IMG/VR virus record: IMGVR_UViG_3300031787_000103
Coordinates: 1,392 to 65,391 of that record
Reading direction: 5' to 3' (one strand)
Source: a virus
Taxonomy: Duplodnaviria > Caudoviricetes
DNA length: 64,000 bases
Shown: positions 1-64,000 of the stretch, piece by piece
How the letters are laid out: every line of letters starts with the position of its first letter
How positions within the stretch are numbered: position 1 is the first letter of the stretch
Notes under the pieces: model-generated
Seen by the model: only the letters and a program-made list of their open reading frames with translations
Database searches by the model: none
Told to the model about the DNA's origin: nothing
Program-made: the position numbers and the translations under genes

Positions 1-2110
1 GTGCCTGCGCTGCGGATTGTTCCTGCAACATAGCCGCTGCCTCAAGTGCCTTTCTCTGTGCCTGACGTTCCTCGCTAAGTGAGAGATACCACGCCGCAAG
101 TTTTACTTGGTCTTGCGTGATGAGTTGAACGATGAACTGATAGTCGCTTTCGGTAATACCCGTTCCGCCACTCTTACCAACCTTCTTGCTCTCGTTTGCA
201 GATTGAATAATCTGCATCTTTTCGGCCTGTGACGGCAGCGCTTCGAGTTTAATAGCAAGCTGCTCAAGGGTTGTGTCGCCTACCGATAGGATTGCTTCTA
301 TTCTTTCGCGGCCAATGATACCCTCGTAGTACTCACGGCACTTTTGGTCGAAACGAATATTGAGAATAGTCTTGGCAATAACGACACGGGCTGCTTTTTC
401 CTTGAACTTAACCATCGCGTCTTTGAGCGGGAAAAGTGCGTTGTTGGTCGCGTCAACTTCCAACTGACTAACGCCTAATCCTTTCTCCGAGGACACGTTT
501 GGCGACGCTGCAAGGGCTTGTGTAATACCCGCAACGTCCAAAATCTTCATTAGGTAGTACTCAAGCATATTCGTCCATTCGGCTGCTTGCTTACCTAATC
601 CTCCCTCCAACTCTTGAATAGACGACGCTCCGGTTACAACCTTACCCATCACCATTGAGGACTTGTAAAGTTGCGTACCGTTCTGACGACGAATCTGAAT
701 AAGGTCAAGGGGCTTCATTACCCCGTCACCAAGTGAAATATTTTGAAGAGCTGTAACGTCAATCGCAAAACCTTTCGGTGCTGCTGCCCAAACCGCGGCT
801 TGGAGTTTAAGCCATGAGTGCATTGTCGCGTCGTATAGCGGCAAACAACGCTCGGTAATACTCATGCCTTCTACACGCTCAACGAAGTAGGATGATTTAG
901 CCTCGTCCTTAGTTTCCTTGACGATGTTCTTCTGACGACCGTAATCAAACAAGAACTGTGTGCCGAGGATATACTTACCCTCGTAAATCACCATGTTTGA
1001 TACTATATCGGTCTTGCGCTTGCGACCGTCGGCATACGGGGCTTTTTCCTTGCGCTCGGTGTCTTTGTCGTAGATATACTTACCGTCTTTAGTCTCTCGG
1101 CCTGTGTAATAGGTTAAGTCGTTAGACAAATACTCAAATTCAAGAACATCTACCTCGAAGTCTTCCCAACGGAATCTGTTTGTTACAGGGTCACGAACAT
1201 CGTAGAACTCCCATGTATTGGTAAGTCCGAGGCTTGGGAAGTAGGTCTTTGCCACTTCTCGCACCTTTTCTTCCGAATACCCCTCGTCAACAAGTACGTT
1301 GCGAATTTCTGCAAGACGGTACTTTTCAAGGTGTCCTATGAAGTTCGGGGCTTTCTCGCGCAAATCATCTACCCATGCCATTACAAGCCTTTTGGGTGCG
1401 ATGTGCTTAATCTTTGTCGCTCCTGTCTTTTGGCAGACGTACTGCTTGCCGCAAATGAAGTTACACTCGATTAAGTCGTCAACGCTCTTAGTGCGAATAT
1501 CCGGCCACGACGAAATATCGAAAGTGTGCTGTGCGATGTCCTCAATAGCGGTTTCATACGCTAATTTGAAGCCCCCTAATTTATCGTAGAGTTCAAGTTC
1601 CTGCTCGTTCTGAGGCTCCCATTGGTTGTGTTTTACGGGAAGTCCTGCTTTGACTTTAAGTTGCTTGAACTTAGCCTCATAGAACATTCGCCACTTCATC
1701 GTCTTGCGCTCGGCAATACTTTGAGGGTTAAGGCTATTGGCTTCTACTTTGTAGTCCGAGGATGATAGTATGGACTGAATGATGGCCCGAACCTTTGGGG
1801 CGTAGGACACGATACGAAAGTCCACGTTGGCGTATCCTTTTCTTGCAAAGTTCTTTCTCGCAAGTTCGGGCATATCCTTCGTCGCGCCCGTGAACCAATC
1901 CTTGTAAACACCGTTGTCCTGACGGCCTTCAAGGTATGAACGATACATAGTGAAGACGTTGGAATTATCGTAACCCCAATACGTTGCGTTAGTCGAAAAA
2001 CGCGACCAAATCGCATCTGCCACACGTTTGCCCCACTCTTTTTTCTCTTTCTTTTCGGGGTCAATATCGTCGGGAGGAAACGTAACTGCTGTACCGGCGT
2101 AGCGTATCAT
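1..2110 (-). CDS. Portal protein, crAss-like (3' end beyond window edge)
   Basis: ATG at 2110 (MIRYAGTAVTFPPDDIDPEKKEKKEWGKRVADAIWSRF...YLEGRQD...YANVDFRIVSYAPK) reads toward the window edge, >700 aa. It lies downstream of the terminase, has a portal-like N-terminus, and a TATCTTTG -7 box just upstream. Confidence 0.75.
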   Translation of the reverse strand, partial: MIRYAGTAVTFPPDDIDPEKKEKKEWGKRVADAIWSRFSTNATYWGYDNSNVFTMYRSYLEGRQDNGVYKDWFTGATKDMPELARKNFARKGYANVDFRIVSYAPKVRAIIQSILSSSDYKVEANSLNPQSIAERKTMKWRMFYEAKFKQLKVKAGLPVKHNQWEPQNEQELELYDKLGGFKLAYETAIEDIAQHTFDISSWPDIRTKSVDDLIECNFICGKQYVCQKTGATKIKHIAPKRLVMAWVDDLREKAPNFIGHLEKYRLAEIRNVLVDEGYSEEKVREVAKTYFPSLGLTNTWEFYDVRDPVTNRFRWEDFEVDVLEFEYLSNDLTYYTGRETKDGKYIYDKDTERKEKAPYADGRKRKTDIVSNMVIYEGKYILGTQFLFDYGRQKNIVKETKDEAKSSYFVERVEGMSITERCLPLYDATMHSWLKLQAAVWAAAPKGFAIDVTALQNISLGDGVMKPLDLIQIRRQNGTQLYKSSMVMGKVVTGASSIQELEGGLGKQAAEWTNMLEYYLMKILDVAGITQALAASPNVSSEKGLGVSQLEVDATNNALFPLKDAMVKFKEKAARVVIAKTILNIRFDQKCREYYEGIIGRERIEAILSVGDTTLEQLAIKLEALPSQAEKMQIIQSANESKKVGKSGGTGITESDYQFIVQLITQDQVKLAAWYLSLSEERQAQRKALEAAAMLQEQSAAQA

Positions 2111-2187
2111 TGCTAACAAAGATAGTTTAACACTTCATTAAGCATTTTTTGTTTCAAAGAATGTTTAGAGAAACGTATATTTGGGGC

Positions 2188-2436
2188 ATGAGTAACAAGA
2201 CTAACCCCGACCACTACAAAAAGCACTCGAAAGAAGTGTGGCAAATGATGATTGACGTTTATGGCGTGGAGAAAACCGTAGCGTTCTTTGAGGTTTCAGC
2301 GTTTAAGTACAGAATGAGGGCAGGGCTTAAAGGAACTGAGTCAATCACTGATGATATTGAAAAGGCTCTTAAATGCGAAAGCATGATTGAGCAAATCAAA
2401 AGTCAATACTCAAACGTCCCAAACGGACTGTCGTAA
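2188..2436 (+). CDS. DUF3310 / T7 gp1.7 (nucleotide kinase)-like protein
   Basis: NPDHY...AFKYRMRAGLKG...DIEKA motif pattern; ATG 4 nt after TATATTTG. Confidence 0.7.
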   Translation: MSNKTNPDHYKKHSKEVWQMMIDVYGVEKTVAFFEVSAFKYRMRAGLKGTESITDDIEKALKCESMIEQIKSQYSNVPNGLS

Positions 2437-4811
2437 TCCTTCGGTCTTTGGTCGTCGAAACTTTGAGGGTACTTGGAATAAGCGCCTACCAAAGCAACAC
2501 CACTCGCAGCAGTTAAATCTCGGTTGGTCATATCGTCCGGCCCGTTAAGCGCATACCAATCCTCCAAAATGTTAAGGTGGTTTTCGTATTGTCCGTAACG
2601 CTGAATGTACTCTTGGACACGGCTCAAAATATCGGTCTTACTTGCTCCGGTAGTCTTTATGCCGGGCATTGAAAGTGGCGCGCCGAAGTGGTCTATAAGG
2701 TGCAAAAGGTAGCCATGATAACCCCAATCTCTGAACTTGTCGGCAATAAGCGGCCAGTTCATTTCGGGAAACGCAAAAGCACCGTACAAGATACAAGCCT
2801 TTAGCATCTCCTCTGCAAACTGCTCAGGTTCAGGTGGACGGTTTACATAGTCCAAAACAAACTTATTGGACGACCATTGTTCGATAGGTTTATCTTCGTC
2901 GTCAATCAGATAATCACGGCGATAGAACATTGCACCCGCGCCTTTTGAGCCGTCGGACACAATATCTTCTTCCCTAAAGCCATAGGGGTCAATACCTAAG
3001 ATGAACTTTCCACACACCGAAGGGTCAGGCATCCATCCGTCAATCGTGGGGTCGTAGACCTTCTTATTTCTAAGTTCCGGCTCAGGGATAAACGACACAT
3101 GGAACATTCCCGTTGGGTCGTCCACAACTCTCACGTCACCGCCAAAGTCTGCCTTCCATTCAAGACTCACGGTTCGGGTCAGCGATGATCGGCGTGTAAA
3201 TCTGAGATAAGAAATACGATTACGAAGGATAGCCACGTTAAAGCCCGACGTTGAGCGGCCCGTTGTCATACCCTCGCGCAAGGTGTTTGGAAAGTCGCGC
3301 ATTTCGCTTATCAACCTTTCCTCGTCACCCGCAGCGCTCAAAGCACTTCTCTTGTTTTCTAAAGCCGTCTTTGCGCCTACGCTTGTAAATGTCCCGTCGG
3401 TTGTTTCCACGGGTTTTTTCGGGTCGTCAATAATCGGCATACCGAACTTATCAAAGAACCCGTCAAGTCCGTCAAAGGCCGGTTCCATATACACCAAAAG
3501 ACCTGAGCGCGTCTGCCCGTTTCTATCCCTGTCCTCAAAGTATGAGTCCTTAATCAAAGACTGAAACTGACGACCACCGCCGCTATCCATTTCACCAAAC
3601 GTCGAGGATATAAGCGATAGGCCGTGGTAGCGGAAACCCTGTGAGATACATTTACGGTGAATACTCCACCATTCGTTGAGGTCGTAGACCGAGTTTTCAA
3701 TCTTACCGCCCTCATCCCTCATACAGAAGTGTAGCATAGTTCCGTCGAACGCCCTTTCGCCACTTGCACGGGGTTCTATCCATCCTTCGTGGGCTAAAAC
3801 TTGCCTGTCCGTTACACCTAAGTTTGTCCTATCTGCCGGAAACTGAAAGTTCAATCGCTCTTTTGGATTACTCGAACCGTCGTGTGCGGGTTTGAAAAAG
3901 AACGGTAACTTTTGCCACGGCTTAATCACTTGGTCAAGGTAAACCGTTGTTGCTTTCTCGTCGTTCAAACTCTGAATACCCCCGTTTCTCTGACGGGCCT
4001 CGGTGACAATACAATACCCAATCGCGCAGTCCATTGACGTCGAACCTTTACGTCTACGCTTGGGGTTAATCATCCCCGCAACCGTCCGTGTGGGCATTTC
4101 CACATAGAATCCTTCCTTAGAGTCCTCGCCGCGAACCGTGAAGTCTATTCCGGCGTCCGATAACTTCTTGCAGAAATCATTTACCCCGTCCTCGCCGTAT
4201 AGCTTGGAAAAGTATCGAATCTTTGGCGACCCTTGTTCACGGTAATATACCGCGTACTGATACCATGCTTCATGCGTAGTATAACAATACCGGACAAAAT
4301 GAAATCGTCTGCGGTCGTTGTCGCGGTAATCGGGCCGTCCGTTTGAACCCTTTCTATTATTGGTAATCGACCAATAGTTGAGGTAGAAGTAATGCCACGG
4401 GTCAATGTACGTTGGCTTGCCGTTGATAAACGTCCAATAGCCTACATACCTCCTTTTAATCTCCCGCTTAATCCATTCTATCTCGTCGGCGTAGTACTTC
4501 TTGTTGTCGCGGAGTTCTTGATACACGGTTTCGACCGATACCGTTTTACCCTTAGACACCCCGTACTTTCTCTTGATAACCGGAATGATATTGGCAATCT
4601 TGTCCGGCATTGTCTGATACCGGAATACCTGTTCTTCGGGCTTTAACCCATACCCGTCAACGTACTTAATGGCTTCATCCCATGACACGGGGTGGCCTAA
4701 TTGTTCGGAGTAGAAGTCAGTAAGCGACGGCAATAGTATTCGCTGCGGTCGCAAAATGTCGTCATATTGGTTGACTAAGAACTGACTATCTTCCTGAACG
4801 TAATCACTCAC
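2403..4811 (-). CDS. terL: Terminase large subunit
   Basis: 802 aa; HYFYLNY and KRRRKGST Walker A-like motifs, DEGGK Walker B, ILGIDPY RNase H-like nuclease motif, as in crAss-like terminases. Confidence 0.9.
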   Translation of the reverse strand: MSDYVQEDSQFLVNQYDDILRPQRILLPSLTDFYSEQLGHPVSWDEAIKYVDGYGLKPEEQVFRYQTMPDKIANIIPVIKRKYGVSKGKTVSVETVYQELRDNKKYYADEIEWIKREIKRRYVGYWTFINGKPTYIDPWHYFYLNYWSITNNRKGSNGRPDYRDNDRRRFHFVRYCYTTHEAWYQYAVYYREQGSPKIRYFSKLYGEDGVNDFCKKLSDAGIDFTVRGEDSKEGFYVEMPTRTVAGMINPKRRRKGSTSMDCAIGYCIVTEARQRNGGIQSLNDEKATTVYLDQVIKPWQKLPFFFKPAHDGSSNPKERLNFQFPADRTNLGVTDRQVLAHEGWIEPRASGERAFDGTMLHFCMRDEGGKIENSVYDLNEWWSIHRKCISQGFRYHGLSLISSTFGEMDSGGGRQFQSLIKDSYFEDRDRNGQTRSGLLVYMEPAFDGLDGFFDKFGMPIIDDPKKPVETTDGTFTSVGAKTALENKRSALSAAGDEERLISEMRDFPNTLREGMTTGRSTSGFNVAILRNRISYLRFTRRSSLTRTVSLEWKADFGGDVRVVDDPTGMFHVSFIPEPELRNKKVYDPTIDGWMPDPSVCGKFILGIDPYGFREEDIVSDGSKGAGAMFYRRDYLIDDEDKPIEQWSSNKFVLDYVNRPPEPEQFAEEMLKACILYGAFAFPEMNWPLIADKFRDWGYHGYLLHLIDHFGAPLSMPGIKTTGASKTDILSRVQEYIQRYGQYENHLNILEDWYALNGPDDMTNRDLTAASGVALVGAYSKYPQSFDDQRPKDYDSPFGTFEY

Positions 4812-4983
4812 GGGTTAGTTTATTTTCTGAATATGACGGGTTCTATCCCAAAGAAAACACCGTTTCGGTAGTAGTGTATTTCGCCGTTAGTCTTTTCCTT
4901 AGACCAATCAAAGCCAAATTGTACGTTGAAGTGCATTTTATTGTCGGCGTTTAGGTTGTGATGTGGGTTTTGGGTGCAATCCA

Positions 4984-5628
4984 TTACGGTAATACTTTAT
5001 CAAACACGTTTCCATTGTTGGCCCATTCGACCATGTACTCCTCCGGCATAATGCCCAAATTCTCGTCGGCCAAAAACTGCATCAAATCGCCCTCTAACTC
5101 ACGGGACTTCTCACCCATCAAAATGCGGTCACGGGCTGAAACAAGTTCCTCCCTACACATCGTAATGGCCTCTTGCAAGGTCTTGGCTTCCTTAATGTCC
5201 GATACGTCCTCTAAACTCTTTTGGAGTAAGTTGTAGTAACGAAGTTCCTGAGTACGCGCAAGTGACCAATCCTCTGAGTTTTGAAGCCGGAGGAATAGGA
5301 TAGCCATTCGACGAAACGCCGCGTTCTTAAACAAGGCAATATCGTTGACGTACTCAGGATACTCGTTGTTGTGGTTAGGGTTAATGTTCAAAAATCTCAA
5401 AGCCCAATCCTTACGCTTGGAAAGGTCGGGATAGACCTCAATGCCCGGCGAACCCGGCCCGTACATAAGGCACAAATACCGCATAGGCAACTCGTAGTTA
5501 ATCCCATGCGGCAATCCTTCGTTGTTGGCAAAGACTCCCGAGTGTCGCCAAAGGTCGGCATACCTCGTCACAACGCTTGTTTGGTCGTCGAGTTGGTCTA
5601 CACGGTATTTGGCTTTCGAGAAGTCCAT
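4984..5628 (-). CDS. Hypothetical protein (possible terminase small subunit by position)
   Basis: 214-aa helical ORF upstream of terL on the same strand. Confidence 0.45.
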   Translation of the reverse strand: MDFSKAKYRVDQLDDQTSVVTRYADLWRHSGVFANNEGLPHGINYELPMRYLCLMYGPGSPGIEVYPDLSKRKDWALRFLNINPNHNNEYPEYVNDIALFKNAAFRRMAILFLRLQNSEDWSLARTQELRYYNLLQKSLEDVSDIKEAKTLQEAITMCREELVSARDRILMGEKSRELEGDLMQFLADENLGIMPEEYMVEWANNGNVFDKVLP

Positions 5629-5990
5629 TACTTACGGTTAGGCTTGTTGCGCGGGTTTTTCTTAATCGGCTTCTTGCCCGTGGCTTTTGACTTGATATTC
5701 TGCTTGGAATTTAGGCTGTCAAGTCGGGATTGAAGACCGATAATCTTCTGCTCAAGTCCGTTTGTATAGTCCTCAAGTTCTTTAATGCGTCTTATGGTTT
5801 CAATCTGACGGTCTTCGAGGTTTGTTGTCCTCGCTTGAAGGGCCGCAATCTGAGCCGTGATCTTACCGAACTCGTCGCGCCAACTTTTTAGTGTCTCTTT
5901 GAAATTGAGTTCAAGCGCGTTGAAACTTGCCTTAATATCCGTGACTTCTTTGCCGACGGAAAACCAATTACCCATCTTTCCTAGACCCAT
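5628..5990 (-). CDS. Hypothetical coiled-coil protein with basic tail
   Basis: ORF track; heptad pattern; coupled to the next gene. Confidence 0.6.
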   Translation of the reverse strand: MGLGKMGNWFSVGKEVTDIKASFNALELNFKETLKSWRDEFGKITAQIAALQARTTNLEDRQIETIRRIKELEDYTNGLEQKIIGLQSRLDSLNSKQNIKSKATGKKPIKKNPRNKPNRK

Positions 5991-6001
5991 TGTTTTGAGT
6001 G

Positions 6002-6289
6002 TTAAAGTGTTAAAATTTCTTTCGCGTCCGCTAATGTAATACCTTTTTGCTGCATTCGGTACAACAATTCGTCGTTAAAGTTGTTAACAAAGCGCACGAA
6101 CAAGGGGTTGACCATAAACGTGTTACCATGCTTGTCCTCCACATAAGCCCTGTGTATTATAGCGCCTATCTCCTCCTCGAAGGATAGGAATAACCCGTGG
6201 AAATAGCCGTCCGAGCCGTGGACTAAGACATCTATAATCTCGCCGTCCCACTGATAGTCCGGTGGCATGAACTTACACGGTCGTAACAC
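6002..6289 (-). CDS. Hypothetical protein
   Basis: ORF track; operon context. Confidence 0.55.
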   Translation of the reverse strand: MLRPCKFMPPDYQWDGEIIDVLVHGSDGYFHGLFLSFEEEIGAIIHRAYVEDKHGNTFMVNPLFVRFVNNFNDELLYRMQQKGITLADAKEILTL

Positions 6290-6437
6290 GGGGCTGTATG
6301 CTGAAAAATTCGCCTTTCTTTCCTTTCTCTATCGCTTCCAATCTCTTTCTCTCGCAGTCTTCCCACGATAGGCACGGCTCGATCACCTGCTCACCATGCT
6401 TGTTGAACCTTACAAGGTCGTACATAATCTTGTTCAT
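6273..6437 (-). CDS. Small hypothetical protein (54 aa, MNKIMYDLVRFNKHGE...)
   Basis: Read by hand; TATCTTCG-CCCC-ATG promoter/start pattern. Confidence 0.55.
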   Translation of the reverse strand: MNKIMYDLVRFNKHGEQVIEPCLSWEDCERKRLEAIEKGKKGEFFSIQPRVTTV

Positions 6438-6517
6438 GGGGCGAAGATAGTTAATCCTTTGTTAAAAGCAACAAAATTGGAAATTCAGTCGTATCTTTGG
6501 CGAACAATTACGAGAAA

Positions 6518-6856
6518 ATGAAAGTACAACTCAAAGGCACTGTTGTAAGTGTCGACATCAAAAAAGGAACTTCCAAGAAGGGTTCTGAATGGAAGTCAAA
6601 AACAATCGTCCTTGAAACAGGCGACAAGTACAAAGAGTATTACCCCGTTGAGTTCGGAGGCGACAACTTCGACAAAGCAGACGGTATTCGTAACGGCGAC
6701 AACGTAGAAATCGAAGGCTACCTCGGTGGTCGAAAATGGGAGAAAGACGGCAAGACTTCTTACTTCCTCAGTGTCCGTGGATTTGAGGTTGCTATTCAGG
6801 GTAGTGCGGCTAAATCAAGCGGTCAGCCTATGGAAGAATCGCCTCTCCCCTTCTGA
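6518..6856 (+). CDS. DUF3127-family OB-fold ssDNA-binding protein
   Basis: GTSKKG..WK....VLET...Y....VEF...GRKW...YF pattern and acidic LPF C-terminus; typical of Bacteroidetes phages. Confidence 0.8.
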   Translation: MKVQLKGTVVSVDIKKGTSKKGSEWKSKTIVLETGDKYKEYYPVEFGGDNFDKADGIRNGDNVEIEGYLGGRKWEKDGKTSYFLSVRGFEVAIQGSAAKSSGQPMEESPLPF

Positions 6857-6880
6857 TGTAGCAATTATTCCTCTATTATA

Positions 6881-6934
6881 GCCCCTGCCTCACCTCGTAT
6901 CTGCATTACAGGTGACCGCAGGGGTTGTTTTTTG
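6881..6934 (+). terminator. Hairpin plus T-tract after the SSB gene
   Basis: CCCCTGC..TCACCT / AGGTGA..GCAGGGG followed by TTGTTTTTT. Confidence 0.6.
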
Positions 6935-6977
6935 CAGATTTTTAACAAATAACTTTTGGTGGTGCAGTTTCTTTTAC

Positions 6978-7107
6978 TATATTTGCCGTGCCACCAAGTA
7001 TGAACACAACTAATCATACCCTCACCCGTCCCGCACACGCCGTAACAGGCGGCTTGGTGGCCCTTGCTCGCGGTTCGTGGTGGGGGTTCAACTTTTCAAT
7101 CACATGA
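6978..7107 (+). promoter_or_regulatory. Promoter plus structured leader with a 35-codon uORF upstream of the replication operon
   Basis: TATATTTG at 6978; GCCACCAAG (6990) is complementary to CTTGGTGGC (7053); uORF 7000-7107 overlaps the next ATG. Confidence 0.55.
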
Positions 7108-7790
7108 AAAAAACAACAGGTGGTTTGCTTAAATTCAACAAGGAGGCGGTTCTTCGTGACTTCCTTTACGACTCAATTAAGTCTGCGATAGACAAAAAGG
7201 ACAACAGCATTATTCAACAAAGGGGACTTGAAGATTTGTTCTGCTTTATGGAGCGGACATCTAAAAATCCACTTGCAGAACTAAAGGTTTTTAAGGAGTT
7301 TGTAATACCTCATTATGGTGTTTGTGATGTCGTAGTAGTAAAAAACGATTTTCTGATTACAGGCAATGAAATACTTCCATACGAGCAGCAGGTGTCCATA
7401 TACGCCATAGAAGTTAAAAATGATTACATTGAGCCTAAACACTACAATCAAATATTGAGATATGTAGTTGGTCTTTCCGATTCTTTTTCTTTTTACGAGA
7501 TTAGGTCTTGTATAATTGGAACTGGAATGAAGGAGTCGCATTATCTGTGTACTGCTCTAAATCAGTTGTGGAGCGAATATGACGACTCAAAAAACATTCC
7601 ACTCACATATGAGGCATCGTTTGACTTGAACGGAGTTATGTTTAAGTTGCATGAAGGGTTTAGACCGTCTGCAATTCAAAACGAAGATGATTATTGGAGT
7701 TTTTGTATTGACCACTATCGCTCGATTGGGGCTATAAAGAACATTTCGGTTGAGGAAAAAGAAGAAATGCTAAAGACGTTAGAACAATGA
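7104..7790 (+). CDS. PD-(D/E)XK nuclease-fold protein
   Basis: EF....GVCDVVV...AIEVK...QILRY motif arrangement; AT-rich. Confidence 0.6.
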   Translation: MKKTTGGLLKFNKEAVLRDFLYDSIKSAIDKKDNSIIQQRGLEDLFCFMERTSKNPLAELKVFKEFVIPHYGVCDVVVVKNDFLITGNEILPYEQQVSIYAIEVKNDYIEPKHYNQILRYVVGLSDSFSFYEIRSCIIGTGMKESHYLCTALNQLWSEYDDSKNIPLTYEASFDLNGVMFKLHEGFRPSAIQNEDDYWSFCIDHYRSIGAIKNISVEEKEEMLKTLEQ

Positions 7791-8731
7791 AGTACACAAT
7801 CACAATTAATCAACAGGCTTTGCACAAGATGGGATTGCTTGGTGAGGTCAAGGCTAACCACATGGCGGTACTTGAAGTTATCGCTCGGATGGTTTTTAGC
7901 AGAATGAAAAAGATGGTTGAAAACGACGTAGTGTACGTTGGGGTTAGCTACGAAACAATCGCCAACGAGATACCATTCTTTGAAATTAAGAAGGACAGAG
8001 TAAAGCAAATTGTGCGTGAACTTGGCGACCTCGGTTTTCTTGTAAGATGGGAAAGAAACTCGGCTGAAAGAAGCATTTTCATAGGCTTAGGCCCTAAGTA
8101 TCAGGAGTATACAGGTATTATTGAGGGTGAAACCAAGGGGGCTTATTCAGGCGATAAGATTTTAGCGTCAAGGCGTCAAAATTTTGACGGTAATCAAGAT
8201 ACTTGTCAAGATACTCTTTCTAACTTAGAAAGTAATAATGTCTTGGTTGATGAATTTGTGGCGTACTTAAACCAAATCACAGGTAAAAAATGCAAGGTAA
8301 TTGACCCTGTTCGCAAATCTTTCAAGGCTCGATTAAAGGAAGGTTACAGCTTGGAAGACATGAAAACGGCAACGCTGAATGCTTCAATGACTGAGTTTCA
8401 TATCGAGCACAAGTTTAGCTACATAACACCTGAGTTCATGCTTAGACCCGACAAACTTGAAAAGTTCCTAAACATCGACAAATCTCAGTTGAAGCGGAAT
8501 ATCGAAAAGGTGAAAATAGATTGTCCACCGGATAGTCGTGAAGAAAAGGCTCAAACTACTTACCTTGCGCTTTGGAAAGCAGGAGATGGGGATTGGTTAC
8601 ACCTTGACGACAAAGAACTTGATTGGGTATGGCGCTTTCAAGGTTACGGCAAAACAGAAGGAGTTTACCCGCCGGAACAGAAACTCGTAGAATACCGTAA
8701 GTACACCACAGAAGCACAACTGAATAAATGA
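7787..8731 (+). CDS. Phage replication initiator-like protein (N-terminal HTH plus conserved phage C-terminal domain)
   Basis: YLNQITGK...ARLKEGYSLEDMK...YITPEFMLRPDKLEKFLN resembles the Phg_2220_C domain; directly upstream of the helicase. Confidence 0.7.
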   Translation: MKYTITINQQALHKMGLLGEVKANHMAVLEVIARMVFSRMKKMVENDVVYVGVSYETIANEIPFFEIKKDRVKQIVRELGDLGFLVRWERNSAERSIFIGLGPKYQEYTGIIEGETKGAYSGDKILASRRQNFDGNQDTCQDTLSNLESNNVLVDEFVAYLNQITGKKCKVIDPVRKSFKARLKEGYSLEDMKTATLNASMTEFHIEHKFSYITPEFMLRPDKLEKFLNIDKSQLKRNIEKVKIDCPPDSREEKAQTTYLALWKAGDGDWLHLDDKELDWVWRFQGYGKTEGVYPPEQKLVEYRKYTTEAQLNK

Positions 8732-10656
8732 ACGAAATCGCCGCAAAATACAGGTCGCTTGGGCTATCGGTTATGCCCATTGGAGAAAGTAAAAGGCCAA
8801 TGGTGGCATGGACTGAGGCGCAAAAAAGTATTGTGGAGTACGACTTTGACACGGCGCAATCGGTCGGTTTAATCTGCGGTGCGGTTAGCGGGAACTTAGA
8901 AGCCATAGACTTCGACCTCAAATACGACCTATCGGGCGACCTAATGAAGCGTTACCGCAAAGAAGTAGAGGATATTTGCCCTGATCTTGTTAAAAGACTT
9001 CTGATTCAGAAAACCCCGTCCGGTGGTTATCACTTCATCTACCGCTGTGCAGTTATCGGTAAAAACACTAAACTTGCTCAACGCGAGGCAAATGAGGAGG
9101 AGAAGGCTAAGGGCGAAAGAGTTAAAGTGCTGATCGAAACTCGTGGCGAAGGAGGTTACATCGGTATCTATCCCTCGCAAGGGTACGAGCGGATTAACGG
9201 CAGCATAGAGGCTATTCCGATAATTTCAGAGCAAGAGAGAGAAGTGCTAATCGGAACTGCAATACGCTTTAACTCAGTGTTTAAGCACGTAGAACAGCAT
9301 ACCCCGCGAGAGTTTACAGGCACGGCAAAATCGCCTATCGAGGACTACAACGAAAGGGCTGACCCTATTTTACTTCTCGAAAGCTACGGTTGGAAGGTAG
9401 TTGGCACTAAGGGCCAAAAGGTTCACATGAGGAGACCGGGCGATACTTCGGCGCTAACGAGCGGTAATTGGGACATTGACAAGGGTTGGTTTTCGGTTTT
9501 TAGTACTTCAACTGAGTTTGAGCCGCAAAGAGCCTACAAGCCTTTTGATATTTACCACACCTTGACGAAGAATCGTAGCGTATCGGATAGTGTGCGTGAA
9601 CTTGTTGCGATGGGGTACGGTGAGAAGCGGGAGGTTGTGAAGAAAGAGGAGAAAGAGCCAATTCGCGCCGTGTCTATCGTGGAGTTAGACTATTTGGTAA
9701 GCCGCGAGGACTTTCAGCAGGAGTTAGACGACTACGCCGCCGGACGACTTATACTTGGACGGTCAACGGGAATACATACTCTCGACCCCTATTTCCGCCT
9801 AAAGAAGTCCCATGTCAACATAGTGAACGGTTTTGACAACGTGGGAAAGACCACAATGCTACTTTACATCGCTCAACTATCATCCTGTCTGTACGGTGAC
9901 AAATGGGGAATGTTTATCGGTGAGAACACGGCTCGAAACTATATATCTACCCTACTACAACTCTACTACGGTGAGCGCGTTCAGCACATGAACAGCATGA
10001 AGATCAAGCAAGGTGTGGATAGGATTATGTCTCACTTTTTCTTTCTCAAAAGCGATAGGGTTTGGAACTATCAAGAGATATTGGAGGCGTCTGAGAACCT
10101 ACGGGCCAAACACGGTATATCGCAGTTCCTAATCGACCCGTGGAATAATTTGGCAACGGTCGGTGGTCAGAAAGTGAATAAGCACGACCACGATCATCAG
10201 GCTTTAACTGAGATAACGGTACACTCAAAGCAGACCGAAATGACTTACTTTATTAACACTCACTCGGTTACGGCAAGTTACCGCAACAAGGACGCTAATG
10301 GTAACTTAGAAGCCCCGAATAAGGGTGACACGGAGGGAGGAACAAAGTTCGCGTCAAAGGCGAGCGACTTCATGACATTCCATAGAAAGGTTCAGGACTC
10401 AACCGAGTTCCGGAAAATGGAGATTCACGTCCGAAAGGTTAAAGATACCGATACCGGAGGCCGACCGACACCTTTTGTTGAACCCGTGATACTCGAAATG
10501 CACGACGGTTGTAAGTATTTGGAGAGCACAGGCCGCGACCCAATGGCTGAGTGGCGAGGTAGGGATACGCAAGTCAAGATTACTGCAAACACCTCGTTTC
10601 TAAAGCCTAAGCCTTATGAGTTGCCTGAGGACGACCCGAATTATGTGCCGTTTTGA
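8728..10656 (+). CDS. Primase (Prim-Pol/AEP) - SF4 helicase fusion
   Basis: AIDFD, TPSGGYH and ETRGEGGY primase-polymerase motifs; GFDNVGKT Walker A and FLIDPWN Walker B. Confidence 0.88.
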   Translation: MNEIAAKYRSLGLSVMPIGESKRPMVAWTEAQKSIVEYDFDTAQSVGLICGAVSGNLEAIDFDLKYDLSGDLMKRYRKEVEDICPDLVKRLLIQKTPSGGYHFIYRCAVIGKNTKLAQREANEEEKAKGERVKVLIETRGEGGYIGIYPSQGYERINGSIEAIPIISEQEREVLIGTAIRFNSVFKHVEQHTPREFTGTAKSPIEDYNERADPILLLESYGWKVVGTKGQKVHMRRPGDTSALTSGNWDIDKGWFSVFSTSTEFEPQRAYKPFDIYHTLTKNRSVSDSVRELVAMGYGEKREVVKKEEKEPIRAVSIVELDYLVSREDFQQELDDYAAGRLILGRSTGIHTLDPYFRLKKSHVNIVNGFDNVGKTTMLLYIAQLSSCLYGDKWGMFIGENTARNYISTLLQLYYGERVQHMNSMKIKQGVDRIMSHFFFLKSDRVWNYQEILEASENLRAKHGISQFLIDPWNNLATVGGQKVNKHDHDHQALTEITVHSKQTEMTYFINTHSVTASYRNKDANGNLEAPNKGDTEGGTKFASKASDFMTFHRKVQDSTEFRKMEIHVRKVKDTDTGGRPTPFVEPVILEMHDGCKYLESTGRDPMAEWRGRDTQVKITANTSFLKPKPYELPEDDPNYVPF

Positions 10657-10713
10657 TGTTAACCACCTGTTAAAAACCGAACACAACTTAAAAACACACT
10701 TAACTTTGGCGGT

Positions 10714-10914
10714 ATGACAACGATTGAATTTATTGGATTGTGAATTGGATGCGGGCTTTTGGGTCTTTTTGGCTTTTGGCTTTGCGACAGATTCCTACAC
10801 GGGTTTAGTGTTTGGAACGATATGCCGTTGTGGTGGTTTTTAGGGGTTATCATTATAGGGCCAACGGCAATAGGAAAAGCAATAGTTTACGCGTTAAACA
10901 ACCATAAAAAATGA
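10714..10914 (+). pseudogene. Small membrane protein gene with an in-frame TGA at codon 10
   Basis: Own -7 box; ATGA overlap with the next gene; shares ATGACAACGATTGAA with the 10911 gene, which has Trp at position 10. Confidence 0.55.
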
Positions 10915-11312
10915 CAACGATTGAACTCATAGCATATTGGCTGCTGTTTAGCGCGGGATGCGGTGCTTTTGAAGCATTGCTATTTCACCTTGCTAATCCG
11001 GTCAAGACAGACCTTTTCAATCAGAAGTACGGCGATATTCACGGGTATTTTACGATATTTCGAGCCGTGGGATTTCTGCCTATCCTTTTTACCGGATGGG
11101 GTGTTGTGGGATTATTGTTTGCTGTGCTGACGTTCCCTTTAATCCACGACGGAATGTATTACGAAGTCAGACATTTGCTCGACGAAAGGCTTTACGAATG
11201 TGGCTTTTGGTCAAACGAATCAAAAGACACCACGGCGAAAATATCGCTCACGTTGGAAGAACGCATATTCACTTTTGTAGGAGGCTTTGGGCTTCTGCTA
11301 TTAACGCTATGA
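10911..11312 (+). CDS. Membrane protein
   Basis: Several hydrophobic segments. Confidence 0.65.
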   Translation: MTTIELIAYWLLFSAGCGAFEALLFHLANPVKTDLFNQKYGDIHGYFTIFRAVGFLPILFTGWGVVGLLFAVLTFPLIHDGMYYEVRHLLDERLYECGFWSNESKDTTAKISLTLEERIFTFVGGFGLLLLTL

Positions 11313-11440
11313 CAACATACATAAACATACAAACGAAAGAACGGTACGACTCTTTGCTAAAAAGCGGAATGTTTTGGGAATTTCACCCTGAGTTAACGGG
11401 TGATTGGGAAAAGGATAAGGAGGTAATACTTACGAAATGA
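11309..11440 (+). CDS. Small hypothetical protein (MTTYINIQ...SGMFWEFHPELTGDWEKD)
   Basis: ATGA-coupled on both sides. Confidence 0.55.
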   Translation: MTTYINIQTKERYDSLLKSGMFWEFHPELTGDWEKDKEVILTK

Positions 11441-12084
11441 AAACAACAGGACAAAACGTAATTGTACGGCTTGACAAAGGGGTCGTAAGGGATGAGATTA
11501 GGTTCGGTGAAGGAACACTGAAACTCATGAGTCCCGATATGGAAAGCAAGATGAAAAACGGGGCAAAGTCAGGAGAAGTCGTCGCAGTAGGCACGGCTCA
11601 ATCGCTTGACTCGTTTCGCAGGGGAGGAAACTCTTTCGGTGTATTGGACAATTTTGCAGTCAATGTGGGCCATAGAGTTCATTTTAAGTACCTTGCAATA
11701 GGGGCGTATCTTGACCATTTGGCTAACCCTGTAAATGTCAACCCCGGCAATGTGTTCGAGATTGAAGGCGAACTTTATGCCTCGTTCAACTACGGATTCA
11801 TTTTCCTCAACGAAACCACAAACAAGTGCCTTAACGGGTATGTGATCGGTGAGGTTATCAAGGAGGAGGTAAGTACGATTATCACCGTGCCTAACCGTGT
11901 GGAAACGAATCAAATGATAGTATCATACGATAGCCCAAAAGCCTTATTCTACCGTGGCGATGGGTTAGAGGTTAAGGAGGGAGACATAGTTGAGTTCCGT
12001 GGCGACCACATTCCTTTCGACGCCCCGCTTTTCAACGACAAGTTAGTAGTAATCCAACAAAACCAAATTTTCGATAAAAAATGA
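11437..12084 (+). CDS. GroES-like co-chaperonin with two tandem domains
   Basis: NVIVR...SGEVVAVG...VNVGHRVHF and a second unit LEVKEGDIVEF...LVVIQQNQI. Confidence 0.6.
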   Translation: MKTTGQNVIVRLDKGVVRDEIRFGEGTLKLMSPDMESKMKNGAKSGEVVAVGTAQSLDSFRRGGNSFGVLDNFAVNVGHRVHFKYLAIGAYLDHLANPVNVNPGNVFEIEGELYASFNYGFIFLNETTNKCLNGYVIGEVIKEEVSTIITVPNRVETNQMIVSYDSPKALFYRGDGLEVKEGDIVEFRGDHIPFDAPLFNDKLVVIQQNQIFDKK

Positions 12085-12343
12085 CAGCAGGACAAGTTAT
12101 GATTGCGATAAGAGCCGCAGTGCTTGCGGCGCTTATTTGGATTGTTTTTTGTTTTTTCATGGGAAGTCAATAGTCCGTGGAAGCAGAAAACGTAGAGGTA
12201 ACGCTAACAAACGAAGACCTTAATCTTCTGATTATTCACTCGTTTAGGAGTGGATATTTAAGCGGGGCAGCGCAAGAAGACCCCGACAGCGCTCTTTACG
12301 AGGTTACAAATCACTACAAACCATTTATTAATCTTTTGAAGAA

Positions 12344-12646
12344 ATGAGCAAACAGTACGAAATTGACAGTTTTGAGAAACTGTGCAACGTGGTGAACAAT
12401 GAGAACGTAGACAGGCTTGCGGTTGACTTAGCGCAATGGCTATTGGTGTACGCAAATACAGTGGAGTCAATCCGCGAAAGTTACCCTGAACTAACTAAAG
12501 ACAAGCTAAACACCCAAATTGCAAAAGGGGCTTTTGTTTGGGTTGACGACGGTAAAAACGACCTACTTGGCGTACAAGTGACAAATGAAGCAACCGGAGA
12601 AGTAACTAAAATTGACTACACGAAAGATGAACAAGAAGAAGAATAA
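12344..12646 (+). CDS. Hypothetical protein
   Basis: ORF track; coupled. Confidence 0.6.
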   Translation: MSKQYEIDSFEKLCNVVNNENVDRLAVDLAQWLLVYANTVESIRESYPELTKDKLNTQIAKGAFVWVDDGKNDLLGVQVTNEATGEVTKIDYTKDEQEEE

Positions 12647-13169
12647 AGCATACCTTTTGACGCTTGCAGAGAGGGTTAAAAACGGCGAGAAACTTAGCCC
12701 TGAGCAGCGTCACATTTTCCTGTCAAACAACACCGTTGTCCGTAACGAAGTGAGGGGAAGGATACCAATGAACATTGACGCTTGGTTTGAACTTGCTGAC
12801 AAGGCCACTCAAAAGACATTTGGGGTTACCTTGAGCGAGGCTTGCCGTAAGACAAGGGTTCGTGACTATACCGATATTCGTAAAATCGTTATGCACACGG
12901 CTTATTTTGCAGGATACCCCTCACATGGGATAGGTCAAAGAATGGGCAAACGTGACCACGCAACGGTACTTCACGGTCGCAGAATGTACGAACAGCACGT
13001 CGAAACCGATAGTCATTTTAAGGCAATAGCCCGCGCATTTGTTGAAAACATCGTTGAACTTGAGGCTCATGTTGGGGCTTACTCATTATCTTTGCTCGGA
13101 TTAGACAAAGAATATGAGCTTGAACCGCTTACTGAAATACATTCAAAAAGAACAGCAAGAGTCGTTTAA
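12612..13169 (+). CDS. DnaA domain IV (C-terminal HTH)-like protein
   Basis: KTRVR....RKIVM......IGQRMGKRDHATVLHG matches the DnaA RDHTTV signature; true start probably 12627. Confidence 0.75.
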   Translation: MTTRKMNKKKNKAYLLTLAERVKNGEKLSPEQRHIFLSNNTVVRNEVRGRIPMNIDAWFELADKATQKTFGVTLSEACRKTRVRDYTDIRKIVMHTAYFAGYPSHGIGQRMGKRDHATVLHGRRMYEQHVETDSHFKAIARAFVENIVELEAHVGAYSLSLLGLDKEYELEPLTEIHSKRTARVV

Positions 13170-13542
13170 GGCCGACTTTTTTGACTTTTTAGCCTCGTTC
13201 TCCGACAACAAAGTAGCGTTTATTGACAAGGGACGGTACGCCGACGATGTGATAGACGCTTGTGCTCAGGCTTACGAGGTCAACGCAAGCGATATTCGGG
13301 ACAACAAAAAGAGGTCACGACAGATCAACAGCGCAAAACTTCATGCCGCGTTTTTTATGAGCAAGGTTGACCGTGAGGACGCTTGGAGTGCCGATAGACT
13401 TGGTGTGACAAGGGGCACTTTTCTGTACCGGATGCGGCAATTTGCTAATCTTTTTGAGACCGAACAGGTTTTTAGGTCTTACTACTCAAAGATTGTGTTT
13501 ATCCTCAAAGAGAGGGGTTACGGCTTTGAGTTTCCAAATTAA
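13114..13542 (+). CDS. Second DnaA domain IV-like HTH protein
   Basis: VIDACAQAYEVNASDI...KRSRQI..AK..AAFF resembles the start of DnaA domain IV. Confidence 0.55.
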   Translation: MSLNRLLKYIQKEQQESFKADFFDFLASFSDNKVAFIDKGRYADDVIDACAQAYEVNASDIRDNKKRSRQINSAKLHAAFFMSKVDREDAWSADRLGVTRGTFLYRMRQFANLFETEQVFRSYYSKIVFILKERGYGFEFPN

Positions 13543-13657
13543 GAAACAATGGAAGAAAAGGTCAATATTCTATCCGAGTTGTTCCTAATGGTCGTGGACA
13601 ACTCCGAGGACAAACCGCGATTTAAGGAACTTGTTGAACGGCTTAAAACGCTGTGCA

Positions 13658-14488
13658 ATGAAGATTAAAGTCCTAACCGCACTTTGGGGCAGAACTGAGA
13701 TAACCCACCTTTTCGCGCTTGGTATTCAGAGGTTAAAGACTGAGTTTGACCTATCCGTAACCGCAACGGTCAGCACCGAGGAAGATGAGGCCATTGCGCT
13801 ATACCACGGATTTAAGCCTGTTTTTTGTGATAATCAACCTTTGGGCAATAAGTGGAACGAAGGGTATAGGTCAGTTAAGGACGAAGATTGGGATGCGCTA
13901 CTGATTATGGGTAGCGATGATCTGATTTCCAATGAGTCCTTGTCCGCACTTGTAAACTCAAAGAAGCCTCACGTTGGCTTTAACTCCCTTATTTTCTTAG
14001 ATAGCAAAACGGGTCAGTCGTATAAGATGCAGTACGCCACGGGCCGATTGATAGGCGCAGGGCGGTTATTACTCCGATACGCCTGTGAGCAAGTTGACTC
14101 TTTATGCAAGGTTCAAATCATAAATACCGAGGAAAATGAGTACTTAACCGTCAAGCAGAAAATGCGAATGACGGCCACGAAAGCGTCGGCAGAGTTCATG
14201 CAAAAGGCCAAAATGTGTCGGATAGACGATGTTTTTCCAACCGGATTATGGGGTTCAGACCTAAATAAAGCCCTTGATAACAGCCTTGAAAATAGGTTCT
14301 CGATATTTGGCTACCCACCCGTTGCAATAGACTTCTTAGACGGCCTTGTGGACGTTAAAAGCGACACCAATATGTGGAAGATTGAGGACTTTGAAAGCCG
14401 TTCTCAGCCCTTCGAGTTTTCTAATCTTAATTGGCTGTCTCCCGCAGAGGTAAGCTATCTGTCGCAGTTGCGTAAAAGTACGAGTTAG
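13658..14488 (+). CDS. GT-A fold glycosyltransferase
   Basis: VLTALWGR, NQPLGNKWN and LIMGSDD (DxD-like) motifs. Confidence 0.65.
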   Translation: MKIKVLTALWGRTEITHLFALGIQRLKTEFDLSVTATVSTEEDEAIALYHGFKPVFCDNQPLGNKWNEGYRSVKDEDWDALLIMGSDDLISNESLSALVNSKKPHVGFNSLIFLDSKTGQSYKMQYATGRLIGAGRLLLRYACEQVDSLCKVQIINTEENEYLTVKQKMRMTATKASAEFMQKAKMCRIDDVFPTGLWGSDLNKALDNSLENRFSIFGYPPVAIDFLDGLVDVKSDTNMWKIEDFESRSQPFEFSNLNWLSPAEVSYLSQLRKSTS

Positions 14489-15059
14489 TCTGCTCAGATA
14501 CCCACCGAGCCATGCGCTCAACTGACGGGTGTTCGGTATCAACCTTCCAATCCTTTGCAGAGCCTTCTGATACCACAAAGTTCGGGTCATACCACTTTAG
14601 AATACGATTGTTTGGCTGTGCGAGAAGATAACCGTCCTCAGCCACAAGCACATGGGCGCATTTGTAGTCCGTAGGTTCTTCTGAATAGGCGTTGTCATAC
14701 CAATCCACCGTAAATAGGTAATTGGCTTTAACTACCTGCCCGTTCTTTAGCTTAACGTCACAGGAGCGACCTTTCAGGTAGTCAAATGTAACAACCTCGG
14801 CATTGTGGCTAAAGCAGTTCCATAGCTGTTTGTAGTCGGCCTCGATGTCGGAAGAAGGTAAAGATAAATATACCTCAGATAGTGGCACTCTTGACCTAAC
14901 AGCCCCGTAATCCGTTACAATATGAAACGAGATCATCCGGTCGTCGTATGATTGCAGTCCAAAGGCGTAGCATGATTCAAAAGAACCGCTATCCTTTTGG
15001 TCTTTGGTAAACCACGACTTTCGTACAAAACACTTGAAATTAGGAATGTTGTGGTTCAT
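14427..15059 (-). CDS. Conserved phage hypothetical protein
   Basis: QLWNCFS, YLFTVDW and AQPNNRI motifs of a type I associate with environmental phages. Confidence 0.65.
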   Translation of the reverse strand: MNHNIPNFKCFVRKSWFTKDQKDSGSFESCYAFGLQSYDDRMISFHIVTDYGAVRSRVPLSEVYLSLPSSDIEADYKQLWNCFSHNAEVVTFDYLKGRSCDVKLKNGQVVKANYLFTVDWYDNAYSEEPTDYKCAHVLVAEDGYLLAQPNNRILKWYDPNFVVSEGSAKDWKVDTEHPSVERMARWVSEQTNSYFYATATDSLPLRETAN

Positions 15060-15393
15060 CTTCTTGGAGTTTAATCTTTCCCTCTTGAAAAGCCTTCATC
15101 ACGACAAAAAGTTCGGGCCACTTTTCGACCGGAGTTTCTACAATAACCTCCGTCATTTCACCTGCGGCTTTGACCATTGTGTTGTAATACTCATCCATTT
15201 CAGGTAGTGCGTAGACAAGTTTATACATTGGTTTGCAGTCGTTTTCAAGCGCTTCCAAAGTGTCGTTAATGCCTTTTTTAAGCCTCCGACGAATAACGTC
15301 TTTGTACTTTGATACCTTGACACCATCTACGGCGTCGGCAAATAGGTTTCCCGCAACAAGCAGGTTTAGGAATTGATGCCCTTCATGTTTCAT
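15040..15393 (-). CDS. Hypothetical protein
   Basis: ORF track. Confidence 0.6.
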   Translation of the reverse strand: MKHEGHQFLNLLVAGNLFADAVDGVKVSKYKDVIRRRLKKGINDTLEALENDCKPMYKLVYALPEMDEYYNTMVKAAGEMTEVIVETPVEKWPELFVVMKAFQEGKIKLQEDEPQHS

Positions 15394-15545
15394 ATCTTAA
15401 TCGTCGATTTCAAATTCATCTAAATATCCAATCTCCCAATCAATGTAGTGTTGGGTTTCGGGGTTGTACGGGTTAATTGCAATTTTACCCGTTCTCATTT
15501 CCGTCATTGCGGCTTCTCGACCTTGACGGTAAGCAAGTGTCTTTT

Positions 15546-15797
15546 TCAATTTTGATGCACTTTTGAGTAGTCAAACTTACGCCCGAATGTCTTTCTATCG
15601 TGTTCGATTAACTTTTCGTTAACGGTCTCGAACAGTATCCGTGCGCTTTGGTTGTGTTTTAGGATAGGGTAGATAACGTCCGCAATGAAGTCGTCGGATA
15701 GGTTGTATCTGTCTATTACGGTGAGAATTTCGTCTTTAAGCGTATTGCTTAAAGCCATGCTCACGGCAAAACCATCGCGGTATATCTCGTGTATCAT
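15546..15797 (-). CDS. Hypothetical protein
   Basis: ORF with a -7-like box 5 nt upstream. Confidence 0.6.
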   Translation of the reverse strand: MIHEIYRDGFAVSMALSNTLKDEILTVIDRYNLSDDFIADVIYPILKHNQSARILFETVNEKLIEHDRKTFGRKFDYSKVHQN

Positions 15798-15867
15798 GTG
15801 GGTAAATGTACTTAAAAATGTGAACTAAGGCTTGCTTTTAACAAAGTGTTTAGTATTTTAGCCTCGT

Positions 15868-16623
15868 ATGAAACTCAATATCCCTAACTTTTTGATTCCC
15901 GAACAGAAGGAACTTGCTCGACTCTTGAAAGATATGCTCGAACAAGGCTACTCATGGAAACGCGAAAGCCTAAAGTGTATCAACGATGTCTACCATTGCA
16001 AGGGTCAGATTATTAAGAACATCAACGAGGACACGATTGAGGAGAGAGGTATGGGCTTTGAAGGCTACTGCGATGTCTACAATACTAAGGTAGAGGGCAT
16101 GACACGGGCCGAAATCGCGGCTATTCTGCTTGGACTATCGGAGTTTGGATTTGAGATTGAACTTACGGGTGAAGTTCCGGTGGTTGAGCCGAAAACAAGT
16201 GTTAAAGAGGCTACCGCCTTAACCTACGCCGACGTTATGCGCTGCACAAGTGTCAACGAAGTCCTGCACACCTTGAGAATATCCGGTCAAACCGAAAAGG
16301 CCGATGCTTTGGTCGCCTTTCAGGAGCGGGAAGTGAGCCATTCGCGCCGTCTAACGGTTAAAAAGGCCGCAGAGTTCTTGTTCCCCAAACGCCCCGCAAA
16401 AGAGGTTCAACCCATAGGTCGACCTTCTGAAACCTATAAACGTAGCGCACGGTCTTCGGATGAGGCGATGAAACTCCTATCTGAGTTCTCTAAAATCGGT
16501 ATCACAGAGGTAACTTACACGCAAAAAGTGTCAGCAGAAATTAGGCAAAAATTCAATTCTTTGGCCTTACTTTGTGCAAACGCACCCAAAGAACTGATTG
16601 ATGAAGTCAAACTATCAAGTTGA
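15868..16623 (+). CDS. Hypothetical protein
   Basis: 251-aa ORF with its own promoter box. Confidence 0.7.
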   Translation: MKLNIPNFLIPEQKELARLLKDMLEQGYSWKRESLKCINDVYHCKGQIIKNINEDTIEERGMGFEGYCDVYNTKVEGMTRAEIAAILLGLSEFGFEIELTGEVPVVEPKTSVKEATALTYADVMRCTSVNEVLHTLRISGQTEKADALVAFQEREVSHSRRLTVKKAAEFLFPKRPAKEVQPIGRPSETYKRSARSSDEAMKLLSEFSKIGITEVTYTQKVSAEIRQKFNSLALLCANAPKELIDEVKLSS

Positions 16624-19129
16624 TACTATATACCTGACAAACACCGAGTTAGTCGCTTTTGACTTTGGTGGTGTACGCCAATTTACGGCTAAAAGCACCG
16701 ACTACGTTCAAATATCAGACAACCGTAACGAAATTCAAGTCTTTATTAGCAACGGTCTTGTTGTGACTTTTGGGGTTACTCAGATAACAACAATCGGTTA
16801 CGGCTCAACCACGACTACGTACACCGCCGACCCTTCGCTTATTAACTATGCGGCAAGCACTGGAACGGGCCGGAAGATTGACGACATATACAAGGAATTA
16901 ACTGAAAACGTATTTAAGGGTTGCTGCCGTCCGACAGGCCCGACGATTGTTGGTGGACTCTTGGTGAAATACGCCGACCTTGCCGCACTTCTTGCAAGCG
17001 CCCCCGGCTCGACTGACACGCTTTACCTTACCGAAGATACTTCGCTTATCTACCAATGGGACGGCGCAAACTTCGTTCTTGCAAGTGGTGTTCAGTATTA
17101 CACCAATTTTGCTTCTTTTCCCGTTACTGGTGAGGAACGGGTTTTGTATTTCGACGAGGCCGAAAAGGAAATGTACGTTTGGCTTACATCTTCCTATGTG
17201 TCACTATGCTGCGACGCTACACAAGTCATTTACAAGCACTTTCAGGTAGCGCACGGGTTTTCGGTAGGGGACGTTATCTATGTTTCGGCTAATAACACCT
17301 TTGCAAAGGCTCAGGCCGATAGCTTGGTTACAAGTTACGTTGCGGGTTTTGTGATTGAGGCATCTGACCCTGATACGTTTCGATACGTAACGCACGGTAC
17401 TGTGACGGTAGGCGTTCCTGCTGTGACCGGAGGTACTATTATGTACTTATCGGAAACAACTGCCGGAGCATTGACATCTACTGCACCGACCGCACCGGAT
17501 ATTGTTCGACCCGTGATGATGGTCGTTGACAACGGCAATCAGGGCATTGTGTTTCTTAGCCTTGTTGACCCTGCGGCGGGTGGTGGCGGCGGCGTTGCAA
17601 GCGTAACGGGCGATTCGGTAGACAATACCGACCCCGCAAATCCCGTGGTCAATGCGATTCCACTCGCGGGTACTACCGCTGGCAATCCGGTGACGGGGGA
17701 TGTTGAAATAGCTGACGGCAATAAAATAATTAGCACGACACCCGGCTCTTCTGAATTGTATTTATTTTTTAGTGACCCTCAAATTGAAATTAAAGCCGCT
17801 GACTTAACATCGTTGTTTAGAACTATTTTAAGCATTGGGACATCCAATATTACTGTGGATTCTAATGAGCCTACATTTCAAGGAATTAACTACGCTGCAA
17901 ATTACAGGTCTCAATTTACCACCACCTCTCTCGTTGACCTCGGATACGTTAAGGGCTTTATTTGGCACGCAAACGCAGCGCCTACGGTAAATGATGATTC
18001 GGGCGATGAGTTTGAAGTCGGCACACTTTGGATTGACTACTCAGTATCGCCGCCGGAACTTTATGTGTGCGAAGACGCCACGCCAACGGCAGCGGTATGG
18101 ACGCAAGTAGGAACAGGCGGCTCAACCTCACCCGCGGGTTCAGACACGCAAGTTCAGTTCAACGACGGAGGTTCTTTTGGCGCGGACGCAGGGCTGACAT
18201 TTGACAAGACCAATAATATCCTTTCGGTTAATGAGGCGGGTGCTGTAACGGTTAACGGTGTCGCAATAACCTCTCACATTCGCACGGCAGGAAACGACGG
18301 TCTTAGCGAGGTAGAACTCGAAGCCCACAGGCACACAAACACAGCAGCAGCCGGAGCGTCTATCCTTTGGACTCGCTCACGAGGCACATCAGCATCTCCT
18401 ACAATCGTACAAGACGGCGATAGAATAGCATCTATTACAGGCGCGGCATACGACGGGACGGACTACGCGACCGCAGCACAGATTGATTTTGAGGTAGATG
18501 GCAGTCCGGCGTCAAACGATATGCCCGGACGGATTATCTTCAAAACCTCCCCCGATGGCACACAGGCGCTCACCGAGCGTATGCGTATTAATGCTGCGGG
18601 TAACGTGATTGTGACTAACGATTTGGACGCAAGCAATGTAACCGTGGACGACGAGGCTTATGGCGTAGCATGGAACGGTAGCGTAGAAGTCCCAACCAAA
18701 AACGCGCTGTACGACAAGATTGAAACTCTTGCGGCAAGAGAAACATGGAGCAACGGACAAGGCGCAGCAACCGTGGCCGCAGGAGCAACGGAATTTGGTT
18801 CGCTCTTTGGCGGTCAAGTCACGGACAGTACAACCGAATCCGCCCGTCAATCCGTTGTCGTATCAGCCGGAACTATGTCGAGGTGGTATTTCAGAACATC
18901 AAACGCTCAACCTGCATCAGGCTCACTTGTGCTTCGCTCGCGGATTAACGGCGCAAATGGAAACCTAATTATCACAATCGCAGCCGGAAGCGGTGCAGGG
19001 ACTTTTAGCGACCTTGTAAATTCGGACACAGTAGCCGCAGGAGACCTCGTAAATTACAGCGCACAAAACAATGCTTCGGGTGCATCGGCACAACAACTCA
19101 CAACCTCAAATCTATTCACATTCTCATGA
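16598..19129 (+). CDS. Tail fibre / receptor-binding protein
   Basis: 843 aa, rich in G/T/A/S; VDNTDPANPVV, AGSDTQVQFNDGGSFG and ERMRI fibre motifs. Confidence 0.8.
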   Translation: MMKSNYQVDTIYLTNTELVAFDFGGVRQFTAKSTDYVQISDNRNEIQVFISNGLVVTFGVTQITTIGYGSTTTTYTADPSLINYAASTGTGRKIDDIYKELTENVFKGCCRPTGPTIVGGLLVKYADLAALLASAPGSTDTLYLTEDTSLIYQWDGANFVLASGVQYYTNFASFPVTGEERVLYFDEAEKEMYVWLTSSYVSLCCDATQVIYKHFQVAHGFSVGDVIYVSANNTFAKAQADSLVTSYVAGFVIEASDPDTFRYVTHGTVTVGVPAVTGGTIMYLSETTAGALTSTAPTAPDIVRPVMMVVDNGNQGIVFLSLVDPAAGGGGGVASVTGDSVDNTDPANPVVNAIPLAGTTAGNPVTGDVEIADGNKIISTTPGSSELYLFFSDPQIEIKAADLTSLFRTILSIGTSNITVDSNEPTFQGINYAANYRSQFTTTSLVDLGYVKGFIWHANAAPTVNDDSGDEFEVGTLWIDYSVSPPELYVCEDATPTAAVWTQVGTGGSTSPAGSDTQVQFNDGGSFGADAGLTFDKTNNILSVNEAGAVTVNGVAITSHIRTAGNDGLSEVELEAHRHTNTAAAGASILWTRSRGTSASPTIVQDGDRIASITGAAYDGTDYATAAQIDFEVDGSPASNDMPGRIIFKTSPDGTQALTERMRINAAGNVIVTNDLDASNVTVDDEAYGVAWNGSVEVPTKNALYDKIETLAARETWSNGQGAATVAAGATEFGSLFGGQVTDSTTESARQSVVVSAGTMSRWYFRTSNAQPASGSLVLRSRINGANGNLIITIAAGSGAGTFSDLVNSDTVAAGDLVNYSAQNNASGASAQQLTTSNLFTFS

Positions 19130-19410
19130 TAAAGTACGACTATTTTTTCGGTCAGGGAGTCTTAAAGGTCGCAACCCTTAACCACGGGACTATTCAATTC
19201 ACTTTTTCGCAAGACGTAGTACCGGAACTTTCCGAGGACGCAAGCGAGGAGGAAATCGCCTACCGAAATCAGATTATTGCCGACAATACCATTCGAGCAG
19301 CAATACTTCAAGCCATTAGCACAGACGAGACTAAACTTGCTGAGTTCGTGAACCTAATCGGTCAAGACCCCAATACTGCCTTTAGCACATTCGCCTCGAC
19401 AAAATTGTGA
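19126..19410 (+). CDS. Hypothetical protein (possible fibre chaperone)
   Basis: Coupled to the fibre gene. Confidence 0.55.
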   Translation: MIKYDYFFGQGVLKVATLNHGTIQFTFSQDVVPELSEDASEEEIAYRNQIIADNTIRAAILQAISTDETKLAEFVNLIGQDPNTAFSTFASTKL

Positions 19411-19461
19411 ATGATGTGTTAATTCGCGCCGTGCCTTAAGTAACCCACCTATATTTGGAGT

Positions 19462-19884
19462 ATGATTTACTCCTACTTCCAACATTGGTGGACACGGCGT
19501 CCGGTTAGAATGTACCTTGTGTCTATTATAGCCATAGGGCTGACGGTTAATTTATTCTACGCTCGTGAAGGTGAACTGACGTTTAATATCATAGCCCTTA
19601 CGGCTTGGATAGGCGTTAACTTAGCTTGGTCGTCGCCGCTTAACCCTGCTTTTCGGCATACGTTCAAGCCGTGGATTAAGTGGGAAATGGTCAATCAATA
19701 CCTCTATCAGACCGAGTACAAGGGATACGTCCACTACGTCAAGTGCCAATGGGATGATACGGGACTAATTTGGTGGTCTTTTGTGTACGACAACGGTGTG
19801 CATCTTGACTTCCGAAATGATACCATGATTCAAGCCGTGCTAACCGCAAACGAGAAAATCACGGAAATCTATGACAATAACTAA
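19462..19884 (+). CDS. Membrane protein
   Basis: Two N-terminal hydrophobic segments; TATATTTG 4 nt upstream. Confidence 0.6.
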   Translation: MIYSYFQHWWTRRPVRMYLVSIIAIGLTVNLFYAREGELTFNIIALTAWIGVNLAWSSPLNPAFRHTFKPWIKWEMVNQYLYQTEYKGYVHYVKCQWDDTGLIWWSFVYDNGVHLDFRNDTMIQAVLTANEKITEIYDNN

Positions 19885-21229
19885 GTACAACGATATATCG
19901 CTATTCCTCGAAAGACACGGCGCTTCTGCTACCACGGTCAAGAACATCACCGATATAGCCGTCGAGCCGTTTGAACTTTTCACTACAATCGGGCTAAAAG
20001 ACGGTCGCAAGGTGAAAAAAGCGGTTATTGTAATGCCTAATCTAACTCAGGACTTTGTAATTTGTGAGGTGAAATGACAAACAGAGAGAAATTCTTAGCC
20101 CTAATCCCCGAAGACGGTCAAAAATCCGATATTCACGGATACATGAGGGGCATTAAACGATGTGACGCAAATTATCAGATTGCGATGAGGCGTTATAGCG
20201 AACTTCTTGAGGCGGTTGTGCTATTTGCCGACCAAGTAGAACACAAAAGCGAGAACTTACAAGCCGCATACGACAATTTACTTGCCGTAGCGTTTGATAA
20301 ATCACGCAATAAACCCTAAAATCAACCTTAAAGAACGATAAGTCATGCACGAAGCAATGTTTTGGATGGGAGTTTTGCTAATCGCAGCGTTACTGATTTG
20401 GAAGAGCAATCAAAACGACAATGGCAATGAGAACTTGGAATCATAGGATACTCGCTTTCGACTCTCCGCACGGAGTCTACTTTGAAGCGCAAGAAGTCCA
20501 TTACGCCGACGGCGTTCCGCGAGCATACAGCGTTGATAAGCGTATTGGCGGAGAGTCTATCGAGGACATCCTTTGGACGTGCGACATGATAAAGAAAGCC
20601 TGTGAAAAACCGATACTTTGGGGCGGAGATAGATTTCCGCAGGAGTATAAACCACAAGAAAATGGCTAAATTTGACGATTACCCATTCGGGTGGACGCCT
20701 TCAATAGATAGGTGCGTAAACAAAAAAGTAAGGTGCATTAGACCTATTAACGGTTTTACAGAAGGCGAATACTACAAGGTTCATTGGGATTCATCAATAA
20801 TTGACGACAAAGGAAAGCATATTTGGTTCATGTTTGAGCCGTTTGACAAATCATACTTTGACTTCAAAAACCCAATCGAATGAAAGAAAGAAAGCAACTC
20901 GCAGAATCACTAAGGCTAATCGGAATGTATCTTGAGGGATATAGAACCGGAAGTAAAGAGGCTTTCCCGTTTGGCGATAACGTGATAAAAGACCTTTGGG
21001 CTGCTGTTCGTGAACTTAATAACCCGATTGAGCCATGAAAAAGATGTGCCGCAACTGCCTTTACTGCTCGACCCTATACAAACACCCGTCGAAAAAGAGG
21101 CTAAAGGGTCAAATATCCGAAGTCGCGGGTTTTGCTTGCCGTAATCCCGAACTATTCTCAAAGGAACAGGCGTGTTTTATGGAGAAAGACACAGGTGTAT
21201 GCGAAACGTTCACCCCTAAATACACATAA
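19871..21229 (+). CDS. Run of small coupled hypothetical genes (19871-20077, 20074-20319, 20421-20669, ~20662-20883, ~20880-21038, 21035-21229)
   Basis: Tightly packed ORFs with overlapping stop/start codons. Confidence 0.55.
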
Positions 21230-21233
21230 CACA

Positions 21234-21488
21234 ATGAGAGAAACAGGTTTCTTAGAAGTGGCCGACGCAGAAAACGGCCAGTACACCGTGCGAATCGTAG
21301 CCGCTAATGGCAAAATACTCGCATCATCCGAAACACTTCGGACAACAAAAGCAGTCGAAAAAAACGTAGACGCAATCGTTGTAGGAGCGTTTAACGGCTC
21401 ATGGCCCGACCTTATGGACGGAACGAAAGAGAAATGGTTTGCCAAAAACCGTGGATGGACGGAGAAAAGGAAGAGAAGGTCTAAGTAA
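21234..21488 (+). CDS. YegP/DUF1508-like protein
   Basis: GQY..RIVAANGKILASSE motif. Confidence 0.65.
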   Translation: MRETGFLEVADAENGQYTVRIVAANGKILASSETLRTTKAVEKNVDAIVVGAFNGSWPDLMDGTKEKWFAKNRGWTEKRKRRSK

Positions 21489-21527
21489 AAAAAAAGAAGG
21501 GGCTGCAACTTAAAGCCCCTTTTTTAT
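21487..21527. terminator. Bidirectional intrinsic terminator
   Basis: A-tract, GGGCT...AGCCC stem, T-tract. Confidence 0.6.
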
Positions 21528-21582
21528 GCTAATGAAGTGTTAATTATCACACAGGCGTTCGAGCCGTGCCTACCTTAGCCCC

Positions 21583-23622
21583 ATGTTATTCGAGCAACAC
21601 TTCACCCGTGAGCGCATCAAGACAATCGAAAACGAGGTATATGTCCTCCACGAGCGCTACAACAACCTGTTCTACAACAAACCCGAACATACGGCTGACA
21701 TCTTAATTTGGGAACTTACTCTTGCTGAGACCAATAGGGAGATTGTCGCCCGAACAACCGAGCTAAAAAGTCTGAAAGGCGCGTAAACACTACTTTACAT
21801 AATATGAGCAAAGAACACACACCCGAACCGTGGGAAATATCACACGAAACTCCCGAAGGTTATTTTGCCTTATCAAACGAACATCTTTCTATCGGCGACA
21901 TTTGGCGTAAAGAAGACGCCGAACGTATCGTCGAGTGCGTAAACTCCTGTGCAGCAATCAAACACCCCGAAAAGATATACAGGTGTCTTACACGGGTACA
22001 AGAAATCCTATCCGCAGCACTCACAAACCAAAACCACATCGACACCGATTGCCAATTAGAACTCGCAATAGGACTTATCGAAGAAACCCTCGGTGAAAAC
22101 GAGGATTAACAAACAATCGAGCCGTGAAACAAGAAAATGACTGGTTTCCAATAGACGAAACCCCAAGCAACCCACCAAGCTACTTTCCATCATCAGATGT
22201 CTACATATCCCAATCCATCTTCTTTCGAGAACTAGGGGGAGACGTAACGACGCTTCCAACCTACGAGCAATGGATGAAAGACTGCTGGCCGGAGTTCAAA
22301 AAGAGCAAAATAGAAGAAGCAAAGAAATACGGAAGGCCCGAACCAATCTTCGCTGAAACCGACAAATAATCGAGCCGTGAAACCCATATCCCAACAAGAC
22401 CTAATAGACCAAAAGTTCACGTACAACCCCCAAACAAAAACATGGACCTTATACCTTAGCGACAACAAAAAGGTCTTCGCAAAAGAAGAGAACGGTCTCA
22501 AGGCATGGGCATACGGTATCCTTAAGCACAAAATCGAACACCAAAACGAAGAAAAAGGAGGAGTAAGGTACACCCAAACCCTCGATAACCTCATACAAGC
22601 ACTTAAATAACCGTTCGAGCCGTGACAAGAGAACAACACTGCCTAAAAGCATTTGAAGGTATACAAAACCCAAGTGACTTTAACGTCCTTGAACTAATCT
22701 TCGAGATAGATAGACTCACGGAAGATGCAATAAGGCTAAACACCGAACTGCTAAAAGCTAAAACCGAACTTAACCGACTGAAAATGAACTATCCAACACA
22801 TTCGATGTGGGAACAGCAACGAGCGGAACAGGAATACTACAACAGCAACATCTAAAAACATGGAACTAAACGAAGTAGTCAAGCTTGAGAGACAAAAAGA
22901 AGCGATCTTGAAAGAGCTTAAAAGTCAAGCGCAAGAAATTGATGGTAAAATACTTGAATCCGTAAAATCACTAAGCGACAAAGACCTTATACGATACAGA
23001 ACAAAAGCACTTGTAGAAAGGTCTAGAGAGCATGGAGTATACGGAAGCGTCATGTCTCCAATACTAATAAACGAGGATTTTTGTAACGAATTGGCTTTTT
23101 ACATACTTGATAACTTTCCGTCAACCGTTATGAAAGGACTTTACTTGATACTAAAAGACGGAGTTTTAACCAATCCAGCCGAACAAGAAGCAATTAAGTA
23201 CCCTTCATTAGATCTGAATACGCCTGCCAACCTACTAAACGCATGGATGGACTATTACGCTAAAAAAAGCTACGAAGAAGAGGTCGGAGTTGTGGTAAAT
23301 CGTTATAACCTGTTTAAGTTTTCGGTAAGCAGCAAGTCAAACCCATCCCTAAACGACATAAAACAAAGCGTTGACAAATGGGCGTCTAAGTTTGAGCAAA
23401 TATTCATACACGACATAACTTGGGCATATCACGATAACGGCCCAATAGTCAGCGGATTTGCGTAATATAAAAAGCCATAACATGGAACTAGCATACGTAC
23501 ACATAACCCACCATAAAAAATCAGGGCATCAAAACATAAACATCGGTATAACTTGCATCACACTATGCCTAATTGCGTTCCTTTGGATGCTGTACCGAAT
23601 ATCAAAAGATTTCCGTAAATAA
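21583..23622 (+). CDS. Array of small hypothetical genes (21583-21786, 21804-22109, 22124-22369, 22377-22610, 22622-22855, 22860-23465, 23482-23622)
   Basis: Contiguous ORFs; three start at the GTG of the TCGAGCCGTG motif. Confidence 0.65.
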
Positions 23623-23633
23623 CCGTTCGAGCC

Positions 23634-24137
23634 GTGAAAAAAGTAATCTTCCTTGACATAGACGGTGTACTCAACGTAATAACAAAAGACTTCGATGAGT
23701 ACGGAGCAATATTCCAAGAACCGTTCGTCTCAAACCTCAAAACCCTTATTGACCAAACAGGCGCTCAAATCGTCATATCCTCCACATGGCGACACTCAGG
23801 TCTTAAAGCCATGAAAGAAATGTGGCAGAAAAGAGGACTCGCCGGAGAGGTAATAGACATAACCCCCGACCTTGCCGAAATACAAGACAACGGACTTTGG
23901 CTTGGCGTAGTAAGAGGCGACGAGGTAAAAGCATGGATTGACAAAAACCCCGTGGACAGATATGTTATTATCGACGACGACAAGGACTTCCACGAAACCC
24001 AAATGCCGTTCTTTGTAAAGACAAGCGGAAACTACTCCCACTCAGGCAACGTCGAAGGATACGGACTTACTACACAATGCACCATAAAAGCCGTGTCTAT
24101 ACTCAACGACTACTGCATGGAATTAACTGATAATTAA
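23634..24137 (+). CDS. HAD-superfamily phosphatase (Swiss-Army-Knife RNA-repair-like HAD domain)
   Basis: KVIFLDIDGVLN, IVISSTWR and YVIIDD motifs. Confidence 0.85.
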   Translation: MKKVIFLDIDGVLNVITKDFDEYGAIFQEPFVSNLKTLIDQTGAQIVISSTWRHSGLKAMKEMWQKRGLAGEVIDITPDLAEIQDNGLWLGVVRGDEVKAWIDKNPVDRYVIIDDDKDFHETQMPFFVKTSGNYSHSGNVEGYGLTTQCTIKAVSILNDYCMELTDN

Positions 24138-24151
24138 CAAATTTTCGAGCC

Positions 24152-24415
24152 GTGACACACACAACAACCATGATAGACACAATAAGAAAAGCACAAGAAG
24201 AGGCTAGAGAAAGACTCAAGGCAGAAACAATAGACGAAAACCGTCACGCAGTCCTTCTAATGGCCTCATATTGCCACAACAACCCAAATTGCACAGACCA
24301 CCTTCCGTGTATAGAATGCCTCAAAATGTGCAACGTAGCCATAATAAACCTCAATAGCGTAAACTACAAAGATGTTATAGCGGGCTACGACTTTATAAAG
24401 GGTTACGAAGAATAG
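24152..24415 (+). CDS. Hypothetical protein (Cys/His cluster)
   Basis: CH..PNC....PC..CL.MC; GTG start inside the motif. Confidence 0.6.
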   Translation: MTHTTTMIDTIRKAQEEARERLKAETIDENRHAVLLMASYCHNNPNCTDHLPCIECLKMCNVAIINLNSVNYKDVIAGYDFIKGYEE

Positions 24416-24432
24416 TGTTTTGTGGGAAAACA

Positions 24433-24487
24433 GCAGTCTTTATATGAGGGTTGGCGGAAAAAGAAAAAAAAGGCAGTCTTTATATGA
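24433..24487 (+). repeat. 15-bp direct repeat GCAGTCTTTATATGA x2
   Basis: Copies at 24433-24447 and 24473-24487. Confidence 0.85.
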
Positions 24488-24837
24488 TGCTGTGTGGTCG
24501 CTCCACCCCACCCCGTCCCATTTTTCCCGAAGTGAGTTTCGCGGCCCACCCCTACCCTAATGAAGTGACCTAATTTAGAATCGTTCTAAATAAAAGCTAG
24601 TCCGTCCTGTGCTGCCCGTGCGAGAATAAAGGCAAAGGTGTACACGGCACACTAAGGCAGCGCATAGACCGGAAAAGGCTATTGCTAGTATTTTTAGCAC
24701 AACAAAATGTGTATTCGTCGAAGGTATTGCGATGTTAGTCGAGGATATTGCGTAATTAGGCGAATAAATTAGAAAAGTCTTGCATACGTTCGCGCCGTGT
24801 GCGTATATTCGCAGAAACAAACAAACAACACAAAGCC

Positions 24838-25065
24838 ATGCAAACTAAAGATTTTCCATGTTTCAAAGAAGTAAGCAACGAAAAGAGAAGAGCGCTAATA
24901 TTCAGAAAAAAGTACGCCGCTGACAATCACTATACGTACCATATAGTCGGGCTAAGTTTAGGCCCTTTTGGGGGATGGGTTGTAAACGAAGGTATGAAGA
25001 CAACAGCACAAATGCACTCACTAGAGTCAGCGACATCAGAGGCGATAAAAATGGTTATAGCCTAA
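24838..25065 (+). CDS. Hypothetical (early) protein
   Basis: ATG after an A-rich leader downstream of a TTG-N21-TATATTCG promoter. Confidence 0.6.
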   Translation: MQTKDFPCFKEVSNEKRRALIFRKKYAADNHYTYHIVGLSLGPFGGWVVNEGMKTTAQMHSLESATSEAIKMVIA

Positions 25066-25099
25066 CCCCCGAACAACAAACAACGAAAACACAAGCAAG

Positions 25100-25426
25100 A
25101 TGAACATCCACCTTTCATTCACAGGTAACAAAAAAGAGTGTCCTAACCCGCACTATTCACCATACATATTGAAGGCAGATAAGGAACTACCAAAGATGTA
25201 TAACGCGGGATACAATTCATACACCTTTATAGGTGGTGAACCTGTATTCTCATGCGATATTCCCGACGAAGTTTTGACCGTTAAACTAGAGGGTGAAAAC
25301 TACGTGTATTACAATCCAATCCAAATAATAGTTGAAAGGAAAGACGGGACAACCTGCGGTGGGATTTTTTACAGGCACAAGGTAAAAGCAACCGGAGAAA
25401 ACATAGACGGGTTTAACTTTAGCTGA
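25100..25426 (+). CDS. Hypothetical (early) protein
   Basis: ORF track; followed by a terminator. Confidence 0.6.
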   Translation: MNIHLSFTGNKKECPNPHYSPYILKADKELPKMYNAGYNSYTFIGGEPVFSCDIPDEVLTVKLEGENYVYYNPIQIIVERKDGTTCGGIFYRHKVKATGENIDGFNFS

Positions 25427-25444
25427 GAAGTACCAACCAAACAA

Positions 25445-25471
25445 GAGCGGGGCAATGTTCCCGCTTTTTTT
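25445..25471 (+). terminator. Intrinsic terminator
   Basis: AGCGGG..CCCGCT stem plus T7. Confidence 0.7.
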
Positions 25472-26181
25472 GTGACCTGTCGTGCTAAAATTCTTAGCAT
25501 TGCATTTCAGCCCTTTTAAGCGCATGGAAAGGCTAAGGGTATACCTACGTACCACAGAAGCACTAATGTACGCCTATTGAGGCTGAAACTAAGCTATTCA
25601 CGGCGCGATTCATCCGGCTGCATTCAGTGTGGCAAGGGATAGCTATGGCCCTAACTTGCTAAATTCCTTAGCATTACCGCGCATTCCCACACAAAGGTGT
25701 ACAATCCGGTCATGTTTTTAGGTCACTTTTTAGACCCATTTTCAGAAGGCTAAAAAACAGAAAAACCCGAAAACACTGGTATCCTGCCTACGGCGAAAAG
25801 TGACCGACCTATTTTCAGCAGGTGTCAGAAACGGACGTAAAAGGGCTATAAAAAGGGGTGAGCAGGGATTGAAAAAGGGAGAGTTAACGCGCGGGTAGGC
25901 GCATTAAAAAAACCTTTCTTCTTACTTTTTCGTTTGATTTCCAAGGTTTTAACCTTAGTCAAAGTTCAGCACCCCTTTTTAGTTTGGTTTCAGCTAATAG
26001 ACCTAGTTGTGTGTATCCGCTTCGCGTGGCCTTCTGTCTTGTTCTGTCTCTGTGTATGGGTGTGAGACGTGAGGCACGGCGCGAACGGTTAGTTAATCCA
26101 TTCCGTGCGCCTGTGTACCGCTAAGTATGGACACAAAAAAGGCCGCAACTATGTGCAGCCCCTTTGTAGTGTGGTGTGTGT

Positions 26182-26358
26182 TTATTCCGGTAAGTATCCG
26201 GCAATTTCTTTTGCTCTTGCTTTGGTAATGGTTTCAGCGTTTACTTGCTTGTAATTTTCGGGGCTGAGGATTAGGAACTGAGCAAGGCAGGTTGCACCGG
26301 ATAGTGTTCTGATAACCCATGAGGTTCCCTTTACTTTGTAGATGGCTTTCACTTGCAT
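26182..26358 (-). CDS. Small hypothetical protein (58 aa, MQVKAIYKVKGTSW...)
   Basis: Read by hand; TATATTTG promoter at ~26385-26392 and a terminator-like hairpin at 26134-26165. Confidence 0.6.
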   Translation of the reverse strand: MQVKAIYKVKGTSWVIRTLSGATCLAQFLILSPENYKQVNAETITKARAKEIAGYLPE

Positions 26359-26579
26359 TGTGTGTAGTTGTTAAATGTTCGGGGCAAATATACACGGCGC
26401 GAAACGTACCTTCCAAATTTTGACCACTTTATTTTACATATTTCTGTCTACGATTTTAGGCAATTCGTCGAAGGTTTTAAGCGGTTAGGCTAATTTTTGA
26501 GGCTACACCAAAAATTTTTGTCGGAACAGGGGATTTTCGTATATACATTTGCCTCACACAAACAAACAACAAAAGCACA

Positions 26580-27101
26580 ATGAACACAGCAGTTAACACC
26601 ACGCCACGGGTTTACGTTGGCACCTACCACAAGTATAACAGCGGTTCTATCTCGGGCGCATGGATTGACCTTGATGGTCTCACTTATGATGAGTTTATGG
26701 ACAAGTGCCGTGAACTTCATTCAGATGAGCAAGACCCTGAGTTTATGTTTCAGGATTATGAGGGATTCCCTGAACGTCTCTATTCAGAAAGTGACGTATC
26801 TGAGGTATTCCAATATCTTGAGGACACGGCAGAATTGAGTGAAGATGAGGCTGAGGCATTTGAGATTTATGTAAATGACGGCAATAGCCCTAACGTGGAT
26901 GAGTTTCGGGATGCTTACGTTGGCTGCTTCACTTCTTACAAGGTTGCTGAGGAACTTGCTGAGTGGGAACTCGATCAGGATTGCGAGTTTCAGGCTATCC
27001 CTGAGCGTTTCAAATATCACTTTGATTATGAGGCATACGGGGAAGAGTTGTTGATAAACGAATTTTGGGAACATGGCGGATATGTATTTCGTCGTATGTA
27101 A
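26580..27101 (+). CDS. ardA: Antirestriction protein ArdA (type I RM DNA mimic)
   Basis: VYVGTYHKYNSGSISGAWIDL, DPEFMFQDYEGFP and FDYEAYG motifs; very acidic. Confidence 0.92.
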   Translation: MNTAVNTTPRVYVGTYHKYNSGSISGAWIDLDGLTYDEFMDKCRELHSDEQDPEFMFQDYEGFPERLYSESDVSEVFQYLEDTAELSEDEAEAFEIYVNDGNSPNVDEFRDAYVGCFTSYKVAEELAEWELDQDCEFQAIPERFKYHFDYEAYGEELLINEFWEHGGYVFRRM

Positions 27102-27184
27102 CTAGACACGGCCCGAACGCCTGCCCCGCTACTGGAATGATACCCGCAGCGGGGGAGTGGCGTCAAAAGACTAACACTAAAGCA

Positions 27185-28322
27185 ATGAAAAAAGCGAAAA
27201 ACATCCTTTGTCTTATTGTGCTGATCGGTAGCCTCAGCGCGTCCGCCTATCTGCACAGAGAAACCCGAATTTTGAGAGGCGCGAACACCTTTGATAAGTG
27301 TGTTAATCTGCACGGCGAAGGTGACGCAGCCTGTGAAGGTTGTTACTTCCTACTGATTGAGAACGGAGTTACAAACGAACCTAAACCATTCTAATACATG
27401 AAAAAGCTATTTACACTTATTATCGTGGCCGTCCTGCTTATTGGCACGGCGCAAACGGCTGAGGCCAAACCCAAACGTCCCAAATCCGGCTACAATTACA
27501 AAGCGCACCACAAAAAGAGCACGAAGTACAAGCGGGAGAATGAAAGAGGAAAGAAAAGAAAATGCGGAAGACAATGACACATGAACCTTGTCAGAAAGCC
27601 CGCATAGACGTGTACGTAAACGGGCAAATTGAGCGGATTCCGTGTATAATTACACAAGTCCTACCCGCTGAGGATATACCGTTCCGATTGACGGTGTTTA
27701 CCGATGGAGGACGAATGTACAAGAACGTTAACCCTGCTGCTGTGCATATTGAACCGGAAACGGGCGTCTATCACGTTGAGAAATAGGGGCACGGCGCGAA
27801 TTACTAACAACGAAAGACCATGAAAGTAAAAGGTAAAAGCCTGTTTGATATTACTATGGAGGGTATCAAGCTAAAGAAAAGCCGGATTCGCATAACTTGG
27901 CGTCCGGTAGGTAGCGAAAACTATCCCGAAATGAGCGCGACCAACCCTGAGTTAAAAAAGGCATTGGACACGTCTAACATCGGAGATTTTGACCTTAACG
28001 ACCACGACGATATGTTGTTCTTCGTGGGGATTAAGGCAAAGAAAAAAGACATCCTAAAAATGGAATGGATATGAAGTACAAAGTAAGCACTATCGCAGTC
28101 CTTGAGGACGGCACGGAGGTACACGGGCAATTCTACGACACAAGGAAAATAGAGGGGAAAGTGTATGTGTATTGCGTCCCGAATGATTCTGAGGCCGCAG
28201 CAGTTCGGCGACTTGTGGGAATCGGCCCTAACGTACAATGGGATGCGTACTTTAAGAAAAGGGGTGAATGTATGGAGCTGGCTAAAAAGCATTGGGAACT
28301 ATTAGCGAATATTGAAAGCTAA
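27185..28322 (+). CDS. Early small genes (27185-27394, 27398-27577, 27574-27786, 27820-28074, ~28071-28322)
   Basis: Contiguous ORFs after ardA; hairpin terminator at ~28348-28375. Confidence 0.55.
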
Positions 28323-28423
28323 GTGTTGAGTTAGTTTGTTTACGGATTGCCCTGCCTTGTGCGGGGCTTTCTGTTTTAGTGGCACGGCTCGAATGGATGT
28401 GAAAAAAAATGGCCGTACTTAAG

Positions 28424-29089
28424 TCAACATAGACTGAACTCAGACTTACGCACCCGCCATATCGAACCATAGGAGTAGAAACACTCAGACATAGAAAAGG
28501 GGTAATTCCACCACATTTGACGGTGCGCCCATTCTTGAATAGAGGCACGTTTAACCCTTTGTTTCTTGTGGGTGGTCTTTTCTATCCCGATTAGGTCGGA
28601 ACTAAGTTTCTGCATGGTTGATTTTGAAAGTCCGGTTAGCTTGGATAATTCGCGGGTACTGATTTCCACGGGGCGACCACGGTATTTTTTTAGCATTTTG
28701 CGCTGTGTTGACTTTGCTTGTGCCGCCTTTGTAGCATTGTAGTATGCCACGCGATTTATCTTGCTCCGAACTATTGCGGAGATTATTTCCTTTCTTACAT
28801 CTTCTTCACGGATTTTGAGGTATTGAGTTCCTTCTAAGTTACGTTTTGGGGTGAGAATGACACGGCCCGATTCTACGCGAGCAAATCCATTGTCAATTAG
28901 GTGCTGTATCTTGTTTGCAATGGTTGAAGCCGACTTATACGGCAACCGTCCGGTTTTAAGGACACCCTTTGCCCCTTTGTGGTAAAAGATAACCCCGTTA
29001 CGAAAAGCCCTTTTGAACACGGCGTAAACGACAAGCGTTTGCACTGGGTAGTTCGGGATGCTTTTGTACGGGATTACCGATAAATTCAT
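28424..29089 (-). CDS. Basic winged-HTH DNA-binding protein
   Basis: ISTRELSKLTGLSKSTMQK HTH-like segment; K/R-rich. Confidence 0.6.
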   Translation of the reverse strand: MNLSVIPYKSIPNYPVQTLVVYAVFKRAFRNGVIFYHKGAKGVLKTGRLPYKSASTIANKIQHLIDNGFARVESGRVILTPKRNLEGTQYLKIREEDVRKEIISAIVRSKINRVAYYNATKAAQAKSTQRKMLKKYRGRPVEISTRELSKLTGLSKSTMQKLSSDLIGIEKTTHKKQRVKRASIQEWAHRQMWWNYPFSMSECFYSYGSIWRVRKSEFSLC

Positions 29090-29218
29090 AAAAAACGAAA
29101 AGCCCTGCGGGGAAACTGACAGGGCTAAAGCAAAAGGGGTTTATTCCTCTTTCTTTTGCCTTTCGCAGTGGTTTCCCCTTCACTACGAAAAGCATCGTAC
29201 GTTTGAGCCGTAAATATA
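29090..29218 (-). promoter_or_regulatory. Three-hairpin 5' leader with terminator and complementary loops
   Basis: Loops GGGGAAAC / GTTTCCCC; a G-U pair favours the minus-strand RNA. Confidence 0.6.
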
Positions 29219-29397
29219 CAATCCTCGATTCGCAGATTGCAAACTTTTTTAGTAAGTGTTGAAAAGTATTTTTCGTCGAGCGTTTTTTGACTTTCGTCGT
29301 GCGATTGTTACAATTAGGCTAATTTCCAAGAAAATAGTTGATTTTGCCGTGTCCACCGCAGTACATTAGCCGCCGTAATCAATAACAAATAACAACA

Positions 29398-30457
29398 ATG
29401 GAACAAGTAATCGAAATCAGAGGGGCTTGGGATTTATCCGGCTCAGTGTTTATCGGGGACGTGCGTATCTGCGACCTCGAAACAGGTAAAATGAAATGGG
29501 TAAGCGGTGAGCATACTCAGGGCGACTATGACTGGTCAAACCTTTGGAGACCATGATGAAGGTAATGATGTGGCTTGCGGCTTCACTATTCAGGGAGTAT
29601 TGGAGCAAACGATAATGAAACTATGGAAGCTGACATATCGCGTGGGTAACACGGCTCAAACGCTTGTCGAAGGGCCGTACCCCGTGTGTGTCGCAAAGCA
29701 AAATCAACTCAAGGATAACTTAAATTATAGACTCGGAACATGGAAAATCGAATTTTCAAGATTGGCATGATAACCTTCCTACTCGCTGCGGCGGTCGGAA
29801 CAGGAATGGCAGTCGAAAGACAAAGGGTAAAAGAGAACAACCGGAAGTACGTGGATTGTGTGCGTTTCCGCCGTTCACCCTTAGAGGTACGGTGCAAGGA
29901 GTGTGCGTATCTGCTTGACGGACAAGAACAACAAACAAAAATGCCTAAAATCGCAAAGTAATGAGCAAACACACAAAAGGGCCGTGGAGTTTAATTAAAC
30001 AAAACGGATGCAATTTATACGGAGGTAAATCACCGTCAAGCGATTGGTTCATCTTTGAAAACGCGCTTGAAAAAGACGCCAAACTAATCGCCGCCGCACC
30101 GGACTTGTTGGAGGCGTGTATTGAGGCAAAAATGGCGCTTGAGTATCTTGTGGATGAACTTATGCACTCATCCATTGCGAGTGAAGCTATTACCAAACTT
30201 GCTGCCGCCATACAAAAAGCAGAAGGAGGTCAGCCATGAACTACAAACTAATCGAACTGCACCTTAACTCAGCCATCGAAGGCTACATGAGGGAAATAAT
30301 GCAAGTACGCGAAATGCGTACAAAAGGGCTTATTTCCGCTCAGGTTTTCGAGGCAGCGACCGCACCCCTGCAAAGCGCGGTGGATGAGGTGAACTCACTG
30401 TTAAAAGACGTGAAAAAGGCGGCGAAAAAGCCTGAATTGCAACATCCTGAATTTTAA
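29398..30457 (+). CDS. Small hypothetical genes (from 29398; 29614-29770, 29740-29961, 29961-30239, 30236-30457)
   Basis: Coupled ORFs; 29961-30239 has the common phage KHTKGPW...LIAAAPDLLEA pattern. Confidence 0.55.
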
Positions 30458-30550
30458 CAAGTTAGCTTTTTAACAGCCCGTTAACGTAACCCTGTGTTAT
30501 TTTCGCGGGTATAACAACACAAAAAACACGACCGTTTAATACACACAAAC

Positions 30551-30838
30551 ATGAAAACAGACATCCCAAGATTCCCGTTTTACACGCTCCGTAATTACTC
30601 CACGGGTAAAGAATGGACTGTAACCTGCCACCTTTCACCTTTGAAATGCGTGTCGGTGAACGTAGCCAATTACAGCATCGAGGTTGAAGACCGATTGACC
30701 GTGACCACAACCGAGTTTGACAACTATTGCGTAGGCAAATCCGAAGTCGTTGACCGTGAGTACTTCGACAGGGCTTTTGAGCAGACCTTGAAGAACATTG
30801 TAAACCTCGTAGAACCCACAAAAGAAACAGCGCAATGA
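30551..30838 (+). CDS. Hypothetical protein
   Basis: ORF track. Confidence 0.6.
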   Translation: MKTDIPRFPFYTLRNYSTGKEWTVTCHLSPLKCVSVNVANYSIEVEDRLTVTTTEFDNYCVGKSEVVDREYFDRAFEQTLKNIVNLVEPTKETAQ

Positions 30839-31380
30839 ACAAAGAAACAAGAGAAAACATCGAATGGATGAAGTCAGGCGGTATTGGTTGTGTTTTCGCT
30901 CAGGTGATGGCACGGAATCCTGAATCGGTTAATTGGCGAATAGATGCCATATCCGACTACTCAGGCGTAGCGAAAGACACTTTTATTCAATCAATCGTAT
31001 TTCCAAGTATGTCAGCCCAAGAAGTTAGGCAATGGGCATTGGACAACGGGTTTTACCTTGAAAACATAGACGATATGTACGATGGATTGCGAGTGAAAAG
31101 CGGGCAATTCGTGTCTTGGGTTCAATACTTCGGGCCGGATAGCCATGTGAAAACCCGTCAATCTCCCCATGCTATGCTTTCTTTCTGCATGAAACTTCCG
31201 GCTATCTACCACGCAAAAGTGGGGTTTAGCGGCGTTCTACACCTTGCCCACGCATCGGTTCAGTCGCTTTCCGAAAAGGCCAAAGAAGCCATGTGGAAGC
31301 GAAGTTTTGTCCACACAGAGAGAATCTTAGGTCACAAACCAACGGTTGCAGAGGCAGCCAAAACAACATTTGTAAGATGA
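30835..31380 (+). CDS. Hypothetical protein
   Basis: 181 aa; ATGA-coupled to both neighbours. Confidence 0.65.
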   Translation: MNKETRENIEWMKSGGIGCVFAQVMARNPESVNWRIDAISDYSGVAKDTFIQSIVFPSMSAQEVRQWALDNGFYLENIDDMYDGLRVKSGQFVSWVQYFGPDSHVKTRQSPHAMLSFCMKLPAIYHAKVGFSGVLHLAHASVQSLSEKAKEAMWKRSFVHTERILGHKPTVAEAAKTTFVR

Positions 31381-31805
31381 ACGAATACTTAATTATAGGC
31401 CAAGCACCACCCGCTGTTAAGCAGCAAGTGCCATACGACACCACTATGCTTTACGATATGCTTGCGTGGTGCGGAATAAGTCAAATGGATGCCCAAAGTA
31501 TCTTCGAGTTTGAGGCAATGACAGATGAGTTTCCCGGCTTTGGTCAGTCAGGGCATAAAGCGCCGGACAAAAAAAGGATGAGACAGTATTACGATGCTTG
31601 TTTGTATTTTAAGGGAGTACAGGCTAAAGGTGTAATAGTACTTGGTAACGTGGCTAAAGAAGCGTTAACTGAGTTCGGGTTTCAGCACGACAACATTTGT
31701 TACATCATTCACCCAAGCAAGAGGAATTATACAAGGATTATCGCTGAAAAAGAGAAGATAACCACAGCTATTAACAGTGTTTTACAAAAAGGAGGCTTCA
31801 AATGA
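31377..31805 (+). CDS. Uracil-DNA glycosylase-superfamily protein
   Basis: LIIGQAPP, VIVLG.VA and IHPS motifs of the UDG fold. Confidence 0.7.
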   Translation: MNEYLIIGQAPPAVKQQVPYDTTMLYDMLAWCGISQMDAQSIFEFEAMTDEFPGFGQSGHKAPDKKRMRQYYDACLYFKGVQAKGVIVLGNVAKEALTEFGFQHDNICYIIHPSKRNYTRIIAEKEKITTAINSVLQKGGFK

Positions 31806-32223
31806 CCAAAGAAACCGTAAAAATCGACACCCGTTACCCGAAATCGGCACGGTGTATTCAGTCCACATTCACGCCGGACGGATGGAAACAAGCCACATTC
31901 AACGACCTTGCACGGCATCACGCAGGGGCCAAAAAAGAGTCGCTGTTTCAGAGGATAGTCGCAGGGGTGAAAGAAACGATTGACGAGATATGAAAACCAC
32001 TACCCCGAAGAAGATAAGGGCTTTCCCATACGAGCGTTTGAGCCGTGCCCTTGCCTACTTTGAGGACATCGACATGAACCCAAAGAGTGCTATCAAGACC
32101 TTCATGCCTACAAAGAGAAGGTTAATGCAGAAGTTGGACTACGATACCTATGACATGGAAGTGCTTGAAGCGCTTGAGGCTGTTATTGAGAAGTTAAATT
32201 CATTGCACGGCTCGAACGGGTGA
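31802..32223 (+). CDS. Two small hypothetical genes (31802-31993, 31990-32223)
   Basis: Coupled ORFs. Confidence 0.55.
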
Positions 32224-32252
32224 TGTATATTTGAGGCAGTTCTTTGATTTAT

Positions 32253-32558
32253 GGGGCTGACTGGATTTGACAGTCGGAAAGAAGAATGTAGTTCAGGCAG
32301 GTGGCGACCTTACGCACAAGTCAGAAACGACAACAATGTGATTCCTATGTTCCCTTCGTGGAACGGTGTTCAGGCAGCAGCGTAAGCTGTTCACGGCAAC
32401 AGAAAACCTGAAAATGTTTGTCCGAACGTAAAACGGACTGGTGGACACCTCCGGCGATAAGTCGAGGCCCTGTTTGCGGGTATGTCAAACCCGATAAGCC
32501 TGTAAGAAAATGAATTTTGGAAACCGATTGGACGTGGGTTCGACTCCCACCAGCTCCA
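32253..32558 (+). ncRNA. ssrA: tmRNA
   Basis: 5' GGGGCTGACTGGATTTGAC; 3' GACGTGGGTTCGACTCCCACCAGCTCCA; G3-U wobble in the acceptor stem; tag frame 32323-32385 ending QAAA*; TATATTTG promoter at 32226. Confidence 0.93.
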
Positions 32559-32563
32559 CTAAA

Positions 32564-32728
32564 GGACGGGTGTCGTGGATTAACACCCACAGACAGTGTA
32601 TCGCGCGTATGTTGCGGGGGGCCCAACTCAGGGATGACAGAGCACCAGAGGACAACCGTTAAGACAACCACTTCGCGTGAATGAGGAGACAGAGATGTTA
32701 CCGTAGGCAGAACGCCCTACCCCGTCCA
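32564..32728 (+). ncRNA. Candidate tRNA-shaped structured RNA of unknown class
   Basis: 7-bp GGACGGG/CCCGTCC stem plus A, stacked on a 5-bp GTAGG/CCTAC hairpin; additional internal hairpins. Confidence 0.5.
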
Positions 32729-32804
32729 AAAATTAGTGTTTCACTGACAGCCGGAAAGACGGCATTTTTACAAGGCTTTTTGGTTAATAGGTTAATTTAG
32801 GTCG

Positions 32805-32835
32805 AAAGTCCCCGTGAAAAGTCGCGGGGATTTTT
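32805..32835 (+). terminator. Intrinsic terminator of the tmRNA transcript
   Basis: AAAGTCCCCGTGA-AAAG-TCGCGGGGATTTTT. Confidence 0.6.
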
Positions 32836-32849
32836 GTATATTAGCCCCC

Positions 32850-33155
32850 ATGAGTATCAGAGATATAGTCAGAGAAAGTTATCGTGACGCAGGGCTAAAC
32901 CGTTGGGTAGCAAGGAATAAGTCGGTACATCGGACAATCTTGTACTGCCTATTCACCGGAGCAATCGCAGGGGCTTTGCTTGAGTCGCCGGAAATGGTAC
33001 TCTTGTGCGGCGGTTCTTTTGTCCTTTGGCTGTGGATTTTGGCACTTGAGCACATCTACATAGGCCACAAGATTGAGAAGATTATGGATAAATTAAGGGA
33101 GGCCGGATATAACGTATCGTGGGAGGAAGCATGGAGTCAGGCGGGGATAGAGTAA
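32850..33155 (+). CDS. Two-TM membrane protein
   Basis: Hydrophobic pair; -7 box 5 nt upstream. Confidence 0.6.
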   Translation: MSIRDIVRESYRDAGLNRWVARNKSVHRTILYCLFTGAIAGALLESPEMVLLCGGSFVLWLWILALEHIYIGHKIEKIMDKLREAGYNVSWEEAWSQAGIE

Positions 33156-33610
33156 TAGTGGTCGGAATAGACCCCGGAACGTCTGAGTCGGCGTTCTGCC
33201 TGTTCGACGGCGAAAGGTTCGACTACCTTAAATGCTCTAACTCGGAGTTCCTGCCAACCCTTCACGACTACATCAGCTACAAACAGGTTGAAAGAATCTA
33301 CATCGAGGGTATGCAGTCCTATGGCCGTGTAGGAGAAACCACCTTCCAAACCGCTTATTTCGTGGGTAGGTGCTTGGAGTACCTTGAAAGGATTGGCCAT
33401 AAACCGGAAGTAATCAAACGGCACGAAGTCCTATCCCACCACGGCTGCAACAAAAAGAAGGGCTATGTAGGCCCGAAGTCTAAGGACGCGAGGATTAGAA
33501 AGGCTTTAATCGACCGCTTCGGGAACAAAACCAAAGGAATCTACAAGGATTGTTGGTCGGCGGCGGCTATTGCGGTTATGGCTTACGATAGGCTCAAAGC
33601 GAGTTCCTGA
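33119..33610 (+). CDS. RuvC-like Holliday junction resolvase
   Basis: VVGIDPG, IYIEG and D.W.A.AIA motifs; start position uncertain. Confidence 0.75.
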   Translation: MGGSMESGGDRVIVVGIDPGTSESAFCLFDGERFDYLKCSNSEFLPTLHDYISYKQVERIYIEGMQSYGRVGETTFQTAYFVGRCLEYLERIGHKPEVIKRHEVLSHHGCNKKKGYVGPKSKDARIRKALIDRFGNKTKGIYKDCWSAAAIAVMAYDRLKASS

Positions 33611-34138
33611 TCTGATTCTGCCGTGCCTCAAGAAGCAGGGCCGAAAACGTCTCAAACTCACAGTCCGCAGTAATCGGGTATTCCTCGCCCGCCAAAAACA
33701 CCAAAGTAGTGTTCTTTCGTTCCATGCCAAGCGCAATACGAGTTATCTGCGATACATGGATAAGGTGTTTCTGAGGAAGTATCCGTGATGGGTGGCCTTC
33801 TTCCGGTACAAGACCGTCGAAAAGCAAGTCCTCGGAGTATATTTTGCGCCGTGTACTCATAGCCCAAGTTTTTCTCTTATCTCACGTTCAGAACCCCAAA
33901 CCGTGTAAGTCCCGCAGTCGGTTTCGATAGTTGTCTTTTTTTCGGATACCGTGACCTTCTTTGTGTCGTTGTTAACAGCGATGTACGGATACACGGCTGA
34001 AACTTTGTCAATCCGCAAGGTCAACTTGTAGTCAAACGGAATATCAACGGCATCGTCACCGTCAGGCACGGTTGCAACGCTATGTGCGTCAAATGTTACT
34101 GATTTTACGATGTGGATAGGCGACCGGAACTTAATCAT
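33594..34138 (-). CDS. Two small hypothetical genes (33594-33860, 33857-34138)
   Basis: Coupled ORFs. Confidence 0.55.
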
Positions 34139-34554
34139 AGGTGTTTGTCTATTAGAAATGTGTACTTCGCGTATAATTCTTTGTCGTTGGCTGCAATATA
34201 CGCCAATTTTCGCTCCCACGAGTGCTGCAACATCTTGTCTTTGAACTTTCCGTTACCCCACGTATTGTGGCAGTCCACGCACTCAAGGACAATATTATCG
34301 GGGTCAAGCCGGAGGTCTTTTCGCACCCCCTTAGCGATGATATGGCTAAAGTAGGATACGTTAAATTCCCTTAAATGCTTGCCGCAGCTTTCGCAAACGT
34401 GGGCTTTTTTGGCCCAAATGTCTTCAAACATGGCCTTTTCGCCTGTGGGTTTACGTTTTGCGAACCCTTTTGGCTTAGGTTTATCCGCACGGTAGTCTTT
34501 GCACAGGTGTCGGTTGAAATCGGTGCAAAAACATTCTTCTCTTTGGCACTTCAT
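34135..34554 (-). CDS. HNH/zinc-finger endonuclease (NinG/Ref-like)
   Basis: CESCG...SHII...LD.DNIVLECVDCH. Confidence 0.75.
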   Translation of the reverse strand: MKCQREECFCTDFNRHLCKDYRADKPKPKGFAKRKPTGEKAMFEDIWAKKAHVCESCGKHLREFNVSYFSHIIAKGVRKDLRLDPDNIVLECVDCHNTWGNGKFKDKMLQHSWERKLAYIAANDKELYAKYTFLIDKHL

Positions 34555-34629
34555 GGGGCTAAGATAAGTAAAGGGCCGTCTCGTTTGACAGCCCATCACT
34601 TTAAACAATAAACAAAAAACACGGGACTC

Positions 34630-34839
34630 TCACCCCTTGAGAACATACAGAACGTCGTCCTCAAATACTATTCCTTTGGATACCGAGCCTCGGTAGGCGC
34701 TAAAAACGTCTCCGGCCTCTATCTTTTCGCACATATCGCCGACTTCGATAGCCTTGTACCGTGCTACGGGCTTTTTCTTGACCTGAATGAGTGAGTTTTC
34801 TTCTTGCACCTCCTCGCAACGGATGAACCTGTTAATCAT
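34630..34839 (-). CDS. Small GroES-like protein
   Basis: AIEVGD..EKIEAGDVF...EDDVLYVL pattern. Confidence 0.45.
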   Translation of the reverse strand: MINRFIRCEEVQEENSLIQVKKKPVARYKAIEVGDMCEKIEAGDVFSAYRGSVSKGIVFEDDVLYVLKG

Positions 34840-34877
34840 GGGGCTAATGTACTCTTTTTTGGACGGGTTGTCAAGAC

Positions 34878-35812
34878 TTAATCTGTTTTAAGTAGTGCTT
34901 TAACTCCCCAATCAAGGGTTAGCGTGTCTCCCTCTTTCACTTTAGCTGGAAGTCGCTTTTCCTCGTAGTTGACCTTCACGGTTTTCAGTTCTTCCAAGCC
35001 AAACGTCACCTTAGTGATTGTTCCTCTTTCCGGCACAGGGAAGTCGGGGTGATTTATCGCAGACATTTCGTATTCCATCTTCATTCAGGTATAGCACCGT
35101 TCGCAGGTGTGGGTGGGTTATATGGGTGCAAAAGGTAGGGCTATCTGAGAATTAGCGGTAGTGCTACCTAATAGCATCCAAACAATCAAGCATTTTAGTC
35201 TTTGATTTGTTAGGGTTGCAATTTTTTGGGCCAAGCGAATATTTTATTTCTTCAATTTCAAGCCCAGTCAAACTAATTGTAAGGGTATGTGTTGACTTGT
35301 AATAAGGGTCTGAAACAAGCTCGAAATCGTCCCTTTTAAATGTCCCAAACCCACGATGTCCGTTAATAATTGATGCACCCATATACCCTTTTTCATAAGG
35401 CGCACCAATGCCTTTGTTTTCAGTCCATTCAACTAAAGCAATATGGTTGCCGTCTGTAACTATGTCACCTTTTTCAAAGTGCTTATGTTCAGACGCTTCA
35501 TACCTTAGTTTTTGCTCATTTTCGTAAACTCTTTTTAGTTCTTTTAGTTGAGCCTCTAATTTTTCGATTTGTTCTTTCATTTTTTTGATTTAGTTATTCA
35601 ACATTACATCGGTTACAAATTCCTGTGTTTTCATCCTTCCACGCCTCAATCAACACTGCGGCCTTGTCGTCGTCGAGTTCTTTGTCAAGAATCCTTTCCT
35701 CTTGGTTGAGGATTTCGGCGCTGTCGCAAAACACACAAAGGCGAGGCTCGTCTTGATTCCACGGGGCGGACGGGTGGAGGTCTGCCCCGGCGGGGAGTCG
35801 TGGGTCGGTCAT
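34878..35812 (-). CDS. Small hypothetical genes (34878-35084, 35164-35580, 35594-35812)
   Basis: ORF track; the last starts MTDPRLPAGA...APWNQ. Confidence 0.55.
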
Positions 35813-35927
35813 GTTTATCGTATTTGTTCGCCAAATGTAGAACGGACATTCGGGTTTATTGTAAAACGAAATGTTAAAAATGCGGACACGGCTCGAAATG
35901 TTGTATCTTTGGTCAAACAAAACAACC

Positions 35928-36905
35928 ATGTCGCAATCAAAGTGGCCTAAGTTTTTCTTTGAAAACCCACGGGAAGAAGGTGAAGGCACGATGAGTTACT
36001 TGAGGAGAGTCCTCAAAAGAGCGCAGAAAATCAGCGAAGTCAAAGACGAATACGCGCTCAAGACAAAGTACAACAAGTTCGGAAAAGTCGAGTACGTAGA
36101 AGAAGTCCAAGACTACAAAAAAGCCGCAAGAATCCTTGTTTTTGACATCGAAACCGCGCCCTTGAAGGCATGGGTGTGGGGCAAGTGGAAACAGAACATA
36201 TCCGACAGTCAGGTAATTGAAGATTGGTTTATGCTTTGTTGGTCGGCCAAATGGTTGTTTGAGGATTCAACTTTTAGTGCTGTACTTACGCCGGAAGAAG
36301 CCGTAAATCAGGACGATAGGCGCATTACTGAACTCTTGTGGGAGAAGATAAATGAAGCCTCTTGTGTTATAGCGCATAACGCCCACCGATTTGATGTAAA
36401 GCGCGTAAATACACGGTTTCTCATCCACGGTATGCCGCCACCGATGCCGTACAAAGTCATTGATACCTTGCTACACCTTAGAAACCAATTTGCCAATTCG
36501 TCCAACAGGCTTGATAGCATCAATGAAAAGTTGGGACTAAGACGCAAGATTGACACCGGAGGCTTTGACCTTTGGGCTAAGTGCTGCGCGGGTGACGCCG
36601 AGGCGCTGAGACAAATGGAGGTCTACAATATCGGTGACGTTAAGGCTTTGGAGGAACATTACCTGAGAATCAGACCGTGGATTCAACCGCACCCGAATAT
36701 CGGGCTTCATATCCTTGACGGGGTTGAACGGTGTCCTTCGTGCGGGTCAAGCAAACTGCAATGGCAAAGCGATTACCACACCACTGTTAACATCTATTCG
36801 GCGTTCCGGTGTGGGGATTGTGGTTCAACAGGCAGAAGTCGTAAAAGCGCTATTCCGGTTGCCAAACGTGCAGCGATACTTTCCTCTTTGCCTAAATCCA
36901 AATAA
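35928..36905 (+). CDS. DEDD/RNase H-like 3'-5' exonuclease with C-terminal zinc ribbon
   Basis: LVFDIET, AHNAHRFD and YNIGDV exonuclease motifs; CPSCG...CGDCG. Confidence 0.85.
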   Translation: MSQSKWPKFFFENPREEGEGTMSYLRRVLKRAQKISEVKDEYALKTKYNKFGKVEYVEEVQDYKKAARILVFDIETAPLKAWVWGKWKQNISDSQVIEDWFMLCWSAKWLFEDSTFSAVLTPEEAVNQDDRRITELLWEKINEASCVIAHNAHRFDVKRVNTRFLIHGMPPPMPYKVIDTLLHLRNQFANSSNRLDSINEKLGLRRKIDTGGFDLWAKCCAGDAEALRQMEVYNIGDVKALEEHYLRIRPWIQPHPNIGLHILDGVERCPSCGSSKLQWQSDYHTTVNIYSAFRCGDCGSTGRSRKSAIPVAKRAAILSSLPKSK

Positions 36906-36998
36906 GTCAAGTCCGAGGGCCAAAAAGTTTACTCGTTAGCGATAGAGGGCTGAGATTTTCTTGGCCCTTTGCTATTGTTTTTAGCATATATTTGCTAC

Positions 36999-37370
36999 AT
37001 GGCAAAGACGGCGCTATACATTATCATCGCTCTTGGAATACTGTTCCTAACAAGCGTAGGAGGTAATATCTACCTGTGGACACGGCTCGAACGTTCACGT
37101 ATGGACATTCAAAACCTCCGTGAAATACCCACGGCACTTGAGCAGGAGATTAAATTACTCCGTGCAGACAGGGATAGTTCCGAGGCCGTAGTCGAAACAT
37201 TACTCGAAAAGATAGCCCAAAGCGAGGCCGAAGTAGATAAGATTAACAAAGAATTGTCACGTTCAAAAACCAAAAGGAATGAAACACTTAGTAACGCTCG
37301 TACTATGTCTGCTGATGAGCGGCTCGATGATGTCGCAAAGCGGTTATCCAAAGTACCTAAAGCTCCCTGA
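36999..37370 (+). CDS. TM plus coiled-coil protein, probable inner spanin
   Basis: N-terminal TM then coiled coil; overlaps the next gene. Confidence 0.5.
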   Translation: MAKTALYIIIALGILFLTSVGGNIYLWTRLERSRMDIQNLREIPTALEQEIKLLRADRDSSEAVVETLLEKIAQSEAEVDKINKELSRSKTKRNETLSNARTMSADERLDDVAKRLSKVPKAP

Positions 37371-37746
37371 TGGGACGGTAGTAGCGGCGTTTAATCTTGA
37401 GCAATTAGAGGCTATTCAGCGCGTCCTGATTATTTGGGAGGCACTTGAATTTGAAAACTACAAGTTAGAGCGGGCTAATAAGGAACTGACCGAACAGGTA
37501 GAGTTAAAGCAGGAAGTCATTGACGAAAAGGCCACTCAGATTGCCAAATTAGAGGCCGAGGTAAGGATTAGTCAGGGTGTTTCCGATCAGTACAAGGCGT
37601 TATACAACGAACAAAAGGCCGAGACTCAGAAGTGGTCTGTCATGTACAACAAAGAGGTTGTAAAAAAGAAAAGGTGGCGAACCATTGGTATAGTTGCCAC
37701 CCTTGCTGCCGGAGTACAGACGGCTATTCTTGTGCTTTCGCGTTAA
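37279..37746 (+). CDS. Signal-peptide coiled-coil protein with C-terminal hydrophobic tail (spanin partner?)
   Basis: Overlaps the previous gene, as in Rz/Rz1 pairs. Confidence 0.45.
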   Translation: MKHLVTLVLCLLMSGSMMSQSGYPKYLKLPDGTVVAAFNLEQLEAIQRVLIIWEALEFENYKLERANKELTEQVELKQEVIDEKATQIAKLEAEVRISQGVSDQYKALYNEQKAETQKWSVMYNKEVVKKKRWRTIGIVATLAAGVQTAILVLSR

Positions 37747-38527
37747 CTAAGTTGTTAAGTATGTAATTCCGGCACAGTTCTACGCGAGACTTAATCCTGT
37801 CCTCGTAGTCGGTGTCACGGTTAATTGTGAATAGCAGCACCCGTTCCTCAAGAGGCATATCGTGTCTCCAAAGGTCACGGTTTAACACCTCAAGGTCGGT
37901 ATTTGGGTTCTCCTTTCGGAACTGCGCCATGTCAAAGATCATGTTCTTTTCAATCTTGACAAGATGCTCGACAAATCTTTCGTTGTCCTCTGAGGGTTGT
38001 CCCATAGAATACCAAACCTTCTCCTTCTCACGGGTAATCATGTATGCCGGAGCATTGACGAGGCAATAAGCCGTTGACCACTTTTTAGCACCCGTTAGCC
38101 ACATATAGCCACGGTTCTGCCATTCGTAAGAGGCGTCTAATTTCTCGTCCGGCATTGGGAAAGAGTGAATATCCCACGAGCATTTGATGTCGAAACCTGC
38201 CGTTGCAGCCGTGATGGACTCACCGATGTAGCAGTCGGGGTGTCCTGAAATCCACTCATTCTCTACCCTTTCGTCGTTCTTCTTTAGCACGACCGGATTG
38301 CCTGTTAGCTTGAACAGGTATCGTGATAGCAGCGTAATACCGTCCTCCTCTGCCAATACCCCTTTTTCGGTGTACTTTGTGATGTATTCGGGTTCACGGT
38401 CGAAACGTAGGCTACGGTATGTCTTCCTACACTGCGTAATGTGTCCTTTTTGTAGTTCTGTGGCTTTCTCATGGGTCATAATGCTATACAACCCTGAGCA
38501 GCGGAATTTGATGTCTGAGGCGTTCAT
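37724..38527 (-). CDS. YqaJ/lambda-exonuclease-family nuclease
   Basis: GVLAE, SGHPD, DIKCSW and YEWQ..GYMWLTG motifs. Confidence 0.8.
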   Translation of the reverse strand: MNASDIKFRCSGLYSIMTHEKATELQKGHITQCRKTYRSLRFDREPEYITKYTEKGVLAEEDGITLLSRYLFKLTGNPVVLKKNDERVENEWISGHPDCYIGESITAATAGFDIKCSWDIHSFPMPDEKLDASYEWQNRGYMWLTGAKKWSTAYCLVNAPAYMITREKEKVWYSMGQPSEDNERFVEHLVKIEKNMIFDMAQFRKENPNTDLEVLNRDLWRHDMPLEERVLLFTINRDTDYEDRIKSRVELCRNYILNNLVNAKAQE

Positions 38528-38675
38528 TTTTCGTTTGTGTCGTTTATAGCGTGTATTAGTACAATCACAATCAATAAATCAAAGTTACTTGGTTGTATTT
38601 CAAAGAAAAAATACCTCACGAGAAGAATCCCGTAGTACAGAAGAAACGCTATTTTGGTTATTGTGTTGATTGTTA

Positions 38676-39241
38676 TCATTTCTCACCTCCGTATGTTTGG
38701 TTGTAGTATTCAGAACGATTAGAGCATCCGTGTCTGTGTTGGTTCAATGCGTCGCCAAAAGCATTTTCAATCTGCCCCCTCTCCATTTCCTTAGCCTTTT
38801 CAAATAACTCATCCATCATTCCTTGAGTTACCCGAACGTCACCCATTCCTAAGTGATGATTTGAGTCGTGAGCAAGTTTCCTTAATTCTTGCTCAAGCCA
38901 CTCTACCGCCGTTTGGTTTTTCATTTGTTACCTCCTTCTTTTACTTTCAAAAACCCATTGTTGTAAAGATAGGCATAGACAGGCGCTTGATTAAAGTGAA
39001 GCGGCTGACCTTCCCACCAAAATCCCAATTCACCATCTTTGTAGACGGTAAGTGTATACAGTCTTTCTCTCGAGTCAAACACCTTGAACTGTGCGCTGCT
39101 TTTGTTGTACTCACACACTACAAAATCGCTTAATTGTGAAAGCGCTTCTTCTCCTTGTATTTCAGAGTAAACCATATCAAAAAGTTCATACATTGGAACT
39201 ACTCCGTTTTTGTCTTTCGTACAAAGTTTTCTTAAGTTCAT
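38676..39241 (-). CDS. Two hypothetical genes (38676-38924, 38921-39241)
   Basis: QTAVEWL...AKEME..QI motif common in Bacteroidetes phages. Confidence 0.6.
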
Positions 39242-40098
39242 TTTGACACCTCCTTCATTTTAGCGTTGTACTCATCCTCGATGATGGCGAAAACATCTAC
39301 GTCGGTTTGGGACTTAATCGCCTCTAACTCCTCTGCTTTAGTGCAGTCCGAAATCATTGCAAGCGCCCTATCTGCCTCTTTGTGAAGGTCAATGGCCTGA
39401 TTGTCCATGTACTCTACTTGTTCGCCCGTATCGTCCTTAATTACGCCCTGATCGGTTTGGATAGCCTTCTGCATTTCGATACTCATAGGCCCGAAACGTC
39501 CGACAAGGAGTTTAAGCACGGTTTTCTTACCCATTGACGTAAATCCGTCCTCTCCTTCGGCCCAAATACCCTTGCCACGCTTGTACATTTGACTGTATTT
39601 CTTAGCGTGTGACTCCATTTCGTCACGGCTCATGTACATAGCCTTTTCAAACCCATTCAAAAGACTGAACCAAGCGTAGAATCCGGCAACCTTACCCTCA
39701 CCACGGACGTTCTTGAACTTGACCTCTTTAGTGATGAAGTTGATCTCGTCAATCTGATTCTCATACACCTCTGACACCCCGATAGTCTTGTATTGACCGG
39801 AACGCTGTGCAAGCTGAATAAGCCCCTTGTAACCCATTTGGAACTGTGCCTGACCGCCGTAAGGGACGATGTACGCGAATCCCAAAGACGGGTTAACCGG
39901 AAGGTCAAGGGTTGCAGCCACAGCCGCAGCGTTATACACCGTTGTCGGGTCTGCTTTTTTCAGTAGATCATTATTATTGACCACCTGCAAGACCGTTGTG
40001 ATAAACGCCGATGAACGCTTACCCAATAGTTCTTCAAACTTTGCCCGAACCGAGTTCTGAGCGAAAAAATCCTTTGCTTTTGCTACTTCTGTACTCAT
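39238..40098 (-). CDS. recT: RecT-family ssDNA annealing protein
   Basis: LGFAYIVPY...AQFQMGYKGLIQLAQRSGQY and MGKKTVLK motifs. Confidence 0.9.
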   Translation of the reverse strand: MSTEVAKAKDFFAQNSVRAKFEELLGKRSSAFITTVLQVVNNNDLLKKADPTTVYNAAAVAATLDLPVNPSLGFAYIVPYGGQAQFQMGYKGLIQLAQRSGQYKTIGVSEVYENQIDEINFITKEVKFKNVRGEGKVAGFYAWFSLLNGFEKAMYMSRDEMESHAKKYSQMYKRGKGIWAEGEDGFTSMGKKTVLKLLVGRFGPMSIEMQKAIQTDQGVIKDDTGEQVEYMDNQAIDLHKEADRALAMISDCTKAEELEAIKSQTDVDVFAIIEDEYNAKMKEVSK

Positions 40099-40100
40099 TA

Positions 40101-40670
40101 TTACTTGTTTGATGTTTTCCAAATCCTTTCCATCGCGTCGGTATACTTTTCAAGCATAAACACGTACTTCTCGTACTTTTTGTTAGCCTTTCCGCGCAAT
40201 ACTTTTGACACAATACGTCTTTTCTGACGGTCGGATATATGTTCTCCGTACACACCCGTTGATTTTGAGTAAAGTATCTCAAAGTTCTTGAGGTGGTATC
40301 CGTCGTCCTTAACACCAAGTCTTTCAAGGCAGTCCGCTACCCTGTGTGCTAATTCGGCGTTTTCGAGGACTTTTATGGAACGGGTTTTCATTTTGTGATA
40401 AATTATTCACCACCAACAAGAAACTTCAACAATAGTTTCGTCACCGTCTTTTACGGTGGCATAATTAAAGCCAAGTTCTTTTACCTTGTACTTTTTGTTT
40501 GGCTCAACGTCAAATCTATAAATATCATCCGAATTACCTCCAACCATTATGTTTATGGACTTTCCTTCAAGCTCACCCACAAACAAAAATGAATACTTGT
40601 AGTAATGGGCAAAAACGACTTCGGATTCACCATACACATCGTTGAATTGTTCTTCTGTCAGCTTTTTCAT
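40101..40670 (-). CDS. Two hypothetical genes (40101-40391, 40407-40670)
   Basis: ORF track; leaderless-type promoter at 40670. Confidence 0.6.
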
Positions 40671-40777
40671 ACCGCTAATGTACGCCCAACTAAGTCACAA
40701 AACGGACACTTTAACAACTAAGTAACAAAAAAAGGAGGCTTTTGACCTCCCTCTTTCACCTTGTCGGGTTATGGTTT

Positions 40778-41851
40778 TTAGAAGAAGATTGCGTCGGGGT
40801 GTGGCTTGCGAATAAGCGCCGGAATCTGCTCACCTGTCTTGAGGTTGAAATACCCGTGCCAACGCCATTCTTTGCCGGTCTCAGGCTGTTCGCAGAATCG
40901 GAACTCCACAACAGCGTGTTCTTTTGTCGGGTCGAACTCAACTGCAAACGGGAAAGATGTAATTCCTTTTACGATTGAACAAGCACCGAAATTTCCGGCC
41001 TCGAACCCTGCCGAAGCATCAGCGGTTTCAGCCGTGCAATCGTTGTAGACAACCGCGTTAAGACGAAGCGAAGTACGTGTGCCTTGCATTGTCGTGAAGT
41101 TGCCGTACTGTGATGGGGCTGTAAGTGTTCCGTTGACGTAGATACTTGGCTCAATCGTTCCGTTAACATTGCTGTCCACAACAACAAAAGCGTTTGCAAT
41201 TTGACCCGCAGATACGTTAACACCATGCCATGTGGTTTTGACTTCCTCGTTTAATTGCTCAATCGTCATGCCTAAAGTCTCGGCCACTACATCGTCACTT
41301 ACCACAATGGTTTGACGACGGCCATTAACAGTTCCAATGTAGTTGTATTGCTCAGGGTCGTTAAGCCATTCAACTATCACTTCATCGTTCTGCTCTGTTA
41401 CAAAAAACGCGGACGGGTGTTGATAACAGATATAACCACCGTCAGGGTGTGGTGTGTATTGGTCGCGTTCAAATGGCGATTGGTCATTAATTCTTGCCGC
41501 TCGTTCTGCCGTAAGAACAAAGTTCGGAAGCCAAAACTCTACTTCGTCACGGAAGAAAATGTGACGGCCTTGTTCGTCCTGACCACTGTACTCGTATCCG
41601 TCCTCGTGGACTTTTGAGTGAAGCCAATTCAAGGCATAGGCGTTGTTGTTCCTTTGCGTGGTTGTGAGATACGGCAATGTTTCACGCTTAAACCCCGTGA
41701 TATACCTTCGTCCTGCGCGGTCGAAAGCATATTGCGGTGTGTTTTTCGTGTAGAACTTTACTGTTCTTTGTCGCTCGTTCCGCATTACGCGGTTCTTTGC
41801 GATGTCGATTACCTCCTGTGGCAATCCTAAAAATTCGGGTGTGTAAATCAT
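40778..41851 (-). CDS. Hypothetical protein (357 aa) downstream of the endolysin
   Basis: ORF track. Confidence 0.7.
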   Translation of the reverse strand: MIYTPEFLGLPQEVIDIAKNRVMRNERQRTVKFYTKNTPQYAFDRAGRRYITGFKRETLPYLTTTQRNNNAYALNWLHSKVHEDGYEYSGQDEQGRHIFFRDEVEFWLPNFVLTAERAARINDQSPFERDQYTPHPDGGYICYQHPSAFFVTEQNDEVIVEWLNDPEQYNYIGTVNGRRQTIVVSDDVVAETLGMTIEQLNEEVKTTWHGVNVSAGQIANAFVVVDSNVNGTIEPSIYVNGTLTAPSQYGNFTTMQGTRTSLRLNAVVYNDCTAETADASAGFEAGNFGACSIVKGITSFPFAVEFDPTKEHAVVEFRFCEQPETGKEWRWHGYFNLKTGEQIPALIRKPHPDAIFF

Positions 41852-41868
41852 TGGGTGGTTATTTTCGG

Positions 41869-42423
41869 CTAAAATACTTGATTTTCAACCCACATCACAA
41901 GGTCGGCCAAATATTTTGCAACCTCTTTCTTTTTGGATTGATAGGCTTCCATGTCGTTAACATTGGTTATGAAACAGACCTCGACAAGTAGGTTTGTTCC
42001 GGCTTCTCTCATCACTGCTAAACGCTTACGGGCTGTCTTGGTTTCGTCCTTTACACCACGGCTGCGAATACCCATAATCGTCGCCAAACTCTTTGAGCAA
42101 GCCTCTGCGGACTTCCATTCAAGTTCGGTGTGTCTTTCCGGTACAATCACTTCTACCCCTGTGGCTTGGGGTGAGGCCGCGTTAAAGTGAAGGTCTAAGA
42201 TAACGTCGGATTCTGTCGAATTAATCTTGGCCAAAACTTGCGAGAGTGAATCGGCGTCGTGGTCTATGGAGTGTCTCACCTTTCGTGGCGTTAACTCCGC
42301 GCTAATTAGGTCACGCAGTTCACGGGTTAGTTCTGCCTCGGTGTAACCGTTGGCAACTGCTCCGGGGTCGTAATTACCTTTTGAACGGTCGGGTACGTGA
42401 CCCCCTAAAATGTACACTGCCAT
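41869..42423 (-). CDS. Endolysin, N-acetylmuramoyl-L-alanine amidase (Amidase_3)
   Basis: GGH....DPGAV....EA, LHFNA and LVEVCFITN zinc motifs. Confidence 0.9.
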   Translation of the reverse strand: MAVYILGGHVPDRSKGNYDPGAVANGYTEAELTRELRDLISAELTPRKVRHSIDHDADSLSQVLAKINSTESDVILDLHFNAASPQATGVEVIVPERHTELEWKSAEACSKSLATIMGIRSRGVKDETKTARKRLAVMREAGTNLLVEVCFITNVNDMEAYQSKKKEVAKYLADLVMWVENQVF

Positions 42424-42893
42424 TACGCAACTAAGTTTTTGGCCCTATAACGGCCTGTGTGGTAAATGTGACGTGCGGTGTCCATATCAGGGGTATTCCA
42501 TGTAACGTAAGACGTATCACGGCTGCAAATGACGCCATGCTTTTGACACGGCTCGACTATGTATATCTCCCCTTCGGAGTATCTATTTTTGGAAACAGGG
42601 TCGTAAATACACCCTTTCACAACCCTCACAACACAATAATGATCGCCGTGGTCGTGGATAGGCACATACCCTCCGGCTGAGACTTCTACAAATAGTTCTT
42701 GGACTTCATCGTCGCGGAACACTTGTTGGATAGTAACCTCTTTGCTCTGTCCGTTGAGCCGTGTCTTGTTTGACGGGAAATCGCGGGAAAAGTGGTTGAC
42801 CGTTCCCTCATTAGGCACTGTCTTTTCAAGCCAAAACTCTAAGGTTTGGTCAAGCTGTGCCACTTGAGCGTCGAAAAAACTGCGCTTCTTCAT
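42423..42893 (-). CDS. Cupin-domain protein
   Basis: G.VPIHDH...VVKG and PCQKHGV cupin motifs. Confidence 0.7.
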   Translation of the reverse strand: MKKRSFFDAQVAQLDQTLEFWLEKTVPNEGTVNHFSRDFPSNKTRLNGQSKEVTIQQVFRDDEVQELFVEVSAGGYVPIHDHGDHYCVVRVVKGCIYDPVSKNRYSEGEIYIVEPCQKHGVICSRDTSYVTWNTPDMDTARHIYHTGRYRAKNLVA

Positions 42894-43234
42894 CTTTTTA
42901 TCAGTTCGTCTATCTTGGTTTCAAGGGTCAAATATGCGTTCTTCGCGGCTTCCATGACCTGATTGGTCTTAATAGCCATATCTGCCATGCGCTCGATGTA
43001 TTTCTCCTTTTCGTTTCGTTCTTTGTATAAAAAGAACAGAAGAAAGACAATAATACCCACCAAAACCACGACAACAATCCCGACCTGACCTGTGAAAGCC
43101 TTGTCGATTATGTTGTTTGTAACCGTGGGGTCAACAACGGTATTGGCGGGTGTCTCGGTAACAACGTCACCTATAACAGTCGGTTGAGCCGTGACCACTT
43201 GAGCGATTAGTAGCAAGATAAGTGTTAGTCGCAT
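42890..43234 (-). CDS. Holin-like membrane protein
   Basis: Signal-like N-terminus, one TM segment and a charged coiled tail; heads the lysis operon. Confidence 0.5.
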   Translation of the reverse strand: MRLTLILLLIAQVVTAQPTVIGDVVTETPANTVVDPTVTNNIIDKAFTGQVGIVVVVLVGIIVFLLFFLYKERNEKEKYIERMADMAIKTNQVMEAAKNAYLTLETKIDELIKR

Positions 43235-43258
43235 ATCTCCCAAAGTTAAGGCTTACTT

Positions 43259-46200
43259 TTAATCCTCCGCATAGCCTTGTATCAACTCTTTTTCTTTTTT
43301 CAGGTACTTAGCCTCGGCATCGTAGTAGTTAATCGGCACACGAAGGTTGTTGTTAACATAGAACTGATACACGGCGTAATTTCTTGCCTTGGTATTGATG
43401 TCGTTAATAGTGGCTTTCATCTTTTCGCGGTAGGATTCCTCCTCCAAAATGTCCTGTGCCTTGCGACGGATATTCTCGTTGGTGAGCATAATACCCAAAT
43501 CCGACAACTGCTCCTCGGCCATCCTTACAATCCTTTCCTGACGTGCGGGCGTGACCTCGTAATCCGACGTTGGCACGGGGTTCTCGGCCCAAATTTTAAG
43601 AAGGTGGTCTAAGTTTTCGCCTGTCATTTTGCTGACCTCGTAGAACTGCTCATCGCTCATCGGAACGTAATCTCCGTCCTCCATTATCCGGTATGCCTCA
43701 CCGCCCCTGTTTGGCCCTGCAATCGAAGGGTTGTACGTGAAAACAAGCCTATCAACCTCATCCACCTTAATGGCGTCTTTGAACATCTTTACGAACCCGT
43801 CTGCACTTGAGGTGTAAATTTGGCCCGTGTCGTAGGTTTTGCCACGGTAATCAAGCGCCGGACGGTCAATCATAGGCTGCAAAAGCCCTGAGTATTTCAT
43901 CAGTTGCTCGGCAAATGTCACGGGTTTTTTGGCCTCGGCGTCAACTAATTGCCCTGCCTGACGGAAGAACGAAGTCGCAGGAATGGTCATTCTCGTAGAA
44001 TACTCCGCAGAAAGTCTCTTGAGCATTGCAGAAATCTTCCTGTCGTCTCCACTTTTCAGATAATTTGTAGCCTCTGTGAGTATTCGTCCCGTCTGCTCAA
44101 AGTACATATTGTTCAGCGCCGCAGAAAGAACCGATAAGGCTATAAAACCTTCCTTGTTGTATCTCTTGGCATCTTCAAGCGCGGCCTTGGTTTTCAGGTT
44201 CACGGCAAAAGGCCCGAACCAATCAAGGCTGATGTTGTTGCCATTGATTCGGATGGTGTTAGCGGGGCGCATTTTGGATATATTCTGAGCCTCTTTCCAA
44301 TTTTCCGGCCCTTCGCCAAAGATCATCTTCATTTTTTCTTCCTCGTCGTCGTCTGCAGCCGCAAGAATAAGTGCTGAAATAAGCGCCCCAACCGCCGCAC
44401 GGTAGTAATACTGTCCGGCCCTGCGAAAATCGTAGTCGCTTTCAATACCCTTAGACTTATTGTATCCGGCCATCGCGGTGTATGCCGCCGCCTTAATACC
44501 TCCGTACACAGGTGTTAACTCCATTGACTTCTCAAGGATATTCGACACCGACTTCACGAACGGAATAAGAAAGTCCATAGTGGCTTTCCACATGAACTCA
44601 CCAAGTTCAAGCGCACGGATAGCGTTAGGGTTCTTTGTCTTGCTCTTAACCTTCCTGATCGCTCGTGAACCCGCTTGCTTAAACTCATTTACCGCAAGTC
44701 CGATACTTGAAAAAAAGAATGGGTCGGTTGCCTTGTAAGTCGTTCTATTTCCATAGAACTGCTGCGCCCGAAGAACATCCTCGCCCCTCTTTTGCTCTAT
44801 AATCTCATGCACACGGCGGTTGTAGCGCGTCCGTCCGGCAAAGTCGGTAATGTCTATACCCTTTTCGGCGTATTCTTTTTCAGCTTGTTTCTCTGCTTCG
44901 TTAATCTCAACGGCAAACGCGGCCTCGTAAGCCCTGCGGTTTAACTCCTTGTTGCTCATGTACGGGTTGGCACGGCGCAACTGAGCCTTAATGTAGGTGT
45001 AAGCCTCGCTTTCTTCGGCTATTACTTGGTTGAACGTATCGAAAGCCGACATAAACCGCATGAACGGTCTTTCCATTATGCCTGAGTACCCGCCCAACTT
45101 GTGAAACAGCCCAACGTCCTTAAACGCCATGCGCGGATTTTCCATGTAACGAACCGAAGGTGAACCCTCTTTGTTCTTGGTAATCTCACTCATTGCCGTT
45201 CCTTTGTCAATGCCGCCACGCCAAAGAACGTCCATTGCCGTCCAAAAAGCCTTTTTATGTGCTTTTGTCACGGCGCGAAGTATCTCTTTGTCCCCGATAC
45301 CTTGACGGCTAACCTGATTGACAAGCACGTTATATGTGGTGTCAATAACGGCGTCAATAGAACCCGTCATGTTCTTTAAGGCGGTCACAGGGCCACTCAA
45401 AAGACGGGCTTTCATGCGCTCAAGAAAAGCATTGGTCAAGAACTGCGGCGAACCCAAATATTCTAAGTACGCTTGCAGCCTCTCCTCAAGCCTTTCCTTT
45501 TCCGCTCCGGCGTCCATCGAGTCAATCTCCTCGACCAACTTTTCAATGCTCCGTTCATCTTCTTTTGAGAACGCAACAACCCCGAAGTCTGAGGCCAATT
45601 TTTCAAGAACGTCCGCATCGGTTAAGCCACCCTGTTTCCATGTTTCCACAAGTCCTTGAATACGGGTGTTACGGCGCACGGCCTGACCGACGCCTCTCAA
45701 ACGGCCTCTTTTGTAGGCTTCAACCTTTGTTTTAACCGCTCTTTTCTTCTTCTCAACCACAATCCTATTGGCCTCTGACTCAATAATAGGCATAATGGAA
45801 GCAAGAATATCTGCGGGAATCCGGTCTTTCAACGCCTCTTTAATCTTTGCCACCACGGGCGCTGCGTCACGGCTATCGGTTGTTACTTTCTTCCAATCGA
45901 CCTGCATTTTGCCGCCGACTTCTTTGCCGTAACCCGCATCAATCAAAGCTTCCTTAATCTGCTTTTCAAGCCCCTTTCCTTCCCATTTCTTTGCCTCGTC
46001 CTTAATCTTCTTCGCTGCCTCTCTTTCGGCTTTTTTAGCGGCTTTATCTAAGTCTAATTTGGCTTTCTTCGCGTTCTTCTCCTCCTCTAACTTAGCTTTC
46101 AGCGCCTCGCCTTCCTTATACATTTCCTCGGCAAGTTGAGTGACTACTTCCGGCGTATCGAATAGTTCGGCTTCAACCCCACGTTCAATCAAAGCCTCTT

Positions 46201-49200
46201 TAGCTTCTTCGTAGAGTTCCGCAAAATACTCCTCGTATTTACCCTTTGTGTCACGGCGCATTTTCTTGTAGAAGTCCGCGAACTTGTAGTATCCACTCTC
46301 AAGGTAGTAACCCGAAGCGTAACTAAGGTACTCCCACACCTGCGGGTCAAGGAACGGGTTTGCGGCTGCTTTGCCAAATGCCTTTCGGCGAAGTTCGTCT
46401 AATTTCTCACGCTTGAACGATCTTTGCTTCTGAGGTTTTCCTGCTTTTGGCTCGGACTGAATCTTCTTAATCTTGTCCTCAAGTTCCTTGATAATCCTGT
46501 CCTTTTCGGCAACGGTTTCACCCAAAATTCGGTTAACCGCCTCCTCGACCGCTTCGGCCATCTCGTCCTTGCTATCAAGGGTTTTAGCTACATCTTTGGC
46601 CGCTTTCTGAGCATTGGGCGCAAATATCTTGTTTCGCTTTTCAATTTCTTTTTTTGACTTGCGAACAATAGAATATGCGCTGTTTTCATAAATGCTTTCT
46701 ATGTAAGAATTGTAGCGACCGTATGCCGTGGCCTTAGCCGCCAACTTCTCTTTGACATCAAGTTGATAGTCGGCCCATTTATCCTTCTCGTTTACCGTCT
46801 TAGCCTTTTGGCCTTGTTCTTTGGCATAGATCAACGCCTCGCCGTAAACAAGCGACTGCAATTCTACCGGAACAGGTGAATTGGGTCTATCCGACAACGA
46901 AACCGCATCTTCTATACCTAAATCCGCAATAATTCCTTTCGCAAGGTCACGGGCGGCTTCGATGCCCAATGTTTCGTAGTAGGAACGGTCGTCGGCCAAT
47001 AACGCATCTTTGGTCTCTTGGTCAAGATCGCTTCGGTTAACATAGGCTTCGATAACACCTCTTAGTTTGCGCTGTGGCGTTTCTTTCTTCTCCTCCTTCT
47101 CCGGTGTAGGCGGAACGTAATCGTCGCCGACCTTTTCGGATACACGGGATTCAATATTCTTTACATCGTCGGGTTCAAGCGCCTTGTACTCGTCGGACTT
47201 TCGCCACTCCGCAAGTGCTTGGGCCATGTTGTCAACGGAACGAAGAACTTTGGCAAGTGCCCTCGCCGCTGCTGCAACCGCCGCCGCATTTGCGCCTAAC
47301 GAACCGCCTAATTCATCGGCAAACGAATCCAAGTCGTCGGCTAACTTTTGGAGTTTTGACGGCTTCTTTGGCTTTTCTTTTGAAACGGAAGGGGTCTCTC
47401 CCCCTCCGTCGGTCGCAGTCACCTCTACTGCGGGCTGCTCACTAATGTTTACTTCATCGACACGTTCTTCTTTCATGTCGATTTTTTCTCCTTTTTTCGA
47501 CGCGTCCGGTGCAAGCAAATCCTCAACCGCCTTTACAAGTTCGGGGTTGCTTCCGTCTTTCTTTGCGGCGTGGTAGGCTTCGGCAAGTGCATTAGCATCG
47601 CCGTTATTATTTTGGATGAACCTATAAAGATTAGTGCCAACTCTCCCTCCTTTTGTGTCAGTTAAAACAAACGCCCTGTCTAATGAAGGAGAATAAACTA
47701 TTGGGTCTCCATTTGATTCACCAACCTTATACCATCCGTCCCCAATATCCTTAGCCCCCATACGAAGCGCCTTATCCCATGAGTTATTCTCATTGTTGGC
47801 GGCTATGACATCGTTGCTTTTTGGATTAAATTCCCGCGCGGTTGCTGTGTCTGTTATTTTTGTTTTTACGGGCACTTTTTTCAGCGCATTCGCCGTACTT
47901 TCAACGTCTTTAAGCGCGTCCGGTACACCTATACCTTGACCTTCTGCCTCTGTCGGTAAAGCTGTGGGTTGACTTTGTGCAAGAATATCGGCAGGACTCT
48001 TTTTGCCATACAATCCCAATGACTCAATCAACTCCTTTTTATCTAACTCAAACTGAGTCGGCTTGTTTTTGCTTCTTCCAGTTGGTTCAGTGTAATAAGA
48101 AGGGTCTGATTTGAAACTTGGAAAGAAAACAGGGATAGACCTTTTTGCGTTACGCTTATTTTTTTCTCCTTCATGCAACTCGAAAGACACCGTTTTGCCC
48201 GCGTTATCCTTACGAACAAAAAGACGAGCGCCTGAAAATTGCCCTTTAATTTTATCAACAAAAGACTCAACATCCTTATCATAATCTATTTCAACCTCTC
48301 CTTCACCTCTTGCAACGTCAACGGCGGGTTGTACTCCTTCTCCCCCTTGTCCGACTTCACCTTCTGTAATCGTAGGTCGAACGCCTCCATCAACCTCAGT
48401 ATCGCTTGCCTGTGCTGTTTCATTTGTCCTGTTTTTTAGTAAATTAACTGGACTTTCTTCGCCCTGTATTGCTTCTGTGGCGGGCATTTCAACGGCTTCA
48501 CCTGCCTGTGGTCGCTCCGTTACTTGGTCGGTCGGTTGGTCGGTTACTTGGTCGGCAACCCCCTCACTTTCTTTGCTTGACTTTACCTGTTTTTCAATTT
48601 TTTCATCGTTGTAAATCGCAATAGTTTCAGGTGTTTCTTGAAACTTATTAGCCCCAAGGCCTAAATTGTCGGGATAGTAGTCCCAACTCTCCCAAACATC
48701 TTCCTTTATCCTTATTCCATCGTATCCTAATTTTTTAGTAAGCCATTCAATGTGATTTCCCTCTATTTTTTTTCCGTATCTAAGAATGTCAGAAACATAC
48801 TTGAAATCTGAAAGATTTTTGTCACTAAACGACAAAATAGTATCATCCCTTAAACCCGCTTCTTTCAGCAATGGTCTAATCAACAACGGATTTAGCTTAT
48901 CGTTAGCGTTCAATATTCTTGCGTCAGGACTTATTGATACTTCGTATACGTTTCCAACACCCTCATCGACATCACCGTCTTTTGACTCCCTTAGTGCTTT
49001 GTTTTGCTTTGCAAGATGACTAAAAAGTTTAGCGGCATCTTTATTGTTTGTTAAGTAAACAGCGTCACCGAGAGTGCCACTATTCCAACCTACTGCTGAA
49101 TTAGATTTTTGAGCGGTCAATTTGCCTTCTAACTCTACGGCAGTCCCGTGATAAAACACGTTGTCTTTCGCTTCTGTCTTATCCCCCTCACTTTCGAGGG

Positions 49201-51721
49201 GTTTAACTTCCATTTCTACCTCTACCGCCGCCTCTTGCGGTTCTGCTTTGGCTTTGTTTGCTTCTTCGGAGAGTTCGGTAGGCGTTTTGCCTGTGTCCAA
49301 AATAGTCTTGACCTCGGCCTCGATTGCGGCTATTTCGGCTAATGTGGAGTCGGGTTTTACACCCACTACTCGCATAGACTCCTCTAACTTTGCCTTACGG
49401 TCAAGTTCGCTTAATACATGGGCCTTTTTTTCACGGCTCAAACGCTCGAAATTCGGCTGTCCTTTCAACCCCTGCAACTTCTCGCTCAACTCATCGGCCA
49501 TTTCCTGAGCCTTGACTTGAGTTTCAGCATCCGTCACATCGGCAACCGTGCCTATCATTTGAGGCGTTTCGGCCATTGTAAGCATTACATCTTCCGTCGC
49601 ACCGCTTCGTGGCTTTTGAAATTGAGCCATAAACCTCATGCCGCCACCCGTTAAAAGACCCGCAAACGCTTGTTCTGCTATTTTTTCAGGGTTAAATGTA
49701 TCCTTGTAAAAGTCCTCACTCTTAACGGCATCAAAAACCTCACGGGCTGCATCACCCGCAATAGCAATAGCGCCCTCTTCTCCAAACTCCTCTACCGCCC
49801 CCGCCGAAATATCCTTCATCGCCGCAACCACATTGTCCTTGATAGCCTTTTGCATACTATCTCCGGCTTGTCTTTGAGCGATAATACCTTTTCTGAACTT
49901 CGGCGCATCAAAGAATTTAAGGTCGGACACGATATATCCTTCCAAAACAGCCTCAACGCCGCCTATTATTTTTGATGTTAGCTTAGCCTCTGTCACGTCC
50001 ATTCCGGCTGCGATAGCTTCTTCGTAAGCCATTGGCTCACCCATAAGAAACGCTGTTGCCGAAGTAGCCGCCCGTGGAATACGCATAGCAGAACCCGCAA
50101 CACCACCACCCGCAAAAAGAGTAGCCGACCCAAGGCCTTGCCCCAAAAGGTACGGTGTCTTTTGAAGGATTGACATATTCTCCCACGTTTTCGGGTCGTA
50201 GGGCTGACCTACAATATCGGTTGCGTATTTGCCGTAATTGTCGGCGTAGTTGTATAACCTATCAACCCAAGTGTATTCACCGCGACCCTCTTCTCCTTCA
50301 AACATTGTTTTAGGGAACTTCATCGCGCTTGCAAGACCCGTGTTAATAGACTCGCTAAATGAATAGATGGTAGCCGGAACTGCACCCTCACCCTGTCTTT
50401 TCATTCTTACAATATCGGCTCCCATTTCCTTTTCGGCAACATCGTAAAAATCGTCCGCTACACGCTCAAGTTCTATGTCTGTAGACCGCATTGAACGGTA
50501 GATGTTCTCTGCCTGATCTACAACGTCCGGCGTGACGCTTGTTTCCTTTTCAAGCGCCTTGTACTTCTGACTAAGCAAAGCAACCTCGCTTGAAAGAATA
50601 TCGTATCTTTTCTTTGACTCAACCGTAAGCGGCGACTCCGAAATCTTGTTTAACTCGTCAACCTTTTGGTTTAGCTGCTCGATGATTAGCGGTGCTTTTG
50701 CAAAGTATTGGTTAATATCGTGGTTTGACTCAAGTTCATACAACTCGGCTTTTTTAGCGGCGTAGTAAGTCCCAAGCGCCTCCCTCTTGAAATCAACCAT
50801 AAATCTTTGCTCGCCCTCACTGATACTACCCGTACCCTCTTTTTCCATTTTCTCCGAAATAGCACGGTACTGAGTTTCTTTGTCTTTGGCAAGTTCGGGC
50901 CGTGTAAAACGGAGGTAATTAATATACTGCTCGTCAACGGCCTTGAGGGAACTGTTAATCTCTGATTCAACCGCTTGAGCCGTGACCATATCGTCTGCAC
51001 CTTTAGCCTCTTTTAGCCTTTTTTGAGCGTCGACAATATCGAAGTCAACCATTATGTCCTGAGCGCGTCGATAGCTGTCTGCAAGTGGTTTTACGGCCTC
51101 GTAATCGGCTCTTTTTTTGGCTATAACCTGAGCCGTTGGGTCTCTTTCTATTTCGGCTTTGCGCTGTACAATACCCCTTACGACGGGTTCTGCCGCTGCG
51201 GATGCCTTAACTGCCTCTTGTGCTGTTAGCTCTTTTCCTGCGGGCATGGTTTCAGCGCCTTCCATTTGTTCGGCCTCTGACATAAACCGTGGGCCTTGAC
51301 CGGACGTTGGGACTTCCGTGACTATTTCGGTATCTACTACCTTGTCAACGGTCTTTTCGGGTGCCTTACGGCGTCTTGCTGCCTCTGCGGCCATTCGCAT
51401 AAGGCGCATTTCCTCCTTTGCGGAGTCGTCGCCTTGCGCTACACGGGTTGCTAATTCTGAAAACTTACGGGTATCAACCGTCGATACGGTCTGCGAAGCG
51501 CCTGAGCCAACTTGCGAAACGGGCTGCGACGGTTCTTTTTTTTTTACAAGCGAATCGTAATCGGAATAAGCGCCAAACACTTTCTCGCCTCCGAGGTTAT
51601 CGTACACGTCTTTTCGGTACGCGCTGTCCTCCGACATAAGCGATTTGAAATCATCGTACTTTCCGAATACGCCCTCACCTCCGAGGCCGTTGTAAATATC
51701 TTGCAGGTACTTTTCGTCCAT
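43259..51721 (-). CDS. Giant (2820 aa) internal virion/ejection protein, polyvalent type, with an ADP-ribosyltransferase-like domain
   Basis: Position after the tail genes; FYHGT...AVYLT...GNVYEV...GYDGI module at ~48590-49165. Confidence 0.75.
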   Translation of the reverse strand: MDEKYLQDIYNGLGGEGVFGKYDDFKSLMSEDSAYRKDVYDNLGGEKVFGAYSDYDSLVKKKEPSQPVSQVGSGASQTVSTVDTRKFSELATRVAQGDDSAKEEMRLMRMAAEAARRRKAPEKTVDKVVDTEIVTEVPTSGQGPRFMSEAEQMEGAETMPAGKELTAQEAVKASAAAEPVVRGIVQRKAEIERDPTAQVIAKKRADYEAVKPLADSYRRAQDIMVDFDIVDAQKRLKEAKGADDMVTAQAVESEINSSLKAVDEQYINYLRFTRPELAKDKETQYRAISEKMEKEGTGSISEGEQRFMVDFKREALGTYYAAKKAELYELESNHDINQYFAKAPLIIEQLNQKVDELNKISESPLTVESKKRYDILSSEVALLSQKYKALEKETSVTPDVVDQAENIYRSMRSTDIELERVADDFYDVAEKEMGADIVRMKRQGEGAVPATIYSFSESINTGLASAMKFPKTMFEGEEGRGEYTWVDRLYNYADNYGKYATDIVGQPYDPKTWENMSILQKTPYLLGQGLGSATLFAGGGVAGSAMRIPRAATSATAFLMGEPMAYEEAIAAGMDVTEAKLTSKIIGGVEAVLEGYIVSDLKFFDAPKFRKGIIAQRQAGDSMQKAIKDNVVAAMKDISAGAVEEFGEEGAIAIAGDAAREVFDAVKSEDFYKDTFNPEKIAEQAFAGLLTGGGMRFMAQFQKPRSGATEDVMLTMAETPQMIGTVADVTDAETQVKAQEMADELSEKLQGLKGQPNFERLSREKKAHVLSELDRKAKLEESMRVVGVKPDSTLAEIAAIEAEVKTILDTGKTPTELSEEANKAKAEPQEAAVEVEMEVKPLESEGDKTEAKDNVFYHGTAVELEGKLTAQKSNSAVGWNSGTLGDAVYLTNNKDAAKLFSHLAKQNKALRESKDGDVDEGVGNVYEVSISPDARILNANDKLNPLLIRPLLKEAGLRDDTILSFSDKNLSDFKYVSDILRYGKKIEGNHIEWLTKKLGYDGIRIKEDVWESWDYYPDNLGLGANKFQETPETIAIYNDEKIEKQVKSSKESEGVADQVTDQPTDQVTERPQAGEAVEMPATEAIQGEESPVNLLKNRTNETAQASDTEVDGGVRPTITEGEVGQGGEGVQPAVDVARGEGEVEIDYDKDVESFVDKIKGQFSGARLFVRKDNAGKTVSFELHEGEKNKRNAKRSIPVFFPSFKSDPSYYTEPTGRSKNKPTQFELDKKELIESLGLYGKKSPADILAQSQPTALPTEAEGQGIGVPDALKDVESTANALKKVPVKTKITDTATAREFNPKSNDVIAANNENNSWDKALRMGAKDIGDGWYKVGESNGDPIVYSPSLDRAFVLTDTKGGRVGTNLYRFIQNNNGDANALAEAYHAAKKDGSNPELVKAVEDLLAPDASKKGEKIDMKEERVDEVNISEQPAVEVTATDGGGETPSVSKEKPKKPSKLQKLADDLDSFADELGGSLGANAAAVAAAARALAKVLRSVDNMAQALAEWRKSDEYKALEPDDVKNIESRVSEKVGDDYVPPTPEKEEKKETPQRKLRGVIEAYVNRSDLDQETKDALLADDRSYYETLGIEAARDLAKGIIADLGIEDAVSLSDRPNSPVPVELQSLVYGEALIYAKEQGQKAKTVNEKDKWADYQLDVKEKLAAKATAYGRYNSYIESIYENSAYSIVRKSKKEIEKRNKIFAPNAQKAAKDVAKTLDSKDEMAEAVEEAVNRILGETVAEKDRIIKELEDKIKKIQSEPKAGKPQKQRSFKREKLDELRRKAFGKAAANPFLDPQVWEYLSYASGYYLESGYYKFADFYKKMRRDTKGKYEEYFAELYEEAKEALIERGVEAELFDTPEVVTQLAEEMYKEGEALKAKLEEEKNAKKAKLDLDKAAKKAEREAAKKIKDEAKKWEGKGLEKQIKEALIDAGYGKEVGGKMQVDWKKVTTDSRDAAPVVAKIKEALKDRIPADILASIMPIIESEANRIVVEKKKRAVKTKVEAYKRGRLRGVGQAVRRNTRIQGLVETWKQGGLTDADVLEKLASDFGVVAFSKEDERSIEKLVEEIDSMDAGAEKERLEERLQAYLEYLGSPQFLTNAFLERMKARLLSGPVTALKNMTGSIDAVIDTTYNVLVNQVSRQGIGDKEILRAVTKAHKKAFWTAMDVLWRGGIDKGTAMSEITKNKEGSPSVRYMENPRMAFKDVGLFHKLGGYSGIMERPFMRFMSAFDTFNQVIAEESEAYTYIKAQLRRANPYMSNKELNRRAYEAAFAVEINEAEKQAEKEYAEKGIDITDFAGRTRYNRRVHEIIEQKRGEDVLRAQQFYGNRTTYKATDPFFFSSIGLAVNEFKQAGSRAIRKVKSKTKNPNAIRALELGEFMWKATMDFLIPFVKSVSNILEKSMELTPVYGGIKAAAYTAMAGYNKSKGIESDYDFRRAGQYYYRAAVGALISALILAAADDDEEEKMKMIFGEGPENWKEAQNISKMRPANTIRINGNNISLDWFGPFAVNLKTKAALEDAKRYNKEGFIALSVLSAALNNMYFEQTGRILTEATNYLKSGDDRKISAMLKRLSAEYSTRMTIPATSFFRQAGQLVDAEAKKPVTFAEQLMKYSGLLQPMIDRPALDYRGKTYDTGQIYTSSADGFVKMFKDAIKVDEVDRLVFTYNPSIAGPNRGGEAYRIMEDGDYVPMSDEQFYEVSKMTGENLDHLLKIWAENPVPTSDYEVTPARQERIVRMAEEQLSDLGIMLTNENIRRKAQDILEEESYREKMKATINDINTKARNYAVYQFYVNNNLRVPINYYDAEAKYLKKEKELIQGYAED

Positions 51722-53172
51722 TACTTTTTACGTGCTGTTGCGTTTAGGTTTACCGATGGGGTTGAACCACTTGTCTTACCGTCCAAATTTACACCCTTTT
51801 CCCGCGCAATAGTGTACGGGCTGATAAAATTCATGTGAGTGTCGAAATACTGCTTGTTCTCGTCGTATGGAATCACAATACTTGGAAGCTCCTTAAACCT
51901 AACAAGCTGACCGTCAACCTCTCTAACTTCTTCACCCTTGCGATTTGCCTCTATGATAAACAGGTCTTTTTGCTCGTTGGAAGCGTTAATGCTAATCTCA
52001 CCAACGCGCTTCATAGCCTTTCCACGGGCGAAGGCTTTTCCGTCACGGATAACAAAGTCCCTGAATGAGAAAGAAACGTCCTTGCCTTGATGCTTGACTT
52101 CAAACGGCGGGATATTCTTCCCCTCCTTTGAAACCGAAATAACAAATACCTCTTCCGGTTGAGCACTAACCTTTGGCTTTTCACGGAGTTCTTTGTCACG
52201 GCGCAACTGCTCCATTGCCATATCCGCACGAGCGCCACCCCTTGTTACTTGGGCTTGCAAGTCAATAATTTCTTCGCGTGTAAGCGGGGTGTAAGCCTCT
52301 TCTTGTGCCGGAGTTTCGGTTACAAAGCCCGAACTAATCGTGAAGTCGCCTATTTGCTGACCTCCGCCCGCCATGTTGATATTGAAGTCACCACCTTTCG
52401 GAACGGGAACAACGGTTGTGCTTGACTTTGAACGACGGCGAATCTCCTCTTTAATCAAGTCTTTTGCCTTGGTCGCGTCTTTGGCCTGTCCGGTACGGAT
52501 TAGATGCTCCAACTGCTTAGGATAAAGCGCACCGTATTGTTTGGCGGCTGCGTCCAAAGTTTCTTCTGCTACACCTGTCTTGGTAACGTACTCACCACCC
52601 TGACGTTGCTCGTTTGTAGCCGCTTCGGGAACGAATTTATCAAGTTCCTCAAACGGCGTTACTTTAGGCATGAGCGGGTTAGAATTAAGCACGAGTTTCG
52701 AGGCTTCTTCCGGTGAAGTTTTTTCCAAATCGTCAAGAAACTTCTGAAACACCTGTTCGTCGTACTTTCCGGTTTGATATTCTTTGATGATCTTACCGAA
52801 AGCATCACGGGCCAAAGTGTCTTGCTCGATGGCGTAGTTCACGTCGCGTTCCATTTTAAGAAACTCAGGCATTGTTTGTGGGTCGCCGCCTGCCGCTGCA
52901 ATAGCCGCACCCGCACCGATTAGCTTTTCAATCTGCTGTGAGCGCACCTCTTTTGTCTTGTCCCACGTAGGAACAATCTGCTGCAACTTCGCAAGGTTGG
53001 CATCACGTAGCTTTTTATCGGCCTCTGCCTTTTGAATCTTGTCCCATTCCCTATCCACGTACTTATTCAACAAAGGCTGCATAATAGCCTGTGGTGAGGG
53101 CTGTTGGTCGAGCACGGTTGCGTATCCCGTGTTGTCCTGACCTTGAAATACTAATCCTTTTGCCTCTGCCAT
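51721..53172 (-). CDS. Probable internal virion/ejection protein
   Basis: Position; helical, charged composition. Confidence 0.55.
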   Translation of the reverse strand: MAEAKGLVFQGQDNTGYATVLDQQPSPQAIMQPLLNKYVDREWDKIQKAEADKKLRDANLAKLQQIVPTWDKTKEVRSQQIEKLIGAGAAIAAAGGDPQTMPEFLKMERDVNYAIEQDTLARDAFGKIIKEYQTGKYDEQVFQKFLDDLEKTSPEEASKLVLNSNPLMPKVTPFEELDKFVPEAATNEQRQGGEYVTKTGVAEETLDAAAKQYGALYPKQLEHLIRTGQAKDATKAKDLIKEEIRRRSKSSTTVVPVPKGGDFNINMAGGGQQIGDFTISSGFVTETPAQEEAYTPLTREEIIDLQAQVTRGGARADMAMEQLRRDKELREKPKVSAQPEEVFVISVSKEGKNIPPFEVKHQGKDVSFSFRDFVIRDGKAFARGKAMKRVGEISINASNEQKDLFIIEANRKGEEVREVDGQLVRFKELPSIVIPYDENKQYFDTHMNFISPYTIAREKGVNLDGKTSGSTPSVNLNATARKK

Positions 53173-53173
53173 G

Positions 53174-53926
53174 TTAGTTATTTATAGCATCAATGATTTG
53201 CTGAATCAATGCGTTTTGTGCTTCAATAGACCCCATTCCTGAGCCTCCTGATTGAGTTAAAGCCCCAAGTGCTTCGGTGGCTTGTTGAGCGTCTATTCCG
53301 GTTGGGTTAGGCGAGTTCAAAGCGCCCATCATTCCGGTTGAACCGCCGGATAGTTGGTCAATTAGTTGCTTGTTCATGTAAGCCCCTCCAATCGCACCAC
53401 CTACACCCTTAATACCCTCGTACATATTCTGCATACCGCCCGCGCCGAGTGCCGATGCCGCCGCTGCTTTATCCATGAACGGTTGCATTTCGTTGACCTC
53501 GAACTGTTTTTGTTCCCAATCGGCCATGCGGTTTAACTCCGCTTGTACGTTCTGCTGACGTTGCATATAACTCTGTGCGGCTTGTCCTGCAAGTTCGGTC
53601 TGCGATGTCATGCGATTAGCGTAAACATTGCTAAGTGCCGCAAGCGCCTCTGCCGGAGAAGATGCCGTTTCTTGGATATTGCTCGCTGCTCCGGCTACTT
53701 GTTGGTCAAGCATCATTTCTGCTTGGTCTTGACCCGGCATATCAAACGAAGACCCAATGCTCTTAGCCTTTGAAAGCGCGGCCACGGCAGAATCGGGTAT
53801 CTCCATTTCGGGACGCTTCAAGTCTTTGAGCATCTTTCGGCTTTGAACCATTTGAGCCGCACCCGTTATACCTTGAACCGCAGCGGGTATTCCTTGTGCA
53901 AGGGCGAACATTGTAATCGGATCCAT
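53174..53926 (-). CDS. Probable ejection (pilot) protein
   Basis: MDPIT start; rich in A/G/Q/M; follows the nozzle gene. Confidence 0.6.
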   Translation of the reverse strand: MDPITMFALAQGIPAAVQGITGAAQMVQSRKMLKDLKRPEMEIPDSAVAALSKAKSIGSSFDMPGQDQAEMMLDQQVAGAASNIQETASSPAEALAALSNVYANRMTSQTELAGQAAQSYMQRQQNVQAELNRMADWEQKQFEVNEMQPFMDKAAAASALGAGGMQNMYEGIKGVGGAIGGAYMNKQLIDQLSGGSTGMMGALNSPNPTGIDAQQATEALGALTQSGGSGMGSIEAQNALIQQIIDAINN

Positions 53927-53927
53927 T

Positions 53928-56900
53928 TTATACTATCGCTATTGAGTTTTGTGATTGCACCGTGCTTGACCAAATAATTACCTGTGAGGTCGAAGCCTGT
54001 GAAATCGTATTGGTTATTTCGTATCCCCTCATCTGTCTGCCGTTAACCTCTGCAAGAGCGGTTGTGACAAAGTTAGGGGTATTTATGTCACGTTTGTAAG
54101 GGGCGTAGTAAAATCCCTCTCTCAAAGCCCAACTTGTCGCCGGAATGCTTGTCTGCATCGCTGTGTACGAAGCGTTGGGTAAGATGTTAGCCACAAGCGC
54201 CCAAACTGAATTAGTTTTCAAGGCAACTGCCCGCCATATCTTCATAAGCGTTGGTTGACCTTTGGCGACATACTTCAAACTTTGAGTCTGAGGTTGACCT
54301 AAGAAGTTAAGATACGAACCCTGATTGTACTTGTAAAGCTGACCTGACACCCAACTAACAAGGTAATCACCTAAGTTCTGTGACCAATCCGATTGGTGAC
54401 GCATAAGCGAAGTCCAACGGCCCTTGACGTAGTTGAACACGGCGTAAATGTATGTGAACTTACCCGACGGGCCTTCTTCCTTGTAAGCGAACTGAAACAC
54501 AATCTCCCTATTCACAACGTCGTGGTAAGGGTAGATGTAATATTCTTCCGCAGTATCGAGAAGCGCGTTAATATCCTGAAACAGTTTAACGCACTTGTAT
54601 TTGCCGATAGTCAAGTCCTCCTGACCTCCGGCGTTGATGTAGATAACCTTAGCGTTCAAGCGGTCGTAGTAGTAAATACCCCAATCCACCTTAATTGCAG
54701 CCGATGAGTCTATACACCCGTAGGTTTGTTCTCGTGGTCTAACTTGTGCAAAGGTCGCACTCGTTGACGTTATTACGTTAGTATTGCCGTCACCGCCTAA
54801 CACAAGCGACTTTTGGTTGTAGATAGCCGAAACTTTGTTGTCTTGCAATACGTTAAGCGTATATCCGTCCTGAATGATTCGGCAAATCTCGCCGTTTTCA
54901 TCCGATACCACTACCCTGTTTTGAGCCTCCATTGTGTTGAGGCCGTTAATCAAGGTGTTGTCGAGTAACTTATTGGAGTGGATAACCGTTCCGATCAAGT
55001 GTTTCTGATTGCCGTTAGGGTTGTCCGGTGCGAGTGCTCCACGGCTATAATCCTGTGATACGAAGTAATCGCTATAACTTTTTGACTCGCACCACCACAT
55101 ACCGTTGGTTAATGGAACTGACGACACATTTCCGGCGTCCATTTTTTTGACCCGAAGATACCAATCCCCGTCCTTTCGATAATCGTCGCTAAGAAACACC
55201 TCCGCGCCCGAAGGCGGGCTAAGTACCTGTGCTACATCACCATCATGACGCCTGTTTGCCGTATGCGGGTCGATGATTGAAAATGCGGTGTTTGTGACAA
55301 AAAACGGCCTGTTTTCGTCCTCGCCATACGGTCTGTAAACCTCAACAAGCGCTGATTTACATGCGAATAGGCCCACTACATCATCTATCGTAGACCAATC
55401 AAAATAATCTACAACACACAGGTCTGTTCCGTTAACTCCTTCACCCGGCCCGTACCGATAGATTTGAAGGTCTATATATTCAGTAAGGTATTCAGCCTGA
55501 AAATTAAAGGCAACATCCCAATCCTGAGACTTTCGGATAAATCGCATCCTGTCTCCGGGCTGCGGAGTAAAGTCAAGAGTTGCGCCTACGTTTTCTGTCG
55601 TGTATACATTTTCAAGGCTAACAGCCAATCGTGTTGGGTTATCAACAATAGAATCTATACTGTAAACGGTTCTTTGATTGGCGTTAAATACCATTCCTGC
55701 GGGTTTGTAAACCACACGGTAATGAGTAGCCCAAGTCGGCGGAGGGTTGTCAATCGTTAACTTGATCTCGATGTAAAACGGCGCACGGGCGTTTGTGAAT
55801 CCCGAAAAGTCAATATCTGTAATCCACGGAATATCAACGGTCAAATCCTCGGTCTGAAAAACCGTGCCGGGCCTATTGGCCCTGTCCTCGTATTGAATCG
55901 CAAAGATGTAGCGCGAGCCTAGTTTGAACGTGGTCTTAGGATGAACGGGTCGAATTACAGGTGCGCTTCCTGTTTGCAATGCTTCAAGAAACGCTTGCCT
56001 TGTGTTCGCTATGATAATTCGTCTGTTTGGCGCATCTGCGGTTACTGAGTACCCTTCCGCAGTTAAAAAAGCCGCCGTAGACGCCACAAGAAGCGAATAG
56101 TCTGTTTCTGTTGTTACCGTAAAAAAGTGAGTCTGAAATGCAGTTCCTAATGTGAAGGGATATATCTGAAACACGATAACATCGCCGGGTTGATATGCGT
56201 AATAACCAACCGCGCCAAAAGTCCAAATAGATGCCGCGCCTCCGACAACTTGGTTGAACGTAACGACAATAGGCGCTAATCCGTTCTCATCCTCTATCTC
56301 AATCGGTGTGACCGAAACTGTAATGTCAGGTGTTACTTTGTCATATCCTTCACGGATATTTGCGTAGGCTATCTCAGAAGACGGCAAAAACTCCTGCGCC
56401 CTTGCCGTAATCGGGAATGTATCGAACTGAAAAACACCCGAATTAACCGCGTTGCCAAGCGTGTCGTTGTAGAAGTTTACAATTTCCGTGGTGTTATCCG
56501 GCAACACTTCTGCGGCCTTGTCAATGCTTCGCCAAAGCCTCCAAATACCGTTATTGCCCTCGCGGTATAGAATCTCAATCCTATCCACGTACTCAGGGCC
56601 TGTGTTGTACTGAATTTCAATGGCGTTGTCCTGCTGTGGGTTATTAGCCACAATACCACTCATCCAATACCCGTCCTCGTATAGCGCAAGGGCTGAAACG
56701 GGGCTAAGGGCCGACCGTTGGTTGTCGTCGTAGATATAACGGTAGCAGAACTGAAATAAGCGCCCGTAAATGAAGTTATAGGCGAAGTTGGTATCGGTCT
56801 GAGTCTGAATGTCCGGCGCAAACCTCGGAGGCCAACGTACAGCGTCTAATAGGCGAAACGTAAATGCCGAATAATCCCCGTCAATAGCTTTCTGAATATC

Positions 56901-57365
56901 AAGTCTGCGTGGTGGGTTATAGCCGTAAATTTCAGTTGTGTTATTACCCAAGAAGCTACCAAAGAACCCGTCCGTCCAATAAAGGACTCCGTTAACCACA
57001 AACGGGTTAACAATCTTTCGCTGCATTGAGAAGTTCAACACAGAATCCTGCATCACAAGGTCAAACGCCTCGTCCTCGGTATTGTACTTCCAAATTTGAT
57101 GGTCAAGGTTGGAATTGTACAAAAAGAAGATAATACTCCTATCCTCAACCCATCCGCAAGAGCCAATGATTAGGTTCTGTCCGGCAGGCAGTCCCGCGTT
57201 ATTTACCAATGTTGTTCCGATCATCGACACCTGTGCGCCGTCGTAGCCGTGAGCACTCATGCCGCGGCAATAATAGGACTCACGGTAGTCGCCTTGTGCC
57301 ACATACCGCGCATCGCTATCGGTGTCTATACCGCCAAAGAATAGTATTTCCTCTTTGTTGTTCAT
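53928..57365 (-). CDS. Tail nozzle / stabilization protein (P22 gp10-like, crAss-like muzzle)
   Basis: 1145 aa, beta-rich; F.GGIDTD.D.R, LYWTD, PPRRLD and FQFCYRYIYDD...SALSP motifs. Confidence 0.75.
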   Translation of the reverse strand: MNNKEEILFFGGIDTDSDARYVAQGDYRESYYCRGMSAHGYDGAQVSMIGTTLVNNAGLPAGQNLIIGSCGWVEDRSIIFFLYNSNLDHQIWKYNTEDEAFDLVMQDSVLNFSMQRKIVNPFVVNGVLYWTDGFFGSFLGNNTTEIYGYNPPRRLDIQKAIDGDYSAFTFRLLDAVRWPPRFAPDIQTQTDTNFAYNFIYGRLFQFCYRYIYDDNQRSALSPVSALALYEDGYWMSGIVANNPQQDNAIEIQYNTGPEYVDRIEILYREGNNGIWRLWRSIDKAAEVLPDNTTEIVNFYNDTLGNAVNSGVFQFDTFPITARAQEFLPSSEIAYANIREGYDKVTPDITVSVTPIEIEDENGLAPIVVTFNQVVGGAASIWTFGAVGYYAYQPGDVIVFQIYPFTLGTAFQTHFFTVTTETDYSLLVASTAAFLTAEGYSVTADAPNRRIIIANTRQAFLEALQTGSAPVIRPVHPKTTFKLGSRYIFAIQYEDRANRPGTVFQTEDLTVDIPWITDIDFSGFTNARAPFYIEIKLTIDNPPPTWATHYRVVYKPAGMVFNANQRTVYSIDSIVDNPTRLAVSLENVYTTENVGATLDFTPQPGDRMRFIRKSQDWDVAFNFQAEYLTEYIDLQIYRYGPGEGVNGTDLCVVDYFDWSTIDDVVGLFACKSALVEVYRPYGEDENRPFFVTNTAFSIIDPHTANRRHDGDVAQVLSPPSGAEVFLSDDYRKDGDWYLRVKKMDAGNVSSVPLTNGMWWCESKSYSDYFVSQDYSRGALAPDNPNGNQKHLIGTVIHSNKLLDNTLINGLNTMEAQNRVVVSDENGEICRIIQDGYTLNVLQDNKVSAIYNQKSLVLGGDGNTNVITSTSATFAQVRPREQTYGCIDSSAAIKVDWGIYYYDRLNAKVIYINAGGQEDLTIGKYKCVKLFQDINALLDTAEEYYIYPYHDVVNREIVFQFAYKEEGPSGKFTYIYAVFNYVKGRWTSLMRHQSDWSQNLGDYLVSWVSGQLYKYNQGSYLNFLGQPQTQSLKYVAKGQPTLMKIWRAVALKTNSVWALVANILPNASYTAMQTSIPATSWALREGFYYAPYKRDINTPNFVTTALAEVNGRQMRGYEITNTISQASTSQVIIWSSTVQSQNSIAIV

Positions 57366-58129
57366 CGCAAGGTGAATCCGCTAACAGCCCACAATGCGTC
57401 AAGTATCTCGTCTGTCGTCGGTGCTATGCTTCCGGCAGCGTTATACATGGCGTCGTGATACTGTCGTTCTAAGTCTTGTTGGTTTTTGTAAAACTTATCC
57501 TCATCGCTAAAAGCCGCAACTTGCCAAATCATGTATTTACGGAACGGTTCGATAAAAGCAGGGTTAACCACGGTCTTACCCGTTACGTTACGGCCCGCCG
57601 ATATGTACTCAATCCATACCTCACCGTTAGGCAAATGCTCGGCGTTCATTGAGAATCTAATCTGTCGCTGTGCACTATCGACCTGATAGTAGGCGTAGTT
57701 ATAGCCACCCCCTGCTGTAAATCGCGGCGGGAAGTATTGACCTCCCCAAGAGTGACCCATAAACCATGTTCCCGTCACGTTGTCCGGCGACTGCTGCTCG
57801 TCCTTAGTGGGGGCGCAAACTTTGGTATCGTCCAAGGTGTAAAGGTTATCCACGCGGGTCAATGTCCACAGTCTCTCCCCTCTTTTAATCCCGACCTTTG
57901 AAACCGTTATCATATCCGACGGCATCGAGAATATGCGGCTACCGTTGTCAACGACAAACCGCGTAACTTCAACACTCGGATAGGTGGTCGAAGTCCGTGC
58001 AAGTTCGGAGTACCATTCAATGCCGATCTGCTCGAAACGGTCGTACTCCTGCATATCAAGCCCCATTCGGTTAAGAGCCGATAAAACCACATACTCTATA
58101 TTCTTAACCGGATTGTTCTCGTTAACCAT
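57362..58129 (-). CDS. Tail ring / tubular protein
   Basis: Position; P.D....K.G pattern. Confidence 0.55.
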   Translation of the reverse strand: MVNENNPVKNIEYVVLSALNRMGLDMQEYDRFEQIGIEWYSELARTSTTYPSVEVTRFVVDNGSRIFSMPSDMITVSKVGIKRGERLWTLTRVDNLYTLDDTKVCAPTKDEQQSPDNVTGTWFMGHSWGGQYFPPRFTAGGGYNYAYYQVDSAQRQIRFSMNAEHLPNGEVWIEYISAGRNVTGKTVVNPAFIEPFRKYMIWQVAAFSDEDKFYKNQQDLERQYHDAMYNAAGSIAPTTDEILDALWAVSGFTLR

Positions 58130-58700
58130 CTACGTCGGGTTTTTGATTGTTCACTACTTCCATAGGCCGACCGTCCATCATGCGGATAGCCTGAAAAACA
58201 GCCATGAAAAACGTACTCTCCTTGCCCGTTAGCACAACCATATCGTCCTCGTCCATAGCGCTAATGTTTGGTATCAAAAACGCGGTCACGGTTGAATTGG
58301 GTTTGCGCGTGAACTTGAACACCTCACCTAACGGATAAAGGCTCACACGGCCTGAATAGGGTTTAAGCACGGTCATAATCGAGTGACCCAAAATGGAGTC
58401 CTGCACGTTATACCAATCCGAAGGGTCGCAACCGTACACCAATATTATGCTTTTGGCGTTAATCGCAAGTGGAATCGGAATAGGCGCTTGCCACTCTCCG
58501 TTTACCTCTGTGGGCGTTAGCGTGTACGGAATAGCTAAATCCTTAGCCAAGTTCATGTCATTCGACACGAGTTCTGAGAAAACCATATCACAGACCCGCT
58601 CAAGCACTTGCGGATGATACTTACCCTTTATATCGTCGGGGCAATCGCCTCCTGACAATCTGTTTTGAAGGGTTACAATTAAGTCTCTTTTTGTTATCAC
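58122..58700 (-). CDS. Tail ring / adaptor protein
   Basis: Position in the structural operon. Confidence 0.5.
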   Translation of the reverse strand: MITKRDLIVTLQNRLSGGDCPDDIKGKYHPQVLERVCDMVFSELVSNDMNLAKDLAIPYTLTPTEVNGEWQAPIPIPLAINAKSIILVYGCDPSDWYNVQDSILGHSIMTVLKPYSGRVSLYPLGEVFKFTRKPNSTVTAFLIPNISAMDEDDMVVLTGKESTFFMAVFQAIRMMDGRPMEVVNNQKPDVDG

Positions 58701-59362
58701 GGCTTCTCAATATCTATTGTCTGCACGTTAAATTCTGAGTGAAGGTTAATCGCCATGTACTTGACAATACCCTCGAAAAAGTCTTTATGCGTCTGCTCCG
58801 GCCATTCAAGTTCGGTGCTTGTCGCAGGGTTGTAAATAACCTCTCCGTTGGTCACGGTAAACCCAAATACGGGCGTTACGGGTAATCTAAGGTAGGTTAG
58901 TTCCAACTTATTGAACCCCGTCGGCTGAATGTAAAACTGATCGTTCTGAATCGTTCCAATGGGGTTTCTCTTTGTCAGCGCGTAAAAATCCGTAATCCGG
59001 TAGCCGAACTTGTCGTTGTTGAGCATTTCAACCATACGCCTATTCTTAACCGAACCCTCGCAAGTCGTGTCTAACTCGTACACGTTGACCCTTGCGTACC
59101 GTACATAGTCGGTAGGGATGGGTGCGTACCCGTAAGAGTCAATGTCTATCGCGGGGTTACTATTATCCCCAAGCGTCTTGACAAACGGCAAAAGGTCGTC
59201 GGAATATTCCTGCGTGGCCTCATAGCCCTTCATGTAGTCGTTGAAGAACTCCAAATTAAAGGCTTCGAGCGCCGTGTTGAACTCAGACGGGGATACATAC
59301 CCGCCAAATTGGTCTTTGGCAAGTTTTAGCTGTACATATTTGTATCCTTCTCCTAAGTTCAT
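58697..59362 (-). CDS. Tail ring / head-tail adaptor protein
   Basis: K.Q.GGYVSP.EFN and YLRLP..P motifs typical of crAss-like ring proteins. Confidence 0.65.
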   Translation of the reverse strand: MNLGEGYKYVQLKLAKDQFGGYVSPSEFNTALEAFNLEFFNDYMKGYEATQEYSDDLLPFVKTLGDNSNPAIDIDSYGYAPIPTDYVRYARVNVYELDTTCEGSVKNRRMVEMLNNDKFGYRITDFYALTKRNPIGTIQNDQFYIQPTGFNKLELTYLRLPVTPVFGFTVTNGEVIYNPATSTELEWPEQTHKDFFEGIVKYMAINLHSEFNVQTIDIEKP

Positions 59363-61053
59363 GCAGGTTTCTTAATGGTTGTGAATTTCAGGCTATTGTA
59401 AATCACGTTGTTCACGTTGGTCGGAACAAAGTCGAACACAAGCGGCAAGGACTCACTCATCGCGTAAGTGGTCTCGGTCTCTGTTACGCTTGTTGCAGGT
59501 GTCGCAGTCAGTCGTGTAATGTTCCGTGTCACGGTGTAGCTGTCCACATCGGTACGCACGGCGCGAATGAAGATATTTGCAAACTGTCCGGTTGTAAGCG
59601 TTACCCCGTTAAGCAAGTCGTGACCGTTTGTCACATCTTCCATCTTGAGGTCGCACGTTGCGCCTACAAACTCTGCACGCATTTCGATTTCAAGGGCATC
59701 ACCTACGCCGAAACTTGCCGTAGGAATCGTCACCGTGTCCGAAGCCGTCAGTTCTGCGCCGGTAAGTTCCTCAAACGTGAAGAAGATAACCTTTTGCTCT
59801 CCGGCTGTTCCAAGCAGTGTGTTTGCCGAATTTCCTACCCATGACACCGTGCCGTCCTCGCAACCCTCGCAGCCGCAGCCCGAAGTGCCGGAAGAACAAC
59901 CGCAGTCGTTTGTAGCGGTCGAGCCTACAAGCCCTTTAATCGCCGCAACTGCCGCGGCCATAGAATCGGTATCGCCGCAACTCTGTGCGATTTGGAAGAT
60001 ATTGACGTATGAGTTAAGTTGCCTTACCGTGTCGGCATAAGCGCTTGACGCACCGCATGAAATACTTGCGGCGTCGAGTGCCACGGTCTTTTCGATACAG
60101 TCAAGGTACTTGCAAAGGTTGGTCTCGCATGACACCGCAGCGCTCACCGTGCCGCTGATCTGATACTGCACCACAAGCTCGTCGTCCTGCAAGCACTGAA
60201 CCGTATCGGTAATAGTACCCTGCCACGGCCCGTTCGCCAAAACGTCAAGCGTAATAGCATTAACCGTCACATCGGTGTTTACAACCGGATTTGCGGGTGG
60301 CGGCGGCGTAAGTCCTTCGGGATAGAACAACTTTTGGCTTCTTGTGGTCACGGTCTGTCCCGACGGATAAACCGTGCTATTGACAAACGTAATGGTCTCG
60401 TCTGAGCAGGAAGACTGGATGCTAAGGCAAAGTTCGGCCTCGTCGCATCCGGTGTATGTGAATGAATAAGACTTCTCGTATTTGCGGCTAATGGAAATAT
60501 CTACCTGTGTGCCGCTTGAGCCGTTTTCGTTGTTTGTAAACGAACCCGCAGCGAAAATAACTGAGGTTGTGTTTAGCCCTGAGTCAAACGTCGAACTCAC
60601 CACGGTCTTAGTTCCGTTGTTCCCCGTGTTTGAACTACCTGAGAATACCACGGTGTTACCCGCGATAAGGTAGTCGTGATTGCCCGGAAGAATAACGGTC
60701 TGAGTCGTTACCGTGATCTGCGATACCACAATGTCATTAGCGATAACGTCAAGTGACACAAAATAGGTAAAAGGATACGACCCGTTGAGAATCTGACCTG
60801 AATTAGTCGTTGGCAGGTTAAACCAAGCACTATTCACCGCGCTTGTCGAAAGGCTAATGAGTGGTGCGCTCACAACAAGTTTCTGAAAGACAATATCACT
60901 CACAGGGTCGTTCATCTGACCCAATCCCGTAAGATTGGCAAGGGGCATACCCTCAAAGTCTGAGTAATCCACGTTATCCGTTACCCGTACACGCTTGTTT
61001 ACTGCGTCGAATACAACGGTTACGTCTATGTCTGAGTCGGTGAAAAGGGCCAT
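59359..61053 (-). CDS. Structural protein with Cys-rich middle region
   Basis: T/S/V-rich beta domains; CGCSSGTSGCGCEGC. Confidence 0.6.
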   Translation of the reverse strand: MALFTDSDIDVTVVFDAVNKRVRVTDNVDYSDFEGMPLANLTGLGQMNDPVSDIVFQKLVVSAPLISLSTSAVNSAWFNLPTTNSGQILNGSYPFTYFVSLDVIANDIVVSQITVTTQTVILPGNHDYLIAGNTVVFSGSSNTGNNGTKTVVSSTFDSGLNTTSVIFAAGSFTNNENGSSGTQVDISISRKYEKSYSFTYTGCDEAELCLSIQSSCSDETITFVNSTVYPSGQTVTTRSQKLFYPEGLTPPPPANPVVNTDVTVNAITLDVLANGPWQGTITDTVQCLQDDELVVQYQISGTVSAAVSCETNLCKYLDCIEKTVALDAASISCGASSAYADTVRQLNSYVNIFQIAQSCGDTDSMAAAVAAIKGLVGSTATNDCGCSSGTSGCGCEGCEDGTVSWVGNSANTLLGTAGEQKVIFFTFEELTGAELTASDTVTIPTASFGVGDALEIEMRAEFVGATCDLKMEDVTNGHDLLNGVTLTTGQFANIFIRAVRTDVDSYTVTRNITRLTATPATSVTETETTYAMSESLPLVFDFVPTNVNNVIYNSLKFTTIKKPA

Positions 61054-61240
61054 TTCGTACTATGAGTTTAGCACAAAAATAAGCCTTGTGACACAGTATT
61101 TTGGGAGTGTATCTAAACACTTTTTACCAAACCAAAAGCCCCATCGTGTGACGGGGCTAAGTGGTTAATACTTCATTCTATGTCTAACGATTCAAATATA
61201 CGCTAACCTTCGTGTCGCGTACAATTAATTTAACATCTCG

Positions 61241-62146
61241 TTAGGCTTTCGCGCTAACCTTCTCCATAGCGGTCAAAATCCGTGTGGCGGTTTCCTTGTT
61301 CTCGGAAACATACTTCGCAAACGAAAGTTCGGGTTCGTCCGCAGACTTCGGGACAATCACACGACCCGCACCTGCCTTGCCGACAAGTTTCCAACCTTCC
61401 TCGTCGCAGATAAGCGCACCACATTCCAAAGCCTCACGAACAAGTTTCGCGGCATCGGCAATATTGCTATCGCCCTTGCAAATCTCATCGTATGTGCCAA
61501 TGTACTTCGGGTTGGCAACAAGGAAGTCGTACAGGTTTGTACGGTCAACCTCCTCTGCCCCGTCAATATCCACGTCAAGGGCCACAAGGACTTTCTTAAC
61601 CATGTCGTATGACTTGCCGGACAACAGAACCTCGTTCTCAAGACGTGCGCGGTGACGTGCGGCCTCGATACGTGAAGCACTTGTAGCCTCCGGTGATGAA
61701 AACGTAAACACGGCGTTTTGGTTAGCCGTAAACCCGTTGTCAAAAAGACCTGAGTAGAAGTACAAAAAGTACAGCTTTTCAGTATCCTTCTTCGGGTAAA
61801 GCGCCATGCCGTGCATAATGTTCATCTTGGTTTCCATGCCCCACTTGATCTCGCCGTTCTTAATCTTCGGCGTCTGTGAAGCATAAACTACCTCGTCAAA
61901 CGTACCGCCGTCGTTAGGTACATTCTTGATGCACTTAACGCCATAGGGCGGTGGGTAAAGGTCAACTTGTGAGTAAACGCGGCGTCCGGGGATACCCTTC
62001 ACGCCTTTTTGCTTGTATTGCGCCGTGAAAAACAGCGTTACAGGCTTGGGGCTTTGCTTGTCGAAGAATCGCGGGAATCGCTTTTCGAGCAGTGCAAGTT
62101 TGTCTTCGTCGAGGCGGTTAGCCTTCTTTCCGTTAATGAAAATCAT
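61241..62146 (-). CDS. Conserved protein downstream of the major capsid gene
   Basis: Position. Confidence 0.6.
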   Translation of the reverse strand: MIFINGKKANRLDEDKLALLEKRFPRFFDKQSPKPVTLFFTAQYKQKGVKGIPGRRVYSQVDLYPPPYGVKCIKNVPNDGGTFDEVVYASQTPKIKNGEIKWGMETKMNIMHGMALYPKKDTEKLYFLYFYSGLFDNGFTANQNAVFTFSSPEATSASRIEAARHRARLENEVLLSGKSYDMVKKVLVALDVDIDGAEEVDRTNLYDFLVANPKYIGTYDEICKGDSNIADAAKLVREALECGALICDEEGWKLVGKAGAGRVIVPKSADEPELSFAKYVSENKETATRILTAMEKVSAKA

Positions 62147-62167
62147 GGTTTTGATTGATTAAAAGTT

Positions 62168-62197
62168 AAGGGGGAAGGCGTTTCCCTCCCCCTTTGG
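62168..62197. terminator. Hairpin after the major capsid gene
   Basis: AAGGGGGAAGG..CCCTCCCCCTT inverted repeat. Confidence 0.55.
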
Positions 62198-62209
62198 TTT
62201 TTGGTTCGA

Positions 62210-63595
62210 TTAAGATACCGCTGCCTTACGGAACAGTCCGCAGTGAGTGATATTGGTAAAGTCGAAACCGACTTCCGAAATCACGTGAACCTTAGACTCA
62301 TCCTTCGCAGTGTTACGAGCAGGAGAAGCACCACCTGTCGGCCACATACGCATAAGGCGGTTCTGACCGTAATCCTTATACTTCATGGTTACATAGTTGG
62401 TGAACATCTCACGTCCGCTTGCATCCTTCGCAGTGGTCTTACCCGCTGGCATTACAAAACCGTAGTCTTGCAGCGAAGAAGCATCCAAAGCACCCGCCCA
62501 CGCTACGTCGTCAAAGGTCAATACGCGCTTTGTACCGAATGAACGGCCATTTACGCTAAGACCCTGAATCGAGTAGTTGTAGTACAGTTGCTCTGCCTGT
62601 GGGCCGTTTCCGAAGATAGCCTGTGCAAGCTGTGGGTCAACCGCGTTCATAAGGCTGTTGCTGAAATCTCCGCGAACGTCGTCCTGAATCTGACCGTAAG
62701 AACGGCCTGAAAGCAGACAAACGTAGTTCTGAGTAGCCCAAACTTTTGAGAGTTTAGCCTCAAGAGCAGCGAAGTCAGCATAGGTCAGCGTACCGCCTGT
62801 GTCCTCGGTCTGTGCGCGTCCATTGAACGCATCAACCATACCGATAGTGGTGTCAAGCGAAGTAGTTGACGCGAGGTTGTTGTCGTGACGACCGTAAAGC
62901 ATCGCGCCGACAATCGCCTTGAGGTGACGGTACTCAAGCTGTGCGGTGAGAAGAGAAGAATAACCACGAAGGGTCAGTCCGTCTTCACGGTACACGGGCT
63001 TAAGGCTGTCAGTGAGGGCCGTTCCGCTGATCGAATCGTCGTTACGGATGTCCTGCAAGTACCACTGATACTTGGTTTGGAACGACACCTGTGAATCCTG
63101 AGCATCTGACCCTTCCGGTACGGAGTTAGAGTAGATGATGAAGGTGTCACCTGCGGCGATGTCCACGTTGGTAGTCGAAAGCAGCGGACGAAGCACGAAC
63201 TGAGTGGTGTAGGTCGGGGCTGCACCAACAGTCTTTGTGATGATCTGATAACGCTGTTCGCTTTGCAGGTGCATCACGAGGTTGCCCTCAATCGGGTATG
63301 AACCTCCGGTTGAGGTGTCAACGTAAGAAGAAGTCAGGGTAACGGTTACGTTGTTACCTGCACCCGGCGCTGCGGGGTTGTTGCTAATGGTAAACGCGGT
63401 GTCGAAACGGTCTTCTTCCCAGTGTTCTCCGGTGATCTGTGATACGGCTTCTTTCGCTCCCATGTCGAAAAACATTTGGAGCAGGTCGAGACCCTGTGCG
63501 CCGTAAGGCTGAAAGAGTTTCTTCGACCACAACGGTTCGAGAATATCATAATTCGCGAGTAGACCGTTGGTTACATTAAGGTCTTGTGCAATCAT
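62210..63595 (-). CDS. Major capsid protein
   Basis: 461 aa; strongly biased codon use; HWEEDR...PEGS...MLYG pattern; followed by a hairpin. Confidence 0.75.
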   Translation of the reverse strand: MIAQDLNVTNGLLANYDILEPLWSKKLFQPYGAQGLDLLQMFFDMGAKEAVSQITGEHWEEDRFDTAFTISNNPAAPGAGNNVTVTLTSSYVDTSTGGSYPIEGNLVMHLQSEQRYQIITKTVGAAPTYTTQFVLRPLLSTTNVDIAAGDTFIIYSNSVPEGSDAQDSQVSFQTKYQWYLQDIRNDDSISGTALTDSLKPVYREDGLTLRGYSSLLTAQLEYRHLKAIVGAMLYGRHDNNLASTTSLDTTIGMVDAFNGRAQTEDTGGTLTYADFAALEAKLSKVWATQNYVCLLSGRSYGQIQDDVRGDFSNSLMNAVDPQLAQAIFGNGPQAEQLYYNYSIQGLSVNGRSFGTKRVLTFDDVAWAGALDASSLQDYGFVMPAGKTTAKDASGREMFTNYVTMKYKDYGQNRLMRMWPTGGASPARNTAKDESKVHVISEVGFDFTNITHCGLFRKAAVS

Positions 63596-63597
63596 TG

Positions 63598-64000
63598 TTA
63601 GCTACTGAATTTTGAAAGGTGTTCTTTGACGGCATCGAAGTATGGCTGTGCAACTGTCTTTTCGGCGGGTTTATCGCGTCTTACAACCTCTCCTCCGTTG
63701 TGAGCCTCGGCTACAACTTTCTCCTTAATCTTTCCTTCGATTTGCGTCCGATACGCCTTCATCACATCTTGAAGTTGTGTACTCACAACCCTGTTCTCGA
63801 TGTACTTCTGTACGGTTTCTTTCGCTTTGTCGGCGGAAATTGTAAGGAATCCGGTAGAGATTTCCGATTTGATGGCTTGTCGAAGTTCAGGGCTAACCGC
63901 CACTGAGATTTTTTCTCCGTCCACCTCCACGGTGAATTGGCTTAGATTGCTAACCGCTTTCTCCGCCTCACCGCTCCAAAAAGACTTCGCCTTTTCAAGG
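63598..64000 (-). CDS. Probable scaffolding protein (5' part outside the window)
   Basis: Charged helical ORF directly upstream of the major capsid gene, extending beyond the track start toward the window edge. Confidence 0.5.
   Translation of the reverse strand, partial: LEKAKSFWSGEAEKAVSNLSQFTVEVDGEKISVAVSPELRQAIKSEISTGFLTISADKAKETVQKYIENRVVSTQLQDVMKAYRTQIEGKIKEKVVAEAHNGGEVVRRDKPAEKTVAQPYFDAVKEHLSKFSS

What the first reader, a model, noticed from the sequence alone, without database searches (positions are those of the whole stretch)
19424..29659. Polarised Chi-like 10-mer T[CT]G[ACG]GCCGTG converging on one point of the genome
Seen: about 40 exact matches by eye, where a uniform-base estimate gives <1 in 64 kb. 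Plus-strand copies: 9663, 11060, 19424, 21559, 22117, 22370, 22615, 23627, 24145, 24790, 32038, 33844, 42754, 43184, 50895, 50975, 62018. Minus-strand copies: 2618, 6373, 8850, 9927, 11592, 25599, 26075, 26393, 27107, 27445, 27790, 28383, 28861, 29650, 32206, 35887, 37081, 42547, 44971, 45269, 49432, 52197, 59557. They lie both inside genes and between them. All 8 copies from 19424 to 24790 face right and all 9 from 25599 to 29650 face left, so their 3' ends point at the 24.8-25.6 kb interval; elsewhere orientation is mixed. Known: RecBCD/AddAB Chi sites (E. coli GCTGGTGG, L. lactis GCGCGTG) act only when approached from their 3' side. Inference: if the virion DNA ends lie here, the phage has lined both ends with host Chi-like sites that stop end resection, next to ardA. 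That would also point to a Bacteroidetes Chi sequence I do not know to be described. Alternatives are a directional translocase or primase signal, or a binding site for a phage protein.
Basis: partly seen in the sequence, partly recalled or inferred. Interest (0 to 1): 0.88.

Follow-up and report, generated by a model that had tools for sequence, protein, structure and literature searches.

The report
Oriented 10-mer arrays flanking phage ends
A 65-kb phage of Bacteroidota-type bacteria carries forty copies of one short DNA word, and the seventeen copies nearest its probable DNA ends all point towards those ends, which suggests a direction-sensitive signal for handling the ends whose reader is still unknown.

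Summary
TYGVGCCGTG occurs 40 times against 0.69 expected, at the coordinates and strands given. 20 copies lie in confident genes, 10 sense and 10 antisense, against 1.04 in synonymous-codon shuffles. So the word is selected on DNA, not on protein.

The eight right-facing and nine left-facing copies are real. They do not follow gene strand, because ardA and its neighbours are + genes among minus-facing copies. Two adjacent opposite runs this long arose in 330 of 300,000 shuffles.

The interval they point at has about double depth in two assemblies, which fits a terminal repeat.

The host-Chi reading is weak:
- None of about 430 sampled Bacteroidota genomes is enriched for the word.
- The site is about 21 bp long.
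- The phage has its own RecT and exonuclease.

My best reading (0.4) is a phage-read, orientation-dependent site that works like terminal Chi arrays. One candidate reader is a stand-alone DnaA-domain-IV protein. No close relatives or raw reads could be retrieved.

The parts
19424..19433 (+). motif copy, left array (TCGCGCCGTG), intergenic, 28 nt before ATG 19462
21559..21568 (+). motif copy, left array, intergenic, 14 nt before ORF 21583
22117..22126 (+). motif copy, left array; its GTG opens ORF 22124-22369
22370..22379 (+). motif copy, left array; its GTG opens ORF 22377-22610
22615..22624 (+). motif copy, left array; its GTG opens ORF 22622-22855
23627..23636 (+). motif copy, left array; its GTG is the start of the HAD-family gene 23634-24137
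24145..24154 (+). motif copy, left array; its GTG opens ORF 24152-24415
24790..24799 (+). motif copy, last of left array, in the spacer of a promoter-like TTG..TATATTCG before ATG 24838; inside the double-depth segment
24529..25654 (.). segment with about double depth in short contig pieces of two runs; probable direct terminal repeat (true limits unknown); holds two small + genes (24838-25065, 25100-25426) and a + terminator at 25449-25461
25599..25608 (-). motif copy, first of right array, non-coding, inside the double-depth segment
26075..26084 (-). motif copy, right array, non-coding
26393..26402 (-). motif copy, right array, in the spacer of the Bacteroidota-type promoter TTTG-N21-TATATTTG (26385-26417, minus) that drives the 58-aa ORF 26182-26358
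26580..27101 (+). ardA anti-restriction gene, with its own promoter at 26517-26551 that lacks the motif
27107..27116 (-). motif copy, right array, 5 nt after the ardA stop, before a hairpin
27445..27454 (-). motif copy, right array, antisense inside + ORF 27398-27577
27790..27799 (-). motif copy, right array, 20 nt before the ATG of + ORF 27820-28074
28383..28392 (-). motif copy, right array, after + ORF 28065-28322 and its terminator 28349-28367
28861..28870 (-). motif copy, right array, sense inside minus ORF 28424-29089
29650..29659 (-). motif copy, last of right array, intergenic
2618..2627 (-). dispersed copy, sense in terminase large subunit gene
6373..6382 (-). dispersed copy
8850..8859 (-). 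dispersed copy, antisense in primase/helicase gene
9663..9672 (+). dispersed copy, sense in primase/helicase gene
9927..9936 (-). dispersed copy, antisense in primase/helicase gene
11060..11069 (+). dispersed copy
11592..11601 (-). dispersed copy
32038..32047 (+). dispersed copy
32206..32215 (-). dispersed copy
33844..33853 (+). dispersed copy
35887..35896 (-). dispersed copy, at the first codons of + gene 35871-36905
37081..37090 (-). dispersed copy, intergenic
42547..42556 (-). dispersed copy
42754..42763 (+). dispersed copy
43184..43193 (+). dispersed copy
44971..44980 (-). dispersed copy, sense in 2820-aa ORF
45269..45278 (-). dispersed copy, sense in 2820-aa ORF
49432..49441 (-). dispersed copy, sense in 2820-aa ORF
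50895..50904 (+). dispersed copy, antisense in 2820-aa ORF
50975..50984 (+). dispersed copy, antisense in 2820-aa ORF
52197..52206 (-). dispersed copy
59557..59566 (-). dispersed copy
62018..62027 (+). dispersed copy
12612..13169 (+). candidate reader (inferred only): 185-aa protein with a stand-alone DnaA C-terminal (domain IV) helix-turn-helix
37724..40122 (-). phage recombination module: RecE-like exonuclease (37724-38527) and RecT (39238-40122)

Best explanation
The 10-mer is the invariant core of an asymmetric double-strand DNA recognition site of about 21 bp (C-R-n-n-C-R-T | TYGVGCCGTG | n-C-A-A). It is most likely read by a phage-encoded sequence-specific protein rather than by a host Chi-reading nuclease. 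Selection keeps copies all over the genome. The strongest form (TCG...) sits in the short linkers between small early genes. The 17 copies in the two early-gene blocks that flank a probable 1.1-kb terminal repeat (about 24.5-25.65 kb) are set head to head. Anything moving inward from either DNA end therefore meets the same face of every site, with the 3' side first on the 3'-ended strand. I infer that the arrays act as an orientation-dependent brake or loading signal for end-dependent processing (resection, annealing of the terminal repeats, or attack by host exonuclease). That is the logic of terminal Chi arrays, with a different reader. The copies inside two promoter spacers and on five start codons may also let the same protein shut early genes off. 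Shown: the enrichment, the selection at DNA level, the site length, the polarity independent of gene strand, and the double depth.
For: Enrichment is 40 vs 0.69. In confident genes there are 20 copies (10 sense, 10 antisense) vs 1.04 in synonymous-codon shuffles, so both strands are selected equally, as expected for duplex recognition. Flank preferences hold in the 22 copies I classed as intragenic: -7 C 12/22, -6 purine 18/22, -3 C 12/22, +11 C 14/22, +13 A 15/22. Intergenic or boundary copies are TCG in 17 of 18, intragenic ones in only 9 of 22. The window's proteins have no paralogues, so the shared linkers do not come from gene duplication. Polarity: 8 plus then 9 minus copies, 330 of 300,000 shuffles. 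The minus array lies among + genes: ardA, 27398-27577, 27820-28074 and 28065-28322. Double depth of 24811-25654 in X1 and 24529-24836 in X2, while two other short pieces of X1 are at single depth (30.1, 31.6). The record holds no second copy of this stretch. No host enrichment in 301 plus 151 genomes. The motif sits in the spacer of a canonical TTTG-N21-TAnnTTTG promoter. A stand-alone DnaA domain IV protein is present (PF08299, 2.2e-10, above cut-off; signature RDHATVLH aligned to 1j1v). A distant freshwater relative, MW202828.1, has its own different word in the same kind of place. It is a 16-bp palindrome with 14 copies, 9 of them in linkers just before small genes. That phage also encodes DnaA-domain-IV-like proteins.
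Against: No binding was tested, and no tool here can test it. The candidate reader is tied to the motif only by being a monomer-type helix-turn-helix that reads asymmetric 9-mers in DnaA. The motif does not resemble the (recalled) DnaA box. No known phage protein is described as a polar end barrier. Outside the 10-kb stretch orientation is random (11 of 23 towards the point), so any end-directed role is local. The terminal repeat rests on contig depths from two runs that may be the source of the record. Depth is one figure per contig. X12 and X13 were too shallow to tell. The record's own 371-bp end overlap lies elsewhere. The orientation p value is about 0.001-0.002, which is strong but was computed after the pattern had been seen. 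The MW202828.1 word is palindromic and confined to its early region, so it supports a phage-read linker site but says nothing about polarity.
Confidence: 0.4

Rival explanations
1. Host Chi. The word is the recognition sequence of the host's AddAB/RecBCD-type helicase-nuclease, and the phage lines both ends with correctly oriented copies to stop degradation and promote recombination.
For: The geometry is right for both ends: the 3' side is met first on the 3'-ended strand. Copies occur in genes in all frames and on both strands. The density, one per 1.6 kb, is close to that of the Chi-rich phage LLS (one per 1.86 kb, terminally clustered, 20 of 23 in the active orientation). MD8 has 32 of 32 in one orientation (PMC12315714, passages). 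The Chi of Bacteroides fragilis AddAB was unknown in 2010 (PMC2887965, passages).
Against: In 301 Bacteroidota genomes the largest count is 132 copies in 5.2 Mb, and counts do not stand out from the reversed-word control (a few low-count genomes exceed it, e.g. G026 18 vs 2). The phage has 0.62 copies per kb against at most about 0.034 per kb in these genomes. In 151 genomes of one order, TCGVGCCGTG reaches at most 25 copies, with none enriched over the control beyond a few low-count genomes. GCCGTG outside the 10-mer is 54 vs 49 expected, and GAGCCGTG only 3 of 25, so the whole 10-mer plus flanks is needed. That is longer than the known 5-8 nt Chi sequences. The phage has RecT plus a RecE-like exonuclease, whereas Chi-rich lambdoids lack a Rec module. 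Polarity is absent outside the 10-kb stretch.
Confidence: 0.18
2. Operator sites only. A phage regulator binds the word to switch early genes off or on. The head-to-head arrangement has no end-related meaning and is chance or history.
For: 18 of 40 copies are intergenic or on gene boundaries, in a genome that is mostly coding. Copies lie in two promoter spacers and on five start codons. The MW202828.1 parallel is a palindromic word before small genes.
Against: 20 copies are kept inside confident genes far from any promoter. The orientation pattern is unlikely by chance. It is opposite to gene direction in the right array. It also coincides with the double-depth segment.
Confidence: 0.17
3. Replication signal. 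The copies are priming sites for the primase-helicase, or polar fork barriers of the Ter/Tus kind, around an origin or terminus in the 25.4-26.5 kb non-coding region.
For: Two opposed arrays of an asymmetric site of about 20 bp resemble a fork trap (recalled knowledge). There is a 1.1-kb non-coding region beside the point. A primase/helicase and a DnaA-domain-IV protein are encoded.
Against: The replication genes and the cumulative GC-skew turning points lie near 6 kb and 38 kb, not 25 kb. 23 copies in mixed orientation elsewhere would block or prime in both directions. A sharp two-fold depth step is not what an origin gradient gives. No Tus/RTP family was seen in the 50 proteins scanned with Pfam.
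Confidence: 0.1
4. Promoter of a phage RNA polymerase, or an RNA-level signal (processing or translation start), comparable to start-associated sequences.
For: The eight left-array copies are all sense and just before or on start codons. A 2820-aa virion-type ORF of unknown function exists.
Against: The right array is antisense to its genes. Intragenic copies are 10 sense and 10 antisense. The giant ORF has no PHROG, Pfam or PDB match and no DFDxD motif.
Confidence: 0.05
5. Recombination linkers that let small gene cassettes be swapped between related phages.
For: Low-depth variants in the runs skip whole small genes (24855-25075, 25102-25450). One joint resumes 3 nt after the motif at 24790 (24595 to 24802). 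Unrelated genes share about 27-nt linkers.
Against: Two of the three joints are not at a motif. Linkers do not explain the intragenic copies or the polarity.
Confidence: 0.04

Closest known systems
Terminally clustered, oriented Chi sites of lambdoid phages LLS and MD8 (Genome Res 2025, PMC12315714; passages read)
   Same: A short asymmetric word far above chance (about one per 1.6-1.9 kb), concentrated near a DNA end, and oriented so that an enzyme entering at the end meets its 3' side.
   Different: There the word is the host's known 8-mer Chi, abundant in the host. It points one way over the whole genome towards one open end, and those phages lack a recombination module. Here the word is a 10-mer with flanks, was not found enriched in any sampled Bacteroidota genome, forms two opposed arrays confined to about 5 kb on either side, and the phage has RecT plus an exonuclease.
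Ter sites with Tus or RTP (replication fork traps; recalled, no call)
   Same: An asymmetric site of about 20 bp with a highly conserved core, bound by a monomer-type protein, and arranged as two opposed groups around one point.
   Different: No Tus/RTP homologue was seen. The point is not where GC skew turns. There are many extra copies in mixed orientation.
DnaA boxes read by DnaA domain IV (Pfam PF08299; PDB 1j1v)
   Same: An asymmetric 9-10-bp box read by a single helix-turn-helix domain, scattered over a genome and clustered in oriented arrays. The phage encodes such a domain with the RDH-TVLH signature nearly intact.
   Different: The motif is not the (recalled) DnaA box: there are 0 exact boxes in the window. 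The protein lacks the AAA+ part. Binding is untested.
Start-associated sequences of Cluster K mycobacteriophages (recalled, no call)
   Same: A conserved 13-bp word just before many start codons, in the sense direction, as in the left array.
   Different: Those are confined to gene starts and to the sense strand. Here more than half of the copies are inside genes or antisense.
Palindromic linker word of freshwater podophage MW202828.1 (found here)
   Same: A phage-specific word placed after the stop of one small gene and before the start of the next, with some copies inside genes. The phage encodes DnaA-domain-IV-like proteins.
   Different: It is a perfect 16-bp palindrome, so it has no polarity. 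It has 14 copies, all within 11.5 kb and none in the structural genes. The phage is only distantly related (TerL 30% identity).

Membership tests
Chi (RecBCD/AddAB recombination hotspot) | Abundant and strand-skewed in the host chromosome | tested here: inconclusive
   The host is unknown. In 301 Bacteroidota genomes and 151 genomes of one order (about 430 distinct), none is enriched for the word over its reversed control beyond low-count scatter, and the maximum is 132 copies per genome. Skew could not be measured.
Chi (RecBCD/AddAB recombination hotspot) | Asymmetric and active in one orientation relative to a DNA end | tested here: met
   17 of 17 copies around the probable terminal repeat have the 3' side towards it. 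Activity itself was not testable.
Chi (RecBCD/AddAB recombination hotspot) | Short word of 5-8 nt | tested here: not met
   The core is 10 bp, with 8 invariant positions plus flank preferences from -7 to +13. Shorter cores are not enriched on their own.
Chi (RecBCD/AddAB recombination hotspot) | Recognised by the translocating helicase-nuclease | not testable with these tools
   This needs enzyme assays.
Chi-rich phage class (PMC12315714) | No phage recombination module or nuclease inhibitor | tested here: not met
   RecT (phrog_148, 3.3e-69) and a RecE-like exonuclease (phrog_5715, 3.5e-43) are present.
DnaA box / DnaA domain IV | A reader with the domain IV helix-turn-helix is encoded | tested here: met
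   PF08299, 40.9 bits vs cut-off 31.5. 1j1v_A E 0.0045, with RDHATVLH aligned to RDHTTVLH.
DnaA box / DnaA domain IV | The site matches the DnaA box consensus (recalled 9-mer) | tested here: not met
   0 exact boxes. 24 one-mismatch boxes vs 13.9 expected, unclustered. The motif shares only the central CC and a few positions with the box.
Ter/Tus fork trap | Two opposed arrays around the replication terminus, and a Tus/RTP protein | tested here: inconclusive
   Opposed arrays are present. GC skew turns near 6 and 38 kb, not 25 kb. No Tus/RTP family in the 50 proteins scanned with Pfam.
Start-associated sequences | Confined to the sense strand just before start codons | tested here: not met
   This holds for only the 8 left-array copies. 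25 of 40 copies lie inside ORFs, 13 of them antisense.
Phage RNA-polymerase promoter | Sense orientation before transcription units, and a phage RNA polymerase | tested here: not met
   The right array is antisense to its genes. No polymerase was detected in the giant ORF.

The most novel reading that the evidence does not exclude
The phage carries a self-contained, telomere-like end system. A phage-encoded monomeric DNA-binding protein (possibly the stand-alone DnaA-domain-IV protein) binds oriented sites on both sides of the terminal repeat. It sets a polar limit to resection or degradation from the ends. This would be a functional analogue of Chi that needs no host recognition sequence.
Probability: 0.2. 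Interest if true: 0.85.

Novelty: new variant of a known kind. Interest (0 to 1): 0.62.

Why it matters
Oriented, end-proximal arrays of a short word are so far documented in phages only for the host's Chi sequence. Here the same layout appears on both sides of a probable terminal repeat in a phage of Bacteroidota-type hosts. The word is not enriched in any sampled genome of that phylum. If a phage protein reads it, this would be a new way for a phage to manage its own DNA ends, and possibly to time early genes. If the host nuclease reads it, this would be the first candidate Chi for a Bacteroidota lineage. Either outcome can be tested with a few oligonucleotides, the purified candidate protein and terminus mapping.

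Tried and rejected
Close relatives could not be obtained.
- Megablast of 20 kb against phages: no match.
- IMG/VR scan with TerL: 2 loci, both 100% identical fragments.
- Scan with the primase-helicase: 1 locus, the same fragment.
- Scan with ArdA: 36 loci at 34-55% identity, none with more than one motif copy.
- Scan with P0003: none.
- Exact 40-mer from the double-depth segment: none.
- Metagenome scan with the HAD protein: 1 locus at 31% identity.
- A 16-base extended pattern gave 68 IMG/VR loci, each with a single match to it. The two loci richest in the 10-mer (L064 with 4 copies, G302 with 5) are unrelated phage contigs (G302 has 61% G+C; L064's G+C was not computed) with no protein similarity, so I take these as chance.

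The single genome-contig scan, with RecT, gave Spiroplasma, Veillonella and similar hits. It said nothing about the host. It served only to obtain a Saprospiraceae genome as the centre for sampling.

Other negative results:
- K-mers of Cellulophaga phage phi38:1 showed mainly tRNA-derived words.
- Rfam gave one sub-threshold hit in 24.3-26.7 kb, and there are no tRNAs.
- Sigma-70-type promoter and terminator scans were not above shuffles.
- The giant ORF as a virion RNA polymerase: no support.
- The crAss-like phage paper reports no common motif for its early transcripts (bioRxiv 2020.03.07.982082, passages).
- tblastn of P0001 against phages: 3 weak hits.
- A paper search for the four 10-mer words found 56 papers. 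The 15 listed were unrelated primers or sequences, so I found the word in no relevant paper among those listed.
- PMC6343036 passages held nothing on a Bacteroidota Chi.
- No RNA holder was listed among the runs.
- X12 and X13 contigs were too shallow to judge depth at 24.5-25.7 kb.

Supplements were not requested, so Supplemental Table S3 and the figures of PMC12315714, which may bear on comparisons, were not seen.

Full report
What the window is. The window is bases 1392-65391 of a 65,391-bp virus record whose last 371 bases repeat its first 371. It is a phage with these genes:
- a large terminase (phrog_6681, 1.3e-63), a replication initiator and a primase/helicase;
- an SSB, a polymerase-type exonuclease subunit, a Holliday-junction resolvase and a RecE-like exonuclease;
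- RecT, a uracil-DNA glycosylase and an amidase;
- ArdA (6.6e-26);
- a 2820-aa ORF with no match anywhere.

Its nearest cultured relatives by terminase and primase infect Flavobacteriia, at 26-32% identity. Three canonical Bacteroidota-type promoters (TTTG-N17-23-TAnnTTTG) stand in sensible places. Near-identical DNA is held by freshwater and 'fungus' metagenome runs.

The observation. All 40 listed copies of TYGVGCCGTG are present at the stated places and strands, against 0.69 expected. Order-3 Markov expectations give 14 vs 0.14 for TCGAGCCGTG. One-mismatch matches are also in excess, 89 vs 18.8. By my ORF calls, 25 copies lie inside ORFs (12 sense, 13 antisense, every frame), 6 overlap a start codon and 9 are intergenic. 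Shuffling synonymous codons within the 64 most confident genes leaves 1.04 copies on average (max 5 of 300 shuffles) where the genome has 20, split 10 sense and 10 antisense. So the word is selected at the DNA level, equally on both strands, not through protein sequence or mRNA.

Anatomy of the site. The flanks carry information. At -7 C, -6 purine, -3 C, -2 purine, -1 T, +11 C, +12 A and +13 A, one base or class holds 21-35 of the 40 copies. These preferences persist in the 22 copies I classed as intragenic, after dropping 6373, 27107 and 35887, which lie in weak ORFs or at a gene's first codons. The unit is therefore about 21 bp, asymmetric and not a hairpin. The shorter cores are not enriched by themselves: GCCGTG outside the 10-mer is 54 vs 49 expected, and 22 of 25 GAGCCGTG lie in the full word. 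Intergenic or boundary copies are TCG in 17 of 18, intragenic copies in only 9 of 22. This fits an optimal site where nothing else constrains the sequence and a tolerated variant inside genes.

The left array (19424-24790) lies in the linkers of a row of small + genes. In five consecutive cases the motif's GTG is in frame with the next ORF. For the HAD-family gene it must be the start codon: the Pfam profile begins at residue 4, and no Met occurs in the first 40 residues. These genes are not paralogues, so the shared linkers are not relics of duplication.

Polarity. Eight plus-strand copies are followed by nine minus-strand copies. Shuffling orientations gives a convergent run of this size in 396 of 200,000 trials. 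Two adjacent opposite runs both of 8 or more arise in 330 of 300,000. One-mismatch copies add 5 plus and 2 minus in the left array, and 2 minus and 2 plus in the right.

The polarity does not follow transcription. The right array lies among + strand genes: ardA, 27398-27577, 27562-27786, 27820-28074 and 28065-28322, supported by Pfam for ardA and by codon scores for the others. The competing minus ORFs score negatively. One minus copy sits 20 nt before the ATG of a + gene. Another sits 5 nt after the ardA stop. Another lies exactly in the spacer of a minus-strand TTTG-N21-TATATTTG promoter. Outside the 10-kb stretch, 11 of 23 copies point towards the 25.2-kb point, so there is no polarity there.

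What lies at the point. Between the arrays are:
- two small + genes;
- a terminator at 25449-25461;
- about 1.1 kb with no convincing ORF except a 58-aa minus gene;
- the divergent ardA promoter.

Only Logan contigs could be laid. In run X1 the contigs break at 24811-24840 and 25625-25654, and the 844-nt piece between has depth 56.5 against 28.7 and 31.5 for its neighbours. In run X2 they break at 24529-24558 and 24807-24836, and the 308-nt piece has depth 39.7 against 20.2 and 21.8. Two other short pieces of X1 (33756-34045 and 34016-35000) are at 30.1 and 31.6.

A contig carries a single depth figure, so the two runs do not contradict each other. Together they fit a segment of at least 24529-25654 present twice per genome. 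The breaks themselves are explained by low-depth variants that skip 24595-24802, 24855-25075 and 25102-25450. The record holds no second copy. A direct terminal repeat is the simplest reading.

There are caveats. Both runs may be the source of the record. X12 and X13 are too shallow to judge. No read ends were available. The record's own 371-bp overlap lies elsewhere and is probably an assembly cut. I put the chance that the virion ends lie here at a little over one half. ardA, whose analogues are the first genes to enter with T7 or conjugative plasmids (recalled), would then lie about 1 kb inside the leading repeat.

Who reads the word. The geometry fits. A 2025 paper describes lambdoid phages with terminally clustered, correctly oriented Chi sites: LLS has 23 sites, 20 of them active and half in the last 22% of the genome, and MD8 has 32 of 32 in one orientation (PMC12315714, passages). 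Three tests speak against it here.
- Host counts. In an even sample of 301 Bacteroidota genomes, no genome has more than 132 copies, and counts track a reversed-word control. The densest genome has about 0.034 copies per kb against 0.62 per kb in the phage. In 151 genomes of the order of the Saprospiraceae centre, the strong form reaches 25 copies at most, against 77 for the control in that genome. The host itself is unknown, so this is 'not found in those searched'.
- Site length. The site is longer than any known Chi, and its sub-words are not enriched.
- Recombination genes. The phage has its own RecT and exonuclease, whereas the Chi-rich lambdoids are those without a Rec module.

A phage-encoded reader fits these facts better. 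One candidate is the 185-aa protein at 12612-13169. Its only recognisable part is a DnaA C-terminal helix-turn-helix (PF08299, 2.2e-10). The DNA-reading signature is nearly intact: RDHATVLH against RDHTTVLH of E. coli DnaA in 1j1v. In DnaA this domain reads an asymmetric 9-mer as a monomer (recalled). The window has no exact DnaA box, and the motif is not one, so at most the kind of recognition is shared.

A distant freshwater podophage, MW202828.1, offers a parallel. It has 14 copies of a perfect 16-bp palindrome, all within 43.7-55.2 kb. Nine of them lie in linkers after the stop of one small gene and before the start of the next. Its half-sites resemble the DnaA box in 7 of 9 positions. That phage encodes two stand-alone DnaA-domain-IV-like proteins, one 31% identical to the candidate here over 65 residues. 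This supports 'phage-specific protein site in early-gene linkers' as a recurring theme. Being palindromic, it says nothing on polarity.

Most likely mechanism. I take the word to be a duplex binding site for a phage protein. Its two opposed arrays give both ends of the DNA the same polarity, so that a process starting at the ends is checked or directed in an orientation-dependent way. Candidate processes are resection by the phage exonuclease before RecT anneals the terminal repeats, or attack by a host helicase-nuclease. The copies in promoter spacers and on start codons could at the same time silence early genes once the protein accumulates. The dispersed copies may serve the same protein at internal breaks or simply as a reservoir. 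This part is inference.

Rival readings are scored in the report sections: host Chi, pure operator, replication signal, promoter or RNA signal, and cassette linker.

Standing. The end-directed interpretation is plausible and has a published analogue. The specific Chi claim is not supported by the tests that could be run.

Noticed in passing
whole window: Strong avoidance of some short palindromes: CCAGG 0, CCTGG 0, ACCGGT 0, GCCGGC 0, TCCGGA 1, CTAG 12 and GATC 41 per strand in 64 kb. CCGG occurs 167 times, 142 of them in the context TCCGGY/RCCGGA. This looks like restriction-site avoidance alongside ardA.
   Followed up: partly
L179+L180 (MW202828.1) 43748-55166: 14 copies of the perfect 16-bp palindrome GTGTCGTTAACGACAC. 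9 are in linkers before small + genes and 5 inside genes, with none elsewhere in the 60.8-kb genome. The half-sites are DnaA-box-like, and the phage encodes two DnaA-domain-IV-like proteins.
   Followed up: partly
window 43259-51721 (-): A 2820-aa ORF in the structural block with no PHROG, Pfam or PDB match and no DFDxD motif. It is not similar to the 3859-aa ORF of MW202828.1.
   Followed up: partly
window 24595-25450: Low-depth variants in the metagenome runs skip 24595-24802, 24855-25075 and 25102-25450. The latter two correspond to whole small genes, so genes appear to be gained or lost like cassettes beside the probable terminal repeat.
   Followed up: no
window 25482-25498, 25656-25672 and 24683-24699: Three copies of a palindrome of the form TGCTAA-N5-TTAGCA (the third imperfect) in the non-coding stretches around the convergence point. 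This may be an operator of a dimeric regulator.
   Followed up: no
window 17966-18191: A 226-nt stretch of the tail-fibre gene is matched, with 39 differences, by a contig of much higher depth (275.9 in X1) from another entity in all four runs. This suggests a shared receptor-binding module.
   Followed up: no
window 63630-64000 and G000 1-371: The record ends in a 371-bp direct overlap that falls inside a gene. It is probably an assembly cut of a circular path rather than the physical terminal repeat.
   Followed up: partly
window 12612-13169 (+): The stand-alone DnaA-domain-IV protein has only two relatives in the 5.8-billion-protein collection at E<=0.001, one of 99% and one of 49% identity.
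   Followed up: partly

What the first reader, a model, noticed from the sequence alone, without database searches (positions are those of the whole stretch)
32564..32728. Unclassified 165-nt tRNA-mimic RNA directly behind the tmRNA
Seen: 5 nt after the tmRNA discriminator, GGACGGG pairs with CCCGTCC followed by A. This stem is directly preceded by a 5-bp GTAGG/CCTAC hairpin, giving the 7+5 bp acceptor/T-arm geometry of tRNA, with T at position 8. The loop is CAGAACGC rather than TTCGAAT, and ~130 nt of other structure (TGTCGTGG..CCACAGACA, CCC-AACTCA-GGG) replaces the D and anticodon arms. There is no convincing plus-strand ORF. Inference: co-transcribed and released by RNase P/Z. It could be a decoy for anticodon nucleases, a Y-RNA-like mimic or a new ncRNA class.
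Basis: partly seen in the sequence, partly recalled or inferred. Interest (0 to 1): 0.72.

Follow-up and report, generated by a model that had tools for sequence, protein, structure and literature searches.

The report
Conserved phage RNA behind the tmRNA
The 165 bases behind this phage's tmRNA gene encode a folded small RNA of an uncatalogued family that phages keep among their tRNA-type genes, here mounted on a tRNA-shaped frame; its job is unknown.

Summary
Taken alone they are weak evidence. The fold is only z -2.0 against shuffles, 11% of windows in this genome fold as well, and the 7+5 bp geometry occurs 11 times in the window.

Homologues settle the question. A 28-nt strand (32643-32670) and the helices around it recur in 20 IMG/VR phage contigs and in a RefSeq crAss-like phage. 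There is one copy per genome where whole records were searched, always on the strand of the tRNA genes. A covariance model built without the window hits it at 85 bits (E 7e-16) and gives 0 hits in 1.4 Mb of control loci.

Pair counts are 96%, 98% and 93% paired in three alignments. Compensatory changes occur in 14 of 18, 8 of 10 and 19 of 30 pairs, with 0 of 500 shuffles as good.

No Rfam family matches. The module sits between tRNAs, inside real tRNA scaffolds in the anticodon-arm position, in the spacer of a permuted tmRNA, or, as here, behind a tmRNA on a degenerate cloverleaf.

It is a real, apparently new RNA family. Release by RNase P/Z is plausible but untested, and the function is unknown.

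The parts
32225..32776 (+). 552-nt block (promoter-like site, tmRNA, element, first small terminator-like hairpin) that one related phage appears to lack as a unit
   Evidence: in DNA run X18 one 117-nt contig (depth 4.95, shorter side 33 nt, laid at min likeness 80) joins 32224 to 32777 with 22 other letters between. The tool warns that such joints can be spurious, so this is a hint only.
32226..32233 (+). TATATTTG, resembling the Bacteroidota -7 promoter motif (motif recalled, not tested)
   Evidence: Read. The sigma-70 scan finds nothing upstream of the tmRNA.
32253..32561 (+). one-piece tmRNA; CCA not encoded (CTA follows discriminator A 32558)
   Evidence: Rfam RF00023, 85.7 bits, E 7.6e-32, full model. 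The frame of the 44-aa ORF 32251-32385 ends in ...GVQAAA then a stop. ARAGORN misses it.
32564..32570 (+). P1 5' strand (acceptor-like closing helix, 7 bp, with 32721-32727)
   Evidence: The equivalent closing helix in 5 relatives is 98% paired, with 8 of 10 pairs changed on both sides and 0 of 500 shuffles as good.
32571..32595 (+). extra hairpin in D-arm position (8 bp with one bulge, 8-nt loop); found only in this phage
   Evidence: It appears as an insertion relative to 6 relatives in alignment A4.
32596..32600 (+). junction J1/2, GTGTA (GTRTA in group A relatives)
   Evidence: Alignments A4 and A5.
32601..32607 (+). P2 5' strand, pairs with 32674-32680
   Evidence: helix 1, 8 pairs, 7 with changes on both sides, 94.6% of cells paired. 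Cognate versus non-cognate duplex test: 0 of 20000 permutations as good.
32614..32643 (+). P3: GC/GC base (32614-15 with 32642-43), internal loop, CCC/GGG tip (32622-24 with 32631-33), loop AACTCA (32625-30)
   Evidence: helices 2 and 3. In group B it is a continuous helix of 7 positions, 6 counted as pairs around an A.C mismatch (94.4% of cells paired).
32627..32630 (+). pseudoknot, loop side (CTCA), pairs with TGAG 32682-32685
   Evidence: helix 4: 4 pairs, 3 with changes on both sides, 96.4% paired (CTCA/TGAG, CTTA/TAAG, ACTA/TAGT).
32643..32670 (+). invariant 28-nt strand containing one isolated pair, 32658 G with 32665 C, that closes a 6-nt loop
   Evidence: Invariant in 16 of 16 aligned rows; 20 of these positions were fixed by the search pattern. 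Relaxed patterns added only one variant. The isolated pair is G:C in 8 rows and A:T in 8 rows of 16.
32674..32680 (+). P2 3' strand
32681..32702 (+). junction after P2; holds the pseudoknot 3' side (32682-32685) and a purine-rich AGGAGA stretch
32703..32720 (+). extra hairpin in T-arm position (GTAGG / 8-nt loop / CCTAC), stacked on P1; found only in this phage
   Evidence: The loop has no T-loop consensus, and there is no tRNA call.
32721..32727 (+). P1 3' strand, then A 32728
32745..32769 (+). 15-mer that repeats tmRNA positions 32268-32282 in 14 of 15 bases, overlapping a small GCCG/CGGC hairpin followed by ATTTTT
   Evidence: best local match of the tmRNA to the 219 nt behind it; 1% of 300 shuffles score as high. 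Hairpin read.
32805..32835 (+). strong terminator-like hairpin with an A-tract before it and a T-run after it, ahead of the next gene (ATG 32850)
   Evidence: 15-bp helix in the fold; read. The consensus scan did not list it.

Best explanation
The stretch is a gene for a small non-coding RNA of an uncatalogued phage family.

Shown:
- Its heart is a module made of helix P2, helix P3, a pseudoknot between the P3 loop and the strand after P2, and an invariant 28-nt strand with one isolated covarying pair. A helix P1 closes the module.
- The module occurs once per phage genome where whole records were searched. It is always co-oriented with tRNA-type genes.
- In this phage it occupies the anticodon-arm position of a degenerate cloverleaf: P1 is a 7-bp acceptor-like helix, one extra hairpin sits in the D-arm position, and one in the T-arm position.

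Inferred:
- It is transcribed from the tmRNA promoter as part of a self-contained unit of promoter, tmRNA, element and terminator.
- It is separated from the tmRNA by the host's tRNA-end enzymes. RNase Z would cut at the CCA-less tmRNA end and/or RNase P at the 5' side of P1.
- It persists as a stable RNA whose helix-closed, tRNA-shaped frame protects it.

Guessed:
- The invariant strand is the working surface. It would bind, and so divert or block, a conserved host component that handles tRNA or translation.
For: Family and fold:
- BLAST hit to L296 (80% over 81 nt, E 6e-16).
- The core pattern is found in 19 IMG/VR stretches, plus L319.
- Model R1, built from 5 relatives without the window, scores the window 85.3 bits, E 6.8e-16. 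It gives 0 hits at E<=1 in 100 bacterial tmRNA loci (736 kb) and in 100 phage loci (677 kb).
- Pair counts: A4 has 96.0% of cells paired, 14 of 18 pairs with changes on both sides, 0 of 500 shuffles as good, and slid controls of 30-47%. P1 in A5 has 98%, 8 of 10, 0 of 500. Group B in A7 has 92.6%, 19 of 30, 0 of 500.
- Not coding: 15 of 17 members have stops in all three + frames.
- No Rfam match.

Context:
- Between tRNA-Lys genes in L302, L306 and RefSeq crAss-like phage cr126_1, where the 120-nt gap is unannotated.
- Between tRNA-Asp and tRNA-Gly in L314.
- Inside a tRNA scaffold in L305 and L315.
- One copy in each of 5 of 5 whole records.

Transcription unit:
- The element folds as its own domain inside the long transcript, with a strong terminator hairpin behind it.
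- One X18 contig suggests a relative that lacks 32225-32776 as one block.

Processing:
- A 7-bp acceptor stem is described as a major RNase P determinant, and a tRNA-like Y RNA was cut by RNase P and received CCA (passages of PMC4201824).
Against: - No RNA evidence for the element itself.
- Its own folding energy is ordinary for this genome.
- The T- and D-position loops lack tRNA consensus and no tRNA model fires, so recognition by RNase P is not assured.
- Most relatives have only a plain closing helix, so a tRNA frame is not needed by the family.
- No conserved protein neighbour points to a partner.
- The structures were drawn by eye from the same sequences that were then counted, which favours them over the slid controls.
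- The family was collected with a pattern that fixes 20 core positions.
Confidence: 0.6

Rival explanations
1. The element is the former intervening segment of a two-piece (permuted) phage tmRNA gene. It works only in cis, as a folded spacer that guides maturation of the tmRNA ends. The one-piece gene here would have arisen from a permuted one by tandem duplication and loss.
For: - In L296 the order on one strand is acceptor piece (T arm..CAGCTCCAC), about 260 nt holding the module, then the tmRNA 5' end. ARAGORN reads a permuted tmRNA there.
- Of 18 phage loci with this tmRNA 5' end, ARAGORN permuted, and Rfam RF04321 confirms 4 of the 5 tested.
- Weak RF04321 hit across the tmRNA end into the element (21.2 bits, E 0.044).
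- Behind the element lies a 14-of-15 copy of tmRNA positions 32268-32282.
Against: - Most members sit in tRNA arrays without any tmRNA. 0 of 5 whole records holding the module (the records of L303, L310, L314, L306 and L317) have a permuted tmRNA.
- A spacer would not need an invariant 28-nt strand kept across genomes whose elements range from 30% to 57% G+C.
- RF04321 does not reach its threshold on L296.
- The 15-mer is a single short match (1% of shuffles).
Confidence: 0.15
2. The module is a small ribozyme or an intron-like mobile insert that invades tRNA-type genes and cuts itself out.
For: - The architecture (pseudoknot, junction, a long invariant strand) is typical of small ribozymes; this is general knowledge, recalled.
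- It is found at varied sites: inside a tRNA body (L305, L315), between tRNAs, and within a tmRNA spacer.
Against: - No match to any Rfam ribozyme or intron family at E<=10 (window) or E<=1 (5 loci).
- Removing the insert from L305 leaves no anticodon loop. ARAGORN's intron readings disagree between the near-identical L305 (Leu, intron of 64 nt at position 38) and L315 (Lys, intron of 59 nt at position 43).
- Most copies are intergenic, where splicing has no purpose.
Confidence: 0.1
3. It is a Y-RNA-like partner of a host Ro60 (Rsr) protein.
For: - It has a tRNA-like outline.
- Bacterial Y RNAs mimic tRNA and also occur in phages (abstract and passages of PMC4201824).
- The control genome Bacteroides thetaiotaomicron carries a TROVE protein.
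Against: - No TROVE gene in the phage.
- No match to any Rfam family beyond those listed; that Rfam holds a YrlA model is recalled.
- The conserved T and D arms that define YrlA in that paper are absent here.
Confidence: 0.04
4. It is only the 3' trailer of the tmRNA transcript, and its stems are chance.
For: z is only -2.03. 11% of genome windows fold as well. The 7+5 geometry is common in the window.
Against: Homologues in 20 other phage contigs with compensatory changes.
Confidence: 0.02

Closest known systems
Phage T4 small stable RNAs rnaC and rnaD (species 1 and 2 RNA) at the end of the T4 tRNA cluster
   Same: - Small non-coding RNAs of 119-139 nt, annotated as stable RNAs, lying head to tail with tRNA genes on the same strand (T4 record).
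- The rnaC sequence ends in a T-arm-like hairpin next to its terminal helix (read).
- Function still unknown (recalled).
   Different: - No homology. Model R1 scores at most 8.1 bits (E 0.83) in the T4 tRNA region, and that match is not on rnaC or rnaD.
- The fold and the invariant strand differ.
- Here the neighbour is a tmRNA.
Bacterial and phage Y RNAs of the YrlA type
   Same: - A functional RNA module combined with a tRNA-like domain.
- One member with a 7-bp acceptor stem is cut by RNase P and receives CCA (passages of PMC4201824).
   Different: - YrlA is defined there by conserved T and D arms and by lying next to a Ro60 gene.
- Here those loops are not tRNA-like, the phage has no TROVE gene, and the conserved part is the module in the anticodon-arm position.
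Intervening segment of permuted (two-piece) tmRNA genes (Rfam RF04321)
   Same: It lies directly behind the tmRNA acceptor 3' end. In L296 the same module lies in that segment.
   Different: The tmRNA here is one-piece. Most family members have no tmRNA nearby.
tRNA (Rfam RF00005)
   Same: - 7-bp closing helix abutted by a 5-bp hairpin, in a four-way junction.
- Two relatives are true tRNA scaffolds.
   Different: No anticodon arm, no T-loop or D-loop consensus, and not detected by ARAGORN or Rfam.

Membership tests
New family: phage tRNA-cluster pseudoknot module (defined here) | Invariant strand CAC-N-AGAGGACAACC-R-TTAAGA-Y-AACCA | tested here: met
   Window 32643-32670. Invariant in 16 of 16 rows, although 20 positions were fixed by the search pattern.
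New family: phage tRNA-cluster pseudoknot module (defined here) | P2 and P3 helices, the isolated R:Y pair and the loop-to-junction pseudoknot | tested here: met
   The window row forms 16 of 17 standard pairs in P2 and P3, the isolated pair and the pseudoknot, and one T.T at the inner end of P2. Whole alignment: 96% of cells paired, 14 of 18 pairs with compensatory changes.
New family: phage tRNA-cluster pseudoknot module (defined here) | Significant score to a covariance model built without the window | tested here: met
   85.3 bits, E 6.8e-16. 0 hits in 1.4 Mb of control loci.
New family: phage tRNA-cluster pseudoknot module (defined here) | Closing helix P1 around the module | tested here: met
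   GGACGGG/CCCGTCC. The model could not align it because of the two extra hairpins. P1 covaries in relatives.
tRNA | Detection by ARAGORN or the Rfam tRNA model | tested here: not met
   0 genes. No tRNA hit at E<=10 in 32100-33000.
tRNA | 7-bp acceptor helix stacked on a 5-bp T arm | tested here: met
   32564-70 with 32721-27, and 32703-07 with 32716-20, with no spacer. The same geometry occurs 11 times in the window.
tRNA | T-loop and D-loop consensus; anticodon arm | tested here: not met
   The loops read CAGAACGC and ATTAACAC. The anticodon arm is replaced by the module.
T4 rnaC / rnaD | Sequence and structure homology | tested here: not met
   R1 over the T4 tRNA region with filters off: best 8.1 bits, E 0.83, not on rnaC or rnaD.
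T4 rnaC / rnaD | Small RNA gene co-oriented within a phage tRNA-type gene cluster | tested here: met
   In the window it lies behind the tmRNA.
YrlA-type Y RNA | Ro60 (TROVE) gene next to it | tested here: not met
   No TROVE match in the 65-kb phage record. The host genome is unknown.
YrlA-type Y RNA | Conserved tRNA-like T and D arms | tested here: not met
   Loops as above. No Rfam match.
Permuted tmRNA intervening segment | Lies between an acceptor piece and a following coding piece | tested here: not met
   The tmRNA is one-piece. Only a 15-nt look-alike of the tmRNA 5' part follows. The feature is met in L296.
Known ribozymes, introns and riboswitches in Rfam 15 | Match to a family model | tested here: not met

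The most novel reading that the evidence does not exclude
The module is a phage-made effector RNA that is matured like a tRNA. Its invariant 28-nt strand, presented where a tRNA shows its anticodon arm, would act in one of two ways. It could trap a host enzyme that acts on anticodon arms, such as an anticodon nuclease of an anti-phage defence or a tRNA-modifying enzyme. Or it could be the active site of a new small ribozyme class. A side story: this one-piece tmRNA gene may have been rebuilt from a permuted phage tmRNA, with the module as the old spacer.
Probability: 0.2. Interest if true: 0.85.

Novelty: new variant of a known kind. Interest (0 to 1): 0.64.

Why it matters
- Phage tRNA clusters have carried unexplained small stable RNAs since T4. 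This adds a well-supported family with an unusually invariant strand.
- It is present in Crassvirales of the human gut and in freshwater Bacteroidota-type phages.
- Nature has repeatedly mounted it on tRNA frames and placed it next to tmRNA. That placement gives a concrete handle on function: mutate the strand, pull down partners, test RNase P.
- It links phage tRNA arrays, tmRNA gene permutation and possible RNA-based interference with host translation or defence.
- It also fills an unannotated 120-nt gap in a RefSeq crAss-like phage.

Tried and rejected
- **First reading, chance stems or trailer.** It was favoured and dropped.
- **Relatives through the neighbouring resolvase gene.** The single-protein scan found nothing. 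160 loci fetched with a profile hold neither the tmRNA nor the element (BLAST and ARAGORN; R1 on 100 of the 160). 0 of 5 whole records reach the tmRNA cut-off.
- **Exact-pattern scans that found nothing.** The junction 34-mer, a tmRNA internal 25-mer and the element's first hairpin in genomes.
- **Bacterial tmRNA loci.** No similarity to the element lies behind their tmRNAs (BLAST on all 120; R1 on 100 of the 120).
- **Bacterial genomes.** R1 found nothing in 5 genomes or in 151 sampled Bacteroidota genomes. This means not found in those searched, not absent.
- **RNA runs.** X14 and X15 hold contigs identical to the tmRNA (32265-32519 and 32261-32509) and nothing over 32565-33000 or over 32100-32250.
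- **RNAalifold on the plain MAFFT alignment** found nothing useful, because the helices were misaligned.
- **A second pseudoknot** (GATAAC with GTTATC) was dropped. L312 and L314 do not keep it (by eye).
- **Mini-ORF behind the AGGAGA stretch.** It has 3 codons in the window.
- **Intron reading of L305 and L315.** ARAGORN's calls are inconsistent.
- **Shared protein neighbour within 2.5 kb.** None occurs in 3 or more of 16 loci.
- **T4 homology:** none. **TROVE and SmpB in the phage:** none.
- **Pseudoknot in the duplex test.** It is only weakly separated: 939 of 20000 permutations were as good.
- **Relaxed core patterns.** These brought 9 chance hits in coding sequence (L320-L328) and one true member.
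- **Search for host sequences complementary to the invariant strand.** This was not carried out, so the question stays open.
- **Recalled likeness of part of the strand to the sarcin-ricin loop of 23S rRNA.** Not tested. A position that would have to be conserved varies among members.
- **Literature.** Searches listed nothing on this family. PMC10690425 (passages read) catalogues 8495 candidate structured RNAs from IMG/VR and may list it in supplements that I could not see.

Full report
**Setting.** The window is nearly all of a 65,391-bp IMG/VR virus record that CheckV rates complete. The proteins around the locus point to a phage of Bacteroidota. A 181-aa protein is 50% identical to proteins of Cellulophaga phages. 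The DNA-polymerase exonuclease subunit is closest to Cellulophaga and crAss-like phages. The genes around the locus include uracil-DNA glycosylase, a Holliday-junction resolvase and an HNH endonuclease. Rfam places a full-length one-piece tmRNA at 32253-32561 (85.7 bits). ARAGORN misses it. The gene does not encode CCA: CTA follows the discriminator at 32558.

**The observation.** By itself this is weak.
- The fold is z -2.03, and 7 of 200 shuffles fold as well.
- After correction for G+C, 11% of 3192 windows of the same genome fold as well.
- A perfect 7-bp helix abutted by a 5-bp hairpin occurs 9 times on the + strand and 2 times on the - strand. Shuffles give 4.4 per strand.

At that stage I thought a structured trailer or chance was as likely as a gene.

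**Finding relatives.** Close relatives of the phage were not available.
- The resolvase neighbour has only distant kin, and none of 160 fetched loci holds the tmRNA or the element.
- Three exact-pattern scans found nothing.
- 120 bacterial loci sharing the tmRNA 5' 21-mer are almost all Bacteroidota and have nothing like the element behind their tmRNAs.

The break came from phage contigs that share the tmRNA 5' end. ARAGORN of these 18 permuted tmRNAs, and Rfam RF04321 confirms 4 of the 5 tested. One of them, L296, matches 81 nt of the element at 80% identity (E 6e-16). In L296 the match lies between the acceptor piece and the tmRNA 5' end.

A pattern from the shared core then found 19 IMG/VR stretches. 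Two relaxed patterns added one true member and nine chance hits in coding sequence. The family as held is the window plus 20 IMG/VR contigs, with 17 distinct sequences. It also includes the crAss-like phage cr126_1, held as the GenBank and RefSeq copies of one genome, whose copy is identical to L302's.

**Anatomy.** A closing helix P1 surrounds, in order:
- a short junction (GTRTA in group A);
- helix P2;
- a U-rich joiner;
- helix P3;
- an invariant strand of 28 nt, containing one isolated pair that is G:C in 8 rows and A:T in 8 rows of 16;
- the return strand of P2;
- a junction whose first bases pair with the P3 loop to form a pseudoknot.

Two subfamilies differ in P3 and in an extra hairpin P4.

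**Covariation.** I drew the helices by eye and then counted them.

| Alignment | Helices counted | Cells paired | Pairs changed on both sides | Shuffles as good | Slid controls |
|---|---|---|---|---|---|
| A4: 7 group-A rows, window included | P2, P3, isolated pair, pseudoknot | 96.0% | 14 of 18 | 0 of 500 | 30-47% |
| A5: 5 group-A rows, window excluded | P1 | 98% | 8 of 10 | 0 of 500 | 43-59% |
| A7: 6 group-B rows | P1, P2, P3, P4, pseudoknot, isolated pair | 92.6% | 19 of 30 | 0 of 500 | 28-45% |

The window's P1 could not be aligned to the P1 columns, which is why A5 excludes it. Further tests agree.
- A test free of my alignment paired each 5' window with every 3' window across 14 members. 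It separates cognate from non-cognate partners for P2 (0 of 20000 permutations), for P1 (71 of 20000), and only weakly for the pseudoknot (939 of 20000).
- A covariance model built from five relatives, without the window, scores the window 85.3 bits (E 6.8e-16). It gives no hit at E<=1 in 1.4 Mb of unrelated loci.

Caveats:
- The structure was derived from the same sequences that were counted.
- The rows are few and related.
- The pattern used to collect members fixes 20 core positions.

**Not coding, not catalogued.** 15 of 17 members have stops in all three + frames. No Rfam family matches the window element at E<=10 or the core in five relatives at E<=1. Five literature searches listed nothing on it. 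A catalogue of 8495 candidate RNAs from IMG/VR may contain it in supplements that I could not read.

**Context.**
- The module always lies on the strand of the tRNA genes.
- It fills the gap between tRNA-Lys(CTT) and tRNA-Lys(TTT) in L302, L306 and cr126_1, where the RefSeq record leaves 120 nt unannotated.
- It lies between tRNA-Asp and tRNA-Gly in L314.
- In L305 and L315 it replaces the anticodon arm of a scaffold that Rfam scores as tRNA (38.5 bits for L305) and that folds as a cloverleaf.
- In L301 a 7-8-bp helix stacked on a T-arm-like hairpin sits beside it.
- Five of five whole records hold exactly one copy.
- Five records holding the module have no permuted tmRNA.
- No protein neighbour recurs.
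- It was not found in 156 bacterial genomes searched.

**The window's version.** Relative to six group-A relatives it carries two extra hairpins. One follows P1's 5' strand directly and one precedes P1's 3' strand directly. P1, hairpin, module and hairpin therefore form a cloverleaf outline with the module in the anticodon-arm position. However, the loops have no tRNA consensus, and the selected part is the module.

**Transcription unit.** Upstream of the tmRNA lies a Bacteroidota-type -7-like motif (motif recalled; read). Behind the element lie a weak and a strong terminator-like hairpin. In DNA run X18 one short contig joins 32224 to 32777. That suggests a relative without the whole block of promoter, tmRNA, element and first hairpin. 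The tool warns about such joints, so this is a hint. In X17 a near-identical tmRNA sits in another upstream context.

**How it most likely works.**
- Shown: a conserved, single-copy, pseudoknotted RNA gene tied to tRNA-type genes.
- Inferred: co-transcription with the tmRNA and separation by tRNA-end enzymes. The CCA-less tmRNA end is the kind RNase Z cuts (recalled). A 7-bp acceptor helix is a major RNase P determinant, and a tRNA-like Y RNA with such a helix is cut by RNase P and receives CCA (passages of PMC4201824).
- Guessed: the invariant strand binds a conserved host component of tRNA handling or translation.

**Rivals.** These are a cis-acting relic of a permuted tmRNA spacer, a ribozyme or intron-like insert, a Ro60 partner, and chance. 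Each is weighed in its own section.

**Comparison.** In kind it is closest to the T4 stable RNAs rnaC and rnaD, which lie in the T4 tRNA cluster. It is not homologous to them. It lacks the defining features of YrlA and of tRNA. Earlier notes of this scan describe other uncatalogued RNAs in phage tRNA arrays. None matched by sequence.

**Verdict.** This is a real and apparently undescribed RNA family of a known kind, with an open function.

Noticed in passing
window 32253-32561: The phage tmRNA is missed by ARAGORN, does not encode CCA, and its frame reads an unusually long tag ending ...NDNNVIPMFPSWNGVQAAA. The phage has no SmpB gene. Two metatranscriptome runs hold contigs identical to it.
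   Followed up: partly
L285, L286, L288, L289, L292-L295, L297, L299, L300 (also L298, L296): Many phage contigs with a Bacteroidota-type tmRNA 5' end carry permuted (two-piece) tmRNA genes, with spacers of about 17 to 265 nt between the acceptor piece and the coding piece.
   Followed up: partly
L296 5860-5965 (minus strand): Between the tmRNA acceptor piece and the module lies a second helix-closed domain (a 7-bp closing helix) whose 3' strand is followed by TCCA, like an encoded CCA end (read).
   Followed up: no
NC_055884.1 53737-53852 (L329 1461-1575): The RefSeq crAss-like phage cr126_1 has an unannotated 120-nt gap between two tRNA-Lys genes. The gap is a member of this RNA family.
   Followed up: yes
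window 32745-32759 versus 32268-32282: A 14-of-15 direct repeat of a tmRNA 5' segment lies just behind the element. It may be a relic of a second tmRNA 5' part (1% of shuffles score as high).
   Followed up: partly
L305 and L315, P3 helix; group B P3: A conserved A.C mismatch in P3 (5 of 6 group-B rows, and L305) is replaced by G.T in L315 and by A-T in L319.
   Followed up: no
window 32224 / 32239: The spot just after the stop of the 77-aa gene is a variable junction among relatives. X18 holds two different continuations after 32223-32224, and in X17 the tmRNA has a different upstream sequence from 32239.
   Followed up: no
window about 29040-29250, 61000-61250, 62080-62330, 63160-63370: These windows have the strongest G+C-corrected folding energies in the genome, on one or both strands. 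They were not examined.
   Followed up: no
L318 4771-5031: One member-bearing contig has a standard tmRNA with a 32-residue tag, 2.7 kb from the module on the same strand.
   Followed up: no
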